IMG/VR virus record: IMGVR_UViG_3300028591_000072
Location: 160,001-224,000 of that record
DNA length: 64,000 nucleotides
From: a virus
Lineage: Duplodnaviria; Caudoviricetes
Direction: 5' to 3' (one strand)
Below are positions 1 to 64,000 of the stretch, in pieces (positions within the stretch are counted from its first letter, which is position 1; the number at the start of each line of letters is the position of its first letter). The notes under the pieces were generated by a model. It was given only the letters and a program-made list of their open reading frames with translations. It had not been told where the DNA came from and made no database searches. The position numbers and the translations under genes are program-made.

Positions 1-1
1 C

Positions 2-2518
2 ATAAAGATAGCACAAAATTATACTTTTAAGAATGGGCTTAAAGGTCTTGAAAGTATGGCAAAAAAAGCAACGGCAATTAAACTTGATATGGGTCAAGTT
101 GCGAACTTTGCGGAAAAAGTGAGTAATATTGAGGGTGCGATTGATGTTGCATCAAAACTACAGGTTTTGGGAGGTTCATTTGCTAGCATTGCAGACCCAT
201 TGGGTATGCTTAATGAAGGCCTTATGGATATGGAAGGCCTTACAGACAGAGTTATTAATATGGTAGGCGGAATGGGCGCATTCAATAAGCAGACAGGTGA
301 AGTGGAGGTATCTGCGTTTAATAAGCAACGTATTAAGGCTGCTGCACAAGCAATGGGAATGGATTATTCTCAATTGATGGAAAGTGTAAATGCTGGTGCA
401 AAAAGAGAGGAAATAAAAAGACAAATTAGTGCTTCTTCTAATGCTGTTGGTCTTAATAATGATATGAAGGAGCTGTTAAAAAATTCAGCAACATTTAATG
501 AAGAAGGAAAGGCTGGAGTGTCAATTAATGGCGTATTTAAAACTTTAGACCAATTAAGTGACAATGATTATGAAGACTTGGTAAAGGAAACACAGGACCA
601 AGCTGCTGACATTAAAGATATTGCTAAAACTCTTAGAAGTTTTAAAGATATGGAAGAAGGCACTAGAAAACAATATCGTGCAGCAAAAGCACAAATTGCA
701 GAACATACTGGCCTTGGAGATGGGGTTAAGAACTTAGTAAAATTAGCGGGAAGGCAAACGTGGCTATTAGGATTAATTGCTACTGGAAGTATTATAAAAG
801 GATTTTTGGGCATTTTTAGCAAAGGAGCACAACTATTTGGTGGATGGGGACACTTTTTAAAAGGTGGCTCATTTATGAAAGGAATGAATAATGCTGTCGG
901 AAGTGCTGCAAATAGAATTAGTGGTGCTGCTGGACGTTTTGGAACTTCGGTTGGAAAGGCTGCATTTGTAGAAAGACTTGGTTCTGTTGGGCTTCAGGCT
1001 AATGAGAAACTATTTAATGTCGGTTCGAAACTTGCTACTAAAAATGGGCTTATAGGAAATGCCGGTACTAAAATTGCAGAGAAGGCTATCGCAAGAGAAG
1101 CTATAGTATCTACTGCCACAAAACAAGCAACTGGAAAAGCGGCTGCTCAACTAACTTCACAAGAAATGGCTAAAACAGCTGGTGCAAAAATTCTTGCCAA
1201 TGGCGCTAAAGGACTTGGTGTTGGCCTTGCGTTTGGCCTTGCTGGAACTGGACTTGATTTGTGGAAAGATAATCTTGTTAGAAAGGGTAAGATAAAGGAA
1301 GGAGGCTTTGCGCATGGCGCAATGACAATTGGTTCAAGTGCTCTTCAGGGCGCTGGATGGGGCTCTGCACTTGGTGTTCCTGGAATGATAGCTGGCGCTC
1401 TTATAGGCGCTACTGTTGGTGCAGTTAAACTTGTTAAACAGAAACGTGAAAGAATAGTTGATGCACAGTTGGAGAAAAAGGGTATTCAAAGGCAAGGGAA
1501 ATATAATGCAAGAAAACTCAAACTGATTGATGAAGGTTTACAAACAGGCGAACTGTCAAATAGAATGAGGAAGAAATTGATTGCTCGTGGTGATATTGCA
1601 ATTGTTGAAGAAATTGAAAAGAAAAAAGAGGAAAATAAGGAAAAAAGGCGCAAAAATAGAAATGAACTTCTTTCATCTATATTTGGTGGAAAAGGCGGAA
1701 ACATTGCAAAAGGAACATTTACTGTTGCACAAGCGTTTTTTAATGGAGAAGCATTTAATACTAATATTAAAAGGAACGGAACGTATAGTGACGAACAAAA
1801 CAAAGAAATTGACCAAGCAATAATGACTGGCAAAATGTCAAGAGATTTGAGGAAACTTCTTGAGGAAAACGAAGAAACTGAAATCCTTAAGGCAATTGAA
1901 GATAGGAAAAAAATGGATAAAAATGGCCTTAAAGAAAAAATTGATAAAAATAAATTTGGCGTTGCTCATTTTGAAGTTGGGGTTGGTCATTTTGGCGTTA
2001 AAACTGAAAAATTTGATGAAAAATCAGAAAAAGACAGAAGTAAAATCAAATCAATTCTTGGCTCTGTTACAGACTTTAATAAATTTAAAATAGGTCCTGC
2101 CGCATTATTTAATGGATTTGAAAAGGCTGTAATACATAAATTATTTGGTGACCTCAATGGGTCAAAGAAAAAAGGAAATGATGGCATTTCAAATGTAAAA
2201 GGTGTTCCTGAAAATGGATTTAATCCTGAAATAAAAACACTTGGCAAGACAAAACAAAATGAGGCTTCTGAATTGCAAAATAATAAAAATTTGCGAGAAA
2301 AATCAAATAATTTTGCAACAAATGGAAAAATTGACATTAATATAACGGGTACTATTAAACTTGAAGGGGCAAATGGCAAAAAAGTTGAAATAACAAAAGA
2401 ACTTCTTGGTAATAAGTCATTCATTGAAGAAATAAGTAAACTTATAAGTGAAAAAATAGGTGCCCATAAAGTTGGTTCGTTGCGTCAAGATAACAATGTT
2501 TTGGGGAGAACTGTTTAA
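2..2518 (+). CDS. Tape-measure-like tail protein (5'-truncated by the window edge)
   Basis: The frame is open from base 2 (IKIAQNYTFKNGLKGLESMAKK...), so the Met at 56 is probably internal. The protein is long, helical and Ala/Gly/Lys-rich, with glycine-zipper hydrophobic segments (GLGVGLAFGLAGTG; GSALGVPGMIAGALIGATVGAV). It lies directly upstream of baseplate hub genes. Confidence 0.65.
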   Translation: MKIAQNYTFKNGLKGLESMAKKATAIKLDMGQVANFAEKVSNIEGAIDVASKLQVLGGSFASIADPLGMLNEGLMDMEGLTDRVINMVGGMGAFNKQTGEVEVSAFNKQRIKAAAQAMGMDYSQLMESVNAGAKREEIKRQISASSNAVGLNNDMKELLKNSATFNEEGKAGVSINGVFKTLDQLSDNDYEDLVKETQDQAADIKDIAKTLRSFKDMEEGTRKQYRAAKAQIAEHTGLGDGVKNLVKLAGRQTWLLGLIATGSIIKGFLGIFSKGAQLFGGWGHFLKGGSFMKGMNNAVGSAANRISGAAGRFGTSVGKAAFVERLGSVGLQANEKLFNVGSKLATKNGLIGNAGTKIAEKAIAREAIVSTATKQATGKAAAQLTSQEMAKTAGAKILANGAKGLGVGLAFGLAGTGLDLWKDNLVRKGKIKEGGFAHGAMTIGSSALQGAGWGSALGVPGMIAGALIGATVGAVKLVKQKRERIVDAQLEKKGIQRQGKYNARKLKLIDEGLQTGELSNRMRKKLIARGDIAIVEEIEKKKEENKEKRRKNRNELLSSIFGGKGGNIAKGTFTVAQAFFNGEAFNTNIKRNGTYSDEQNKEIDQAIMTGKMSRDLRKLLEENEETEILKAIEDRKKMDKNGLKEKIDKNKFGVAHFEVGVGHFGVKTEKFDEKSEKDRSKIKSILGSVTDFNKFKIGPAALFNGFEKAVIHKLFGDLNGSKKKGNDGISNVKGVPENGFNPEIKTLGKTKQNEASELQNNKNLREKSNNFATNGKIDINITGTIKLEGANGKKVEITKELLGNKSFIEEISKLISEKIGAHKVGSLRQDNNVLGRTV

Positions 2519-2568
2519 TTGTTGATATTTTTGAAAATAAAGTTAAATTATAAATATTAATCGAATAA

Positions 2569-5500
2569 ATGGAAACATTAGGTAATATTGCAAAATCATT
2601 AACAATTGGTGCATTGGATGCATTACAGACGATGCTTTCTTTTGTTACTACAATTAGATTAACCGGTGGTGTAAGCGTTTATACTGTTACTCATAATGGG
2701 ATTAATGGATATGACTTAAGAAGTTCGAATCTTGTAAATAATTTCGGAAACGGAATGACATTAAGGGCTGATAAAGCAAAAATAAAGTCAACAAATGCAT
2801 ATGTTTATGATGAAGAAGGAAAATTGGGAAAACCTGTTATATATTCAGATTATATAGGAAGATTATATCATCAAGATGATTTTATTGAAAGTTCTTCATT
2901 TTCTTTTATTACCGAAGAGGGGTTTGGTAAATTTGAGAGTGCAATAAGAAACGAAAATTTAAGAAATATCACTGAAAAAAGTGAAGAATACTCTAATGCT
3001 TCACATACTGATTATGGGGCAATTTTTTTAGGCGGAGATTTTAGTAGGACTGTTAGCCCTATGAAAATTGGAGATGAATATGTTCAGGAGAAATCTATCA
3101 TTGTAAAACACAATGATTTAAAAAAAGATGCTAATATTTTTTATAAAAAATTACATAGTTTTACTGAATTTGTTGATTCACGTATTGGAGAAACAGAAGA
3201 ATCTGAAAAATACCTTAACTTGTCGGCTGAAAATGCTGTATCAAATAATGGGGTCGCAAATGTTTCAAATGGTCATGAAGTAAGGACTTATGAGTCAGGA
3301 AACATAAAAGACATTAAAAGGTTTGGTATAGATTATTTTAACGGAAACATAGAAGGAAAGGGTGGTCTTAGTAGATATAGGATAAATTATGATTATATAA
3401 AAAAATTTCCTCCATATAATGGAATAAAAGTAAATGGGCGTTCATATCTTGAGCATGTTGACATTCCTGATTATATTATTGACTTATCTTTTTTGAAAGG
3501 TCCAATAAGTATTGTTGACTTCTACAATGATGCAAGGACAAAAAATATTAATGAATCTATACATTATACATATTCAAATCCATATGCTGTTGGAAATAGT
3601 GGAGATATGTTAAGATTCTATAATGTTGGGATGAAAAAGTCTGAAATTGGACAATATAGTGAAATAAAAATAACAAATGGCAAGGGTGACCCGAATAGTC
3701 TTTTAACCAAATCAACATACTCTGAACTTGAAAGTAAAAATGACACCATAAAAGATAAATCGGGGCCATTTGTTGGGGATAGTGGATATTCAAAATTGAT
3801 TCATAAAACAAATGATATGTTCAAACAGATGAAGATTGGAAGCTTAGTTAATAGATTCCATATGTCTTCAACTGACTTACATGATTATGATAATGATGAA
3901 CTTGTAACTTCAAAATCAAATTATGGCTTGTCTCGTGGAAGAAATTTATTGGCAAATGGTGCTTCAATAGAAAATGGGTATCATAATCCATATTGCCGTG
4001 TTTGGACAAAACATCATCAATATACAAAATTAAGCAGATTGATAAGACCGTTTAATTCTGATTCGTCTATTAATGGTATTTCTGACATACAAAGAATAAT
4101 AGAGAAAAATAGTGAACTAAGACCAAATAATGGTGGAAGTGAATATCTTGCAAATAATACGGTTCTTATGAATAATGGATTTGTTAGAATGTCTTCACAG
4201 CATTCTAGCAGCGGTGTGAATGATATTACCAATTTTATGTTTTCCATAGAAAATCTTGCTTGGCGTGATATTGAATTGGATGGTGCAGGAATATCAAAGG
4301 AACAACAAGGTCCAAATAAAGGGAGAATAATGTGGTTTCCTCCTTATAATCTTAAATTTACAGAGAATGTAAATGTTGATTGGAATGCAAATAAGTTTAT
4401 AGGTCGTGGGGAACAGATATATACATATACAAATACTGATAGAAGTGGTACACTTAGTTTTACTTTATTGATAGACCATCCTTCGATAATAAATGTTTGG
4501 AGGGGAACTTCTCAAATTGTTGATGATGCTGAAACACGTGAGAATGAAATACTTAGGTTTTTTGCCGGATGCAGCCCTTTAGATAATCAATGCAATCCTG
4601 GCATTGACAAAAAAACAACAGAAGAGCCTGAAAAACGTTCAGATAACAATCCTAAATACAATGGTGAAACAAGAAATGTAGCAATCGTTTTGTTTTTCCC
4701 AAATAATTTTTCGGCAAACGATTTAAAGAATGAGCCGTATTCAAAATCAATAGAATTGTTAAGAAAATACGAAAATGGAAATGGTGATTGGGATAATAGG
4801 CAAGATTCTGATATAGAAAATATTATTTTGCCAAATAACAATGAATCGTTATATTATTTGAATAATGTTGACAGCACTTCTGATGAAAACGATATAGTAA
4901 ATGAAATAAGGACAATGCTTTTTGGCGGTGATGAAAATATTGAATTTTATGGCTTTTTTAATAGAGATAACGGATATGACAAATTAAATGATATCATTAA
5001 AAATATGGATTCTGAAGACGGTGTTATTTTTGGAGATAAGAAAAAAAACATAAAAATTGATGGTATTGAATTAGGCGGATTTGCTTCTTCACATGGAACG
5101 CAAACAAATAATCAAAAATTGTCAAAAAGGCGTGCTGATTTTTTAAAAAACGTATTGGTTAGCAAAAATAGTGAAATAAATCCTGAACTCTTTTCTGAAG
5201 CAAGAACTGGAATAAAAGAGGTGTTTGATATTAGTTCAGACCCAATGCAGCGTGATATTAATACGATTCAGGCAAAAGTGGCACGTTCAGCATATGCATT
5301 ATTTAGAATAAGATGGGAAGATGAAACAACTACGCCAAGTGTTGTTTTGGAGGATGGTAATATAATAGTTGAAAATCAAGACTATGATAATTTTAATGCA
5401 GAAGAAATTTCTAAGAATATATTAGTTGGACAACAAGAGACAACTGTTTCATATGTTGCAAATTCAAATGAATTGTATCGTGCGGATAATGAATATTTAT

Positions 5501-6198
5501 ATTTTTCTGGGCTAAGGGATGATGAGGTTGCATATCAACGTGTTATTGACAAAATAAAATATTTCAACCCAGCATTTCACTCGATAACACCGGAAGGGTT
5601 TAATGCAAGACTTACATTTTTGCATCAATGCACACGGCAAGGACCAACTGTTGATTTGTCTTCAGGATTACATAATTCTGAAAGTACAAATTATACCAAA
5701 TATGCCGGAAACATGTCATTCGGTAGAGCGCCATACTGTATTTTAAGAATTGGCGATTTTTTCCATACAAAAATTTGTATAACATCTTTAAGCATTGATT
5801 ATGATTCTGGCGGTGGCGTTCAGTGGGATTTAAATCCTGAGGGTACTGGCGTTCAACCGATGTATGCAAACATAAATATAAATTTCAATTTTATTGGAGG
5901 TCAAGACCTTGCTGGCCCTATAGAAAGACTTCAAAATGCTGTTACTTCAAATTATTATGCAAATGCATCTGTATATGACAATAAAGCTGACAGAAAGGGT
6001 AAATATGTATATGATGTAAGACTAAATAATCCTGAAAAGCCTGAAGAAGAACAGAATAAAATAACAGAAGAAGATGTTCAAGAAGAACAAAATAAAGAAA
6101 ATGATTTGGGAAAAATGATGAGAGATATATATGATAATCTGGAGTCAACACGTTTAGTTGATTATATGCCAGATTTTCTAAAATCTTATGATAAATAA
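2569..6198 (+). CDS. Baseplate/tail-tube-initiator-like protein with an inserted OmpA-like (peptidoglycan-binding) domain
   Basis: Tube-like motifs (WFPPYNLKFTENVNVDWNANKFIGRGEQIYTYTNTDRSGTLSF and PYCILRIGDFFHTKICITSLSIDYD...WDLNPEG) flank an OmpA C-like signature (IELGGFASSHGTQTNNQKLSKRRADFLKNVL). It sits between the tape-measure-like gene and the gp53-like gene. Confidence 0.6.
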   Translation: METLGNIAKSLTIGALDALQTMLSFVTTIRLTGGVSVYTVTHNGINGYDLRSSNLVNNFGNGMTLRADKAKIKSTNAYVYDEEGKLGKPVIYSDYIGRLYHQDDFIESSSFSFITEEGFGKFESAIRNENLRNITEKSEEYSNASHTDYGAIFLGGDFSRTVSPMKIGDEYVQEKSIIVKHNDLKKDANIFYKKLHSFTEFVDSRIGETEESEKYLNLSAENAVSNNGVANVSNGHEVRTYESGNIKDIKRFGIDYFNGNIEGKGGLSRYRINYDYIKKFPPYNGIKVNGRSYLEHVDIPDYIIDLSFLKGPISIVDFYNDARTKNINESIHYTYSNPYAVGNSGDMLRFYNVGMKKSEIGQYSEIKITNGKGDPNSLLTKSTYSELESKNDTIKDKSGPFVGDSGYSKLIHKTNDMFKQMKIGSLVNRFHMSSTDLHDYDNDELVTSKSNYGLSRGRNLLANGASIENGYHNPYCRVWTKHHQYTKLSRLIRPFNSDSSINGISDIQRIIEKNSELRPNNGGSEYLANNTVLMNNGFVRMSSQHSSSGVNDITNFMFSIENLAWRDIELDGAGISKEQQGPNKGRIMWFPPYNLKFTENVNVDWNANKFIGRGEQIYTYTNTDRSGTLSFTLLIDHPSIINVWRGTSQIVDDAETRENEILRFFAGCSPLDNQCNPGIDKKTTEEPEKRSDNNPKYNGETRNVAIVLFFPNNFSANDLKNEPYSKSIELLRKYENGNGDWDNRQDSDIENIILPNNNESLYYLNNVDSTSDENDIVNEIRTMLFGGDENIEFYGFFNRDNGYDKLNDIIKNMDSEDGVIFGDKKKNIKIDGIELGGFASSHGTQTNNQKLSKRRADFLKNVLVSKNSEINPELFSEARTGIKEVFDISSDPMQRDINTIQAKVARSAYALFRIRWEDETTTPSVVLEDGNIIVENQDYDNFNAEEISKNILVGQQETTVSYVANSNELYRADNEYLYFSGLRDDEVAYQRVIDKIKYFNPAFHSITPEGFNARLTFLHQCTRQGPTVDLSSGLHNSESTNYTKYAGNMSFGRAPYCILRIGDFFHTKICITSLSIDYDSGGGVQWDLNPEGTGVQPMYANININFNFIGGQDLAGPIERLQNAVTSNYYANASVYDNKADRKGKYVYDVRLNNPEKPEEEQNKITEEDVQEEQNKENDLGKMMRDIYDNLESTRLVDYMPDFLKSYDK

Positions 6199-6218
6199 TT
6201 TATAATTAATACAATTAT

Positions 6219-6533
6219 ATGGTTACATTTGACAGATATGCACAATTTAGGGAAGGAAATAAAATAAATATAGTTAGTTTTGGTGAAGTTCCTGAAAAGG
6301 CAAGCGATAAATATATAACATATCAAAAGGGTGTTACAAGATTGGATTTGGTTTCTTATCAATTTTACGACAGTCCCGATTATGCTTGGCTTATTTTGCA
6401 GGCAAATGCAAAATATGGTTCAATGGAGTTTAGAATTCCGGATGGTGTTACTATTAGGATTCCATATCCTTTGAATTCATCTTTGTCTGACTATCAAAAA
6501 TCAATAGAAAATAATAAGAAATATTACGGGTAA
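6219..6533 (+). CDS. Baseplate protein, T4 gp53/LysM-like
   Basis: RLDLVSYQFYDSPDYAWLILQAN...IPDGVTIRIP matches the gp53/P2 gpX LysM-like pattern, and the synteny fits. Confidence 0.75.
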   Translation: MVTFDRYAQFREGNKINIVSFGEVPEKASDKYITYQKGVTRLDLVSYQFYDSPDYAWLILQANAKYGSMEFRIPDGVTIRIPYPLNSSLSDYQKSIENNKKYYG

Positions 6534-6545
6534 TGTTTTTGTTTT

Positions 6546-9500
6546 ATGCGTGAATTTGAAAATAACGTTGGAAGATTAAGGTATTTTGACCCAAATGCGA
6601 CTGTGCTTGAAAACAGAGAAGGGACGTATTCTGATTCAATAACTTTTCCATATGAAGATTATAATATGGCGGTTGATTTGCAAATACGTGTCTTTAATAG
6701 ATATTCTTGCGGACTTGGTGACATGACTGGCGAAATGAAATCATACGAATATTCTACAAAAAACGGCACTTTATCTTTTTTAGGTGGCACTGATGGTATT
6801 CTTACAACAAATTATACTGATATATCAATGGTAAATCCATCAGGAAATACATCAGAATGCCTTGGAATAGAGTCAATTCAAGTTACATATGACAGTTGGC
6901 TTCACCCAACAGTTAATATTGTCTTTATTGATGTTCGTGGTGGAACTGTAATGCAGCCAGCGGAATCACATTATTATAATGACTTGGAAGAAGGTAGTAA
7001 TTATCAAATATATAGAGCCTTGTTCTCGTTTCCATATCCGTTGTTTTTACTTAAGGTGAAAGGCTTTTATGGACGTGGTGTTACATATAGGCTTGCTGTT
7101 AATAGAACAGATATAGAATTTGATGCAAGTAGTGGAAACTTTAAAATATCTGTTGATTTCATTGGGCATATTTATGGCCTTTTTGCAGACATACCAATGA
7201 CATATATTGCAATTGCTCCTTATACTGAAGAAGGTAATAGATATTGGGAACAAAAAGTTTCTGATAAGACATTTTGGTTTTATTCAATGTCTTCTTCCGG
7301 TGAACCTATAGAAAAATCTCCAATGATTAAGTTTCCTGAATTGGCGCTAAGGGCTGCTGAGGTTGCTTTTTCACAACCTGCTGCTAAAATAAAAGCAGAT
7401 ACGCAGAAAACTCTTCAAGACCTTGACTCTGAAATAGAATCTTTGAATGGCATTGTGACTGAATATAGAAATATTTTTGAGAATAATTCAAATGTTGTTT
7501 TGTTTGAGGATGGAAAAGTGTTTCCTTATTTTTCATATATTGCATATTTTGGAAATGGTAATTTATTTGGAAATGATGGAGAAAAAGAGGCATTTAACTC
7601 ATTTATAGAGCATGTTAAAAATCATGATACTTCTTATGGCACATCTTATGAATATAGGTTTGGAAGACTTAGTTCATTCGTGCAAAATAGTTGGCTTGAT
7701 TCTGAGAAATATGTTAAATATAAGAGAAATGAAAATGGTACATTTGAGTTTGATGGGTATGCTGGATGGGTGACAAAAAAAGAATTAACTTATGGTGATT
7801 CAAAACTTACAGATATTTTTGATTTGACAAAAAACCCAGATTTGGGTAATTTCTTGAAGAATTCATCAAAAATTGAAGGAATTCCTGTTGATAATGTGAA
7901 AATATATGCATTTAGAAATAGTGGAGAAAAAATTGGTGATATTATTAACAATAAAATTCCTGAAAACATAAAAAAAATACAAAAATCAAAAGAAATATCC
8001 GAAAAAGAGGGAAAAGAAAAACAGGTATCATATATTGAAGATGCGCTTGGCTTTAGGCCATCAATAAAAAATATGTATGATTTAGCATTTGCTCATCTTG
8101 ATACATTTATGCATGTTTATTATGAAACGCTAAAAAAAATCAGAATGCAACTTGAAAAAAAAGGTGATGAAAGGAAAAAAATAACATATTCTCTTACTGA
8201 TGATTTGACAGATTGTGAAAGGTCTAGTGGAATTAACCTAAACCAATATGAAAACAATTTTGTAAGAGGTGATTTTCTACCTCCATTTGCTGGAATATAT
8301 AAATATATGGACGATGCTGACAATTATACAAAGAAAAGAACAATGATGTGGCCTGGCGACCTTCCAAACGGTGATAGTTCGCTTGAAGAAGTAAAGTTTA
8401 TTTTTGATTTGCTGAATGGTTCTAAATTGTATTTTGAACGGTCTGAAGAAGTTAATTTTGAAATAGAAAAATTTAGGTCAAGTGGAAGTACTAATGTTAG
8501 TTCAGGAAGGCATCCGATGGCTGATGTAAAGAATTTTATACCGTTGACTGTGTATGATATTGCAAATAACGGATATGTTGCAAATCCATATTCAAGTATT
8601 GCTTTGAAAATAAAAAATGAAGTTGATATAGATGAAATAATTGGAGATGTGTATGGCATATTTTCTCTTAGATTATTCTATTATATGAATTCGTTTGATA
8701 GTGGAAAAAATACTAATACAAATGAAGCGGCATTTTTTGGGAGGCTTGATGCTATTAATTTTTTCAAGGCTGTTGGTAAAAGTGAGTCAACAGTGCTTTA
8801 TAAATTTTTGAGTGAGTTTGCTGATGGCGAAGATATGCGCAAAGACAGAAAGAAGTTTGAAGACGCAATAACATACGGTGATGACAGTGTGGATAGCAAG
8901 ACAAAAATGGTTAAATCATGGAGAATAGATTCGTCAAGTGGTACAAATAGGAGTTTGTTTACTAGAAGTGGAAAAGTGTATCGCTATTCCTATTCAAAAA
9001 CGGATACTGTCGAATGTTCAAATGGTGTTTTGTCAGTTAAAGTTCCTATTAAATATTTTCCTGTTAAAATAGAAGGAATGAACGAACTTAAAAAATCGTT
9101 TTCTAATGGATTTCCAAGAAATAATGAAGGCTTTATATCTTCAATATCGCATGAAGCATATTCAGGAACAACAGATGGATATAGGGTTGGTAAGACAATG
9201 AATGGTGGGACTTTTTTGCTTTATGAAACAAGAGATTACATTAAAAATCTTTATAAAAATATAGAAGATGAATTAAATCAGGAAAAAAGTGAAAATGGGA
9301 ATTCAATAACCGATGAAGATATTAATGCAATTAAAGCGAAAAGCACATTTAAGGGCTTTTCAAATAACATTGACTCATCAGTAAAGCCAAAAATAAGAAA
9401 GTATGCAATAGAGAAAACAAAAAGTGATGAAAAATTATCAATAGACGAGATGATAAAAAACGGCTCTCTTGAATCAATGGATAGTTATCAAATTGTACAT

Positions 9501-12500
9501 CCGGATGCTATTGATGATGCAAGGAATCAAAATCAATTAGATGCAAATGGAGAAACATCTGTAAGGGATGCAAGGAGCGTTTTGGAAACACCTTTATATT
9601 GGCTTCAAGATAATGTTTATGCCAAAGCAATGCTGTTTATACAAGGGGCATTGATTACTGATGGCATTCTTGGAATGGAATATAAAAACAATAGTGTTGT
9701 TCAACGAGCTTCATTGCTAAGAGAGGGGTCAACATATTGGTATCATGATAATTATGATTTGGTTAAAACAGAAGGACATTGCAAATTTAAATATTCTATA
9801 GATAAAGATGGGAATTGTACTGAAATAGAAGGTGATTATAAATTTAAAAAGCCAAATCAAAACCAAATGTTCATTTCGAATTACAGTGAAAATGGGGACG
9901 GTATTAATGATAATCAAGCACTTATATATGACAATTTTGAAACATATAATCCAATACCATATGATTCAAATGCACAATATTATGATACGCCTTATTATGG
10001 TGGCATAAAGCAAAAAGAAACTAAAGATGTGTCAAAATCAAGGGTGGAGTATTTGAAGAAGTATTTTGAAAGTTGGGTCGAAAATGAGTTTGCACCCGTT
10101 CTTGATTGTTATGAGGATATAACATTATATGGAGATAAAGAAAGAAGAAAATATGGCGATGGCCTTGATATATCTCTTGTTACTGGCGCAATGTCATCTG
10201 GGGAATCAAATAGAATACCACGTGCACGAAAACTTCAAGAATGTTTAAAGGGCGTATATTTTAATAGTTGTACTATTTTTGACTATTATGGAGGGTTTTA
10301 TAATAATGTAATGAGTGTTAAAGAATCTGTATTTACGAGCGGATTTAGGGCCTTTATGAAACAACTTCGTGCCATATATGGTGATATGGCGGATGCAACT
10401 CAAAATGAAATTAATGATGCATTTGCAAAAAAATATGCAGAAGACCCATTTAGGAATAAGGACTTGCGACTTAGTACATATATGACACTAAAATCTTTGT
10501 ATGATAAATGGATATGCTCGTCACTTAAAGGGGAAAAAACTTGGAGGTTTAATAGAACTGATTTTGAACATAATAAGAGGATAAATAGTGATAGAAACTA
10601 TTATAATGCACATCGTGGAGAATATGAGTTGGATAATTTCATATATGTTGATAGTTTTTATCGTGATATAGGATATGATTTGACCATAAACCTTACAAAA
10701 TTTGTAGATTGGATTGGTAAGTGCTTACCAACATCTGATATGCATAGCGTTGAAGGCATAATGTCATATAATTCAAAAACATTATATGAATTTTTGACGG
10801 ATATAGCAATAGATTGTGGCGCTATATTATTGGCTATTCCACAAAGATTTATGTTTGATTGTGGTGAAAATATAAAGAAAGTTTTTACTCCAATTCCATC
10901 TTGCCAAGATTGGGATGATGATACATATACATATATGTTTCTTTATAACTATAAGCCTTCTGAGCACCTTGGTACACAAGAACCAACGAATATTGATATG
11001 AATGGATGGTCTCCTGAAGGTGATGGATTTGATTTGACTGATAAGGATATTGTTGGGGAATTGTTTGATGAAAACGATATAGGCTATGGTGTTCCGGCTT
11101 TTGGCGTTACGTTTGCAAAACAAAATCAGTCGTATTTTAAAAACATTTCTTTAACCACAAAACAGCATGGTGTTACTGAAGCGGGACTTAATGCAACATT
11201 TCAAATTGCTGCAAAATCGTCTGAAACAGTTAGAGAAACAACTTTGTATGGACAAGATATATATAAGGTGTTTTCTAATAATTCATATGAGTGCACTGTT
11301 GAGATGATGGGAAATATGCAAATTTTTCCACCAATGTATTTTCAATTAAACAATATTCCAATGTGGAGAGGTGCTTATATGATTAAAAAAGTTACACATT
11401 CAATAAGGCCTGGCGATATAACAACAACCTTTGTAGGAGTAAAGCAAAACAAGTATTTGATACCAATGGCAAACGCTACAATAGCATCTCTCGGAACAAA
11501 CGAGAAAAGGAATTCAAGTTCAGAATCAAACAACGAAACTGTTGTTAGTGAATTAAGCGTTTTTGTTGATGGAAGCCAAGGAATAGGAGTTAAGCAAATT
11601 CCTCAAAATTTAGGAAAGAATATTTCAGAAGATGCTGATTTGGATAAAGATGATATTTCACCAACAAAGCCTATTATATGTATAACACCAGCTCATTCTA
11701 CTACACATAAGGCGCTAGAACATTCATGGAGCACGAAGATTGTTGATAATTATATAATACCAAAACTAAAAAGACAAACGTTTATGGATGGAACTTCTTA
11801 TGAAAAACATGTATTTAGGGGTGGAAGAACTAATAGGCCAAATAGAGAGTCAAATTCATACGATTTAGACCCGGTTAGACATTTGATAAGCAAGTATGGG
11901 TCAAATTGTGTTGTTTCTGTTGTACCACATTGGAATGGCGCACATGGACAATATTATATGGCTATATATGGAAAAATTAATGAAGGAAGTTGTACTAAAT
12001 ATATAAACGAAGAAGGAAAAGAGGCTTATAAGGATTGTACTGCATCAATGGCATATTTCAGGGCGGATTCAAGAAAATTCGGAGAGTTTTTTAGGGCGGC
12101 AGCAAACGAGGCCTATTCAAAAAGAGATACATATTCCACGATGCCAAATGGAATGATGGATGGTGGAATTACAACTGAAAAAAATGGGCCATTGAAATAT
12201 TTGTTGAAACCGGATAACACAGACCCGGCACCAATGGTCAACTGTTCTTGCGTTCTTACTGAAAACTTTTTTGCTGACTATAGTGTTAATAGTGTATCAT
12301 GGCAAGGGCCTGACTATGACAAAAAAGATTCTGAAGGAAGATACCAAACAGGGCGTGCATGGCTTGAAAGTGAAGAAGGACTCAATGTAATATCGGATAT
12401 ACATGTGAATGCAATAGTTAATTACATTAATTCATTGAAAGAAAACACAGTAAATCCGCCAATAGAAGATGGACAAAAAAAACAACAGGAATTTAAGGAA

Positions 12501-12581
12501 AAGATTAAGGAAATTCAAAATAGGAATATGAAATCAGATAAACTATCAGGTAAAAGGGGTGGAAAATTTGGAAAATGGTAA
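6546..12581 (+). CDS. Large baseplate hub protein (gp27/VgrG-like) with a C-terminal N-acetylmuramoyl-L-alanine amidase (Amidase_3-like) domain
   Basis: The hub-like end (YECTVEMMGNMQIFPPMYFQLNNIPMWRGAYMIKKVTHSI...TTFVGVK) is followed by IICITPAH...E, VSVVPHWN and CVLTENFF, an H-E-H-E zinc amidase pattern at about 11670-12440. Confidence 0.6.
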   Translation: MREFENNVGRLRYFDPNATVLENREGTYSDSITFPYEDYNMAVDLQIRVFNRYSCGLGDMTGEMKSYEYSTKNGTLSFLGGTDGILTTNYTDISMVNPSGNTSECLGIESIQVTYDSWLHPTVNIVFIDVRGGTVMQPAESHYYNDLEEGSNYQIYRALFSFPYPLFLLKVKGFYGRGVTYRLAVNRTDIEFDASSGNFKISVDFIGHIYGLFADIPMTYIAIAPYTEEGNRYWEQKVSDKTFWFYSMSSSGEPIEKSPMIKFPELALRAAEVAFSQPAAKIKADTQKTLQDLDSEIESLNGIVTEYRNIFENNSNVVLFEDGKVFPYFSYIAYFGNGNLFGNDGEKEAFNSFIEHVKNHDTSYGTSYEYRFGRLSSFVQNSWLDSEKYVKYKRNENGTFEFDGYAGWVTKKELTYGDSKLTDIFDLTKNPDLGNFLKNSSKIEGIPVDNVKIYAFRNSGEKIGDIINNKIPENIKKIQKSKEISEKEGKEKQVSYIEDALGFRPSIKNMYDLAFAHLDTFMHVYYETLKKIRMQLEKKGDERKKITYSLTDDLTDCERSSGINLNQYENNFVRGDFLPPFAGIYKYMDDADNYTKKRTMMWPGDLPNGDSSLEEVKFIFDLLNGSKLYFERSEEVNFEIEKFRSSGSTNVSSGRHPMADVKNFIPLTVYDIANNGYVANPYSSIALKIKNEVDIDEIIGDVYGIFSLRLFYYMNSFDSGKNTNTNEAAFFGRLDAINFFKAVGKSESTVLYKFLSEFADGEDMRKDRKKFEDAITYGDDSVDSKTKMVKSWRIDSSSGTNRSLFTRSGKVYRYSYSKTDTVECSNGVLSVKVPIKYFPVKIEGMNELKKSFSNGFPRNNEGFISSISHEAYSGTTDGYRVGKTMNGGTFLLYETRDYIKNLYKNIEDELNQEKSENGNSITDEDINAIKAKSTFKGFSNNIDSSVKPKIRKYAIEKTKSDEKLSIDEMIKNGSLESMDSYQIVHPDAIDDARNQNQLDANGETSVRDARSVLETPLYWLQDNVYAKAMLFIQGALITDGILGMEYKNNSVVQRASLLREGSTYWYHDNYDLVKTEGHCKFKYSIDKDGNCTEIEGDYKFKKPNQNQMFISNYSENGDGINDNQALIYDNFETYNPIPYDSNAQYYDTPYYGGIKQKETKDVSKSRVEYLKKYFESWVENEFAPVLDCYEDITLYGDKERRKYGDGLDISLVTGAMSSGESNRIPRARKLQECLKGVYFNSCTIFDYYGGFYNNVMSVKESVFTSGFRAFMKQLRAIYGDMADATQNEINDAFAKKYAEDPFRNKDLRLSTYMTLKSLYDKWICSSLKGEKTWRFNRTDFEHNKRINSDRNYYNAHRGEYELDNFIYVDSFYRDIGYDLTINLTKFVDWIGKCLPTSDMHSVEGIMSYNSKTLYEFLTDIAIDCGAILLAIPQRFMFDCGENIKKVFTPIPSCQDWDDDTYTYMFLYNYKPSEHLGTQEPTNIDMNGWSPEGDGFDLTDKDIVGELFDENDIGYGVPAFGVTFAKQNQSYFKNISLTTKQHGVTEAGLNATFQIAAKSSETVRETTLYGQDIYKVFSNNSYECTVEMMGNMQIFPPMYFQLNNIPMWRGAYMIKKVTHSIRPGDITTTFVGVKQNKYLIPMANATIASLGTNEKRNSSSESNNETVVSELSVFVDGSQGIGVKQIPQNLGKNISEDADLDKDDISPTKPIICITPAHSTTHKALEHSWSTKIVDNYIIPKLKRQTFMDGTSYEKHVFRGGRTNRPNRESNSYDLDPVRHLISKYGSNCVVSVVPHWNGAHGQYYMAIYGKINEGSCTKYINEEGKEAYKDCTASMAYFRADSRKFGEFFRAAANEAYSKRDTYSTMPNGMMDGGITTEKNGPLKYLLKPDNTDPAPMVNCSCVLTENFFADYSVNSVSWQGPDYDKKDSEGRYQTGRAWLESEEGLNVISDIHVNAIVNYINSLKENTVNPPIEDGQKKQQEFKEKIKEIQNRNMKSDKLSGKRGGKFGKW

Positions 12582-12587
12582 ATTATT

Positions 12588-12616
12588 TTTGTAATAATTT
12601 TAAAATTTTGTATATT
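12588..12616 (+). promoter_or_regulatory. Putative early/host-RNAP-type promoter, TTTG-N19-TATATT
   Basis: TTTG at 12588-12591 and TTTTGTATATT ending at 12616. The same arrangement recurs at 14441, at 18438 and, more weakly, at 19723. Confidence 0.45.
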
Positions 12617-12633
12617 GATTAAAATTTTTATTG

Positions 12634-13224
12634 ATGAGAAAGATTGCTAATATTTTGACTAAAAATTTATTTAATGATAAAATATTTTATAATGTTGTTG
12701 AAAATAAAAACGATATAATTCGTGGACTTCCTGTTTTATGTGTTGGTGTTGATTTTACAAAAAAGAATTATCCTAATTTTAACAGGATAAATATGAAAAT
12801 TGATGAACTTACAAGTTGGACTTATGGACCACGTGAAAAAAGAAACATATACGAGTCAAGACTAAAACTATTTATTAGCGATGCTATAGAAAAATTTAAG
12901 TCAAATATTAACTATAGATATGTTAATGTTATTGTCGATAAAGATTCTAAAGAATTTTCTACAGTTAAAGAAATGTCTAATAGTGGTGATAAAAAAGTTA
13001 TATCGTTTATTTACAATGGCGTTATATATATGTACGATAACATTAATACTGTTTACGGAGTTTCAATAAGGGAGATGTCGTATATTGGAATTGATGTCAA
13101 GTCTTTTTTAAGAAATATGTATTTAAATACAACTGTTATAACGAATAAAGATTCTATACCGTTAGATGTTAGAATATTGTTTAATGGTTGCGATTATTTA
13201 ATACCTTGTTTGTTTTCTAACTGA
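12634..13224 (+). CDS. Hypothetical protein
   Basis: Clean 196-aa ORF (ATG at 12634, after the TTG at 12631) preceded by a promoter-like motif. No recognisable domain. Confidence 0.75.
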   Translation: MRKIANILTKNLFNDKIFYNVVENKNDIIRGLPVLCVGVDFTKKNYPNFNRINMKIDELTSWTYGPREKRNIYESRLKLFISDAIEKFKSNINYRYVNVIVDKDSKEFSTVKEMSNSGDKKVISFIYNGVIYMYDNINTVYGVSIREMSYIGIDVKSFLRNMYLNTTVITNKDSIPLDVRILFNGCDYLIPCLFSN

Positions 13225-13248
13225 TATAATTAGTTTTTTGTTTTTAAA

Positions 13249-13258
13249 ACTATTTATA
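13249..13258 (+). promoter_or_regulatory. Putative phage late-promoter motif ACTATTTATA
   Basis: TATTTAT core ends 17 nt upstream of the ATG at 13275. The same core occurs at 17473, 22153, 31270, 40659 and 43103. Confidence 0.45.
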
Positions 13259-13274
13259 TGTAAAATATTATATT

Positions 13275-13604
13275 ATGTTTTCACCTAGAATAGTGGTTAA
13301 AAGATATGGATTGGTAAAAAAGATGGCAAAAAAAAGTATTAAAGATGAAAAAATGCTTGATAATTTTTTAGGAAGCCATAATGAGGAAAAGATAGATGAT
13401 GAAGTAAAAGAAAGTAAGAATAATAAGAAAAAAAACAAAAAAGATATGGCAATTAATGAAGAACAAATTTCAGCTGCTGAAGAGCAAGCAAGTGCGTTAT
13501 CTAATAATGTAAAAGTTGTAAAAAAAGAACGTGGCTTGATTGAAAGAACCGAGTCATCTAAAATAATTCTTACAGAGGATAATAGACAAGTGTTAAATGA
13601 CTAA
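13275..13604 (+). CDS. Hypothetical Lys-rich protein
   Basis: 109-aa ORF after a TATTTAT motif. It overlaps the next gene by 8 nt. Confidence 0.7.
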   Translation: MFSPRIVVKRYGLVKKMAKKSIKDEKMLDNFLGSHNEEKIDDEVKESKNNKKKNKKDMAINEEQISAAEEQASALSNNVKVVKKERGLIERTESSKIILTEDNRQVLND

Positions 13605-14409
13605 GAATAGTTTAAACGAAATAAGATATAATTTTAGGCATTTGGTTGAGTATGTAACGCCAGAAGGTGTTGTTGAAGATGAAAATGACCCAAATGCTAT
13701 GGGTGGTAGTGACCCAAATGCCGCTGGAGATTCTATGGGTGGTGACCCAATGGCTATGGGTGGTGACCAAAATGCCATGGGTGGTGACCCAAATGCTATG
13801 GGTGGTGACCCAAATGCTATGGGTGGCGCTCCTATGGGTGGCGACCCTAATGCAATGGGTGACGGACAATCACCTGAAGGCTTTTCTCCACAGGGGGTTG
13901 AACAAGATGCGGGAATGGATGGCATGGGTGGTGACCCTAATTCAATTGGCGGAGACCAAAACATGCCCGGTCCTAATGATGAAGTTATAGAAATTGATGA
14001 TTTAACTAATGCTCAGGAAGACACTGATAAAAAAGTTGATTCTCTAACTTCTAAATTTGAAAAATTAATGTCATCAATTGACGGAATAGAAAAAAGAATA
14101 AATGACATTGATGCACATACGAATCAATATCTTGGAGCACTTAAAGGCGAAATGGAGAAAAGAAATCCAACTCCTTTGCAGAGGTTAACTATGCGTTCAA
14201 CAAAGTCGGCGCCATACGATATGACACCAAATGAGTATATGAACAATTATGCGCCTGATAATTATAGTGATGCACCAGACAACAATGGCGCTGATGACCC
14301 TCAATATAAAATAACAAAGGGAGATATTGATGATTTTGTTGATTATGGCTCAATTGCAAGAGATATTGAAAACAAGAAAATTGGATTAAATGATATATTT
14401 GGATATTAA
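13597..14409 (+). CDS. Acidic low-complexity protein with MGGDPNA repeats and a coiled coil (scaffold- or core-like; function unknown)
   Basis: Repeats in the N-terminal half, a heptad-like segment LTNAQEDTDKKVDSLTSKFEKLMSSIDGIEKRINDI, and a strong terminator after the stop. Confidence 0.75.
   Translation: MTKNSLNEIRYNFRHLVEYVTPEGVVEDENDPNAMGGSDPNAAGDSMGGDPMAMGGDQNAMGGDPNAMGGDPNAMGGAPMGGDPNAMGDGQSPEGFSPQGVEQDAGMDGMGGDPNSIGGDQNMPGPNDEVIEIDDLTNAQEDTDKKVDSLTSKFEKLMSSIDGIEKRINDIDAHTNQYLGALKGEMEKRNPTPLQRLTMRSTKSAPYDMTPNEYMNNYAPDNYSDAPDNNGADDPQYKITKGDIDDFVDYGSIARDIENKKIGLNDIFGY
13687..13965 (+). repeat. Imperfect in-frame 21-nt tandem repeat (ATGGGTGGTGACCCAAATGCT, encoding MGGDPNA), about 9-10 units
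   Basis: Read directly from the sequence. The purest array is at about 13735-13860. Confidence 0.9.
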
Positions 14410-14411
14410 TG

Positions 14412-14451
14412 ATTATTGGGCTACATTTGTGGCCCAATAATTGTTTTTTTT
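14412..14451 (+). terminator. Intrinsic terminator
   Basis: ATTATTGGGCTAC-ATTT-GTGGCCCAATAAT hairpin followed by TGTTTTTTTT. Confidence 0.8.
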
Positions 14452-14469
14452 GTAAACTTTTTGTATATT
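14441..14469 (+). promoter_or_regulatory. Putative early/host-RNAP-type promoter for the SSB-tdk-recA operon
   Basis: TTG at 14441 and TTTTTGTATATT ending at 14469, matching the motif at 12588 and 18438. Confidence 0.45.
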
Positions 14470-14536
14470 AAATAAAAATAGATTTTGATTTATTAACATT
14501 TTTAAAAAATAATTTTATGAAAAATTTTTGTAATTT

Positions 14537-15526
14537 ATGGGTAATTTAATTGATTTACCAAACATTAGTTTAGATTCAGTTGTAAATGAAAGAAATGATG
14601 AACAAAAACCAAAAAAAGAAGGTTTTGATGTTAAAAACTACCTGAATGTAAGGCTTTCAGATGGAGAAGACCAAAAGACGCTTACAATAAGGCTATTACC
14701 GATGGACTTGGAAACAGGTAGTCCGTTTGCGAAGATACACATTCACAACGTTAAAGTCCCTCAAGATATGGTAAAGCCTGGCGAAAAGCCGTATAAATCA
14801 TACATTTGTTTAAATAAGACGGAAGGAATTGACCATGAGAAGTATGGTACAAAATGTCCATTTTGTGAAATGAACTATGCCGCTTATTTAGAATCAACAA
14901 AGGAAACAGACCCTGTAAAAAAGAAAGCATTGCAAGAAGCGTCTCTTGCGTTTAAGAGCCAAGAGGCTGTTATTGTTAGGTGTATTGAGCGTGGAAAAGA
15001 GTCGGATGGTGTTAAGTTTTGGAAATTTAACATTAGGGCAAAAGATAAGACCGACCCATACAATCAAATTTTAAATTTGGCCAAGTTAAGGGAAGAAGCC
15101 GCAAAAAAGAAAGGCGAAGAAAACAATATTCTTGATATCTACACAGGCCGTGATTTGAATGTTACAATTACATCAGCAGAAAAATCGGCACCAAGCATTA
15201 TTGATGACGGTGACAGAAGCCCATTGTCAAAAGATGAGGAACTTATGAAGAAATGGATATTCGACACAAAGAGATGGCAAGATGTGTTTACGTGCAAGCC
15301 TTATGAATATCTTAATCTTGTTGCGCAAATGAGAACTCCATGGTTTGACAAATCAAAAGGTATTTGGGTTGACAAGGAAGAATATGATGCAGAACATGGC
15401 GCAAATACAAAAGATATTAATGACGAAATTAAAAATGCTGAAAACAAGGTAAAAGAAAACGAAAATTCTAAAAATAATTCATTTGTTAATTCATTGGAAA
15501 TTAACGATAGCGATTTACCTTATTAA
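14537..15526 (+). CDS. Single-stranded DNA-binding protein, T4 gp32-like
   Basis: TIRLLP...HIH...YICL...CPFCE zinc site, VKFWKF, GRDLNVT and an acidic C-terminal tail (INDSDLPY), in a replication context. Confidence 0.8.
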   Translation: MGNLIDLPNISLDSVVNERNDEQKPKKEGFDVKNYLNVRLSDGEDQKTLTIRLLPMDLETGSPFAKIHIHNVKVPQDMVKPGEKPYKSYICLNKTEGIDHEKYGTKCPFCEMNYAAYLESTKETDPVKKKALQEASLAFKSQEAVIVRCIERGKESDGVKFWKFNIRAKDKTDPYNQILNLAKLREEAAKKKGEENNILDIYTGRDLNVTITSAEKSAPSIIDDGDRSPLSKDEELMKKWIFDTKRWQDVFTCKPYEYLNLVAQMRTPWFDKSKGIWVDKEEYDAEHGANTKDINDEIKNAENKVKENENSKNNSFVNSLEINDSDLPY

Positions 15527-15528
15527 TT

Positions 15529-16155
15529 ATGTGTAATCACGGAAAAATTAAATTTAATTATGGAGCAATGGGTAGTGGCAAAAGTCTTCATTTGATTGCC
15601 ACGGCCCACAACTTCAAAATGCATTCAATACCTTTTATTGTTCTTAAAAGCAGAATAGATGATAGGGATGGCGAAGATATTGTTCATTCTAGGGCAATAG
15701 GAGACATTGAATGTGTTGGAATTACGGTTGAAGATAATATTTTTAGCCTTGTTTCAAATTACTTAAACGCTGATTTGTTTTATGGAGCAAAAGGCCTTAA
15801 ATGGATTCTTATAGACGAATGCCAATTTTTAACAGAAAAACAGGTTGATGAATTGGCAGCAGTTGCAGATAATTTTGGAATAAACGTTTTGTGTTACGGG
15901 CTAAGAACTGATTTTAAAACGCAATTATTTCCTGGTTCAAAAAGGCTATTTGAAATAGCAGATAGTTTTGAGGAAATAAAATCAAGTTGCTATTGCAACA
16001 GTAAGACTATTTTTAATGCAAGAATAAATAAAGAGGGTGAAATTGTTACTGACGGAGAACAAATCGAAGTCGGTGGAGATGACAGATATGTCTCTTTGTG
16101 TAGAAAATGCTATTTTGAAAAGACAAATAACCCTTTGTATAATAAAAATGATTAA
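15529..16155 (+). CDS. tdk: Thymidine kinase
   Basis: GAMGSGKS P-loop, LIDECQFL, YGLRTDF...FPGS and C-terminal zinc ligands (CYC...CRKC). Confidence 0.95.
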   Translation: MCNHGKIKFNYGAMGSGKSLHLIATAHNFKMHSIPFIVLKSRIDDRDGEDIVHSRAIGDIECVGITVEDNIFSLVSNYLNADLFYGAKGLKWILIDECQFLTEKQVDELAAVADNFGINVLCYGLRTDFKTQLFPGSKRLFEIADSFEEIKSSCYCNSKTIFNARINKEGEIVTDGEQIEVGGDDRYVSLCRKCYFEKTNNPLYNKND

Positions 16156-16157
16156 TT

Positions 16158-17378
16158 ATGGCACAGCCACAAAAAAAAGCACCTATTAAAAAGAAGAATA
16201 CAATTTCAGATTTAAAAGCAAAAATGGGATTTGGGGTTTCTGTTGAAAAGGGAAATATACAAGGAAATAGTAATGCAGATAAGCCTCTTGATTGGATATT
16301 AATGCCAAAAGCATTTCAGGATGCTTTAAAGTTACCGGGATGGCCGCAAGGGTATGTAAGCTGTTGTGTTGGTTGGCCCTCGACTGGTAAAAGTACATTG
16401 ATAAATCATGCAATAATAGCGGCACAAAGGCAAGGTTTGATACCAATTATATATGATACGGAAAATAATTTTGACTTTAATTATGCAATTGATATGGGTA
16501 TGGAAGCAACTCCTGTTTATGGCGATATTAATGTTGAAGTTGTTGACCCAGAGACTGGTGATGTTTCCATTGTCAAAGAAAATAGAATAATTGAATATGA
16601 TGGACCATTTGTCTATTTTAATAATACGATACTTGTTAATAGATATGGCGACATAGATTATTCCACCGGTAAACATGGGTCTAAAAAAAGAAACAAGGCT
16701 GTAATTGAAGATATGGTTTATTCTATAAATGAATTCTTAGAGTTACAAGCTAATGGGGAGATTGAACAAGGATTAGTATTTTTGTGGGACTCTGTTGGCT
16801 CAATTGGTGGATTGAAATCTTACAATAGTAAAGTTGGAAACAACATGTTTGATGCTGGGACAATTTCTGCTGCGTTTCAGGATATTATGGATAACTCGAT
16901 TCCTTCATCTAGAAAGGCTTCATCACCGTATACAAATACTATGATAATAATAAATAAAGTTTGGCTTGACTCAACTTCTAACCCAGTTGGGCCACCAAGT
17001 TTAGAGTTAAAAGGAGGTAAGTCAATAACTTATAGGAGTAGACTTGTTGTATTATTAGGAGGGCAATTAAAAGCTGGCATTAAAAGATTAACAGCAACAT
17101 CTAAAGGCTTTGATTATAATTATGGTATACAAACAAAAATTCGGGTTTTAAAAAATCAATTACCTTCTCCATATAATGTAACTTATCAAGGTGAATTTAT
17201 TTGTACGGATATTGGCATAATTGGTACAACAAAAGAAGAGATTGATGATTATAAGAAAAAAAGAATACCATATATTTTAGAAAAGTTAAATAATATGGCA
17301 AAAGAAAGTGGTCAAATTGAAAATTTGACATCGGAAGACATCTCATATAAAGAAAGTGATGAAGATGTTGAATATTGA
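16158..17378 (+). CDS. recA: RecA/UvsX-like recombinase
   Basis: Walker A GWPSTGKST, DTEN, Walker B VFLWDSVG, IIINKVW, KGGKSITY and the KNQL motif. Confidence 0.85.
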   Translation: MAQPQKKAPIKKKNTISDLKAKMGFGVSVEKGNIQGNSNADKPLDWILMPKAFQDALKLPGWPQGYVSCCVGWPSTGKSTLINHAIIAAQRQGLIPIIYDTENNFDFNYAIDMGMEATPVYGDINVEVVDPETGDVSIVKENRIIEYDGPFVYFNNTILVNRYGDIDYSTGKHGSKKRNKAVIEDMVYSINEFLELQANGEIEQGLVFLWDSVGSIGGLKSYNSKVGNNMFDAGTISAAFQDIMDNSIPSSRKASSPYTNTMIIINKVWLDSTSNPVGPPSLELKGGKSITYRSRLVVLLGGQLKAGIKRLTATSKGFDYNYGIQTKIRVLKNQLPSPYNVTYQGEFICTDIGIIGTTKEEIDDYKKKRIPYILEKLNNMAKESGQIENLTSEDISYKESDEDVEY

Positions 17379-17470
17379 TAAAAAATAAGAGCCTGTTCAA
17401 GGTATTTGGATAAAGATGATAAATATGCGACAAATGAATGTAAACTTTTAAGCATAATTAAAGGATAACT

Positions 17471-17479
17471 ACTATTTAT
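17471..17479 (+). promoter_or_regulatory. Putative late-promoter motif ACTATTTAT in the phoH leader
   Basis: Identical 9-mer to those at 13249, 40657 and 43101. Confidence 0.4.
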
Positions 17480-17526
17480 GTTATAAAGTAAATTACAATG
17501 TATTGTATGGCTTTTAATATAAATTA

Positions 17527-17576
17527 AACAACAATAAGGTGCTACTATGGAAATAGTAGTGCCTTTTTTTGTTGTT
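17527..17576 (+). terminator. Intrinsic terminator-like hairpin upstream of phoH
   Basis: AAGGTGCTACTAT-GGAA-ATAGTAGTGCCTT followed by a T-run. The outer AACAACAA/TTGTTGTT can extend the stem. Confidence 0.75.
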
Positions 17577-17603
17577 CGTTAATAATTCTAAAAAACTATT
17601 TTT

Positions 17604-18401
17604 ATGGCTAAGAAAAAGAGACTTGTAGAATCATTAGATGAAGATGAACTTGCTTACATTAGTGAAAAAATGTATCCAATTAAAACAAACACAATTGATT
17701 TTGAATCGTGTAAGGTACATATAAAATGTAAAAATCCACATCAAAAAGAATTTTTAAAGCAACTTGACGATAAAAATAATGTTATATGTTTTGGGGAAGG
17801 AGCTGCTGGTACCGGAAAATCTTATATTTCTTTGGCGTATAGTTTAAAACAATTGTTAAATGGCGGGTGTGAAAAAATAACAATAATTGTTCCGACTTGT
17901 CCTTCTGGTGGTGATGGAATTGAAATTGGATATTTAAAGGGAAATTATGATGAAAAAATAGGCCCGTTTCTTGAGGCTGATATTGATACAATGAAAAAAA
18001 TATTGAAAAAAAGCGGAAATTCAAACTATAACGAGGTTATTGATTATCTAATAAAAGATGGAAAAATAGACTTTCAAATTGTAAATTATATTAGAGGTAA
18101 ATCAATAAACGGTATAATATTGGTAAATGAGTGTGAACAATTTACAAAAGAAAATTTAAAATTAATTTTAACAAGAATAGAAGATGATGATAGCGAAGAA
18201 GATATGCTAACAAAGGTAATCATAACTGGTGATTTGACACAATGCGATAGAAAATTGATTAACAATAACAAAAATAAGTCTGGTATGGAATATGCAATGG
18301 ATACATTAAAGAATTTAGATGAAGTATCAATAACACGTTTTGATAATTCTGATGTTGTTAGGTCAAAAATTGTGTCAAAAATATTGGATTTATGGGATTA
18401 A
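17604..18401 (+). CDS. phoH: PhoH-like ATPase with a variant Walker B
   Basis: KNPHQKEF, Walker A GAAGTGKS, IGYLKG..EK, YIRG, LILTRI, ITGDLTQCD and DVVRS. Confidence 0.9.
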   Translation: MAKKKRLVESLDEDELAYISEKMYPIKTNTIDFESCKVHIKCKNPHQKEFLKQLDDKNNVICFGEGAAGTGKSYISLAYSLKQLLNGGCEKITIIVPTCPSGGDGIEIGYLKGNYDEKIGPFLEADIDTMKKILKKSGNSNYNEVIDYLIKDGKIDFQIVNYIRGKSINGIILVNECEQFTKENLKLILTRIEDDDSEEDMLTKVIITGDLTQCDRKLINNNKNKSGMEYAMDTLKNLDEVSITRFDNSDVVRSKIVSKILDLWD

Positions 18402-18437
18402 TTGTTGACTTTTTGTTATATTGGAACAACATAGAGC

Positions 18438-18466
18438 TTTGATTTTTGGATAAAATTTTGTATATT
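18438..18466 (+). promoter_or_regulatory. Putative early/host-RNAP-type promoter, TTTG-N19-TATATT
   Basis: TTTG at 18438-18441 and AAAATTTTGTATATT ending at 18466, nearly identical to the 12588 site. Confidence 0.45.
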
Positions 18467-18484
18467 ATATAAAAAGTGTGGGAA

Positions 18485-19720
18485 ATGGGTCAACCTGTAA
18501 GGCCAAATATAAAAGAATTACATCCTGAGTTGTCCGCAAAGCCGTTTTTTACGTTGATAATTGACGGAAACAATCTTTTGCGCCAATGTATGGCTGATAC
18601 TAAGGTGAATGCCGATGGTATTCACTATGGTGGTATATTCCAATTTTTGCTTCAAATTAAGTTAATGCTAAAAGACTATCAATATTCGTATGTTTATGTG
18701 GTTTTTGATGACTCTGAATCTGGTATTTTGAGGTATCAGTTATACAATGAATATAAAGCCAACAGAGATAAAAACTATGCAAAGCATGTTATTGATGGTG
18801 ATGAGGAAAGTGACTATTGGAAACGTTTGAATATGACTATTAAGTGTATGGAAAAGGCCATATATAATAAAAGTAAGAAAAAAGAGCGTGAAGAATCACT
18901 TTCTGACGAAGAAAAGGCTTTAAAAGAGGAAAGAAAGAAGAAAAAAGAGATTGTTGACGAAAATTTTGAACGAGAACGGAACATTATAATGCAATATTGT
19001 GATGAGTTGTTCATAAGGGTACTTTTTGATAATAAAACAGAGGGTGATGATTTCATTGCATACTACACATTACATAAAAAGCCTGAAGAAAGGGTTGTTA
19101 TAGTAAGTTCTGACCAAGATTTAACGCAATTAATAACGCCAACTGTTTCAGTTTATGACAGAAGAATTAAAAAATACCTATCTGTTAAGAACTTCAAGTC
19201 TATTAAGGGATATCCCATTGAAAATGTTGTCATAAAAAAGATTTTATGTGGTGATACATCGGACAATATAGGTAATATTAAGGGACTTTCAGAAAACAGA
19301 TTGATGGAATTGATGCCTGAAATGGCGGATAGACCAATTACAATTGAAGAGGTAAAGGAAAGGGCCCAAAAACTGATAGATGAACGAATAGAGCAAAAGA
19401 AAAAGCCATTACAATGGCATGAAAACATAGTAAATGGCGTTTCAAACAAGGAATACGATGGGGATTTCTATGAAATTAACGAAAAAATTATTGATTTAAA
19501 GCATCCTTTACTTACAAAACGAGCAGAAAATGATATTGAATCAATGATGTATGCACCTATGGACCCAGAAGGACGTTCTTTTGAAAATTTATACGAAATG
19601 ATTAAACGTGATGGAATAGAGGATTTAATGAATTCTAATTCTTTTTCAAGTTTTTTTATTCCATTTAAAGAATTGACTGATAGGGAAAAGAAAAAATTTA
19701 ATGATGAAAAAGATAATTAA
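18485..19720 (+). CDS. 5'-3' exonuclease / flap endonuclease (T4 RNase H or Pol I N-terminal-like)
   Basis: LIIDGNNL, VVFD, YKANR, EGDDFIA, SSDQDLTQL and the helix-hairpin-helix LCGDTSDNIGNIKGL. ATG 18485 is preferred over GTG 18476. Confidence 0.9.
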   Translation: MGQPVRPNIKELHPELSAKPFFTLIIDGNNLLRQCMADTKVNADGIHYGGIFQFLLQIKLMLKDYQYSYVYVVFDDSESGILRYQLYNEYKANRDKNYAKHVIDGDEESDYWKRLNMTIKCMEKAIYNKSKKKEREESLSDEEKALKEERKKKKEIVDENFERERNIIMQYCDELFIRVLFDNKTEGDDFIAYYTLHKKPEERVVIVSSDQDLTQLITPTVSVYDRRIKKYLSVKNFKSIKGYPIENVVIKKILCGDTSDNIGNIKGLSENRLMELMPEMADRPITIEEVKERAQKLIDERIEQKKKPLQWHENIVNGVSNKEYDGDFYEINEKIIDLKHPLLTKRAENDIESMMYAPMDPEGRSFENLYEMIKRDGIEDLMNSNSFSSFFIPFKELTDREKKKFNDEKDN

Positions 19721-19804
19721 TCTTTGTTTTTTTAAAAATAATTTTATATGATATAAGTACAATTTGAACTTAAGTATATTGTTTAATTTTTAAAATTTAA
19801 AATT

Positions 19805-20569
19805 ATGGTAGATTTTAAAGCAAAGTCCAACGAATCTCAGCAAAAGGACTATAAAGAAAGATTCGAGTTTGTTTTTACAACCGATGGTAACATTATTTGT
19901 CAGCGTTACTTCAGAATTAATAACTTTAATCCTACTTCGTTGCGTTCTTATGAACTTACAAACGCAATTAGAAGGTGTGCTTCTGTTATTGACAGAGACC
20001 TTAGGGACAAAACACAGATTTATCTTTCCATTTATGCTCCAAGAGTATTTGATACTCAAAAGCAAATGGAAGAATACATTGCAAAAGATGAAAATTTTTC
20101 AAAGATGACGATTGGAGAGGGCCTTGTTGTAAGGGGAAACACTGAGACTGATTTTGTTCTTTGTGCAGACAAGACAGCAAAGCCAATTGGCAGCAAATTT
20201 GACGATGGCGAACTTACTGAGGCAAATCCTGAAGATAATAAATCTTCATATAAGTTTGCATTTAAGGTTGATGGGAAGGAGGTATGCTCAATTGCTTGGG
20301 ATGGGTATTATCCTAAGTTTGTGAGAGATAAAATTGACATTTCCAACAAGAGAGGTAAGTTTTCTGAGGAAGATACGGAGCATTTGACGTTTGAACAGTA
20401 TCTTCTTTATATGATGGTTAAGGACAAGTCTGACCTTGTTTATGGCCTTATTAAAAACATTTGCTACGCTTGTAGCTATCCAGATAGCAAGGATTATACG
20501 GTAGACGTGGATGACATTTTTGATTGTTGGAACCACGATTCTGCTATATTGCTATATAATTTGGTATAA
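19805..20569 (+). CDS. Hypothetical protein, probably co-transcribed with the helicase
   Basis: Clean 254-aa ORF ending 11 nt before the helicase. A promoter-like TTTG...TATATG lies upstream (19723-19750). Confidence 0.8.
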   Translation: MVDFKAKSNESQQKDYKERFEFVFTTDGNIICQRYFRINNFNPTSLRSYELTNAIRRCASVIDRDLRDKTQIYLSIYAPRVFDTQKQMEEYIAKDENFSKMTIGEGLVVRGNTETDFVLCADKTAKPIGSKFDDGELTEANPEDNKSSYKFAFKVDGKEVCSIAWDGYYPKFVRDKIDISNKRGKFSEEDTEHLTFEQYLLYMMVKDKSDLVYGLIKNICYACSYPDSKDYTVDVDDIFDCWNHDSAILLYNLV

Positions 20570-20580
20570 TTATGTGATAA

Positions 20581-22110
20581 GTGGGTAAACAATTAGATAA
20601 GAGTAACTTAGGTTACTTAGATTTGGAATTTCAATATAAACTCGTAAAGATTTTTGTTGAAGAACCAAGATTCTTTGAAGATATCGCATCAATTGTTGAC
20701 CAAAATGCATTTACTGACGCATTACTTAGGACTTTTGTGGGTACAATTAAAGATTACTACAAAAATGAAAATGTAATGCCATCTTACGAAGTCATTGGGT
20801 TTTTGCTGAATCAAAAGGCAAAAACCCAAAATGATTTAGATGAGTGGAATGCACTTATTAAGAAACTTAAATTTGAAACAAGTTATGAGGGTTATACAAT
20901 TGTAAAAGAAACAGCTTTACGATTTTTTAAACAGCAAAACTTAATTAAGGTTGCTAATAAAATTCTTGAAATTGCAGGAAAAGGTGATATTGACCGTTAT
21001 GAGGAATGCCAAAGAATGCTAGACGAGGCTGCAATGGCCGGCCAGGATGAGGATTTTGGGTATAACATTTATGAAATGATGGATAAAGCATTGGCAAATG
21101 ATTATACTGTATCAATTCCAACAGGCGTTAGCGTTCTTGACGACGTTCTTGGAGGTGGACTTGATAAAGGAAAGTTAGGGCTTATAATTGCTCCAGCTGG
21201 CTTCGGTAAAACAACATTTACGACTGCAATTTGTGCTTATGCAGCAGGATATAAATGTGACATGAATAACAATCAGGGCTATAAGGTGTTGCAGATATAT
21301 TTTGAAGACGATGATGTTGATATAACAAGAAAGCACTATTCAAGAATTACGGGTTGGGAAGCAAGAACCATGAAAAGGCTTTCTCAACAAGATAGGGAAG
21401 AGGTTACATCGTGGCTTAATAATTTTGAAGACAAGGAAGCACTGAAAAATAACCTAAAGTTAAAGCATTTTAAGACAGGAACAAAAAGTGCAAGCGATAT
21501 TGAAATCTTTGTCAGAAGATTAATTAACACAGGATTTAAACCTGATTTGATTTCAATAGACTATTTTGAATGCCTTGCACCGGAAAAGGGTGGATATTCA
21601 ACTGATACAGAGTGGACACGTGAAGGTGTTACAATGAGAAAGTTGGAAAATATGGCACATGACCTTGATTGTGCAATTTGGATTCCGACACAAGGCACAA
21701 AAGATAGTATGAACAGTCCTGATGTTGTTAGAATGGACCAAGCAAGCGGTTCTGCAAAAAAAGTACACGTTGCGCAGCTAATTCTTTCAATTGCAAGAGC
21801 GATTGGCGATATAGATAAGAATAAAGCGGTAATTTCGGTTCTCAAAAATCGTTCAGGAAAGTCAGGAAAAATATTCAATAATGTAAAATTCGATAATGGA
21901 ACAAGTACTATTTCTTGTGACGAGGTTCAAGAGTTTGACGATTCCCTTGCTTGGGATGAAAAAGCTGCTGAACTTCAGCAACAGCAAACAACAAAATTAT
22001 TTAGGGAAATAAATTCTAAAAAAGACGAAATAATTTCCCAAAAAACTGATAATAAAGATATTGGAGAAGGTAATTTTGTTGGAGTAATAAAGCCAAATGA
22101 TAATTTTTAA
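20581..22110 (+). CDS. Replicative DnaB/gp41-like helicase
   Basis: GTG start, IPTG...LDDVLGGGL, Walker A APAGFGKTT, ISIDY, IWIPTQ and the KNRSG arginine finger. Confidence 0.92.
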   Translation: MGKQLDKSNLGYLDLEFQYKLVKIFVEEPRFFEDIASIVDQNAFTDALLRTFVGTIKDYYKNENVMPSYEVIGFLLNQKAKTQNDLDEWNALIKKLKFETSYEGYTIVKETALRFFKQQNLIKVANKILEIAGKGDIDRYEECQRMLDEAAMAGQDEDFGYNIYEMMDKALANDYTVSIPTGVSVLDDVLGGGLDKGKLGLIIAPAGFGKTTFTTAICAYAAGYKCDMNNNQGYKVLQIYFEDDDVDITRKHYSRITGWEARTMKRLSQQDREEVTSWLNNFEDKEALKNNLKLKHFKTGTKSASDIEIFVRRLINTGFKPDLISIDYFECLAPEKGGYSTDTEWTREGVTMRKLENMAHDLDCAIWIPTQGTKDSMNSPDVVRMDQASGSAKKVHVAQLILSIARAIGDIDKNKAVISVLKNRSGKSGKIFNNVKFDNGTSTISCDEVQEFDDSLAWDEKAAELQQQQTTKLFREINSKKDEIISQKTDNKDIGEGNFVGVIKPNDNF

Positions 22111-22120
22111 AAAAAAATAT

Positions 22121-22153
22121 GGGGCTTTTTCAAACAAAATGAAAAAGCCTTTT
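22121..22153 (+). terminator. Intrinsic terminator-like hairpin after the helicase
   Basis: GGCTTTTTCA-AACAAAA-TGAAAAAGCC followed by TTTT. It abuts a TATTTAT motif at 22153. Confidence 0.6.
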
Positions 22154-22182
22154 ATTTATTAAAATAAGAAAAGATTTAAGAT

Positions 22183-25100
22183 ATGAATGTAAGAAAAAGT
22201 GATGGCTCTTATGAAGAGTTTGATAGAGAAAAAGTTAAGAATGGAATATGTGATGCTTATGTCGAGGCTGGAGAAGAATGTAATGAAATTTTAATTAACA
22301 GCATTGTTGATAACTTGTTTTTGTTCGACAAAATTGATAGTAGTGAGATACGAAGGCAAGTTGAAGATGCATTAATGTCAATAAATAAAAAAGTAGCAAA
22401 GGAATACATCAAGAAATTCGTTTCTGATAGCGAATTAAAGAAAAGGGGTGATTTTATAACGAGTTACATTAATGCCACAAATGCTTCTACTGGTTCAAAA
22501 TACGATTCAAATGCAAATGTAGCAAATAAAAATATTGCGACGTTAAATGCTGAAATACCAAAATTTGAAAATATAATGTTTAACCGTAAAAATACATCTT
22601 CTAGAATAAAGAAATTGTATTCAAATAAGCTGGCCAAACAATATATTGATGATTTAGAAAATCATATAATATATAAACATGACGAAAGTAGTTTTGGGAT
22701 TAATAGTCCATATTGTGTTGCAATTCAATCATATCCTTTTTTAACTGATGGCTTAAAGGGTCTTGGCGGATTGTCCGCAGCGCCTAAAAACATAGATTCA
22801 TATTGTGGAATGTTTGTTAATCTTATTTTTGCAGTTTCCTCTCAGTTTGCAGGCGCTGTTGCTTGTTCTGGCTTTTTTAACATGTTTGATTATTTTGCGA
22901 GAAAGGAATGGGGTGATGATTATTATAAAGAATCAAATAGTTTTTATAAAATTGGATATAAATTAAGAAAATTATTAAATAAGACACATTATTGGACAAA
23001 CAATGTCGTTGAACTTTCAGAACATGATTTTGGTGATGAAGAGATGAATAAATTAAGGGATGAGATTGTGTATGAAAGTACAAGACAATTAACCGAAGAA
23101 GAATTAAAAACTTATATTGAAAACATAAAAAAAGACCCAAATTATGTTTTTCATTTTGGCGATGGTACAAGAACAATTAAGGGCCAAATATACCAATATT
23201 TCCAACAAGTAGTTTATGGAATAAATCAACCTGCCGCAGCAAGGGGATTTCAGAGTGCGTTTGTTAATTTTGGATATTTTGACAAGCCTTATTTTGAAGG
23301 TATGTATGGCGAATTTGTGTTTCCTGACAATACACGTCCTCAATGGGAATCTGTTTCTTTTATACAAAAGACATTTATGAAATGGTTTAATGCTGAAAGA
23401 ACAAGATGCGTTCTTACATTTCCAGTTGAAACAATGTCACTTCTTTATAGGGATGGTGAATATGTTGACAAGGAATACGCTGAATTTACGGCTGAGATGT
23501 TATCTGAAGGACATAGTTTCTTTATTTACACAAGTGATTCACCGGATACATTAAGTTCATGTTGCTTTAGTAAAGACCAAAAAGTGTTATGGAAGTCATC
23601 AACTGGAGGTGTCAATTTAACAACATTAGAGGAATTGCATAATGCGAAATGGGAAACAGAAAAGAAAAATCTAAGGATTTTCCATAACGGAAGTTGGGTT
23701 AATGGGAAGACAGTAAAGTTGTCTAATAGAAAAATGTATAAAGTTGTTACAGAAAACAACAAAGAATTTTATATGACAGATAATCATATAAATGTAACGG
23801 CTGAAGGTGAAAAAACAACGGATAAACTTTCAACTAATGATTATCTAATGTTTAATACAATGGCATTAAATGCCATTTCTGAAAATGATGAACATTTAAC
23901 ATACGAACAAGGCTTTGTCATTGGTGCATTTCTTGGTGATGGTTCATTTGGCAGCGAAGTGAATGGGACCATATATAGTATTAATTTTTCCCAAAATGAA
24001 AAAAAATATGAGAAAATGATGGATATGATTGATAAAGCGAATAAGCAAGTTGGTGGAGATAGTTTTTCCTGTTTAAGAACTGTTTATAATAACGTATATC
24101 CAGTAGAAATAAGTTCAAAAAGACTTGCATCTTTTATCATGAAATGGACAAATTGGCACAGAGGGGTATATGCTTATAATAAAGAATTGAATCTTAATTG
24201 TTTATTACAGTCTGTTGAGTTCAGGAAAGGTATTCTTGATGGATGGTATAATACAGATGGTGGAAATACTAACAGATGTTATACGACAAGCAAAAAACTT
24301 GTTGAATGCATGGAGGCTTTAATTACATCACTAGGAATGCAGTCAATTATAAATGTTAGCAATAGAACAACGGAAATATGTGGCTCTAAAGTTGTTATAA
24401 GGGAAAAGGAATATAATAGAAATTATCCTTTATATTGTGTTAGATGGTACGAGCCTGTTAATAATAGGAAAAACAAGAATAAAGGAAACAGTTGGATAAA
24501 GAAAAACAATTCAATATATTTTAAAATAAAGTCAATCGAGCCATTTGAATATAATGAAGATGTTTATTGTATTGAATGCAATAATGAAGATGAACCTTAT
24601 TTTACATTACCTTCCGGATTGATAACCCATAATTGCAGACTTTCAAATAAGATACAAGAAAACACATTTACGTTTACCAATGGATTAACAGGCGAACAGA
24701 CTGGTTCAAAATCCGTTATTACACTTAATTTCAATAGGATTATGCAAAACTTTGTTAATGAACATTATAATGGTGAAGCGGATTCATTCAACAAGGATAA
24801 ACAAGAGTTCATGGATGGCTTTAAGAAATATTTGCAGCCAATACTTGAAAGAGTATATAAATACCATACGGCATATAATGATATATTATGGGAATTGTAT
24901 AATGCAAATATGCTTCCTGTTTATTCAGCCGGATTCATACATTTAAACAGGCAATATCTTACGCTTGGAATTAATGGACTTAATGAGGCATGGATGTTTT
25001 TGGGCGGAAAATGTAATTACAATAAAGATTATTTATATTTCACTTCTTCAATTACTGGTTTTATGAAACAACAGAATGCAATTCATAAAACAAGAAAAGA

Positions 25101-25578
25101 ACTATTTAACACCGAGTTTGTACCTGCGGAATCACTTGGAATTAAGAATTATAAATGGGACAAAAATGATGGATATTGGGTACCAGAAGGGAGAAATTGC
25201 TATACTTCTTATTTCTTTTTACCTGATGATGATGAAATTTCAATATTAGACAAAATGAAATTACATGGAAAAGAAAATGTTGAGTCAATCGATGGAGGTT
25301 CGGCATGTCATTTACAATTGATGGAGCATTTAAGTATCGAACAATATCGAAAGTTGCTTGATTTCGCCGGTAAAGTAGGATGTAATTACTGGACGGTTAA
25401 CGTAAAAAATAGTGAATGCAAAAATTGCGGATATATTAGTAAACATACGATAAAAAAATGTCCTAAATGTGGAAGTGAAGATTTTGATTATTGGACAAGA
25501 ATAATTGGATATTTGAGAAAAGTAAGTGACTTTAACGAAGGTAGACAAATAGAAGAAAGTAAAAGGGTTTATTCTTAA
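22183..25578 (+). CDS. nrdD: Anaerobic (class III) ribonucleoside-triphosphate reductase, intein-containing
   Basis: N-terminal ATP cone (VRKSDG..EEFDREKV), YKHDE, PYC, LTFPVET, spliced active site LSSC|CRL, EFVPAESL, zinc site CKNC...CPKC and glycyl-radical loop RIIGYL. Confidence 0.95.
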   Translation: MNVRKSDGSYEEFDREKVKNGICDAYVEAGEECNEILINSIVDNLFLFDKIDSSEIRRQVEDALMSINKKVAKEYIKKFVSDSELKKRGDFITSYINATNASTGSKYDSNANVANKNIATLNAEIPKFENIMFNRKNTSSRIKKLYSNKLAKQYIDDLENHIIYKHDESSFGINSPYCVAIQSYPFLTDGLKGLGGLSAAPKNIDSYCGMFVNLIFAVSSQFAGAVACSGFFNMFDYFARKEWGDDYYKESNSFYKIGYKLRKLLNKTHYWTNNVVELSEHDFGDEEMNKLRDEIVYESTRQLTEEELKTYIENIKKDPNYVFHFGDGTRTIKGQIYQYFQQVVYGINQPAAARGFQSAFVNFGYFDKPYFEGMYGEFVFPDNTRPQWESVSFIQKTFMKWFNAERTRCVLTFPVETMSLLYRDGEYVDKEYAEFTAEMLSEGHSFFIYTSDSPDTLSSCCFSKDQKVLWKSSTGGVNLTTLEELHNAKWETEKKNLRIFHNGSWVNGKTVKLSNRKMYKVVTENNKEFYMTDNHINVTAEGEKTTDKLSTNDYLMFNTMALNAISENDEHLTYEQGFVIGAFLGDGSFGSEVNGTIYSINFSQNEKKYEKMMDMIDKANKQVGGDSFSCLRTVYNNVYPVEISSKRLASFIMKWTNWHRGVYAYNKELNLNCLLQSVEFRKGILDGWYNTDGGNTNRCYTTSKKLVECMEALITSLGMQSIINVSNRTTEICGSKVVIREKEYNRNYPLYCVRWYEPVNNRKNKNKGNSWIKKNNSIYFKIKSIEPFEYNEDVYCIECNNEDEPYFTLPSGLITHNCRLSNKIQENTFTFTNGLTGEQTGSKSVITLNFNRIMQNFVNEHYNGEADSFNKDKQEFMDGFKKYLQPILERVYKYHTAYNDILWELYNANMLPVYSAGFIHLNRQYLTLGINGLNEAWMFLGGKCNYNKDYLYFTSSITGFMKQQNAIHKTRKELFNTEFVPAESLGIKNYKWDKNDGYWVPEGRNCYTSYFFLPDDDEISILDKMKLHGKENVESIDGGSACHLQLMEHLSIEQYRKLLDFAGKVGCNYWTVNVKNSECKNCGYISKHTIKKCPKCGSEDFDYWTRIIGYLRKVSDFNEGRQIEESKRVYS
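23563..24633 (+). mobile_element. Intein (357 aa) with LAGLIDADG homing endonuclease in nrdD
   Basis: Begins CFSKDQKV, has block B TDNH, endonuclease motifs IGAFLGDGS and ILDGWYNTDG, and ends LITHN before a +1 Cys. Removing it restores SSCCRL and leaves a 774-aa NrdD. Confidence 0.93.
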
Positions 25579-25581
25579 ATT

Positions 25582-26061
25582 ATGATTAAATATTTACAGA
25601 CAAAGGTTGTTTTTTTTGAGATACCTTGTGAAATTACGCTTGCTGTCAACATAACAAATTGTCAAAACAGATGTGTAGGATGCCATTCCCCTGAACTAAG
25701 GGAAAACATCGGAACTGAGTTGACAAATGAAGAGGCTGACAAAATGATAAAGGAAAATGATGGAATCAATTGTTTTCTTTTTATGGGCGAGGGAAACGAC
25801 AAGGAAGGCTTAATTTCACTTATGCAATACATGAAAGATAAGTATCCGTCTTTAAAGCTTGCATTGTATAGTGGAAGGGAAAAAGTCGAAGGCGAATTGC
25901 TTAGATATTTGGATTATGTCAAGGTTGGCCCATATATTGAAATGTATGGGCCTCTTAATAAAGAAACAACGAACCAAAGGCTATATCAAATAGAGCATTT
26001 TGAAAATAGTGATGTTGAATTTAAGCTTGTTGATATTACAAATTTATTTTGGAAAAAATAA
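25582..26061 (+). CDS. nrdG: Anaerobic RNR activating enzyme (radical SAM)
   Basis: CQNRCVGCH (CxxxCxxC), KVGPY and TTNQRLY, directly after nrdD. Confidence 0.93.
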   Translation: MIKYLQTKVVFFEIPCEITLAVNITNCQNRCVGCHSPELRENIGTELTNEEADKMIKENDGINCFLFMGEGNDKEGLISLMQYMKDKYPSLKLALYSGREKVEGELLRYLDYVKVGPYIEMYGPLNKETTNQRLYQIEHFENSDVEFKLVDITNLFWKK

Positions 26062-26067
26062 TTTATT

Positions 26068-26874
26068 ATGAAAAAAAGGTTGGTATTTTTTATATATGTT
26101 GATACGGATTATGTGAACAGTAGAATATATGATGTTCATTTTTATCTTTTAAAACATTTTAAGTATAATTTCGATGAATATACGTTTTGGCTATCATTGA
26201 AAGACTTTAGTGAAGAAAATATAGAATTTGCAAGCGAAATTGTTAAAAAATTAATGTCTTTCGGGTTCACAAAAAATACGGAATATAAAATATATGAAAA
26301 TGATTTTTTAAGGGAAGCAAAATGCTTCAATGAAGAGGTTGTGACGAGAGTTTTTGGTGGTGATAATGAACTTATTTTTTTTGGGTACACAAAAGGCTTG
26401 TCAAATGAATTTAATGATTCATTGCTTTTTTGGATTTGTTCGATGTATTATTTTGGGCTGAATTTTAAAAATCGAATTGATGATATTTTTAATGATAAAA
26501 ATAATCACATTGCGTTTTACGGATTTCCTTTAATGGATTATAACACTTGGAACATTGTTAAATATAATCATATGTATGCAGGTACGTTTTATTGGATTAA
26601 TACTGAAATGGTTAGAAAGATAAAGGATTTTTATAATATTGATTTTTCTGTAATTGAAAATAGGGATTACGCTGAAAATTTTACTGGAGATAATTTTTTG
26701 CCTTGTTTTTGTGGGACATATACTGGAAAAAGAATGCCTTGTTGGGAAATGTATCATTTTTCAAGGAATGGAATGGTTAATGTTTTTAATGAAAATGAAG
26801 GGAATTGTGCGGATTTGAAAGAATTTTGTGAATTTTATAATAAAATGATAAATGATTTAAATATTTTTTTATGA
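26068..26874 (+). CDS. HTKG/GTFYW family paralogue 1 (putative glycosyltransferase-like)
   Basis: LIFFGYTKG, YAGTFYWIN and RDYAENF. Aligns by eye over its full length with 26871, 34478 and 36285. Confidence 0.6.
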   Translation: MKKRLVFFIYVDTDYVNSRIYDVHFYLLKHFKYNFDEYTFWLSLKDFSEENIEFASEIVKKLMSFGFTKNTEYKIYENDFLREAKCFNEEVVTRVFGGDNELIFFGYTKGLSNEFNDSLLFWICSMYYFGLNFKNRIDDIFNDKNNHIAFYGFPLMDYNTWNIVKYNHMYAGTFYWINTEMVRKIKDFYNIDFSVIENRDYAENFTGDNFLPCFCGTYTGKRMPCWEMYHFSRNGMVNVFNENEGNCADLKEFCEFYNKMINDLNIFL

Positions 26875-27698
26875 AAAAGAGACTTGTGTTTTTTGTTTAT
26901 GTCGATTGTGCTTATAGGGATTGTTTGATATATGACATACATTTTGCAAATTTATCAAAGTATTATAAGATTTTTGATGCGGCTACAATCTATTTTTCAT
27001 TAAAAGAAATTAATGAAGATAACATGGATATTGTTCGCTATCTTGCAAAAAAAATAATTGATTGTGGGTTTATTAATGATGTTGAAATTAAAATAAGAAA
27101 AAACACTGAAATTCGTGAAGTTGATTGCTTTAAAGAAGAAGTTATTTCAAGGATAGAGAACAACGTTCCTGAACTTGTTTTTTTTACACATACAAAGGGC
27201 ATTTCAAATGTACTAAATGAAAGCCTTTTTAAGTGGATATGTGGAATGTATTATTTTAATTTGAATTTTATTGATGAGGTAAATTGCTTTCTTGTAAGCA
27301 AGCCAATTTATGATACGGCACATAGAAGCGGAATTTTTTATGGATTCCCTTGCCTGGTTAGTAACATTAAGAATTATATAACTAGTCAAGTTTTTTATCC
27401 GGGAACTATATATTGGGTCAATTGTTCAAAGGCTGCTCAATATAATAGATATTTTGAAATAGAGCCGAAAAATAAATATATATATAGCACTAGGTGCTTT
27501 GCTGAAGAGTTTCCTGGCGATTATTTTATGGGCGTTGTTTGCCAAAGTCATTTTATGCAAAATAAAGAGGAATTTTCTTTATATGAAGATTTTGATAAGC
27601 AAATGGAATCAATTTATTCGAATAATTCGTATGCTGATAAAGAAGGGTTTGATTCGTATTGCAATGAAATAAAAGATATCGTATCTTTATATTTTTAA
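26871..27698 (+). CDS. HTKG/GTFYW family paralogue 2
   Basis: LVFFTHTKG, YPGTIYWVN and RCFAEEFP. ATGA overlap with paralogue 1, and a near-identical N-terminus (MKKRLVFF.YVD). Confidence 0.6.
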   Translation: MKKRLVFFVYVDCAYRDCLIYDIHFANLSKYYKIFDAATIYFSLKEINEDNMDIVRYLAKKIIDCGFINDVEIKIRKNTEIREVDCFKEEVISRIENNVPELVFFTHTKGISNVLNESLFKWICGMYYFNLNFIDEVNCFLVSKPIYDTAHRSGIFYGFPCLVSNIKNYITSQVFYPGTIYWVNCSKAAQYNRYFEIEPKNKYIYSTRCFAEEFPGDYFMGVVCQSHFMQNKEEFSLYEDFDKQMESIYSNNSYADKEGFDSYCNEIKDIVSLYF

Positions 27699-27709
27699 CG
27701 TTAATAAAT

Positions 27710-28951
27710 ATGATTAATATTTTAAAAGCAATTATTTTTGATGAATTAAAGGAAGAACATCTTGAAATGTATAATGATGTTCTGTCAGATGTTTATTTTG
27801 AAAACAGTGAAAGAGGGTTTGATTTGGTTGTAAGCGATGGAAATGAGAGTATTAATGACTTGTTATATAACAATAAAAATTTTGATTGTTTGATAACAAT
27901 AGGTAATACTGATACCTCATATTATAATGAGCTTATGCACTACGGGTTTGACATTAGGAAAAAGTGGGTAAACATTCCTGAATTTGATGCCAACAAAATG
28001 GCTAAAATAATAATTGATACATTTTATACCAATTTAAATAGGGAACGTGGAAGTGAAAATAAGCTGTTTTCATTTTTTACGTGTACATTTAATACTAGCA
28101 ACGATGAACTTACGAGGCTATATAATTCGTTTGTAAATCAAACATATACTGAATGGAATTGGTATATACTTGATGATAGTACAAATGATAGTGTAATTGA
28201 ATTTATAAAATCATTGAAAGATTATAGGATTACAATTATTAAAAATGTTACTGACCATGGAAGTATTGGATTTAATAAAAGAACAATAGCAATGATGTGT
28301 GATGGCGATTATTTGGTTGAGGTTGACCATGATGATGAATTGACTCCTGATTGCCTTTATTATCTGAAAACTGCATTTAATATGTATCCTGATACTGATT
28401 TTGTTTATTCTGACGCTGTTGAGGATATTGAGGGTGAATCTTGTATATATGGAGATGGATGGGGATGGGGGGAAGGGACTCATAGAGATGAGGTTGTAAA
28501 TGGAAAAAGCATAAAATTGTCAGTGAGTCCTGAGATAAATCCGTTCTCAATAAGAACAATTTTTGCCCAGCCAAATCATGTTAGGTGCTGGAAAAAGTCG
28601 TTTTACCATAAAATAGATGGCCATAACGTGTCTTTTGGTGTTTTGGATGATATGGAAATACTTATACGCACTTTTTTATACGGAAAAATGACAAAGGTTG
28701 ATAAGGTACTTTATATACAGTATGAAAAGAGAAATAGAATGGGGGGAAACGGAACTGCACAAGCAAGAAGGTTTGGCGAAATACAAAGAACATGCTGGCT
28801 TTTAAAAGAATATTATGACAAAAAGGTACATGATAGAATAATAGAACTTGGATATTTTGATAATGCTTGGGACTATAATTCCGGATGCTCTATATTATGG
28901 AAGAATCATAAGCCTGGATGTGAAATAATGAGCCATTTACTAAAGCCTTGA
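27710..28951 (+). CDS. GT2-family (GT-A) glycosyltransferase with an extra N-terminal domain
   Basis: FSFFTCTFN, SFVNQTYTEWNWYILDDS, GDYLVEVDHDDEL, FVYSD and LDDMEILIR. Confidence 0.85.
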   Translation: MINILKAIIFDELKEEHLEMYNDVLSDVYFENSERGFDLVVSDGNESINDLLYNNKNFDCLITIGNTDTSYYNELMHYGFDIRKKWVNIPEFDANKMAKIIIDTFYTNLNRERGSENKLFSFFTCTFNTSNDELTRLYNSFVNQTYTEWNWYILDDSTNDSVIEFIKSLKDYRITIIKNVTDHGSIGFNKRTIAMMCDGDYLVEVDHDDELTPDCLYYLKTAFNMYPDTDFVYSDAVEDIEGESCIYGDGWGWGEGTHRDEVVNGKSIKLSVSPEINPFSIRTIFAQPNHVRCWKKSFYHKIDGHNVSFGVLDDMEILIRTFLYGKMTKVDKVLYIQYEKRNRMGGNGTAQARRFGEIQRTCWLLKEYYDKKVHDRIIELGYFDNAWDYNSGCSILWKNHKPGCEIMSHLLKP

Positions 28952-28976
28952 AAAACGCTTTATAATACAATATACT

Positions 28977-29011
28977 AACAAAAATGGGCGGTTTTTTGCC
29001 GCCCATTATTG
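28977..29011. terminator. Bidirectional intrinsic terminator between convergent GT genes
   Basis: AATGGGCGG (28983-28991) pairs with CCGCCCATT (28999-29007), with A/T runs on both sides. Confidence 0.8.
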
Positions 29012-30370
29012 TTATTTTACAATAAATATTTTATTTTTTGTTTTTCTGAAATCCTCGTAAATTCCTTTAAATGCATTTGAAAATAGTTGTTGTTCTGAAT
29101 CTATAATCAATGTTTTAATAAACGAAGTTTCTTTTGAAATTACTTCATCAATTGATTTTGCTTTTTTGCAAAAACTTGGGATATATGATTTGTCGTTGTT
29201 TGCTATTACAAATATATTATTAAAATATCTGTTTGCATAATATATTAACGATGCATTAAAATTATTTGATTTAATGATTATGTTTGTATGTTGCATAAAT
29301 TCTTTTAATTCTGAAGCAATTTTAAAGTTTTCATTCGTTGAATTGTCAAGTTCATATAACAATTCTGATGTTTCAATATAATCTTTTGGAAAATTATATT
29401 CAAGTTCTTTTTTGTATAGTTTTTTATATATTTTTTTTAAATATGGTTTGAATATGTTATTATCTCTGTTTTTTTTGAAAAAATCAAGAATTAAATATTC
29501 TGCTGTGTCGTTTTCTTTTTTTACTTTAGTGATGTCATAAAGAAGTTTAACCTTTAGTGGGTCTTTTGTTGCAAGAGGGTCATTTATCATTGTCATTGCA
29601 AAAAATTCATAATCAGTAAGCCTTCCAATTGAGAAATTATGGACACGATAATCAAATGATGAACTAATTCTATTGTATGAAAATGTATTTGATAATATTT
29701 TTTTACACAAAGGAATGTCATCCCATAATAATGTGTAATAAAAATAATTAAAATAGTCACAATCAACATTTTGCAAATTATTGTCTTCTAATAATGATTT
29801 TAGGAATATTTCTTTATATTTCCAATATTGTGCTTTTGCTCCACCATGTTTTTTGTGCAATATTCTTCCGTTTTTAAAAGTCGTTTCACTTGGATGCTTT
29901 TCAAGAATATGTATGCTTTCATGAACTGGATTTAGCCAAAACGGATTTGCACTTTTTCTTATTATACTTCTACTGTCATAGCATAAAGTGTTTATTTCGT
30001 TTCCGTTTTCATCAAAGTTTGTTAGTGGTACATATATTTTTGTAAAATTAAAGAAATTGTTTTCTTTGTAATATTTTATTTCGTTTTGCAGTGTTTCTTC
30101 AAAAACTTCATCTGCATCGGTGGTTAATACATAGTCACATGTTGTTTTTTCAAGTGAAAAGTTTCTTGCTTTTGAGAAATCATCACACCATTCAAAATCA
30201 TATAATTTTATTTTTGGATTATTTAAATGTTTTATGATTTCTTTTGTCTTATCTGTTGAACCTGTGTCTGTAATAATTATTTCATCTGAAAATGAAATAA
30301 TGGAATCAATACATCTTTTTATTACTGATTCTTCGTTTTTAACTATTAAATATGTGCTTAATGTTTTCAT
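29012..30370 (-). CDS. GT2-family glycosyltransferase (SunS/flagellin-GT-like N-terminus) with a helical C-terminal region
   Basis: LIVKNEE..I.RCIDSI, DEIIITDTGSTDKT, WCDDFSKARN, DADE and VHE. Confidence 0.85.
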   Translation of the reverse strand: MKTLSTYLIVKNEESVIKRCIDSIISFSDEIIITDTGSTDKTKEIIKHLNNPKIKLYDFEWCDDFSKARNFSLEKTTCDYVLTTDADEVFEETLQNEIKYYKENNFFNFTKIYVPLTNFDENGNEINTLCYDSRSIIRKSANPFWLNPVHESIHILEKHPSETTFKNGRILHKKHGGAKAQYWKYKEIFLKSLLEDNNLQNVDCDYFNYFYYTLLWDDIPLCKKILSNTFSYNRISSSFDYRVHNFSIGRLTDYEFFAMTMINDPLATKDPLKVKLLYDITKVKKENDTAEYLILDFFKKNRDNNIFKPYLKKIYKKLYKKELEYNFPKDYIETSELLYELDNSTNENFKIASELKEFMQHTNIIIKSNNFNASLIYYANRYFNNIFVIANNDKSYIPSFCKKAKSIDEVISKETSFIKTLIIDSEQQLFSNAFKGIYEDFRKTKNKIFIVK

Positions 30371-31173
30371 TTTAAATCTTCTCTATAATTATAATATTGT
30401 CTTTCATATTCGTCATGAACTTCTGTTAAAGCCATTTTTATCATTAAAGGATTTTTTATTTTTTTTGTAAAGAATATTGTTGATAGCCTTTCTGACAAAA
30501 ATGCCTCAATTCTTGCTTGGTAGTCTATTGATGCGTTTTGGCCTGCTTCACAAGTTATGTATTTTTCTTTATTTTCTATTACGTGATTTTTTATGTCATT
30601 ATCTGAATCAAAGCCTCTTATTTTGTCGAATTTATCTAATACGCCAAATACAAATTCACACCATTCATTAAATGTTTCCTTTTTTAGAATAAAAAGATTA
30701 CATGGATAAAATTTGTTGAACACCATTGTATCCATTGCCGCTTCAAAAAATTCAGGATAGTATCTTGCAATTATTTCCATTACGGTAACTATGTCTTTTT
30801 TTGTGTGGCAGCACATATAGTTTCCATATACGCTTGGCCAACCAAGGTCGAATATTGGTAAAATTGCATCATGCTCTTTAAATATTTCATCCATGTTTGG
30901 TATATCGTTCCAAAAGTCAAAGTACCTTCTATAATGCGCAGTTCCAACATAGTCTTTTAATGGGTAATTTTTCCAAATATAATGTATTCTGGCTAGTTCG
31001 CTGTATCCATGTTCTTTTTTGAATATTTTGTCTTTTGAAGTGTCGCAAACTATGTGTTCTAAATTTGAATGTGCGTCAAAATCTTCAATTGAGACAATTT
31101 TGTAACATTGGTTTTTTGGTTTTTTTTCAAAATCACGATGTGTGATTACAAATATGTCTAAATTTTCGTTCAT
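30367..31173 (-). CDS. DUF4422 / GT111-like glycosyltransferase (galactofuranosyltransferase-like)
   Basis: IFVITH, YSELARIHYIWKN, DYVGTAHYRRYF, NLFILKK.F..WCEFVFGVL and RIEAFLSERL. ATGA-coupled to the downstream GT2. Confidence 0.8.
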   Translation of the reverse strand: MNENLDIFVITHRDFEKKPKNQCYKIVSIEDFDAHSNLEHIVCDTSKDKIFKKEHGYSELARIHYIWKNYPLKDYVGTAHYRRYFDFWNDIPNMDEIFKEHDAILPIFDLGWPSVYGNYMCCHTKKDIVTVMEIIARYYPEFFEAAMDTMVFNKFYPCNLFILKKETFNEWCEFVFGVLDKFDKIRGFDSDNDIKNHVIENKEKYITCEAGQNASIDYQARIEAFLSERLSTIFFTKKIKNPLMIKMALTEVHDEYERQYYNYREDLK

Positions 31174-31267
31174 TTTTTTTTAAAAAAAATATTATTTTAT
31201 TGAATATTTGTCAATTGTTTTTAAATAAAATTATTTTTTAAAAAGTTCTATTATTTGTTTTTGGTTT

Positions 31268-31276
31268 GATATTTAT
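31268..31276 (+). promoter_or_regulatory. Putative late-promoter motif GATATTTAT upstream of the collagen fibre gene
   Basis: TATTTAT core at 31270-31276, in the divergent intergenic region. Confidence 0.35.
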
Positions 31277-31323
31277 TGTTATATAATAATGCCTTCAATA
31301 AGGAGTAATACATATTCTATAAT

Positions 31324-34300
31324 ATGGGAAAACATAAAGTAATACTTAAAAAAAGCAATGTTCAGGATAAGATACCAAATGTAAGCGGTATGTCTTATGG
31401 AGAACTTTTTATAAACTATGCTTCTGGTGATGGTAAATCGTTTATTGCGTTAAGGAAACATGATGATACTGTTGCGCAATTTATGGAAAAGAAGTATGTT
31501 GATAATGAAATTGACGAATTAATTGATATAATAGAAGAGAATGAGTTTGTTGTTGCAGCTGGACTTACTGATTTGAACGAAAATGTTGAAGAATTAAATG
31601 AATCTGTTGTTACTGGCGCTGTTATGAGTAATTCTGAAACAACTCCATCTGTTACAAATAACGTTTTAACAATTCCAGCTGTTAATGGCCCTCAGGGTTA
31701 TCAGGGGCCAATTGGTTCTCAAGGAAATCAAGGCAGACAGGGCTATCAAGGTCAGACAGGCCCGCAGGGTAATCAAGGATATCAAGGTATGCAAGGCTAT
31801 CAGGGCCCTATAGGTCCACAAGGCAATCAAGGCTACCAAGGTATGCAAGGCTATCAAGGCCCGATAGGGCCACAAGGTAACCAAGGTAGGCAGGGTTATC
31901 AGGGATGGCAAGGCTATCAGGGCCCAATAGGCCCACAGGGTAACCAAGGCTATCAAGGTATGCAAGGCTATCAAGGGAAAACGGGCCCAGTATTTAATGT
32001 GACAACAGCAGATACAAAACAATATTTGCTTGGATTAAATGCTACAGGTGGAACAATTGGCGCTGATACTGTTCATACTAATAAAGATGTGTATGTAAGT
32101 GGTAATACACTTTATGCCGGAAATTTAAGCTTTAATGGCGTTTTATTGACAAGTTTTTCATCTTCAGTGCATTCTGCAATTAATAATGCAATTGCAAATG
32201 TTTATAATGTAAAAGGGAGCACTGATTCTTATGAAACACTGACAGCTAAAACAAACAACACAAAGGGTGATGTGTGGAATGTTGTTTCTTCACATGGAGA
32301 AATTGGAACAAGTGGGTACACTCCGGCTGGAACTAATTACGTATGGGATGGCTCAGGATGGGACCAGCTTGGAGGCACTGTTGATTTGACCGGTTATGCG
32401 ACTTCGGCTGACACATATGATTCAATAAATTTTTTATCTGAAGAAATTAATGGGATATATGATGAAATAGATGGGCTTTATCTTACGTATGCGACAAAGG
32501 CGGAAGCATCTGAATACGCAGCTGCTGCTCTTGCCAATGCAAATATGCATACTGATGAAGTTTCTGGAGAAACGCTTAATTCGGCATTTGACTATACTGA
32601 TGAATTAGCAATTACTGGTGCTGTTATGAGTGATGTTATAACTGAACCGTCAATCGAAAATAATATTTTAACAATTCCTACAGTTGCCGGCAATCAAGGT
32701 TATCAAGGGCCGACTGGACCGCAGGGTAACCAAGGTGTACAGGGCTATCAGGGATTGCAAGGCTATCAAGGTAGGCAGGGTTATCAGGGTCCAATAGGTC
32801 CACAGGGTAACCAAGGCTATCAAGGTTACCAAGGCATAAATTCAAGATTTTTATACAGATTTACAGATGTATTAAATGCATATAGCGATATGCTTTATGT
32901 ACTTGAAAATTCTGATGAAGAAGTACTTGGATTCAATCCCAACCATTTATACTTATATACGGGCGGAGACCAACGTGAAATATCTAGTTACTATGATTTG
33001 GGCTCAGTACTTGGTAGACAAGGACATCAGGGCCCGATAGGGCCACAGGGTAATCAAGGCTATCAAGGAAAAACAGGCCCAGTATTTAATGTGACAACAG
33101 CAGGTACAAAACAATATTTGCTTGGGCTAAATGCTACAGGTGGAACAATTGGCGCTGATACTGTTCATACTAACATGAGATTTTATTTTGAAGATAACAA
33201 ACTTCATTTGGATAATAACTCAGATGTTTACATTAATGGCGGACGTATATTGCTTAAAATTTATAATAGCACTGATGGTGTTGGTTTTTATCCTATTAGC
33301 AATGCGAAATTAGGATTATATGGCTCCGATTACGCATCGCCTGTAATAATTACTAATGTTGACAAACCAAGAGAAGATTATGATGCAGTAAACAAAATTT
33401 ATGTAGATAATTTTTTAGATATACTAAGTGGACATGTACAATTTATTTTAAGTGATTATGCGACTAAGGCAGAATCTTCAGAATACGCAGCTGCTGCTCT
33501 TGCCAATGCAATGGATTATACTGATGATTTGGCAATTACTGGTTCTGTAATGAGTGATACTGCTTCATCTCCTTCAATAACTAATAATGTCTTAACTATT
33601 CCTACTGTTGCCGGTAATCAAGGTTACCAAGGCTATCAAGGTAAAACAGGTCCTGTGTTTGATGTAACAACAGCAGATACAAAACAATATTTGCTTGGAT
33701 TAAATGCTACAGGAGGAACAATTGGCGCTGATACTGTTCATACGAATAGTGACATATATGTTATAGGGAATACGCTATATGGCGGTGAAATAAATGTAAA
33801 TGGTATAAAGTATTCAGACTTGGCGACAAAGGATGATGCATCTGAATATGCGTCTACTGCTTTGGCAAATTCAATTATATATACAGATGAATTGGCTATT
33901 ACTGGCGCTGTAATGAGTTCAGGAACTAGTGTTCCAACAATTGAACGTAACGTTTTAACAATACCAACAATTAATGTTACTACGGCATCAACAATGCATT
34001 ATCTTATTGGTATTAATGGAATAAATACTGAGTTTAATTCAACAAATGTTCATTCTAATACCGGTGTCTATATGACAAATGGTACTATATATTCAGCATC
34101 AGATGAGAATCTTAAAGAGTTTAAGGGGGATATAAGATGTTATTTTGACGAATTGAAAGCAATTCCAAAGAAATATTTTGAATGGAAGAGTGGAGACCCG
34201 CCTGGCTTACAAATAGGAACATCTGCACAGGAACTTGCACGATATTATCCTGAAGTTGTTAGTGTTGATGAAAATGGTGGATATGCTGTTTCATATGAAC

Positions 34301-34392
34301 GACTTTCTATTATCGCTCTTGCTGCTGTAGATAAGCTATATGAAAAAATTGTTAAACTTGAAAAAGAAATTGATAATTTAAAAGGTGAGTAA
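31324..34392 (+). CDS. Collagen-like trimeric fibre protein with a C-terminal peptidase S74-like intramolecular chaperone
   Basis: N-terminal phage fibre anchor (VILKKS...P..M.YGELFINY), four Gly-X-Y blocks, fibre motifs (GDVWNV...GTNYVWDGSGWDQLGG and ITNVDKP...DAVNKIYVD), and C-terminal SDENLK...IGTSAQEL...PEVV...VSYERL plus a coiled coil (34099-34389). Confidence 0.85.
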   Translation: MGKHKVILKKSNVQDKIPNVSGMSYGELFINYASGDGKSFIALRKHDDTVAQFMEKKYVDNEIDELIDIIEENEFVVAAGLTDLNENVEELNESVVTGAVMSNSETTPSVTNNVLTIPAVNGPQGYQGPIGSQGNQGRQGYQGQTGPQGNQGYQGMQGYQGPIGPQGNQGYQGMQGYQGPIGPQGNQGRQGYQGWQGYQGPIGPQGNQGYQGMQGYQGKTGPVFNVTTADTKQYLLGLNATGGTIGADTVHTNKDVYVSGNTLYAGNLSFNGVLLTSFSSSVHSAINNAIANVYNVKGSTDSYETLTAKTNNTKGDVWNVVSSHGEIGTSGYTPAGTNYVWDGSGWDQLGGTVDLTGYATSADTYDSINFLSEEINGIYDEIDGLYLTYATKAEASEYAAAALANANMHTDEVSGETLNSAFDYTDELAITGAVMSDVITEPSIENNILTIPTVAGNQGYQGPTGPQGNQGVQGYQGLQGYQGRQGYQGPIGPQGNQGYQGYQGINSRFLYRFTDVLNAYSDMLYVLENSDEEVLGFNPNHLYLYTGGDQREISSYYDLGSVLGRQGHQGPIGPQGNQGYQGKTGPVFNVTTAGTKQYLLGLNATGGTIGADTVHTNMRFYFEDNKLHLDNNSDVYINGGRILLKIYNSTDGVGFYPISNAKLGLYGSDYASPVIITNVDKPREDYDAVNKIYVDNFLDILSGHVQFILSDYATKAESSEYAAAALANAMDYTDDLAITGSVMSDTASSPSITNNVLTIPTVAGNQGYQGYQGKTGPVFDVTTADTKQYLLGLNATGGTIGADTVHTNSDIYVIGNTLYGGEINVNGIKYSDLATKDDASEYASTALANSIIYTDELAITGAVMSSGTSVPTIERNVLTIPTINVTTASTMHYLIGINGINTEFNSTNVHSNTGVYMTNGTIYSASDENLKEFKGDIRCYFDELKAIPKKYFEWKSGDPPGLQIGTSAQELARYYPEVVSVDENGGYAVSYERLSIIALAAVDKLYEKIVKLEKEIDNLKGE
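31687..33648 (+). repeat. Four collagen Gly-X-Y blocks (33, 16, 7 and 4 triplets)
   Basis: Blocks at 31687-31983, 32689-32832, 33013-33075 and 33613-33648, dominated by GYQ, GNQ and GPQ. Confidence 0.92.
31966..33747 (+). repeat. Three dispersed near-identical direct repeats of about 115 bp inside the fibre gene (GYQGKTGPVF.VTTA.TKQYLLGLNATGGTIGADTVHTN)
   Basis: Copies at about 31966-32081, 33058-33173 and 33631-33747, with a degenerate fourth near 33970. Confidence 0.9.
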
Positions 34393-34407
34393 AAATAAAG
34401 AAGAAAT

Positions 34408-34433
34408 GGCCAATCATAAGATTGGCCTTTTTT
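34408..34433 (+). terminator. Intrinsic terminator after the fibre gene
   Basis: GGCCAATC-ATAA-GATTGGCC followed by TTTTTT. Confidence 0.85.
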
Positions 34434-34477
34434 ATTTACTATTATGATTTATTTTTTATTTTTTTGGAAAAAAAAAT

Positions 34478-35287
34478 ATGATAAAAAAGACCTTGGTTTT
34501 TTATTGGTACGCATCAAGAATGTATAAGAATGATATTACGTATCCTTTTCATTTGGCTTGTATAAAAAAATATTCATATGCATTTGATAATGCAATTTTT
34601 GTTATATCTGTTGATGATATTAATGATAAAGACTTGGTTTTTGAAACAGAAAATGGCATTATATGCAGTATAGGTGGAATAATTGGGAATATTAAGTTTG
34701 ATGTAATTTTAAATGACAATTTATGCGAGGTTAATGCGTTTGAAAAATATATATTGAAAAACGGGTCATCTGAATCCATGGAATTGTTTTTCTTTGCACA
34801 TACAAAAGGTGCCAGAATAATACATAGTTATCCTGACTATAAAGAAGATTATTTACGCTGGATATTTTCTTTATATTTTTACTGCCTTGAGAAAGATTTT
34901 TTGTATGAAATGCAGCTAAAACTTGTCGGTGGTTTTGGCGGGAATTTACCGGCGTTTTTTGGCCCAATAGGATTTATAAATGAAGACAAACGTGTTTTTT
35001 ATCCTGGTACATTTTATTGGGTTAATATGAATACGATTTATAATGATGAAATTGAAGGAACTGTATCAATTCCAAAAATATCAAATCGTGCATTTTGTGA
35101 AAAATTTCCTTTAATCTATTCTGATGCTTATAAAAAATTGTCTTCTCATAATAATAAGTTTAAGGAGCCTGACGAATCTTGGTATCTTTATAACCATTGT
35201 AATTGGGATGAAATATCTGAGTATTTTGGAGAAAAAGAAAGGTTTTTTAATGAATATAATAAAATTAAAGAAAGTATTGGCTTATGA
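34478..35287 (+). CDS. HTKG/GTFYW family paralogue 3
   Basis: LFFFAHTKG, YPGTFYWVN and RAFCEKFP. ATGA-coupled to the epimerase. Confidence 0.6.
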   Translation: MIKKTLVFYWYASRMYKNDITYPFHLACIKKYSYAFDNAIFVISVDDINDKDLVFETENGIICSIGGIIGNIKFDVILNDNLCEVNAFEKYILKNGSSESMELFFFAHTKGARIIHSYPDYKEDYLRWIFSLYFYCLEKDFLYEMQLKLVGGFGGNLPAFFGPIGFINEDKRVFYPGTFYWVNMNTIYNDEIEGTVSIPKISNRAFCEKFPLIYSDAYKKLSSHNNKFKEPDESWYLYNHCNWDEISEYFGEKERFFNEYNKIKESIGL

Positions 35288-36288
35288 CAAATCATAGTGT
35301 TTTGATTACTGGCGTTGCTGGTTTAATAGGTAGTAGGTTTGCTGATTGGATATTAGAAAACCATCCTGAATATGAGGTTGTTGGTATTGACAATTTGTTT
35401 GGTGGTTATATGGATAATGTTGATGATAGAGTCGTGTTTTATAAGGAAGATTTAAGTACGGACAAAATAGACTACATTTTTGAAAAGCATGGGTTTGAAT
35501 ATGTTTTTCATTTTGCCGCATATGCTCCTGAGGGGCTTTCTCCATTTATGAGGATGTTCAACGATAAGAACAACATGTTATCAACGGACAACATAATTAA
35601 CGAGTGCATTTCTCACGATGTTAAGAGATTGATTTACACATCAAGTATGTCTGTTTATGGATGGGGACGGTTCAAAGGTGAACCATTCGATGAGAATGAT
35701 AGGCCTGAACCGATAGACCCATATGCCGTTTCAAAATACGCTTGTGAAATGAATATCAAAATAGCAGGAGAACAGCACGGGCTTGATTGGTGTATTATCC
35801 GTCCACATAATTGCTATGGTGAAAAGCAGAATATATGGGACAAGTATCGCAATGTCCTTGGGATTTGGATGTATCAGATTTTAAATAATAAGCCAATGCT
35901 GATTTACGGAGATGGCGAACAGACGAGGGCTTTCAGTTATATTGAGGATTGCCTTCCCGCATTTTGGAATGCAGCTGTTTTACCAGAAGCATCAAAAGAG
36001 ATTATTAATGTTGGCGGAGCGAAGGGGTATTCAATTAATGAAGCAGCGGAGTTGCTTTGCAAAATCACAGGGTATGATAATGTTGAGCATAAAGAATCTC
36101 GTCATGAGGTCAAGCATGCTGTTCCAAAGCCTGATAAATCTATTAAGATTCTTGGGTATGAACAAAAAACGACACTTGAAGATGGGTTAAGACAAATGTG
36201 GGAGTGGGCCAAAAAGCAACCAAACAGGCCGCAATACAAGTGGGAAAATTATGAAATAAATAAAGGAATATATAGTTATTGGAAATGA
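35284..36288 (+). CDS. NAD-dependent nucleotide-sugar epimerase/dehydratase (extended SDR, GalE-like)
   Basis: ITGVAGLIGS Rossmann motif, FHFAA, TSSMSVYG, catalytic YAVSK, RPHNCYG and GDGEQTRAFSYI. Confidence 0.92.
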   Translation: MTNHSVLITGVAGLIGSRFADWILENHPEYEVVGIDNLFGGYMDNVDDRVVFYKEDLSTDKIDYIFEKHGFEYVFHFAAYAPEGLSPFMRMFNDKNNMLSTDNIINECISHDVKRLIYTSSMSVYGWGRFKGEPFDENDRPEPIDPYAVSKYACEMNIKIAGEQHGLDWCIIRPHNCYGEKQNIWDKYRNVLGIWMYQILNNKPMLIYGDGEQTRAFSYIEDCLPAFWNAAVLPEASKEIINVGGAKGYSINEAAELLCKITGYDNVEHKESRHEVKHAVPKPDKSIKILGYEQKTTLEDGLRQMWEWAKKQPNRPQYKWENYEINKGIYSYWK

Positions 36289-37103
36289 AAAAGTTAGTGT
36301 ATCACTTATATGTTCTAGATGGGTTTGATAACAATCCTTTTGCAATTTGCAATAAACTTTGCTTGAAAAATTATATTAATGTATTTGATGATGCTACGTT
36401 TTTTGTATCGGTTGATGACATACACGACATGGCTAGCATAAGAAGTGGTATACGATTTATCGAAGAAGTGTGCGGAAATGTAATTAAACCAAATGTTTTT
36501 GTAGTAAAAAACAATAAAGAACTTGGTGAGGCCACTACGTTTAATACGTGCATATTACCAATGATTGAACTTGGGTTGGAAGATTATGTTTTTTTTGGGC
36601 ATTGTAAAGGAATGACAACAAATAGAGACCACGAATTTACATCATTGTTAAAATGGGTTATTATAATGTATTATTATAATTTGGAATTTATTTATGATGT
36701 ATATGAAAATTTTTATAATGGAAAAATCTTATATGGTAGTAATTTAAGCGATATGTCATTTATTGAAGTGTTTAAATATTTTCCGTCAAAAACTTTTTAT
36801 AGTGGGACATTTTATTGGCTGAACGTAAAGGAAATAAAAAAGTATTATGAAAGCACAAATATTGATATATTTTATGGAAATGATTTGTGGAGATATTATG
36901 CTGAAGAGTTTCCTTTATATTTTTTTAATGAAGTAAAAGGCTCATATAAAAATAATGTAATAACTAATCCTGAAATGAATGATACGTATAAAATGAATGA
37001 AGAATTTTGGAATAGTTATTTATTAAATATTGATGATGAATTGAAATGTGTTCCTTTTATTAATGAAATTATTGATAAGGTAATTAATATAAATAAAAAA
37101 TAA
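36285..37103 (+). CDS. HTKG/GTFYW family paralogue 4
   Basis: VFFGHCKG, YSGTFYWLN and RYYAEEFP. Start reassigned to ATG 36285, which gives an ATGA overlap with the epimerase stop. Confidence 0.6.
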   Translation: MKKLVYHLYVLDGFDNNPFAICNKLCLKNYINVFDDATFFVSVDDIHDMASIRSGIRFIEEVCGNVIKPNVFVVKNNKELGEATTFNTCILPMIELGLEDYVFFGHCKGMTTNRDHEFTSLLKWVIIMYYYNLEFIYDVYENFYNGKILYGSNLSDMSFIEVFKYFPSKTFYSGTFYWLNVKEIKKYYESTNIDIFYGNDLWRYYAEEFPLYFFNEVKGSYKNNVITNPEMNDTYKMNEEFWNSYLLNIDDELKCVPFINEIIDKVININKK

Positions 37104-37111
37104 ATGATAAT

Positions 37112-40100
37112 ATGAAAACTATTGGAATATATAATTTTGTTTTTGATGAACGATATATATGGGATGAAACAAATTATGAAATTGGTCGTATTGGTGGGCC
37201 TGAAATTTGGTCAATTGAAGTGTCAAATGAATTCATAAAACGTGGGTATACCGTTTATGTGTTTGGAAATCCCATAAATGAGCATTTGTCTGAAAATGGG
37301 GTTCATTATGTTAAATGTGAAAATTTCAAAAAAACGTGTAATGATGTTAAATTTGATATAATAATCTTAAGCAGGACTGTTGAATGCATTGATGATATTG
37401 TTGGATGTGAAAATGTATACTTAATGGCACATGATACAACAATTGGTGGTAATTTTACTGTTGAAAAATTAGATAGAATAAAAAAGGTTTTTTATAAGAG
37501 TGATTTTCAAAAAGAAATACTTTCAAAAAAGTATATGATTCCTGAAAATAAATTTTATAGGACATTTGAGGCAATTGACCAAGACAGATATGATGAAAAC
37601 TTAAATGTTAAAAAGAAAAACAAAATGCTTTTTTCAAGCGGTACTGACCGTGGAATGAGATATATTGTTGAAAGAATTTTTTATAAGATAAGAAAAGAGG
37701 TTCCTGATTTTGAACTTGATTTGTGTGGGCATTTTTATGGAGATGTTTATCCTGATTTTGTAAAGGCGGACGGAATAAATGTTCTTGGCAACATTAGTCG
37801 TGAAGAATTGATAAAACACCAATGTGAATCTAAAATTTGGATTTATCCGACTCATGGGTATGATTCTGAATATAATAGAAACGATGAAACATTTTGCATT
37901 ACAGCAATAGAAAATGCATATGCTGAAAATGCTTGCATTTTAGGCGATTGGGGGTGTTTTTCATCTACACTTGAAGGGTATGAATATTTTGTGGGCAATA
38001 AATTGTACAATAGCAAAATGGAACCAATGGATTATGATAACCTCGAAGAATTTTCTGACATTTTGGCAAATGAAGCCATAATGTGCCTAAAGAATGACGA
38101 ATATAGGGAAAAAGTTGTTAATTCTTCTAAGAGTGTTGTCAAAAAATATACATGGAAGAATGCTGTTGATGGATTTGAAAGATTGTTTAATGTATATTGT
38201 AAGGATGTAATGGTGTATGTTATGTCATATAAAGATACTCCATATTTAATTCGTGATAATATTCATAAAGTTCTTCAAGTTGGCGCTTCTTTGTCTGAAG
38301 ACAAATTTGGCGATTTATTTGATAATGTTGGTGATAATATTTCAGAAAAAAATAAGTTTTTTCTTGATGCAACAGGAACTTATTGGGTGTGGAAAAACGT
38401 TGAAGATTATGATTATATTGGCGTTGAGGGATATAGGAAGCATTTTGACTTGACAAAGGAACAAATAGTTGAAATATTGTCTGAATACGATTTAATAGCA
38501 ACTTGTGTTAAAAGTAGTTTAAGTATATATGACCATTATCGGAAATTTCATATAATAAATGATTTGAATTTTTGCGAGTCTATTGTTAAAGAAAAATATC
38601 CTGAATTAAGCGAAAAATTTAGTAGATTTTTGAGAAATGAACATAAGATTTATATTGGAGGAAATTTTATAACATCTCATGAAAATTTTAACGAGATTAA
38701 TAGTTTTATATTTGACATTTTGTTCGATATAGAAAAAAAATATGGATTTACAAAATATGAAGATTGGCTTGAATATGCAAAAAAATCAGGACAAAATTCA
38801 ATTCCACCTGACCATAAGAAAAACGGAATGACTTCGGAAGTTTATCAATCAGGGGTTATTGGCTATTTGTATGAAAGGCTATTTACATTCTTTGTTATTG
38901 AAAATTATAATAAAATATATGAAGTTCAGCATGCTAAACTTGATATGATATTTAAACATAATAATATGAAAACATTACTTTGTTGTATAGGAAGACTTGA
39001 AAACAAATATATTCGTGAATATGTAGAATATAATAAGGTACTTGGGTTTACAAATATATGCTTATATGATAACAATAGGGAAGGAGAAGATGATTTCCGT
39101 GATGTAATTGGTGATTACATTGATAGTGGATATGTCATATTGAAGAATTATAGAAATATAACAGAACCTTGCCAATTTAAGGCTTATAATGAATGCTATG
39201 CAGAATATGGCAACAAATATGATTGGATTGCATTTTTGGATATAGATGAATTTATATTTTTGAATAATAATAAGAGTATAAATGAATTTTTGTCTAATCC
39301 GATTTTTGACGGGTTTGATAAAATACATTTAAATTGGCTTTTGTTTGGTGATGGCGATAATTTGTATAATAATGGAAAGCCATTATTGCAAAGAATAACA
39401 ACGCCATTAGATATTAATTTAAAAACAATATATGACTTCCCTGATACTTTCCATATAAAGCCAATTATTAGGGGTGGACTTGGCAAAATAACATATGCAC
39501 AGACTGTTCATACTCCAATTGATAAGGTTAAATGCTGTAATTCGTTTGGTATTGAGTGTGACCCATTATCACCAATAGTTCCTTATGATTTTAGAAATGG
39601 TGGAATACTTCATTTTACAACAAAAACAGCAGAAGAATATGCTGATAAGGTGAATCGTGGCTTTTGTGATGGTAATAAAACAGATAAGAAAACGCTTATT
39701 GAATTGTTCTTTAAAAGAAATAAAGTTACTGCTGATAAAGTTGAATTATTCAAAGAAAAAACAGGAGTTGATGTTAGTTATCTTTTGCCATATGACGGGG
39801 AAAAAAGCGATGATGTAAAAATATATTCATTATGCTACGCAAAGAAAGACTTTAAGTTTATTGACGATAAAGTGATAACTCCGCTTCAGGTTGGTGCTGC
39901 AAACGGAACAAATGTTTGTGAATTGAAAGATAATACTGGCGATAATATTTCTGAATCAAATTATTTTTACATTGAATCAACTGGAACTTATTGGATTTGG
40001 AAAAATGTAAAAGATGCAAAGTATAAAGGCCAAATGCAATATAGAAGGCCGCTTTCTGGTGTTAATGAAACAATGAATTTTGATGAAATATTCAGTAAGT

Positions 40101-40642
40101 ACGATGTAATAACATGTGAGCCGTTTAATCACGTTGAAAATAATAAACCGACAGAAGAACAACCAATGTTTATCCCGGCGAATACTGTTGAAGAGGGGTA
40201 TAAGTTTTCAAACTGTGCTGATGATTTATATATTCTTGAATTGGCTGTCAAATACTATTTTCCTGATTATTCCGATGATTATGATAAATACATAAAAAGA
40301 GGGCAAAATTTGTATTATTCAAATGGCTTTATTATGAGGTCAGAAGATTATGATAAATATTCTGAATTTTTGTTTGGTTGCCTTAATGGATATCTTGCTT
40401 TTGCAAATATTCATTCTCAAGAAGAACTTGTTGAGCATGTTAGATATAATCTTGAGACAGGTAAATATATAAGGTATAATGAAAAGAATCCAATTACAGA
40501 TGCTGGATTTAAATGGCAGACTGAAATAGGTGGATTCTTATCTGAAAGACTTTGGACATTATGGGTTCAACATAATTTCAAGCAAGATAGGATTTATAAA
40601 CTTCCATATATTAAGATGGAACCCGATAATATGTACACCTAA
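37112..40642 (+). CDS. Four-domain glycosyltransferase polyprotein: GT4-like (GT-B) + DUF4422 + GT-A (Glyco_tranf_2_4/GT92-like) + DUF4422
   Basis: Domain 1: IGGPE...ETFCITAIE (Ex7E). Domain 2: LQVGA...DNVGDNISEKN...YWVWKN...YERL. Domain 3: EYVEYNKVLGF..LYDNN...DWIAFLDIDEF. Domain 4: LQVGA...DNTGDNISESN...YWIWKN...QYRR...FLSERL. Confidence 0.85.
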   Translation: MKTIGIYNFVFDERYIWDETNYEIGRIGGPEIWSIEVSNEFIKRGYTVYVFGNPINEHLSENGVHYVKCENFKKTCNDVKFDIIILSRTVECIDDIVGCENVYLMAHDTTIGGNFTVEKLDRIKKVFYKSDFQKEILSKKYMIPENKFYRTFEAIDQDRYDENLNVKKKNKMLFSSGTDRGMRYIVERIFYKIRKEVPDFELDLCGHFYGDVYPDFVKADGINVLGNISREELIKHQCESKIWIYPTHGYDSEYNRNDETFCITAIENAYAENACILGDWGCFSSTLEGYEYFVGNKLYNSKMEPMDYDNLEEFSDILANEAIMCLKNDEYREKVVNSSKSVVKKYTWKNAVDGFERLFNVYCKDVMVYVMSYKDTPYLIRDNIHKVLQVGASLSEDKFGDLFDNVGDNISEKNKFFLDATGTYWVWKNVEDYDYIGVEGYRKHFDLTKEQIVEILSEYDLIATCVKSSLSIYDHYRKFHIINDLNFCESIVKEKYPELSEKFSRFLRNEHKIYIGGNFITSHENFNEINSFIFDILFDIEKKYGFTKYEDWLEYAKKSGQNSIPPDHKKNGMTSEVYQSGVIGYLYERLFTFFVIENYNKIYEVQHAKLDMIFKHNNMKTLLCCIGRLENKYIREYVEYNKVLGFTNICLYDNNREGEDDFRDVIGDYIDSGYVILKNYRNITEPCQFKAYNECYAEYGNKYDWIAFLDIDEFIFLNNNKSINEFLSNPIFDGFDKIHLNWLLFGDGDNLYNNGKPLLQRITTPLDINLKTIYDFPDTFHIKPIIRGGLGKITYAQTVHTPIDKVKCCNSFGIECDPLSPIVPYDFRNGGILHFTTKTAEEYADKVNRGFCDGNKTDKKTLIELFFKRNKVTADKVELFKEKTGVDVSYLLPYDGEKSDDVKIYSLCYAKKDFKFIDDKVITPLQVGAANGTNVCELKDNTGDNISESNYFYIESTGTYWIWKNVKDAKYKGQMQYRRPLSGVNETMNFDEIFSKYDVITCEPFNHVENNKPTEEQPMFIPANTVEEGYKFSNCADDLYILELAVKYYFPDYSDDYDKYIKRGQNLYYSNGFIMRSEDYDKYSEFLFGCLNGYLAFANIHSQEELVEHVRYNLETGKYIRYNEKNPITDAGFKWQTEIGGFLSERLWTLWVQHNFKQDRIYKLPYIKMEPDNMYT

Positions 40643-40656
40643 TAATTTTATTAATT

Positions 40657-40665
40657 ACTATTTAT
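40657..40665 (+). promoter_or_regulatory. Putative late-promoter motif ACTATTTAT upstream of the gp25-like gene
   Basis: Ends 19 nt before ATG 40685. Confidence 0.45.
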
Positions 40666-40684
40666 TTAAGAAAAATATCATGTA

Positions 40685-41068
40685 ATGGGAATTGTTCAAA
40701 GGTATGGCATAAAATATCCGTTTACGTCAGATAATGAAGAAAATATTTTTTTGGATGTAAATAACACAGAAGCAGAAGGTATAAAATCAAAAGTTTTGCA
40801 TGTTATTTTTACTCCAAAAGGTCAAAAAATAAGAGACCCTGAATTTGGTACAGATTTGATAAAATATATTTTTTCACAAAATGATAGTGAAACATTGTCT
40901 GACATAAAAAAAGACATAAGTTCGTCAATAAAGAAATATGTTCCTGAGGTTGAGTTTAAAAACATAAATGTTTATAAAAATGATAGTAATGAAATTATTG
41001 TTACTATTGATTACAGTGTTAAAATTGGTAATAAAGTTGAATCAACAACTGTTGGTGTAAAATTATAA
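40685..41068 (+). CDS. Baseplate wedge subunit, GPW/gp25 family
   Basis: GIKYPF...IFTPKGQKIRDPEFGTDL..YIF...I...I.KYVPEV. Confidence 0.9.
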   Translation: MGIVQRYGIKYPFTSDNEENIFLDVNNTEAEGIKSKVLHVIFTPKGQKIRDPEFGTDLIKYIFSQNDSETLSDIKKDISSSIKKYVPEVEFKNINVYKNDSNEIIVTIDYSVKIGNKVESTTVGVKL

Positions 41069-41070
41069 AG

Positions 41071-43002
41071 ATGGAAAACGGTATATCATATTTAAACAGA
41101 AATTTTGCTGACTATAAAGAGGCTTTAATAGAATATTCAAAAAAATATTATCCTGATTTATCAAAATCATACGATGATGCATCTGTTGCGTCTTGGCAAA
41201 TTGATTTGGCTGCTGATGTTGCTGATAATTTGTCATATCATATTGATAGGGTATTTCAAGAAACAAATATAGATACTGCACAAGAGCGTGGATCATTGTA
41301 TTCAATTGCCCGAAATAAGGGCGTAAAAATACCTGGGCCAAAAGGCGCAATGGCGGAGATGAAGATAAGTTTTACGCTTCCTGTTGACAATAATGCGCCA
41401 AATTACGAATATGCTCCAATTGTAAAAAGAGGGACAAAATTTTCTTCTCCGACTCAGACATTTGAATTGCTTGAAGACATTGATTTTGCAAGCCAATTTG
41501 ATAATGACGGAAATAGTAACAGAACAATTATTCCAACAACTAACACAAATGGGGTTATTACCGGATTTACTGTTTCTAAACTTGCAGTTGTCACTGCCGG
41601 AGAAACTAGAATATACAGACAAGCGGTTAAATCCAGTGATGTTTATCCTTTTATGGAAATAATTCTGCCATTTGAAGGTGTTATGAATGTCGAATCTGTT
41701 TTGGTTGTTGACGGAACCGATTCAAGAATGTTGCCACCGTCTTATGGCGAATTTTATTCTGATGGATGTGAGAACAAATCAGAGAGATTTTATGAAGTTG
41801 ATAATTTGGCTCAAAATTTTATTTGGGACGATTATTTTGATAGAAACGGAAAGCCGGTAAGATATGTATATGGCTATAAAATAAACGGAGTTCCTTCTGA
41901 AACTGCAAATTATTGTATTACTAGGGGAGAATGGAAGCCTGTTGAAAGAAAATTTATAACAGAGTACATGGATAACGGATACCTAAAGATTATTTTTGGC
42001 TCAGGAAATGGAAATGTTAATAAATTTAAAGGTAGTAATATGGCTGAATTTTCAAAATGGCAAATGACTAGAATTTTAAACAATAATAATCTTGGTGTTT
42101 TGCCTTCTCCTGATACAACAATATTTGTTCTATATAGACTTGGTGGTGGAAAATCAAGTAATGTTCCAAAGGGTGCAATAAACAAGGTGTCATCATTAAA
42201 TGCTGAATTTAGGGGTTCGCAAGAGTGGGCTGATAAGGTATATAGGACAATGAAAGTTGAAAACACAACACCATCTGTTTCTGGAAAAGATATGCCTACG
42301 GAACGTGAGTTAAAATATCTAATAAAATACAATAATGGTGCACAAGAAAGATGCGTTACTGTAAAAGACTATATTGATAGAATTTTAAGGCTTCCTCCAA
42401 AGTATGGTACACCATTTAGGGTTGGTGTTATGGAAGAAAACAACAAAATTGCGGTTTATTTGCTTGGAATAAATTCTCTTGGTAAATTAGATGAAAGTTT
42501 ACCAATCACACTTGTAAAAAATATTGAAGATTATCTTAAAGGATATAGGATGATTAATGATTTTGTTGAAATAAAAAGCGGTAGAATTATTAATCTTTCG
42601 TTTGACATAAATGTGATTATAGATAAAAATTATGATAAAGCGAGCGTTGTGTCTGGAATAATTTCTAAAATAACAAACTATTTTGATGTGAATTCTAGAT
42701 TCATGGGTGATGAAATTTATATTGGTGATATTGAAAAGGAAATATCAAAGTCTGATGGTGTTCTTAATCTTATAAGTTTTAATGTTTACAATGAGCATGG
42801 GGCTGGTTATTCAACAACACAGATTGGACAGGAAACAATATCAATGAATGAATTCGATGAACAAATATATTATCTTGGCGATGGAGATGCCGATTTAATT
42901 GACACTGAAGCCAGTGATGGAATATTATATGGTGATGGCGATAGCATGTTTGAAGTTAAATATCCTGAAAAGGACATTAGGGTGAGAATAAAAGAAAAGT
43001 AA
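41071..43002 (+). CDS. Baseplate wedge protein, T4 gp6 / baseplate J-like
   Basis: YLNRNFADYK..L..Y...YYP, DNLSYHID...E..IDTAQ, IIFGSG, YRLGGG..SN and QERCVTVKDY. It follows the gp25-like gene. Confidence 0.88.
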   Translation: MENGISYLNRNFADYKEALIEYSKKYYPDLSKSYDDASVASWQIDLAADVADNLSYHIDRVFQETNIDTAQERGSLYSIARNKGVKIPGPKGAMAEMKISFTLPVDNNAPNYEYAPIVKRGTKFSSPTQTFELLEDIDFASQFDNDGNSNRTIIPTTNTNGVITGFTVSKLAVVTAGETRIYRQAVKSSDVYPFMEIILPFEGVMNVESVLVVDGTDSRMLPPSYGEFYSDGCENKSERFYEVDNLAQNFIWDDYFDRNGKPVRYVYGYKINGVPSETANYCITRGEWKPVERKFITEYMDNGYLKIIFGSGNGNVNKFKGSNMAEFSKWQMTRILNNNNLGVLPSPDTTIFVLYRLGGGKSSNVPKGAINKVSSLNAEFRGSQEWADKVYRTMKVENTTPSVSGKDMPTERELKYLIKYNNGAQERCVTVKDYIDRILRLPPKYGTPFRVGVMEENNKIAVYLLGINSLGKLDESLPITLVKNIEDYLKGYRMINDFVEIKSGRIINLSFDINVIIDKNYDKASVVSGIISKITNYFDVNSRFMGDEIYIGDIEKEISKSDGVLNLISFNVYNEHGAGYSTTQIGQETISMNEFDEQIYYLGDGDADLIDTEASDGILYGDGDSMFEVKYPEKDIRVRIKEK

Positions 43003-43030
43003 TGGCTTAATATAAATTGTGATTTTTAAT

Positions 43031-43055
43031 AGGGAGGATTATTTCTCCCTTTTTT
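43031..43055 (+). terminator. Intrinsic terminator
   Basis: AGGGAG-GATTATTT-CTCCCT followed by TTTTT. Confidence 0.75.
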
Positions 43056-43100
43056 GTTTATATTTATACTATTTTTCTTATATTTTAAAAAATAAGAATA

Positions 43101-43109
43101 ACTATTTAT
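43101..43109 (+). promoter_or_regulatory. Putative late-promoter motif ACTATTTAT
   Basis: Ends 18 nt before ATG 43128. A second copy, TATTTATA, starts at 43061. Confidence 0.45.
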
Positions 43110-43127
43110 TAAAGACAATATTAGATA

Positions 43128-43367
43128 ATGGGATGTGGATGTAAAACAAGTCAACAATTATCATATTTGCAAAAAAAATATGGCTATAAACTACCGGAAA
43201 GCAAAAAGACAAATATTAAAGATATGTTTCTTGGCGGCATAAAAAGCGTTTTTTTTATCATTTTTATGATTCCTGCTGTACCTATAGTTGTCATTTATTT
43301 GGTTATAAGAAATTTAATTACAAAAAAGCCTGTTGATATAAACAAAATTTTTAAAATAAAAAAGTAA
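43128..43367 (+). CDS. Small membrane protein with an N-terminal MGCGCK motif
   Basis: 79 aa, with one hydrophobic span of about 20 aa (VFFIIFMIPAVPIVVIYLVI) and a basic C-terminus. It ends 3 nt before the 2423-aa gene. Confidence 0.7.
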   Translation: MGCGCKTSQQLSYLQKKYGYKLPESKKTNIKDMFLGGIKSVFFIIFMIPAVPIVVIYLVIRNLITKKPVDINKIFKIKK

Positions 43368-43370
43368 TTT

Positions 43371-46300
43371 ATGGCAGATACTAATAAATCATATAGGATA
43401 AGAACAAGGATAGGTTCTGAAAATACCGATGAATACATCACTGTCAATGCGGACCTTGTACAAGATTATGACACATTTGAGGTTCTTTCAGTAAACATAA
43501 AAAGCAAGGATGCTTACAGTTTGCATAATTCTAATTATGGTGTCGTTGTTGGACGTGTTATTGCAAATAATGGATTTGGAATACCAAACGCAAAAATAAG
43601 TATATTCATTTCGGCTGATTCGAATGAAACAGGCGATATTAGTTATTTGTATCCGTTTTCATCTAGCGTTTCAAAGGATAGAAATGGCGTAAAATACAAT
43701 CTTCTTCCAAATGAAAGGGTTGATGGGTGCCATCAACAGGTTGGTACGTTTCCTTCAAAAAGGTATGCGCTTGATAATGATGTTATTCTTGAGGTCTATG
43801 ATAAATATTATACGTATACTACAAGGACAAATAATTCAGGAGATTATATGATTTGTGGCGTTCCTGTTGGTGCTCATACACTTCATATGGATTTGGACTT
43901 ATCTGATTGTGGCATTTTATCACAAAAGCCAAGGGATTTTGTTTATAAAGGATATACTATAGAACAATTTGAAAGTCCGACAAAATTTAAAAGTGGCACT
44001 GACTTCAATAATTTAAGCCAAATTTTCACACAAGACCAAGTTGTTAATGTTAATCCATTTTGGGGCAATAGTGACATTGGAGAAACAATTGGAATAACTA
44101 GGGCTGATATTGATGTTAATTTTAAATTTGAGTCAACTTGTGTGTTCATGGGGTCTATTTTTAGCGATAACTCGTCAAATGGTTTTTCAAAAAAATGTAT
44201 ACCAACAGAAAACATGGGCAACATGGAAGAATTGGTTACTGGTGAGGGAAAAATCGAAATGATTAGAAAAACGCCAGGAGGAAATATTGAACAATTTGTG
44301 ATAAATGGTAACAAATTAATAAATGCAAATGGCGTTTGGTGTTATCAGATACCAATGAATCTTGACTATATGGTCACAGATGAATATGGGAACATGGTTC
44401 CTACAGATAATCCAGAAAAGGGGCTTGCAACAAGGGCTTCTGTTAGGTTTAGAATATCAATGGAAGATACTGAAGAAAATACTGACAATTTCTTTAGGGG
44501 AAAAGTTTTGGTTCCGAATAATCCGCAAAAGGCAATAATTGAGAATATTGGGCAAAATGGAATAACGGCTTTTGCATCGGTTTCAAAGGAAAGTTATGAT
44601 TATGAATTTGGAACATATACAAAGGAAGATTCGTTTAGGGATTTGTTTTGGAATAATGTATATTCTGTCAAATCATATGTTCCAAGGATACAAAAGTCGG
44701 CAAATTGGAACTCAAAACCTAGATTTTCTGGTATAAAACATTGTCAAAATTACGGCCCAAACAATCCAATACCATATAATAACATAAGAATCAAATTGCC
44801 ACTTATGTTCGCTATAATGTGTGCATTGATTAAGGCTTATATTTTTATCGTTTCTATTATTAATACTGTTACTGTATGGATATTTAGGATATTAGCGTGG
44901 ATTGCGGATAATGTATATTCAGATTTATTTGAATGGCCCAATAGATTAGTTGGTAGAGTTGCCAATTCTATGTGCAATTTAAGACTTATTGTTTTAAAAG
45001 ATGGCCTTTGTCCTGATTTAGAAAATTGGTATTTTGCACCATCAATGAATACTGAAAAATCAAATACAAATCCATATTATTTTAGTGGATATACTTCCCA
45101 TGAAAAGATACAAGAAGGGTTTGCAGTCGCATATTTTGGCGGCTCTGCAAAACATGGCGAAGATGATGATGGGTATGACTATTCTGAAAATGGTTTTAAA
45201 AGTGGAATGACATTAATGGATTGCGATAACAGACATTGTACTGGAGGAACAGTTCCACAAAGTTTTGATGAAGCAAGAAAATCTGATAAATTATGTTGGT
45301 CTGTTAATATTATGGAAAGAACTTTAGGTTCTATTGCTTCTGAAGAATTTGAACAAGATGATGGTGTTTCAATAGATGCTGCAAATAACGAGGAAAAAGG
45401 AGTTGAACCTATTTGTATTACAAAAAAAACAGATTACCTAATTTCATGTATTGAGATGAATTTGGCTCAAGAATATAAGGTTATAAATTTTGATTTTTAC
45501 AATGACTGGATTAATGGTGCTATATATAATCCAAGGTGGGTTAGATATGTGAAGAAAAAGGTAAGGTTTCTATGGATTACTTGGGCAAATGAAAAGGTTA
45601 AGGGGTGTATGGATGATTCTAGAATTTTTTCATTACAAAGGTATTATGTACAACAATGTGCAATTGGATATGAGAAAAAAACAATAGATGGGTATAATAC
45701 AATCTCAAATGTTAGTAATCCGTTGACTAATCCAGATGATAAAAAAATTGTTGTTAGAAGTAACAATTTTCATAAAAAGCACGGTATGAAATTATATCGT
45801 GTATTCGGGTTAAATGGTGGAATATGCCATGAATTAACAACAACAAAGGGCCAAAAAGTATACTATTTGAAGCCTTGTGAATTTGATAAAAGCGGAAAGA
45901 AAGTAAACTTATTTGCAACGGATATAATACTTCTTGGCACATTTAATGATTGTGATATAAACGGGGTTCCAAAAACATTTCAACATTTGACGAGTTCGAC
46001 ATATATAATGCCAACAAACCTTGCTCTTACAAATATGGATACAAATGGTCCATTGTATGCTAAAGATAATGGAACAATCTGTTTAGGTAATGGTGAGGTT
46101 GTTGAAAACAATATAAAAGAAATAGAACAAACAATAAAAAGTGAGATAGAATATTATAAAGGGACTCAACAGGATATATCTCCACAAAATAGATTTATGG
46201 ATAATGAAACATTTGGTGATACAATGGCGATTACTGAGGCGGCTGGTATATCGTGGAATTATACAGGCCCATCACAAGGTAACATAGATGAGAAAAAAAT

Positions 46301-49300
46301 GTATTATCCTGGCGGCCATTTTCTTGGATTAAGTTGCGTAAATGCACAAACAAATATAAAAACATGCCTAAATTTATCTAGAATTTGTGAAATAGGAACG
46401 GAAATGTCTCAAAGAAAAGAAAATGTTCGTTCTGTTAATGAAAACGGGTTTTCTTATACATATTCTGTTCCTACTGGTTTCATTTCAGGAGATGATATTT
46501 CTGATGTTGATTTTAGGTCAATGTTTGCTACATTAAACAAAAAACGACTTAAGGCCACAAAAAGGAATAATTCGACTGGTTATAAATTTTATGATTTTGA
46601 ATTTTCTTCTCAAAGAAATTTTGACGGTGCATTTCGAGAACTTGTCTATGAGCAATATCCTGATGGAAATCCGTATAACATGAAAATTAAACAGGTTGAA
46701 GAAGATTTGTCTGAGTATGGAATAAGAAACGGAAATGACAGAAATGATTTCGATTCAGAAGAGGCTGATAATACTCAGACAAGAACAATGGAATCTTTTA
46801 ACCTTGACTATTATTTGTTTAGATTTGGTCTCACATATGATAAAGCGAATAAAGGTTCTGAAAAGTTTTTGATTCGTGAATATGATGATGAAAGTAAATC
46901 AAACAAATATTATTTACCTCAATATGAAAATAGTTTTTATTTTTATTTTGGACTTCAAAATGGAGCAACGGCTCTTGATGAATTTAACAAGCAATTTTAT
47001 GCAGAGTGCGATGAAATAAAAGTAAAAAAAGAGCCAAAACTGTTTTTGATAAGTGATATAACAAGTTTTTGTGAAGGAAAGGGTACAATACAAGCAATGA
47101 CTGAGGGTATATCAGTTCCTTATCAGTCAATTGAGGTTTATTGCCATGAGACAAAAGAAAAATATGTAATTGGCGAAAGACTAGAATATGATGCGGAAAT
47201 TGCGGTATTGAACCAAGAAACTTTCTATATTCCAAAAGAAGAAGAGTCTGCACATACGTTTGACTTTGGGAAATACACAGTGACTGTTACAGATGAAGAT
47301 GGAATTGTTGTAAGTAATGATGTTGAACTTGGGATAGATTTGTTTACATACAGTTATAGTGTTGTTAATTTTAATGTGAATTGCGATAGCGATAATTGGT
47401 ATAGTTCTGAAATTTCTGTTTTTGATGGCGGGTTTGTTGCTGTTGAGAATTTTTCGTCCGCATATAACGATGATAGTGTTGAATATAGATTTGAATTGAT
47501 GTCTGAAGATGAAGATTGGTATAATGGCGAATGGATGTCGGTACTTTATAATGATGCCGTTGACCATATTGTTGATGAAGAGCATGATATTGATTGGTAT
47601 GTGGCATTTGGTAGAAAAAAAGACATTAAGTATGGAATATATTTACGATATAAGTGCAAAGACTCTGACAATTTTGTTAATATTAGAATTGGGGAAGTTA
47701 AATTTAAAGATAATTCAGACGTTCAATTGAGAATAGGGTATAAAGATTCTGATGCGAATTTTGACCCGTTTACTAAAAATTATGGCGATATCATTGTTAA
47801 CCAATATCGTGATTGGTGGTGGGATTCAAATACTCTTGATATTGGTGCTGAATTGCATCAGGATTTGGATTGGAGATGGTTTTTGAGGAAAATGTTTTTC
47901 AAGCAAAAAAATGATGACACGTTTGATAGTAATGTTTTTGCTGTTGGTGGTAGAAAAGTTCTTTGGGGCGTTCCGCAATCAAGAAATATGGCGCAATTGA
48001 ATGGGTGGGACAGGATATATTGTTCTGACCGTATTTATGAGTTGCCAAGCGGAACATATTTAGATGATACTAGAACAATAACTCCAACTTATGGCACTAA
48101 TGTTTGTGGGTATGTGGATAGTGATGATTCTGATACAATGTCAAAGTCAGTAGGTGGAAATAAAGGAAACGGCACTTGTACTTATCATTATTGTGCACAA
48201 GCATATAATGGTACTGATGTGAGTGGGTATTTTGGATTTGCGTATGATAGAAACAATTATTATGGACATGGTAAATTGTTTGAAATGTGGAACGGATATA
48301 AATTTTTCCATGAGGGGTATGGATGTGTATTTAAACCTCTTCCGTTTGGAAATTTAATATTCTTCGAATATAATGGTGCTGATGATTTGCTTGAACAAAT
48401 AGAGGAAAGAACAGATACACTTTTTGGGGTTGTTTATCCAACTTTTATATATCCTGTAATCAAAAGGCCATTCTTTGCCAATTTCAAAATGGTTATATGG
48501 AATGAGAATGGAGTTGCTAGTAAAATTAGCGATGATGGAGAATATATTTTATCAAATATCAATAAAAACTATGGCGCAAAAATACTTCTTAATATACGAA
48601 ATGGTATTACATATAATAGAAAGTTTTCCCAAATTGAATTTTTTGATGAAAACTTAGAAAATGTTTCTGTTGAATACGGAGATACACATGGGCTTGGTGA
48701 AACGTCAAGTGAAGATAGAATCCATACAATAAATTGGTATAAAAATATTTGCTTTGACACTTTTAATCAAGGTGAATATAACAATAGTATAGATTTACAT
48801 ATAACCGAAGGGTATCCGGAAACATTAGGTTATAATTATGCGAATGGGTATCATTTGAATAAGTCATATGATTTTTTGGAAAATATTGTTTATGGAATTG
48901 AAGGCAATAAAATAACATTTGCAACGGCGTTAAACGATATTGAAAACAATGTTGAGTATTATGTGGGGCATTATAACCTATCATCTGACGGAATAGAGTT
49001 TTTATCTACAAAATCAATTTATTCTGATGATAAATATGCATGCACCTCAACTACAAGTACATTGTATAATGTCGTATTATGCGTTGCTGGGTGTAAATTC
49101 AAAGAATCTGAAAATATTCATGTTAGCAAATGGTATAGGGATGTGTTTGTTGAACTTTATGGATTTCATAATTATACATGGGTCATTAAATATGAATATA
49201 AAGACGCATATGGAACTGAACAAGAATTTACTGATAGTTTTTACAGCACAAAACCGTTAAATGGGGTTTTAGATTCGATTTATAATGGTGAAACATTTTT

Positions 49301-50642
49301 TCTTGAAAAAGCAGGTTCTTTTGTTTTCCCATTTAAGCCAATTTTGAATTATTATGTAAAAGAACATATAAAAATAGGCGGTGTCGAATACGATAATTTT
49401 GATAAATTCATGCAGAAATTAATAAAAAATAAGAAATTAATGCCAATTAATTACCTTAATTCGTTAAGCCCTGTTGGGAATGGTGATGTTGTTTTTTGTG
49501 TAGGCGTTAAAACAATCCAAAGTAGTGAAGATATAAACGTTGTATCTCAGGTGTATAAGGTTTATCCTAATATTACAAAGGCAATAACGACAGGAAACGG
49601 CTCTTATGATTTAATAATAACATCTGAACAGGAAGGTAATTGTATCTTCTATCATTGTGGTGGAAAAGTTGATATGTCTGTTGGTTGTGGTTCTCCATGT
49701 AATATTGTATTTGAATCTGAGGGGTTATGGTGCTATTATGAAATCAATGGCGAAATGTATTATGGAAGACATGAAGTTACGTTTGATGGCATAAATAAAG
49801 TACCAATTTCAATTTGCGCAGATTATTATACTGTCCCTACAAATACGACACCAAGGTCGTGTAAATTTAAAATATATTCAGTATTTGGTGCTATTCGTGA
49901 TACTTATGAATTAACTGTAATACAATATTCAGATTACACTGGAAGTATTTCTGTTAATGAAGGTCCAATTATTCTTGAGTGTAGGCATAGTGATGTTACT
50001 ATACCGTTTGATAGTTCGGGACAAATGCTTGTTTATGTTTCAACTGAGCCTGTATATACTGAAAGTGATTGGATTCAAATAAGTAATAGTCCTGTGCAGG
50101 TAACTGAAAATGCAAATGTAACTGTCGTAGTTAGGTATAATGGTGGCGAACAACAAAGAAGCGTGTTAGTTGTACTAACTCCTGAGTGCGGCGAGGCTAA
50201 ACGTGTTAAAATTATTCAGAATTCGCCTAAAGTACCTCCGTTTAATGTTATAGCAAATAAGATTAGGACTAATCATGGGTATTTACCTCAACATGATGGT
50301 GAAGACCATTATTCTTATGATGCTAAACTTCTTCTTGAGTTCCCTGATTTGGAAATGCTTGAAAATTATAACATAGTAATTGAGTGTGAAATTGAGACAA
50401 AGGTTTATGATTTTGATGAGAAAAAACTTAAATATAACTATTATACTCAGTATTTAACATTATACAAAGACTTTATAACAAGTCAATTGCCATACGGAGG
50501 TGTTCATGTCTGGGTAGGTGGCCAAGCTGCTGATTATGATTTAAGGTGTACTTCAATAAAGGTTATTGATGGATATAATGGGCACTATACTGATTTTAAT
50601 AATAAGGTTAATATAACAAATAACGCTAGCCAATGGGGATAA
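43371..50642 (+). CDS. Very large putative virion (baseplate/fibre-associated) protein with an N-terminal carboxypeptidase-regulatory-like beta-sandwich and C-terminal BACON-like domains
   Basis: VVGRVIANNGFGIPNAKISIF...TRTNNSGDYMICGVPVG, an internal hydrophobic segment, and C-terminal W...VTV.V.YN....RS...I.Q repeats. Located in the structural cluster. Confidence 0.55.
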   Translation: MADTNKSYRIRTRIGSENTDEYITVNADLVQDYDTFEVLSVNIKSKDAYSLHNSNYGVVVGRVIANNGFGIPNAKISIFISADSNETGDISYLYPFSSSVSKDRNGVKYNLLPNERVDGCHQQVGTFPSKRYALDNDVILEVYDKYYTYTTRTNNSGDYMICGVPVGAHTLHMDLDLSDCGILSQKPRDFVYKGYTIEQFESPTKFKSGTDFNNLSQIFTQDQVVNVNPFWGNSDIGETIGITRADIDVNFKFESTCVFMGSIFSDNSSNGFSKKCIPTENMGNMEELVTGEGKIEMIRKTPGGNIEQFVINGNKLINANGVWCYQIPMNLDYMVTDEYGNMVPTDNPEKGLATRASVRFRISMEDTEENTDNFFRGKVLVPNNPQKAIIENIGQNGITAFASVSKESYDYEFGTYTKEDSFRDLFWNNVYSVKSYVPRIQKSANWNSKPRFSGIKHCQNYGPNNPIPYNNIRIKLPLMFAIMCALIKAYIFIVSIINTVTVWIFRILAWIADNVYSDLFEWPNRLVGRVANSMCNLRLIVLKDGLCPDLENWYFAPSMNTEKSNTNPYYFSGYTSHEKIQEGFAVAYFGGSAKHGEDDDGYDYSENGFKSGMTLMDCDNRHCTGGTVPQSFDEARKSDKLCWSVNIMERTLGSIASEEFEQDDGVSIDAANNEEKGVEPICITKKTDYLISCIEMNLAQEYKVINFDFYNDWINGAIYNPRWVRYVKKKVRFLWITWANEKVKGCMDDSRIFSLQRYYVQQCAIGYEKKTIDGYNTISNVSNPLTNPDDKKIVVRSNNFHKKHGMKLYRVFGLNGGICHELTTTKGQKVYYLKPCEFDKSGKKVNLFATDIILLGTFNDCDINGVPKTFQHLTSSTYIMPTNLALTNMDTNGPLYAKDNGTICLGNGEVVENNIKEIEQTIKSEIEYYKGTQQDISPQNRFMDNETFGDTMAITEAAGISWNYTGPSQGNIDEKKMYYPGGHFLGLSCVNAQTNIKTCLNLSRICEIGTEMSQRKENVRSVNENGFSYTYSVPTGFISGDDISDVDFRSMFATLNKKRLKATKRNNSTGYKFYDFEFSSQRNFDGAFRELVYEQYPDGNPYNMKIKQVEEDLSEYGIRNGNDRNDFDSEEADNTQTRTMESFNLDYYLFRFGLTYDKANKGSEKFLIREYDDESKSNKYYLPQYENSFYFYFGLQNGATALDEFNKQFYAECDEIKVKKEPKLFLISDITSFCEGKGTIQAMTEGISVPYQSIEVYCHETKEKYVIGERLEYDAEIAVLNQETFYIPKEEESAHTFDFGKYTVTVTDEDGIVVSNDVELGIDLFTYSYSVVNFNVNCDSDNWYSSEISVFDGGFVAVENFSSAYNDDSVEYRFELMSEDEDWYNGEWMSVLYNDAVDHIVDEEHDIDWYVAFGRKKDIKYGIYLRYKCKDSDNFVNIRIGEVKFKDNSDVQLRIGYKDSDANFDPFTKNYGDIIVNQYRDWWWDSNTLDIGAELHQDLDWRWFLRKMFFKQKNDDTFDSNVFAVGGRKVLWGVPQSRNMAQLNGWDRIYCSDRIYELPSGTYLDDTRTITPTYGTNVCGYVDSDDSDTMSKSVGGNKGNGTCTYHYCAQAYNGTDVSGYFGFAYDRNNYYGHGKLFEMWNGYKFFHEGYGCVFKPLPFGNLIFFEYNGADDLLEQIEERTDTLFGVVYPTFIYPVIKRPFFANFKMVIWNENGVASKISDDGEYILSNINKNYGAKILLNIRNGITYNRKFSQIEFFDENLENVSVEYGDTHGLGETSSEDRIHTINWYKNICFDTFNQGEYNNSIDLHITEGYPETLGYNYANGYHLNKSYDFLENIVYGIEGNKITFATALNDIENNVEYYVGHYNLSSDGIEFLSTKSIYSDDKYACTSTTSTLYNVVLCVAGCKFKESENIHVSKWYRDVFVELYGFHNYTWVIKYEYKDAYGTEQEFTDSFYSTKPLNGVLDSIYNGETFFLEKAGSFVFPFKPILNYYVKEHIKIGGVEYDNFDKFMQKLIKNKKLMPINYLNSLSPVGNGDVVFCVGVKTIQSSEDINVVSQVYKVYPNITKAITTGNGSYDLIITSEQEGNCIFYHCGGKVDMSVGCGSPCNIVFESEGLWCYYEINGEMYYGRHEVTFDGINKVPISICADYYTVPTNTTPRSCKFKIYSVFGAIRDTYELTVIQYSDYTGSISVNEGPIILECRHSDVTIPFDSSGQMLVYVSTEPVYTESDWIQISNSPVQVTENANVTVVVRYNGGEQQRSVLVVLTPECGEAKRVKIIQNSPKVPPFNVIANKIRTNHGYLPQHDGEDHYSYDAKLLLEFPDLEMLENYNIVIECEIETKVYDFDEKKLKYNYYTQYLTLYKDFITSQLPYGGVHVWVGGQAADYDLRCTSIKVIDGYNGHYTDFNNKVNITNNASQWG

Positions 50643-53482
50643 TGACAAAAATATTTTTAGAAGAAAACAGAAGTGTTCGTTCAAATAATGTCGGACATGA
50701 TTTAAATATTGATTTTGATGTTAAAAAACGGCTTTTACCAGATGAAAATCTAGTAGATGACTTTTCTTTATATCAACAATATTTGAGAGAGCGTGATGAG
50801 TGTTGTAAATATAGGATAATATTGAATGTTAATGCCCTTTGTACAAATGTTTTGTTTAATTCAATTACAGAAATTGTCATAGATGAAGGTAGCGATACCT
50901 GCAAATGCCTTAATTTTTTTAATGGTGGTCTTAATAAAGCCACATTTGCAAAAAATGCTGTAAATGCGAAAAATCCAATTAAGTATATTGATGCCATAAG
51001 AAATACAGAATATTCACATCCAAAAAATGGAAAGTTTATTTATCATTGTGGCGTTGATATTTTTAACAATCATATGCTTAGGAAAAAGAATTTTGTTCAT
51101 ATTAATAAAATAAATAATGACAATGTTGAAACCTTAACAAATTGTTCACATGTTTATAATACATTGCAGGATTATTTACGTGATGCAAAAGGAAATATCA
51201 TAAAAGATACAATAAACATTTATCAATCCCAAAATTGGAATGGGGAACAATATAATTATATGCATGTGTATAATACTGATTCTTTGCAGTCGTTAAGAAA
51301 GTCATTTTATGAAAAGTGTTATGATAAAGATGGGTGGTGGGGATTTACAAATCCTGGAATGATTAATATAAACACAACAAGTTCTTCGTCAATATCAACA
51401 AATGAGATGCTTTCAAATAATAAGCCATGCGAGTTTATTGATATGTATCCTGACAGAAGCCTATTTTCTTTTGTTCCAAAATATAACAAAATCAGAAGGC
51501 GTGTAGAAAACAATTGGGATTATTGTATTACTTATCCGAGTTCAAAGGATTATGACCTAATAGATACTATTTGCGGTGGAAAAAACGGTGCTGTTAAGGC
51601 TATGGTAAAAATTGTTACGGCATCAAGTGGCGTAAAATTGCTTCAATGCACTAGTTTTTTTAAACATACATTTACTGTTAGCTCTTATGTTAATTTTTAT
51701 TATTATATGTTATGGGGAGGAGAAAAACCGGAAACTGTTGATACTAAAAATTTCATTAGGCCGTTAAAAACAGAATATTATTCACAAAAGCAAGAAGAAC
51801 AGGAACAAGAAGAATCAAAGCGTGAAGAAGAAATTGAGTACACTGAAGATGATTTGTCGTTTCAAAAATATCAAAAAGAAATACGTATATTTTCAGTTGG
51901 CGATTTAAATGGAAATAATAGGGAGCGTGTTTTTTCTGTTAGGTATGATGATATTAAGGATTTGTATGATAATTTTGCTGCATTTGGGTGCTTTTATAAA
52001 AAGTCTATAAACAATACTGAATGCTCATATTATGCGAGAAAATTTAAAAAAATAAAGAATGATGAAGGTGAAAATTTAATGAGTGATGTAAATAAAACGG
52101 CATTCTCAAAAAACATATATGGGGATGATATTGCTCAAATTATTTTTACTGACGGAGTTGATTTATGCGGTATTAAGGATGAGAATGGAAGAGATGTTTC
52201 TGACATATATTTTACTGTAATTAAAAGGAATGCCGGAAATGAATTGTGGTATAAAGAAAAAAATACGTCAAATTCGAAAATTGAAGAATCCCATTGTTTT
52301 GGTACATTAACAAGTGGAATTGATTTCAGTGGCGTTGATGTGAACGAAGAGCCTTTTGATTATAACGTACATTATTTGCACAATTTGGATGAAACGGTTT
52401 GTTATGATGAAGAGACAAATGTAGAAAACAAGCCGGCAAGAAATACGTTTTCTGCTTGGGGCGATACTATTTTGGCAGGAATGCCTAAGTTTATTGAAAG
52501 CGGAATAACAATAAATAATGACGAATTTTATGGCGATATTGTTGAATTTGACAATTATAATTATGAAACACATGTAATAGGAAACATATGCCATAGGTTT
52601 AATACTGCACAACGAGAATGCTTTGACCTTGCTTTTAGGGACATGAAATACGATGTTATTTCGTATGATGATTATGACCAAGTTAATCTTGGAAGGTCTT
52701 TTACGGTTGATACATATTATTGTAACGATGTTTTTACTAGTCTTCATAAAGTAACAGATACGGCGACTACTGATAATTTGATGTATGCAAATATAATGCC
52801 TGAAGGATATTTTTACAATCCGCATAATAGAATACAAATTAAAGAAGTTGGCTCTGTGCTGCATTCTGATGCCTATTATATAAATTATGGCGAGTGCGAT
52901 TTTAAATTTGATGCAAATGGAATAATGCTCAAGGCTCTTGTTCCTGACGATTACGGGTTTATTAAGGGTGATTATGTGGCAATGTATGACAAAACAAATG
53001 GTGAAATTGTTTGGGGTGTTATATATGGGATTAATGACTTGTGGCTTAGTGTATATATGGGTTATGAAGATTTTTATGGGCTTGACATAGCAAATCATAC
53101 AGATTATTTTTTGCCTGATAATGGCGCTAGACGATATTTTATGTTTTGGACAAAAAATAGTGTTCCTACTTATGCAAAACTTAGTGTTGAAACAAAAACA
53201 TTTTCTTGGAGGAATACATTGAAGATGTCGGAAATTAGAACTGATAGTAAATTTTACGACATGCCATTTTCAAATGGGTACAATTATGTCCAAAAAAACA
53301 TTAACTTTTTTGTTAAACGGCAAGACCCGCATGGCGAATATGGGCTTTCATACCCAAAGTTCAAAGATAATGCGCCTTATGTTTTTAATGTAATGTCAAA
53401 ATATATAATGGAAGGTGCTGACAAAACTGACCTGTCTAAGCATGGTTATGTTGACAATAAGGATTTAAATATTTGTTATTAA
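50633..53482 (+). CDS. Putative structural protein (baseplate region)
   Basis: 949-aa ORF coupled to its neighbours, with an alternative start at ATG 50642 (TAATG overlap). Function inferred from context only. Confidence 0.5.
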   Translation: MGIMTKIFLEENRSVRSNNVGHDLNIDFDVKKRLLPDENLVDDFSLYQQYLRERDECCKYRIILNVNALCTNVLFNSITEIVIDEGSDTCKCLNFFNGGLNKATFAKNAVNAKNPIKYIDAIRNTEYSHPKNGKFIYHCGVDIFNNHMLRKKNFVHINKINNDNVETLTNCSHVYNTLQDYLRDAKGNIIKDTINIYQSQNWNGEQYNYMHVYNTDSLQSLRKSFYEKCYDKDGWWGFTNPGMININTTSSSSISTNEMLSNNKPCEFIDMYPDRSLFSFVPKYNKIRRRVENNWDYCITYPSSKDYDLIDTICGGKNGAVKAMVKIVTASSGVKLLQCTSFFKHTFTVSSYVNFYYYMLWGGEKPETVDTKNFIRPLKTEYYSQKQEEQEQEESKREEEIEYTEDDLSFQKYQKEIRIFSVGDLNGNNRERVFSVRYDDIKDLYDNFAAFGCFYKKSINNTECSYYARKFKKIKNDEGENLMSDVNKTAFSKNIYGDDIAQIIFTDGVDLCGIKDENGRDVSDIYFTVIKRNAGNELWYKEKNTSNSKIEESHCFGTLTSGIDFSGVDVNEEPFDYNVHYLHNLDETVCYDEETNVENKPARNTFSAWGDTILAGMPKFIESGITINNDEFYGDIVEFDNYNYETHVIGNICHRFNTAQRECFDLAFRDMKYDVISYDDYDQVNLGRSFTVDTYYCNDVFTSLHKVTDTATTDNLMYANIMPEGYFYNPHNRIQIKEVGSVLHSDAYYINYGECDFKFDANGIMLKALVPDDYGFIKGDYVAMYDKTNGEIVWGVIYGINDLWLSVYMGYEDFYGLDIANHTDYFLPDNGARRYFMFWTKNSVPTYAKLSVETKTFSWRNTLKMSEIRTDSKFYDMPFSNGYNYVQKNINFFVKRQDPHGEYGLSYPKFKDNAPYVFNVMSKYIMEGADKTDLSKHGYVDNKDLNICY

Positions 53483-53483
53483 T

Positions 53484-55430
53484 ATGGATTCTGTAAAAAT
53501 AAACATTAATGCGCCAACAAATGGGATGGTTAAGCTAAATATTGCTACTATAACAGAAAAAAACGGTGAATTGAACATTAAATTAAGTGATAACGCTTGC
53601 TATTCGATAAATCCTGGCGATAAACTATATTTCAGAAGAATAGTTAGATGTAAAAACAGTGACGTTGTTTATGAAGAGTTTGTTATTGTCAAGGAAGAAG
53701 ATTCTGACCATGTATTGCATACAACATTGCTTGAGAACAGAAAAACATTTCTTGAAGATAATTTTTTTAATGTAAAATATAATGAGAATGAATTATATCA
53801 TATAATTTGGTGTTCAGAACCACATTATTTATATGGGCAAGATATAGAAGAAAGCGGAAATCAGGCGATTTATTTTAAGAAATTAGACGGTTCTATTGTT
53901 GGTACATGTAGCGGAATCAGGCCATTAAACATCTATAGGAAAGATGAATTTATCAAAGATGATTGCTTTGTTTATAGCGATTTTGAAGAAACTTGTGGCA
54001 AAGAATATGGACGTGTTGAAACAAAACATTATCATTTTTTGCCTGATGGCGAAAGTAGATTTGGGTTTATTTTGACTGATTTCAATGAATTCGAGATACC
54101 GAATGCTGATTATATAGAAACTAAGTTTAATCCGTTTTATTATTACACAATGAAGATGGGAATACCTAAAGGACAAGATGAAGAGCATTGGCAACAAGAA
54201 GAACAACGTGGAAAACAACAAGCAACAATTGAAGCATCTTTAGTCCCAATAGAATTTGATGATTATGGAAAACCAATAAAGCATTGCCATTTATATGGCG
54301 ATGTGTGGTTTGATTCACTTAATGATTCTGACAATGTTAAGTATGTTAATGATTATTATAACAGTGTTAACGTCATTGCTGATGAAGAATATTATTCCGT
54401 AACACTTGGATTATCTGGTGATATGAATGAATCTACGTTGGGAAATGAAGATTATTTTTCAGAACAATTTTCTGAAAATATTGAAGAAACATTAATACCT
54501 GAGTTTATTGATATGGAACGTGTTAAATATGTTCCTTATGGAAGAAGATACACTGGACATCCATTGACTTCAATAACAATTTATCCTCATTTTAGACAAA
54601 GGGCAATTATTGATGAAGAAAATAATACAAATACACAGTCAACATCAGGAAATATGTATTATGATGGGTGGTATGTTGATTCTGACAACTATAATGCCTA
54701 TTGGAATGGATATTATGGCAATGGAAGTGTTGAATCAATAAATGAATTTGTTGATGCCAGTGGAAAAACATCTGATTTGATTGGATTTCTTAATTTTACT
54801 GATAATGACATTTATTATAGAAAAAATAAAGTTAGTAAATCATTTTTCAGGTTTTCTTTTTATAATTCAACAGACCCAATTGAACAAAAATTACTTTATT
54901 ATTCAACTGTATTTATTGACAGTGGCGAACTTTTAAGTAAATTTTTAAAGCAAAGTGCATTTATCCAAGATTCATTGGGCGAAAATGTAATTATTAATGA
55001 TATAAATCTTGATGAAGATGGAAATTGCAAAAATGAAAATGTGAAAGTTGTTTTTTGTGAAAATAAAAATGTTGGTGCAAGAATTGATTCAACAATAGCA
55101 ATTACAAACGAATATGAAAGAAGCAGGTCATCAGAAGGGTTTAATTTGTATTTGTTTGCTGATGATGTCCCGGAAGGAAATGAAGGAAAAACTATTTATA
55201 TGAAAATTGAGTTCAATCATGCTGGTAATGGAAAAACAATACCAATGATTGTTCTTCCAACGACAGAAAAACTTACAACAAAGAATTTCTTTGAATATCT
55301 TTACATACCAATTAAAATTGAAAAGTACAATGGAAAATATGTTTATAGAATAATGAAGGCCTATGACCATAGTAATGGTAATGCTGACCTATGCTTATTT
55401 GAAGCCAAACTTGAATATGAAGACGATTAA
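53484..55430 (+). CDS. Putative structural protein
   Basis: 648-aa ORF with a TAAtATG junction to the previous gene. Function inferred from context only. Confidence 0.5.
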   Translation: MDSVKININAPTNGMVKLNIATITEKNGELNIKLSDNACYSINPGDKLYFRRIVRCKNSDVVYEEFVIVKEEDSDHVLHTTLLENRKTFLEDNFFNVKYNENELYHIIWCSEPHYLYGQDIEESGNQAIYFKKLDGSIVGTCSGIRPLNIYRKDEFIKDDCFVYSDFEETCGKEYGRVETKHYHFLPDGESRFGFILTDFNEFEIPNADYIETKFNPFYYYTMKMGIPKGQDEEHWQQEEQRGKQQATIEASLVPIEFDDYGKPIKHCHLYGDVWFDSLNDSDNVKYVNDYYNSVNVIADEEYYSVTLGLSGDMNESTLGNEDYFSEQFSENIEETLIPEFIDMERVKYVPYGRRYTGHPLTSITIYPHFRQRAIIDEENNTNTQSTSGNMYYDGWYVDSDNYNAYWNGYYGNGSVESINEFVDASGKTSDLIGFLNFTDNDIYYRKNKVSKSFFRFSFYNSTDPIEQKLLYYSTVFIDSGELLSKFLKQSAFIQDSLGENVIINDINLDEDGNCKNENVKVVFCENKNVGARIDSTIAITNEYERSRSSEGFNLYLFADDVPEGNEGKTIYMKIEFNHAGNGKTIPMIVLPTTEKLTTKNFFEYLYIPIKIEKYNGKYVYRIMKAYDHSNGNADLCLFEAKLEYEDD

Positions 55431-55432
55431 AA

Positions 55433-58009
55433 ATGGAAATAATACGAAAGAAAATATGCTTTGACAAACTTTTGAGCCATAGGAATGGAATTGTTCCATA
55501 TGTACCAAAAGATTGTGATTATGTTGGGACTGAGTATGTAAAAACAATTTTTTCAAAAAGTAATTATGGGTCTTTTCCTTGTGATGTGGCTTTAATAAAT
55601 TCAAAACTCGTTTCTGATACTGAAACAGGCTTGTCTTATAGGGAAAACAGGGAGATTTCAAGACTTAGATATCTTGATGTTATTTCTTGGTATAACACAT
55701 GTAATGAAATAGTAAAAAACGGAATTGTCCTAAAAAAAATACCATATAACAAAGCAAATACAGACCCGTGCAATAAGCAAACACAAAATACAGATATACA
55801 AGCGTATGATTTAATTGGGTGGACTGAAGATGAAGAAGTTTCAATGTATAATTGTAAAATGGTTGATGGTGATTTTTTGAATTTTGATTCAAATGGTGTA
55901 TTTGTTATTTGTGAAGATGTCATTAATAAGTATAGCGATTTGTCATTAAGGTATGGACCTGAATTTGATGCAAGCGAAATGTCTGACGAAGATAATAGTT
56001 TTATTAGCAAGTACAATATGTTTGTAGGTGAAAATTATGACGGGATACTTTTTACTGATGAAAACATCTTTATTGTTAATGGATACGATGACTATTTTAA
56101 ATTAGAAAGAAATTGGAATTCTTGGTGGTCTAAAAATTGGGGGTATTGTTCTTTTAATCCAAGTCATGTTGAAGTTGAAGACCACGATAATTTTCCTGTT
56201 GTTCGTTCAACTGACAATAGTTTTTCTTATACTGATTGGGAACAGTATGTGTTTGAATACGCATATCATAAGCCGATTTCGCTAAAATTTATATATGATG
56301 TTGAAAAATATTTTTTGGGGCGTGTTAAAGTTCCTGAATCCTATTCAGGAAAAAAAATAGAAGGTGTTAAGGTTCCAAATTATGTTTTTTATTTTAATTA
56401 TATGGACTATTTGGAGTGGTTTAATACAAATGAAGAGTATTTGGACTCAAATGATGTAGTTAGAACAGAATGGGAAAAACGTGGAGGATATGCGTTTAAA
56501 AATTTTTTGTCTTCAATTTTTCCTGTTTTTCTTGATGATAATGATGAGCCATTAGAAGGAAGTGTTGCGTATTTTAGATTTGTGTCTCCAAATATTGAAA
56601 TACAAATTTCATTTTGTGATGAATTTAATAATGAAACAAGTTATATCCCTTATGAATATTCGATAGTTGATAATAATGTAACGAATGGAACTATTGAATA
56701 CGTAAAGGGCGAAGAAGGTCTTGCTTGTTCTGCGTTAACGCCTTCATTTATGACATTTGACAAGAGCGTATATACAGAATCAAAGTTGAATACACTTATT
56801 TCAAATGATGTTTATTACATTAATAATGATATCTATGGTGTGTTTGATAATTTTGATAGTGGCGGATGTTTGTTTAAGTGTAAATTTTTCACCGGAAAAT
56901 CAGAAGGTGACATTAGTAAATACACGAGTGGGTATGTTAAGTACTACGCAAAGCAGAGCGATGATACGTGGAATGAAATAAAAACGGTTATAATTCCTGA
57001 AAAATATATTGAAACGACAAAGCCTGATGTTCTTCCAAAAACGCATTCAAATGCATATCAAGTTGTTGGAATAAAAAGCGGAAGCGTTATAACTACGACA
57101 TCGGTAATTCAAACTTCTGAAGGTTCTCCTTATTATGTTGATGAAGATAAACTCAAGATTGTGTCTGCTATAACAACATATAATAAAACATCAAAAATCT
57201 CATATACATGGTGTGAATGTGAAAAAGTAAGTAATACAACCGGAATTGGGTGTGGGGATGGCGAAAATATTGAGTTTAATGGCTCCAATAAATATAGGAA
57301 TATTTTAACACTATCTTGTGCCCCAAGTGTATCTGAAAATATATCAAATGGCTCAACATATTATTACATGGCAAAGTATGATAATGGATATACTGATATT
57401 GGTGGTGGACAAGAAATAAATTCAAAGACAAATAAAATAAAATCATTTAGGGTTCCATTTGTCGTTGGTGAACAAAAGAATATGGAAACATATTCAGGCG
57501 ATTTTTCTAATGTTGCAAAGTATGATATGGTTTTAAAACAATCGTTTGATGATAGTGGAGTTACGTTTGACTATGTAATTGGTGCAACTCTTGGAGGGGA
57601 TGTTAATAAGACAGGAATCCATTATATGGATAGATATCAATATGGAGGAAATGTGTTTGTTAAAACTGTTATTGATGGCTTGTATGAAGCGGATATTCTT
57701 TATGAAAAAATAAATTTTGAAAACAATATGAAATTGGTATATAGTGAAGACTTAAATGCAAATAGAATGTGTAATGTTGCTGAAATAACAGGAATGGAAG
57801 TTGGAACACAATGGACAAGCGAAAGTTCTGTTTTTGCCTATTTATTTACAGAAGATACATTTGACAATTTGATGGAATATCCTAAGATATCTGTTGATAT
57901 ATCATATAATAGGGGGAATGCTGCTGCTTGGGAAAAACATTTTAAATTGTCTGAATGCAACACATTTGATGATTTAATTAACTATGGGAATAATTATTTT
58001 AATTTATAA
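55433..58009 (+). CDS. Putative structural protein
   Basis: 858-aa ORF in the same operon. Function inferred from context only. Confidence 0.5.
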   Translation: MEIIRKKICFDKLLSHRNGIVPYVPKDCDYVGTEYVKTIFSKSNYGSFPCDVALINSKLVSDTETGLSYRENREISRLRYLDVISWYNTCNEIVKNGIVLKKIPYNKANTDPCNKQTQNTDIQAYDLIGWTEDEEVSMYNCKMVDGDFLNFDSNGVFVICEDVINKYSDLSLRYGPEFDASEMSDEDNSFISKYNMFVGENYDGILFTDENIFIVNGYDDYFKLERNWNSWWSKNWGYCSFNPSHVEVEDHDNFPVVRSTDNSFSYTDWEQYVFEYAYHKPISLKFIYDVEKYFLGRVKVPESYSGKKIEGVKVPNYVFYFNYMDYLEWFNTNEEYLDSNDVVRTEWEKRGGYAFKNFLSSIFPVFLDDNDEPLEGSVAYFRFVSPNIEIQISFCDEFNNETSYIPYEYSIVDNNVTNGTIEYVKGEEGLACSALTPSFMTFDKSVYTESKLNTLISNDVYYINNDIYGVFDNFDSGGCLFKCKFFTGKSEGDISKYTSGYVKYYAKQSDDTWNEIKTVIIPEKYIETTKPDVLPKTHSNAYQVVGIKSGSVITTTSVIQTSEGSPYYVDEDKLKIVSAITTYNKTSKISYTWCECEKVSNTTGIGCGDGENIEFNGSNKYRNILTLSCAPSVSENISNGSTYYYMAKYDNGYTDIGGGQEINSKTNKIKSFRVPFVVGEQKNMETYSGDFSNVAKYDMVLKQSFDDSGVTFDYVIGATLGGDVNKTGIHYMDRYQYGGNVFVKTVIDGLYEADILYEKINFENNMKLVYSEDLNANRMCNVAEITGMEVGTQWTSESSVFAYLFTEDTFDNLMEYPKISVDISYNRGNAAAWEKHFKLSECNTFDDLINYGNNYFNL

Positions 58010-58015
58010 TATGTA

Positions 58016-58873
58016 ATGAGTACAGGAGTTTTTGGTTCAATAAGGCCGGCAAGTATAAATCCAAGCCTTGATGTTGAAATGTATTATCAATATAAGCCAT
58101 CAAGAGGCGAAACTGATAGCGATTTTAACGGGTATAAGTCGTTATCTCCAAGCGAGTGCCTTTCTTATTGTGTTAGGGATTCAGATGAAAAAAACATAAT
58201 TGGATTGTATAATTTGAAATTACCGTTAAAGTATTTTAACAAAAAGGGGATTTATAGTATATATATAAAGCCAAAGGAATGTGAAACAACAATAATTGAT
58301 GTTAGTGTTCTTGCTGCGTATCCAAACGTAAAAGGCGTAGTTTTAAATATTAATGGTGGTGACTTGAATGGACTTACAGATTTGACTGGATATAGGATAG
58401 ATTACGGAGATGGGGTTTCTAGACTGATAAAATCTTGTAATAGATGTGAGCCTGTTATTGTTAATACTGGTGATGGGTATCCTAAAACCACAAGATATAA
58501 TTTAACTGATACAAGCAGTAATTTGGTGTTCTGCACGGTTAGTCCTTCTTCAGCACCAACATTTAAGACAAACGCAAATCCGTATATAGGGGAGCCTGGC
58601 CTTTCTGTTAAGGTTGTTAATACAAAATTTAGCCCAAAACTGATTGAAATAGAAATGGTGGACCATGATGCGGACACAATATCATATATGCTTGAAGGTG
58701 ACCAAGCTAATGATAGGGATAATGCTATGATTACAACTTATAACGAAAAGCATGAAATATATCATCAATCAGATTATTATGTACTTAAGGATAGACTAGG
58801 AAATCCTTTATACAATGTAAAGAAAAAGAGAACAAATATAGACCATAGTCAAGATTACGAAAATATAATATAA
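58016..58873 (+). CDS. Putative structural (baseplate) protein
   Basis: 285-aa beta-rich ORF (GLYNLKLP...KGIYSIYIKP) in the structural operon. Confidence 0.5.
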   Translation: MSTGVFGSIRPASINPSLDVEMYYQYKPSRGETDSDFNGYKSLSPSECLSYCVRDSDEKNIIGLYNLKLPLKYFNKKGIYSIYIKPKECETTIIDVSVLAAYPNVKGVVLNINGGDLNGLTDLTGYRIDYGDGVSRLIKSCNRCEPVIVNTGDGYPKTTRYNLTDTSSNLVFCTVSPSSAPTFKTNANPYIGEPGLSVKVVNTKFSPKLIEIEMVDHDADTISYMLEGDQANDRDNAMITTYNEKHEIYHQSDYYVLKDRLGNPLYNVKKKRTNIDHSQDYENII

Positions 58874-58874
58874 T

Positions 58875-61800
58875 ATGTCAAGAAAAGATAATTTAATAAA
58901 AAGCAAGTCAATATATACATTAAGGAGTAAACATACTATTATTCCTAATGGAACTATATTTGAAAATGACCATGTAACAATAGTCCCAAATGACGGTATA
59001 TATAATGATGATATGCCGTTGTTTTCCGATTCAAATTTTAAATTTAGAATAGGCGTTGGCGGAAGAGGGAAGAAAAAGCACGCAAGAGGCGGGTTTATTG
59101 GTACAGATGGGAGCAATGAAAATGTGTGGACATTGGAAAATCTTCCAGAAACCAGAATTTCAACAGATGGAAAAATAAAGTTAAAGCCAAATTATTCTTC
59201 AATGAAGGATTTCGCATATTATGGCTCAGCTGTTGAACTTTTGAGGGCGACAGTTAATGACATAATAATGAGATATCCAGGTGGACTATATTATTATAAT
59301 GGAGAAAAAGCGCCTAAAATAAAAATCGGAAACAAACAATATTATTTAGTTTCCAATGAATTTAACATTGATTTTTGGTCACCAATGGGGTGTTCCACTG
59401 ATGGGATTGATAATCCGATGCGTGTTCTTGGCGCAAGTTATATGAATTATGTTGATGGCGATGGAAATCCAATTGCGCTTAATGTGTGTATAACAGGCGA
59501 TTGCCTTGATTCTGTTATAGGACGTGTTTCATTTAAAAATTTAAATAACAATAAAGTTAATACAAGAAATTCAGATGATGAAATACTTGGCAAAAGCATC
59601 AATGCAAATAGTATTATTTATTATTTAACTATTACAGCAAAAACAGGGAATTACGGATGGAAAAATGAAATTGGGGAATCTGATTCTGCTGATGAAGATG
59701 TAAGGGGTCCCGTTTCAACTACACAAGCAAGCGACAACACTCACGTGAATTCATCGGTTATTTATGTTCCGTTAAAGCAAAAGCAAATAACATTTGTTGC
59801 TACAACTAGTGAAAACGGAACATTGGTTGCAAACGTTTTTACTGATAATGACGGAATTGCAAGTGTTTCTGTGCAAGCAGAAGGTAACGGGCTGTGGGAA
59901 GGAAATGGAGATGCAAGCGATATTATCCGTTGGGTTGCATATTATGCAGATAACACAAATACGTATTATAATTATTCGGGAACAAGAATTATTAGTGATA
60001 ATGAATTTGATGATGAAATAATTGTGATGAAAAACACAAATCAAACGATTCATTATCCGTTAAGTGTGTGGGCTTTCTTCTGTGGAACAAAAAACCCGAT
60101 TGAGGGTGCAACGGTCAATTTTTATATGGCATCTAATGAAATTACTGGTGCAAAAGTAAAAACTGCAATAACAGATGGGGATGGGTTTGCATACTTTAGG
60201 CCTGAAGATTTTGGCGATAATATTCAATCAATATTTAATGAACCGCCAACAACATGGTATTCAGAAGTTATTTATAATGGCGAAATAAAAATAACGAATA
60301 TATTAAGTGTAACGTCTTCTACATATGGATATGCCTGTTTTGATAGCGATGAGCATAATGCATCATTTATAAGTATAAAAGTGACCGGACTATTAAATAC
60401 TAATGGTAATGTTGGGGCTGGGAATGAATCTTGTATTAATTTTTATGACGCTGATAATCAAAAATATACTATTCGTGGCGTAACTGATGAAAACGGCTCT
60501 TTTAACGTTTTTGAAGAAACGTTTCATTCTTCGTTTCCAACTGTAAATCCAATTAGAGCAAATGGAGAAATAACATATAATGATGAGATAAAAGAAAGTA
60601 CGTTTGTGTTTCTTTTTGAATATGCGAATGTTCCACAAAATCATAATGTAACTGTATATTTTGATGAAAAGCCTGAAATTGGCACAAAAACGTTAATGTG
60701 TGATGTGTTATACGATTCATCATACAGGGACCCGGTTGAAGGTGCTAATGTCGTTTTTACTGTTTATACAGACAAGAGTAATTATACATATACGGCAACA
60801 GTAACTACAAATTCTAAAGGCCTTGCGTCTATTGACATACCTTCAGATGATTGGGTTGGGAATGGCTCAATTGATGAACTTGCAATTGATGGCAATAGAT
60901 GGGACGTTTCATGTTTGTATAATTCATATAGATATTACGGAAATCCAAGAACATTGTTAATTAAAAATGAGCAGTATAGAAATACAATTATAGTTGAAAA
61001 AAAGAAAAATTGGTCTTATATTACTGTAAGGGCAAAAAATAACTTATCAATGCTTCAAGGTGCGATGTGCACTGTTTGTGCATCCACAAAAAGTTGCGGT
61101 GAATTTTCGTATTATTCTGTTGGCCAAACAGATAGTAGCGGTACTTTAAAGATTTCAAACAATATTTCTGATTGGAATAAATTTCCAAGGGCACCACAAG
61201 CAAATCCTAATGACTTTATTTATTGGAAGGCAAGTGCCAGGTATCACGGAACCGGCCCAATGAATCAGATGGAAAGTTGCGAAACTTTTGAAGGCAATGG
61301 CTCATATGTTTTTGTGTTTAAGAATGATGAGCCAAATGTTCCTCAAGTTCAGGAATGCAATGGGATGAATGATAGTAATTCGTTTCTTATTTATTTAAAT
61401 GGGAATGGTGAAAAGTTGTTATTAAGTCCAAATAAAGGCGTTAATTTCAATAATAGTGTTATTATAGAGCCAAAAAAAGAAATAATTGATGAATTTTGGG
61501 AAACTATAGATGATTTTGAAAATGTTTTGTTGAATAGAAATTCACGACCAATTTATAAGGCCGTATTGGAAACCCCATATGTCGAAAATGGAAAACATAT
61601 TTATGATTATAGGTCATATGTTTGGCCAACAATAAATGGATATGTTCCAGACATAACAAGTAGTTCATTTAAAGGGTATTTGTCAAAATTAATGGAGATT
61701 GCGGAATATCATGACACATATGATTCCGATAATTTATGGAGAATGATGACACATGATTCAATTAAAAATTTAGATAGAAGTGGAATTGTGTTTTCTGATA

Positions 61801-63668
61801 CCGATTCTTTGGACTTGTCAAGAATGGAGGCGATGATTAGGATACATGGAAGAATTTATGATGACATAAAAAGATATGCCGATGGTATTAAGAGTGTAAA
61901 TATCGTAACATATGACGAAAAAAACAACATGCCTGATTATTTTCTTTCTGATAATGTTGAAACTGGCGGATTTTATGTAAAAACAATCAATGAAATTGCA
62001 AAATTTGAAGAAACTGATAATGTAAAGTCTGTTATAGCGTCTGATAATGTTTTTTCCGGTGCGATGATTTCTGGAATAACGGCATTTGAAATAAATGGAG
62101 AATTTTTGAAACGATTATCAATTAGTGAAAGATATATTTTATCATCAAAAGGTACAAGAAGGGGAATTGAGTATATTCTTGGACTGTTTGGTTATTATTT
62201 ACACGATGGTAAAGGAAAGGGACGTATAGGCGATTATAGTATAACTGAATATATAAGGGTTGCAAATAATTTTCCTAATTATTATGAGGCATCTTCGTTG
62301 AGAGTTCTTGGAAATTACACACATTCTGATATTGAAGGATTTGAGAATACTTTTTATGATTATCCGGTTGCCGTTGTTAGTCCAAATGGAATGACAGATG
62401 AAGCGAGTTTTTATTTAATTCCTTGGGTTAAAAACGGAATAACATATTATAATGATATCTATTTTCAAGAAAAAGGTGGATGGGGAAAATCTTTAAAACG
62501 AGGAATTAATTTAGATATAACTACAGTTGACAGCATTGAATCTGATTATGGACTTGCATTATATGACGAAACAAATCCATATATGACGTATGTTAATGAC
62601 CTGGAAGAACTTACATCGCTATCAAATAATACAATATATGAAGGTATGATTTGTTATGTAACTGATATAAGTGGGCTTTATTCATCGTATTTGTCCGAGA
62701 GTGATTACCATTATTCTGAGCAGTCACAATCAGATAACAGATATTCAAATCCTAATAATAACTTTCCCGGTAGTCAATATTTAAATCAACGTGATTTTTC
62801 ACATTATTTTGTTCTTGAAAATACTGCATTATCAACACATATTGGATACGTTAAAAATGAATTGTATTCTTGTTATGGATGGAAAAATATATTTTTGAGC
62901 GAATTTAATGAAGGGCCAAAGACATATAACGGGCTGAAAGTTCTTTATTTGGAATCGTTGTCTTTAAATACAAATGGAAACAATCCACATTGCGGACATG
63001 GAAATTATGATGATGGACGTGGATATATTGAAAAGTTTAATAGACTTTTTGGATATGCTCTTGATTCCGGTGAGTTTGACGGTATTAAAGACAATCCAAA
63101 TTATAATGAATACCTTAGTCAAATATGTTCTATTGGGTTTGATGTTAGCGAATTGATACAAGACAATGAGAAGTGTTATTATTTTTTAAATGGAACGACA
63201 CAATTTGTTGATAGAAATACTGCTCCAAATGTAAATCATTCATCTGTAATTGATTCCAACGGAAATTCATGTGAATTAGTTCAATTTGAACTTGAAAACG
63301 GCATTGATGCTTTACAAGAAGATAGATATGATAATTTCGTGAATCCTGAAAACGGCTCTAAAATGGATGAATGTGCCTCTTTTTCAGTTGTTAATGTTAA
63401 GAATTTGAAAATAACGTTTTATACTGGCGGAAATAAGTATTTTGAAAAATATTTACAAGATGTTGTGTTTAAATATTTAAAAGAAATGATTCCGTCAACT
63501 ACAATACTTGAATTTGAATTTGATGGCGAAAGCAGTTCAAAAATCAACGATGGAGATGTCTATAATGGCAATGGACGAATTCTTGGTGAGGTTGTTGGCG
63601 ATGGCGTTAGCGTATCTAATGATACAACTAATTATTTGGTCGAAAATAATGAAGGTATAATTATTTAA
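58875..63668 (+). CDS. Baseplate wedge protein (T4 gp7 / P2 gpI-like) with five inserted Ig-like repeats
   Basis: SKGTRRGIEYILGLFG (about 62145-62192) and C-terminal YLKEMIPSTTIL resemble gpI/gp7-type wedge motifs. The central region repeats P.EGA.V.F...T[DN]..G. Confidence 0.55.
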   Translation: MSRKDNLIKSKSIYTLRSKHTIIPNGTIFENDHVTIVPNDGIYNDDMPLFSDSNFKFRIGVGGRGKKKHARGGFIGTDGSNENVWTLENLPETRISTDGKIKLKPNYSSMKDFAYYGSAVELLRATVNDIIMRYPGGLYYYNGEKAPKIKIGNKQYYLVSNEFNIDFWSPMGCSTDGIDNPMRVLGASYMNYVDGDGNPIALNVCITGDCLDSVIGRVSFKNLNNNKVNTRNSDDEILGKSINANSIIYYLTITAKTGNYGWKNEIGESDSADEDVRGPVSTTQASDNTHVNSSVIYVPLKQKQITFVATTSENGTLVANVFTDNDGIASVSVQAEGNGLWEGNGDASDIIRWVAYYADNTNTYYNYSGTRIISDNEFDDEIIVMKNTNQTIHYPLSVWAFFCGTKNPIEGATVNFYMASNEITGAKVKTAITDGDGFAYFRPEDFGDNIQSIFNEPPTTWYSEVIYNGEIKITNILSVTSSTYGYACFDSDEHNASFISIKVTGLLNTNGNVGAGNESCINFYDADNQKYTIRGVTDENGSFNVFEETFHSSFPTVNPIRANGEITYNDEIKESTFVFLFEYANVPQNHNVTVYFDEKPEIGTKTLMCDVLYDSSYRDPVEGANVVFTVYTDKSNYTYTATVTTNSKGLASIDIPSDDWVGNGSIDELAIDGNRWDVSCLYNSYRYYGNPRTLLIKNEQYRNTIIVEKKKNWSYITVRAKNNLSMLQGAMCTVCASTKSCGEFSYYSVGQTDSSGTLKISNNISDWNKFPRAPQANPNDFIYWKASARYHGTGPMNQMESCETFEGNGSYVFVFKNDEPNVPQVQECNGMNDSNSFLIYLNGNGEKLLLSPNKGVNFNNSVIIEPKKEIIDEFWETIDDFENVLLNRNSRPIYKAVLETPYVENGKHIYDYRSYVWPTINGYVPDITSSSFKGYLSKLMEIAEYHDTYDSDNLWRMMTHDSIKNLDRSGIVFSDTDSLDLSRMEAMIRIHGRIYDDIKRYADGIKSVNIVTYDEKNNMPDYFLSDNVETGGFYVKTINEIAKFEETDNVKSVIASDNVFSGAMISGITAFEINGEFLKRLSISERYILSSKGTRRGIEYILGLFGYYLHDGKGKGRIGDYSITEYIRVANNFPNYYEASSLRVLGNYTHSDIEGFENTFYDYPVAVVSPNGMTDEASFYLIPWVKNGITYYNDIYFQEKGGWGKSLKRGINLDITTVDSIESDYGLALYDETNPYMTYVNDLEELTSLSNNTIYEGMICYVTDISGLYSSYLSESDYHYSEQSQSDNRYSNPNNNFPGSQYLNQRDFSHYFVLENTALSTHIGYVKNELYSCYGWKNIFLSEFNEGPKTYNGLKVLYLESLSLNTNGNNPHCGHGNYDDGRGYIEKFNRLFGYALDSGEFDGIKDNPNYNEYLSQICSIGFDVSELIQDNEKCYYFLNGTTQFVDRNTAPNVNHSSVIDSNGNSCELVQFELENGIDALQEDRYDNFVNPENGSKMDECASFSVVNVKNLKITFYTGGNKYFEKYLQDVVFKYLKEMIPSTTILEFEFDGESSSKINDGDVYNGNGRILGEVVGDGVSVSNDTTNYLVENNEGIII

Positions 63669-63674
63669 TATTGT

Positions 63675-64000
63675 ATGGGAAAAACAATTGTCTTTAGTTG
63701 GAAAATAGACAACACTAAGTATGGATATTTGTGCGGGCCTGAATCCGATAACAATGAGCCGATGATTTGTGACAGAATAACAAGCCATGAATTGATGCAG
63801 GCAATTTCTGGCAAAGTTTCAAAATGGGACAAATTAACATATAATTCTAAATTAAATGCGTTAAAAGCTCTAATAGGCGACTATACACATGGATTTACAA
63901 TAACTGGAACGACAGATGACTATTGGTATGAAAATGGGGAAGATAAAAATTACATTGTGCTAACAGGAAAAGATGGGTCAAATTCGGATAAATATAGTAA
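63675..64000 (+). CDS. Hypothetical protein (3'-truncated; absent from the supplied ORF track)
   Basis: ATG at 63675 and open to the window end: MGKTIVFSWKIDNTKYGYLCGPESD...LTGKDGSNSDKYS. Confidence 0.75.
   Translation, partial: MGKTIVFSWKIDNTKYGYLCGPESDNNEPMICDRITSHELMQAISGKVSKWDKLTYNSKLNALKALIGDYTHGFTITGTTDDYWYENGEDKNYIVLTGKDGSNSDKYS

Follow-up and report, generated by a model that had tools for sequence, protein, structure and literature searches.

A variable island of soluble glycosyltransferases beside the baseplate genes of a rumen/gut jumbo phage: a candidate virion glycosylation locus

Why should a tailed phage carry a large set of sugar-linking enzymes directly in front of its baseplate genes, and onto what do these enzymes build? 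The question is raised by an uncultured jumbo phage from rumen/gut, whose record comprises 302 kb and is about 82% complete, and here by the window, i.e. the whole 64,000-nucleotide stretch of that record that was analysed. A 14.6-kb island of soluble sugar-linking enzymes (26068-40642) is situated just 5' of the baseplate genes, with nrdD/nrdG on one side and gp25/Baseplate_J on the other side. A whole lineage of gut/rumen jumbo myophages keeps a locus at this place, of which the island is a large version that has expanded locally, and a literature search found no published description of such islands. With about as much confidence as doubt, we favour the view that its enzymes assemble a variable glycan on fibre or tail proteins of the virion, in the cytoplasm and independent of a carrier lipid.

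Gene content of the island

The gene list and the open reading frame coordinates given for the island by an earlier sequence-only reading were borne out gene for gene, and Pfam returned the same two GT2, three DUF4422 (GT111) and one GT92-type GT-A domains that it had counted. The island also contains a single gene for a collagen fibre, an SDR that resembles UDP-hexose 4-epimerases, and four Pfam-less paralogues (the HTKG paralogues). Altogether, at least eleven GT-type domains are present among the following features.

26068..26874, plus strand: HTKG paralogue 1 (268 aa), predicted GT-A fold carried over from the model of paralogue 2
26871..27698, plus strand: HTKG paralogue 2 (275 aa), the member that was modelled (AF2 pLDDT 93)
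27710..28951, plus strand: GT2 of polysaccharide type (413 aa; Pfam E 1e-13, core at residues 121-228)
28983..29007, both directions: terminator-like hairpin between convergent genes
29012..30370, minus strand: GT2 of the GmaR/SunS/ThuS clade (452 aa; Pfam GT2 E 1e-20), candidate protein-priming GT
30367..31173, minus strand: single-domain DUF4422/GT111 protein (268 aa; Pfam E 8.5e-38)
31324..34392, plus strand: collagen-like tail fibre (1022 aa; Pfam collagen E 5.5e-28), candidate acceptor
34408..34427, plus strand: terminator-like hairpin 3' of the fibre gene
34478..35287, plus strand: HTKG paralogue 3 (269 aa; BLASTP among paralogues)
35284..36288, plus strand: extended-SDR nucleotide-sugar epimerase (334 aa; Pfam NAD epimerase E 1e-39)
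36279..37103, plus strand: HTKG paralogue 4 (274 aa, TTG start; BLASTP among paralogues)
37112..38191, plus strand: 1176-aa fusion, domain 1, GT-B (GT4-like; ESM Atlas)
38213..38893, plus strand: 1176-aa fusion, domain 2, DUF4422/GT111 (Pfam)
38975..39661, plus strand: 1176-aa fusion, domain 3, GT92/GT2_4-type GT-A (Pfam E 4.8e-17)
39929..40603, plus strand: 1176-aa fusion, domain 4, DUF4422/GT111 (PDB 6u4b E 2.8e-17)
40658..40666, plus strand: promoter-like motif ACTATTTAT, 27 nt 5' of gp25

The first gene starts 6 nt past the nrdG stop, and the first three island genes are read through from nrdD/nrdG, with no terminator after nrdG. The genes at 34478-40642 run on into gp25/gp6 without a terminator in between, which speaks for the favoured view; a terminator-like site follows only at 43031. 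The GT2 at 29012-30370 and the GT111 at 30367-31173 are translationally coupled and form the sole minus-strand unit, which has its own terminator and shares a 150-nt divergent region with the fibre gene. The motif ACTATTTAT, common 5' of structural genes, has zero occurrences within the island, which, like the read-through from nrdD/nrdG, counts against that view; its copy at 40658..40666 marks the downstream edge and is kept there in all related loci.

The four HTKG paralogues (starting at 26068, 26871, 34478 and 36279) share 27-34% identity among themselves (BLASTP E 1e-14 to 1e-52) and gave no match in Pfam or PHROG. The model of paralogue 2 has a GT-A fold with heparosan synthase 8viw as top match (VIA Z 10.7, rmsd 3.7, 183 aligned residues), and nearly all of the 26 chains with Z of at least 8 are GT-A transferases or NDP-sugar transferases/pyrophosphorylases. 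On this model, the paralogues are predicted to carry a GT-A Rossmann-like fold. A DxD motif was not found in them, the strand ending at residue 107 being followed by a conserved FFxHTKG without an acidic pair; because of this absence the predicted activity is that of either a metal-independent GT or another nucleotidyl- or phospho-sugar transferase. The family comprises about 1100 clusters at 50% identity without a Pfam model and includes members fused to GT4 and GT92 domains, and paralogue 3 is also encoded 3' of the fibre gene in the related contig L001 (62% identity). A fifth paralogue is found 34 kb upstream between the tail sheath and tail tube genes, together with an RmlD scoring above its NCBIfam equivalog cut-off and a SAM methyltransferase, a module that the sequence-only reading had overlooked.

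Among the other enzymes, the plus-strand GT2 (27710-28951) carries a 118-aa N-terminus ahead of its GT2 core, matches K4CP chondroitin synthase, RmlT and SpsA in the PDB, and is 76%, 52% and 47% identical to its counterparts in L016, L149 and L144, respectively. The single-domain GT111 (30367-31173) is 72% identical in L016. The epimerase (PDB 4zrm, E 3.9e-48) stays under all NCBIfam equivalog cut-offs and is by sequence nearest to UDP-hexose 4-epimerases, its predicted substrate class. In the fusion protein (37112-40642), Pfam found two DUF4422 domains (joint E 1e-72), a family assigned to GT111 (PMC12269835), and the GT92/GT2_4 domain (E 5e-17); domain 4 matches the galactofuranosyltransferase domain of WbbM (6u4b, E 2.8e-17). 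Its N-terminal 360 residues, previously called GT4-like, are blank in Pfam but have phage GT-B/GT1/GT4 clusters nearby in the ESM Atlas (cosine 0.99), which makes the assignment a supported lead, not a proven one. This domain is missing in the L016 orthologue and present in L001-L003.

A fixed slot with variable content

The position of the slot is kept in 11 related contigs that include both flanks, and its content varies between 3.8 and 14.6 kb. The only constant member is a GT92+GT111 protein directly 5' of gp25, corresponding to domains 3 and 4 of the fusion, which occurs there in all 15 related loci and in L016. Identity of this core protein among related loci is 46-74%, compared with 54-84% for the baseplate proteins, and it is 37-47% identical to Lak megaphages. 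Judged from its fixed place and baseplate-like divergence, it behaves like a tail-module core gene rather than a moron. In the relatives, the slot is otherwise filled by TupA ATP-grasp, TOD1/MUCI70, pyruvyl transferase, acetyltransferase, Glf, GT4 and DUF5672 enzymes. The minus-strand pair moves as a block with the GT2 at 27710-28951 in L016 and L149, and three different genomic settings, namely the present locus, L016 and L149, have all modules along with the epimerase. Since only the core is constant and the rest is swapped, the product would differ between phages, like a particle serotype.

The sequence-only reading had treated the island as a unit surrounding the fibre gene, to be given up if synteny showed the fibre to be an unrelated insertion. 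The fibre gene abuts the enzyme cluster in four configurations of the lineage (the present locus, L001, L002 and L144); L003, L016, L149 and all distant relatives lack it at this place. The linkage thus fails, and the fibre is a facultative insert, because the close relatives L003 and L016 hold the enzymes in the slot without it. The same reading suggested that the glycan might contain galactofuranose. A glf gene (PF03275) gave no match in the record (about 82% complete), while the controls matched, but it stands beside a DUF4422 gene in the relatives L005 and L009; galactofuranose is hence only possible.

The likely acceptor and competing readings

A Kyte-Doolittle scan found no transmembrane segments in the ten island proteins apart from one marginal window, and no transporter-like multi-pass protein of more than 170 aa, nor one of the size of Wzx, Wzy or WecA, anywhere in the 302-kb record. 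Likewise, no initiating transferase, flippase, polymerase, ABC exporter or GtrA-like protein was found in the record (about 82% complete), in agreement with what had been noticed for the island before, when multi-pass proteins, a flippase, Wzy and an initiating transferase were already noted as absent. A gtrABC-type seroconversion cassette (GtrA flippase, anchored GtrB, multi-pass GtrC) was ruled out, because the enzyme set comes without lipid-carrier or export parts; the weak PHROG match of the GT2 at 29012-30370 to GtrB-like proteins (E 3e-6) spans the shared GT2 core alone. The proposal of a cytoplasmic pathway acting on virion proteins is supported as far as the soluble, self-contained enzyme set is concerned. 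However, the absence of membrane proteins does not prove a protein target, because WbbM is soluble as well and uses a lipid-linked acceptor.

The phage most likely sugar-coats its own particle, because an enzyme of predicted protein-directed type adjoins a collagen-like fibre. This enzyme, the GT2 at 29012-30370, consists of a GT2 domain (residues 1-175), predicted helical repeats (178-360) and a small alpha/beta domain (362-452). Its best PDB matches are GmaR (22ao, E 4.8e-24), ThuS (E 1.3e-11) and SunS (E 9e-10), the next GT2 following at 2e-4, and the closest NCBIfam entry is the SunS family, under whose equivalog cut-off it stays. With its AF2 model (pLDDT 87; 65-85 in part of the helical region), Foldseek retrieved SunS/ThuS at E 5e-16 versus 1e-9 for the next GT2s and aligned 308-390 columns, the region 178-360 forming helical hairpins for which a TPR Pfam match is absent. 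The motifs DTGSTD, YDFEWCDDFSKARN and DADE are conserved and common to the phage homologues. Judged from sequence matches and model, the enzyme belongs to the protein/peptide-glycosylating GmaR/SunS/ThuS clade. It is restricted to the nearest relatives (the present locus, L016, L149 and four metagenome proteins, with only four full-length homologues), and therefore it cannot account for the lineage-wide core.

GmaR is a flagellin O-GlcNAc transferase (PMC9638930), and SgtA of C. difficile, whose gene adjoins bclA3, transfers O-GlcNAc onto Thr in the collagen repeats of BclA3, the glycan being subsequently lengthened by other enzymes (PMC7157674). The primer-encoded N-terminus of SgtA is identical to that of six homologues of about 360 aa that were retrieved with the phage GT2. 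In both cases a soluble GT2 is encoded beside a collagen-like surface fibre gene, and the phage enzyme may share the helical (TPR-like) partner domain; in comparison with GmaR, SunS, ThuS and SgtA, the latter compared by its N-terminus only, the phage enzyme has an additional C-terminal alpha/beta domain. The known acceptors also differ, being Gly-Pro-Thr triplets in BclA3, Ser/Thr of flagellin for GmaR and peptide Cys for SunS, whereas the phage fibre is of Gly-X-Gln type. The fibre combines such collagen blocks with repeated Thr/Ser-rich connectors and an S74-type chaperone C-terminus (Peptidase_S74 in Pfam, E 6e-4, below cut-off), and PHROG assigned it to tail fibre families. The Y position of its 59 collagen triplets is occupied by Gln in 78% and by Thr in 7%, and Thr reaches 0% and 7% in the two other collagens of the phage, hence its three Gly-X-Gln collagens do not show the BclA-type pattern with Thr at Y (GPT/GxT).

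Elsewhere, the collagens linked to this GT2 clade are nearly all Gly-X-Thr, a difference that counts against the favoured view. The clade occurs in 348 phage loci, of which the best 80 were taken; after dereplication, collagen genes (runs of at least 8 triplets) were found within 8 kb in 15 of 50 clusters and in 2 of 53 controls, loci fetched with the epimerase (Fisher p = 3.6e-4), an enrichment that may be inflated because the control loci come partly from other habitats. About 300 bp or less separate four of the counted collagen genes from the GT2, and the gene following the GT2 in L017 is collagen-like with a run too broken to be counted.

Domain families, solubility, synteny and the clade of the GT2 are shown by the data, whereas acceptor, sugars and step order of the favoured mechanism are what we infer. 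In this mechanism, the helical repeats of the GT2 at 29012-30370, a GmaR/SunS/SgtA-like enzyme, would grip the folded or folding fibre protein, and its catalytic domain would place a first sugar, probably HexNAc, on Ser/Thr. The GT2 at 27710-28951, the GT111 at 30367-31173 and the four HTKG paralogues could then add further sugars, before the fusion protein lengthens the chain, where its GT92+GT111 pair may build a repeating backbone in the manner of WbbM. The epimerase would replenish UDP-Gal or UDP-GalNAc and the RmlD of the tail module dTDP-rhamnose, while UDP-Galf, if used, would be supplied by the host.

The main rival, which we regard as rather unlikely, is that the host envelope is remodelled. 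At the cytoplasmic face, soluble phage enzymes would work on undecaprenyl-linked intermediates of the host (for O-antigen, capsule or teichoic-type polymers), which host enzymes prime and host machinery exports as an altered polymer, and the changed surface of the infected cell might block superinfection or keep progeny from sticking to debris. In this regard, the only characterised relative of the core GT111 is WbbM, a soluble two-domain O-antigen polymerase that uses a lipid-linked primer (PMC12269835), bacterial genomes contain GT111 domains that match at 26-34% identity, WcaA, TuaG and K4CP are the closest matches of the GT2 at 27710-28951, and the TupA ATP-grasp, pyruvyl transferase, hexapeptide acetyltransferase and Glf of the relatives are typical of capsule/teichuronic loci. 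However, the priming and export genes listed above are absent, which is not final because the record is only about 82% complete. Moreover, a freely swapped cassette would still have to suit the export specificity of the host, the locus is a syntenic tail-module core of a lytic-looking jumbo phage and not a temperate moron, and one enzyme falls into a protein/peptide-directed clade.

An improbable variant is that two systems are combined, in which the inverted GT2+GT111 pair glycosylates the fibre, and the core and the remaining enzymes make a free or storage glycan or modify a non-virion phage or host protein or another particle part. The pair is indeed set apart as the only minus-strand unit with its own terminator and the divergent 150 nt, travels as a block with the GT2 at 27710-28951 in L016 and L149, and is lacking in many phages that have the core. 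However, L016 has the pair in a slot without the fibre gene, and the recurrence of all modules with the epimerase in three settings fits one pathway better than two. Finally, glycans on modified phage bases, protecting DNA against restriction and CRISPR, were previously named as the main alternative but are very improbable. A thymidylate-synthase-family hydroxymethylase (PF00303) was not found in the record, whereas 10 of 14 control genomes gave a match to the family; moreover, Pfam, PHROG and NCBIfam placed none of the island GT domains in a DNA glucosyltransferase family, and in all relatives the core stays with the baseplate genes. In favour of this reading, the island adjoins nucleotide-metabolism genes, its first three genes following nrdG without a terminator, and there are phage GTs that decorate DNA with a variety of glycans (Pyle et al. 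2024, cited in PMC12619734).

Known glycosylation systems and meaning for phage biology

Several known systems resemble the island in part. In Klebsiella pneumoniae O2a, WbbM is a bifunctional galactan polymerase of GT111 and GT8 (PDB 6U4B; PMC12269835), and here as well a soluble chain joins DUF4422/GT111 to another GT domain. However, the partner domain is GT92-type instead of GT8, a GT4-like domain and a second GT111 are also fused, and the record (about 82% complete) is without glf, Wzm/Wzt and O-antigen locus context, where the host could supply Glf and export. According to the summary in PMC12619734, the mycobacteriophages Che8, Corndog and Myrna glycosylate structural proteins in the cytoplasm by their own soluble GTs (Freeman et al. 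2023); these systems employ one to few GTs, and their acceptors are Ser/Thr-rich extensions at the C-terminus of capsid and tail-tube subunits. The present island differs in its number of at least eleven GT-type domains and in its genomic position, and a Ser/Thr-rich tag of the mycobacteriophage-capsid kind was not found on any protein of the phage. A 20-residue window with at least 55% Ser+Thr occurs in only one protein of the genome, in an internal position, and the motif S-[GA]-x-T is only mildly enriched (65 versus 37 expected).

The fibril clusters of Mimivirus (Megavirinae) comprise 9-12 clade-variable genes for soluble GTs, sugar-nucleotide enzymes, a pyruvyl transferase and a methyltransferase, and their polysaccharides are built on virion fibril proteins without host ER/Golgi or lipid carriers (PMC9614988). 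Enzymes of the same types are found in the slot when the phage relatives are taken together. Mimivirus and its kin, giant viruses of eukaryotes, differ in their GT families and in the carrier protein, a GMC oxidoreductase, whereas here a tailed phage, known from its genes alone, has a GT92+GT111 fusion tied to baseplate genes.

A more far-reaching proposal is possible, though we hold it only tentatively. The slot could be a particle serotype locus, in which the core polymerase and exchanged enzymes make long, strain-specific heteropolysaccharides in the cytoplasm, directly on proteins of the fibre or tail, with a SunS/SgtA-type GT starting the chain in some members; the pairing of GT2 and collagen genes in dozens of unrelated phage contigs might then reflect a general, undescribed fibre O-glycosylation, and the HTKG proteins might be a new GT family. 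To our knowledge, glycans on phage particles have been shown only in a few mycobacteriophages, where they are small and made by one or two enzymes.

Independent leads are the protein-directed GT2 clade travelling with collagen-like fibre genes in many phages, the phage-specific GT92+GT111 fusion, which may be a new type of polymerase, and the large GT-A-fold HTKG family without Pfam model or the usual DxD. If the proposal is true, the locus would be the tailed-phage counterpart of the Mimivirus fibril glycocalyces, and some of the abundant gut/rumen jumbo phages would carry a fibre or tail polysaccharide as variable as bacterial O-antigens, which would bear on host recognition, mucus binding, immune recognition by the animal and the design of therapeutic phages.

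Gene content and setting of the island

The island fills 14.6 kb (26068-40642) between nrdG and gp25 in a record of 302,581 bases (32% G+C, classed as linear, estimated to be ~82% complete), which carries the gene set of a T4-like jumbo myophage, i.e. a DnaB-like helicase, nrdD with an intein, nrdG, gp25, a Baseplate_J protein, tail sheath and tail tube. All elements named in the sequence-only reading were recovered in their places; DUF4422 is the family GT111, and coordinates refer to the window, which spans bases 160001-224000 of this IMG/VR virus record, unless marked as genome coordinates.

Features in and around the island (domains from Pfam)
13250, 40658 and 43102: sites of the promoter-like motif ACTATTTAT
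27710-28951: GT2
28983-29007: terminator-like hairpin, bidirectional
29012-30370, minus strand: GT2
30367-31173, minus strand: DUF4422
31324-34392: collagen repeats and a sub-threshold S74 chaperone end (the fibre gene)
34408-34427: terminator-like hairpin
35284-36288: NAD epimerase
37112-40642: two DUF4422 domains and a GT92/GT2_4 domain (the 1176-aa fusion)
43031-43050: terminator-like hairpin

Residues 1-360 of the fusion gave no Pfam match; they adjoin phage GT-B/GT4 clusters in the ESM Atlas (cosine 0.99), and the comparable place in relatives is taken by a separate GT4 gene with clear Pfam matches. The claimed absence of membrane components was confirmed by a hydropathy scan, which revealed no membrane segment in the island proteins and no transporter-like multi-pass protein in the whole, ~82% complete record. 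The epimerase has homologues with 57-80% identity in more than 40 phage contigs (L144-L182), and the IMG/VR samples behind these contigs are not the ones that yielded the island's relatives. Since this conservation is far above that of every other island gene, it suggests a sugar-nucleotide gene widely common to phages (phrog_540).

The first three island genes start 6 nt after nrdG, the inverted GT2+GT111 pair and the fibre gene share a divergent 150-nt spacer, and no terminator was found between the genes at 34478-40642 and gp25/gp6. The motif ACTATTTAT lies ~25 nt 5' of the ATG, has a start codon no more than 60 nt downstream at 47 of 72 sites genome-wide, and is kept before gp25 in 15/15 related loci. 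However, exact copies of it or of two other motifs are missing within the island, and in the relative L004 further copies stand before nrdD and one of the island genes; therefore, the motif does not fix expression timing. Another motif, TTGTATATT, is found before three genes (12631, 14537 and 18476) that lie shortly before those for the helicase and nrdD. The nrdD gene itself (22183-25578) is interrupted by an intein with a LAGLIDADG-like endonuclease at approximately residues 478-817; it is uninterrupted (~727 aa) in L004, L007 and L010, and only separate pieces occur in L016, with a 508-aa ORF between the C-terminal piece and nrdG. Five very large ORFs follow the baseplate genes (43371-50642, 50633-53482, 53484-55430, 55433-58009 and 58875-63668; 648-2423 aa). 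They showed no PHROG family at E <=1e-5, the largest also no Pfam match, and presumably encode baseplate or fibre components.

Constant core and exchanged content between nrdG and gp25

Related loci were gathered from IMG/VR metagenomes by searches with the fusion, the GT2 and the epimerase. Both flanks are present in 11 loci, and in all 11 the nrdG-gp25 slot is filled; it is shortest in L003 (3.8 kb) and longest in our phage (14.6 kb). The sole constant element is a protein of ~560 aa with GT92 and GT111 domains immediately 5' of gp25, corresponding to residues 619-1176 of the fusion, whose identity among relatives (46-74%) is much like that of the baseplate protein (54-84%). The remaining content is exchanged, and relatives carry TupA-type ATP-grasp enzymes, TOD1/MUCI70 GT-like domains, a hexapeptide acetyltransferase, a pyruvyl transferase, GT4, DUF5672 and a UDP-galactopyranose mutase adjoining a DUF4422 gene. 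In bacterial genomes, a protein homologue search matched the GT111 domain alone (26-34% identity) and found no fused GT92+GT111 protein, so that, as far as this search reaches, the fused core seems specific to phages. A megablast comparison of the island with 50,697 phage records gave zero matches, and a protein search for cultured relatives matched only the GT92 domain, in Lak megaphages (37-47% identity to Prevotella Lak megaphage proteins) and gut contigs.

The idea that the island was built around the fibre gene was not borne out. A collagen fibre gene adjoins the enzymes in our phage, L001 and L002, and in another arrangement in L144. However, the slot of the close relative L003 contains only one paralogue of the ~270-aa family described below and a three-domain GT between nrdG and gp25, while L016, with flanks ~80% identical to ours, retains the GT2 of 27710, the inverted GT2+GT111 pair, the epimerase and the core with neither the fibre nor such paralogues in its slot. 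The same enzyme set as in L016 recurs in L149 in another genomic neighbourhood. Therefore, the slot enzymes belong together as a set, and the fibre is a facultative neighbour.

A protein-type GT2 and its linkage to collagen genes

The minus-strand GT2 (29012-30370) matched ThuS (E 1e-11) and SunS (E 9e-10), which glycosylate peptides, and most strongly the glycosyltransferase domain of Listeria GmaR (E 4.8e-24), while the next GT2 in this PDB profile search reached only 2e-4. In its AF2 model (pLDDT 87), the GT2 domain is accompanied by helical hairpins (residues 178-360) and by a small alpha/beta domain, and Foldseek placed SunS/ThuS at the top (E 5e-16 to 1e-15), six orders ahead of TarS, RmlT and K4CP. 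Sequence homologues are mostly Firmicutes GT2+TPR proteins. By clade, the enzyme is thus assigned to the protein-directed type, with a putative activity of this kind. GmaR transfers GlcNAc onto flagellin (PMC9638930). Another protein-directed enzyme, the 358-aa GT-A protein SgtA of C. difficile, is encoded next to bclA3 and attaches O-GlcNAc to Thr in the Gly-Pro-Thr collagen repeats of BclA3 (PMC7157674). The nine N-terminal residues of SgtA encoded by the published cloning primer equal those of six ~360-aa homologues retrieved with the GT2, and through these residues SgtA probably falls in the same clade.

The GT2-domain profile retrieved 348 phage loci, the best 80 of which were fetched; loci with a common stretch of 1 kb or more at >=85% identity were placed in one cluster. 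Collagen runs of eight or more Gly-X-Y triplets occurred no more than 8 kb away in 15/50 of the clusters derived from these best 80 of 348 and in 2/53 epimerase-fetched loci (odds ratio 11, Fisher p = 3.6e-4), a contrast to be read with the partly different habitats of the control set in mind. In four loci, the distance from the collagen gene to the GT2 gene is ~300 bp at most; in L017 the next gene after the GT2 is collagen-like, with a run too broken to be counted. Almost all GT2-linked collagens carry Thr at the Y position (37-100%), as BclA does, while the three collagen proteins of our phage are of the Gly-X-Gln type with 0-7% Thr at Y. If the island fibre is an acceptor, its repeated Thr/Ser-rich connectors might be the likelier sites, which is conjecture. 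Hydroxylysine-type collagen glycosylation is ruled out, because Lys is absent at the Y position and the island lacks a 2OG-oxygenase.

The two further collagen-like proteins (genome 252598-254901, 767 aa; genome 286472-292162, 1896 aa) are encoded beyond the window end and belong to the Gly-X-Gln/Gly-Tyr-Gln type; the larger comprises 349 triplets as well as a short stretch of Gly-Pro-Thr, and it shares its S74-type C-terminus with the island fibre. Collagen genes missing elsewhere in the relatives' genomes carry no meaning, because these records are 22-42% complete. The acceptor-tag search revealed neither Ser/Thr-rich tags nor Ser-Gly tracts, and the motif S-[GA]-x-T was mildly enriched overall (65 observed vs 37 expected). 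It occurs six times in each of two fibre-like proteins just past the window end (genome 224989-225909 and 236533-238038; expected 0.2 and 1.5), the second of which has the knob motif of the island fibre.

The HTKG family and the likely target of the glycan

The ~270-aa proteins at 26068, 26871, 34478 and 36279 are true paralogues (27-34% mutual identity) with no match in Pfam, PHROG or NCBIfam. Since a PDB profile search returned nothing meaningful, the fold was taken from an AF2 model (pLDDT 93, pTM 0.92; 27 aligned homologues), which by Foldseek and VIA-align places the family among predicted GT-A-fold enzymes. The top match was heparosan synthase 2 (Z 10.7, rmsd 3.7, 183 residues), followed by ColGalT1, hyaluronan and chondroitin synthases, SpsA, KfiA and a Mimivirus GT, and further by the GT8 domain of WbbM and NDP-sugar pyrophosphorylases. 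A conserved FFxHTKG motif occupies the DxD place of GT-A enzymes. The family comprises 1126 clusters at 50% identity in a full profile search (257 at E <=1e-30), and because fusions to GT4 or GT92 domains occur among its members, a predicted role in glycan assembly fits.

Farther upstream (34 kb), a fifth paralogue is enclosed by the genes for tail sheath and tail tube gp19 and flanked by RmlD (dTDP-4-dehydrorhamnose reductase; 273.7 vs the NCBIfam equivalog cut-off of 224) and a Methyltransf_24 SAM methyltransferase:

Genome 151133-153562 (window -8867 to -6438; L223:7134-9563): second sugar module with RmlD, fifth HTKG paralogue and SAM methyltransferase

A papain-like Peptidase_C1 gene lies directly upstream (L223:6488-7117).

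The sequence-only reading of a virion-protein glycan pathway stands in part: a putative assembly line for a glycan on virion proteins is the best reading, to which we give an even chance, but the central place of the fibre gene does not stand. Its serious rival is that the soluble enzymes act on or remodel a lipid-linked glycan of the host. WbbM, the only characterised GT111 enzyme (PMC12269835) and a match with an E of 2.8e-17, is soluble yet acts on a lipid-linked primer, and relatives carry accessory enzymes of the kind typical for capsule loci. However, the record lacks export or priming genes, the core behaves as a core gene beside the baseplate genes, the sugar genes sit inside two tail-gene modules and a protein-type GT2 is present, which makes action on host glycans rather improbable. 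DNA hypermodification, formerly regarded as the main alternative, is unlikely, because the record lacks a thymidylate-synthase-family hydroxymethylase, though controls were detected, and the island's domain families belong to glycan assembly. The data exclude a gtrABC-like cassette.

For glycan assembly on virion proteins, the closest functional analogue is found in mimiviruses, in which clade-specific clusters of 9-12 genes build polysaccharides on fibril proteins (PMC9614988), while SgtA/BclA3 is the nearest analogue of the proposed priming step. Mycobacteriophage virion glycosylation (Freeman et al. 2023, as cited in PMC12619734) appears from that citation to share the principle and to differ in acceptor tag and scale. 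Full-text literature searches yielded no publication that describes loci of this kind in jumbo phages of the gut or rumen, and none that deals with glycosylated collagen fibres in phages. New results are the placement of the GT2 in its clade, the statistics that link it to collagen genes, the fold of the HTKG family and the extent of this family, a further sugar module within the tail genes and the clear evidence for a facultative fibre gene.
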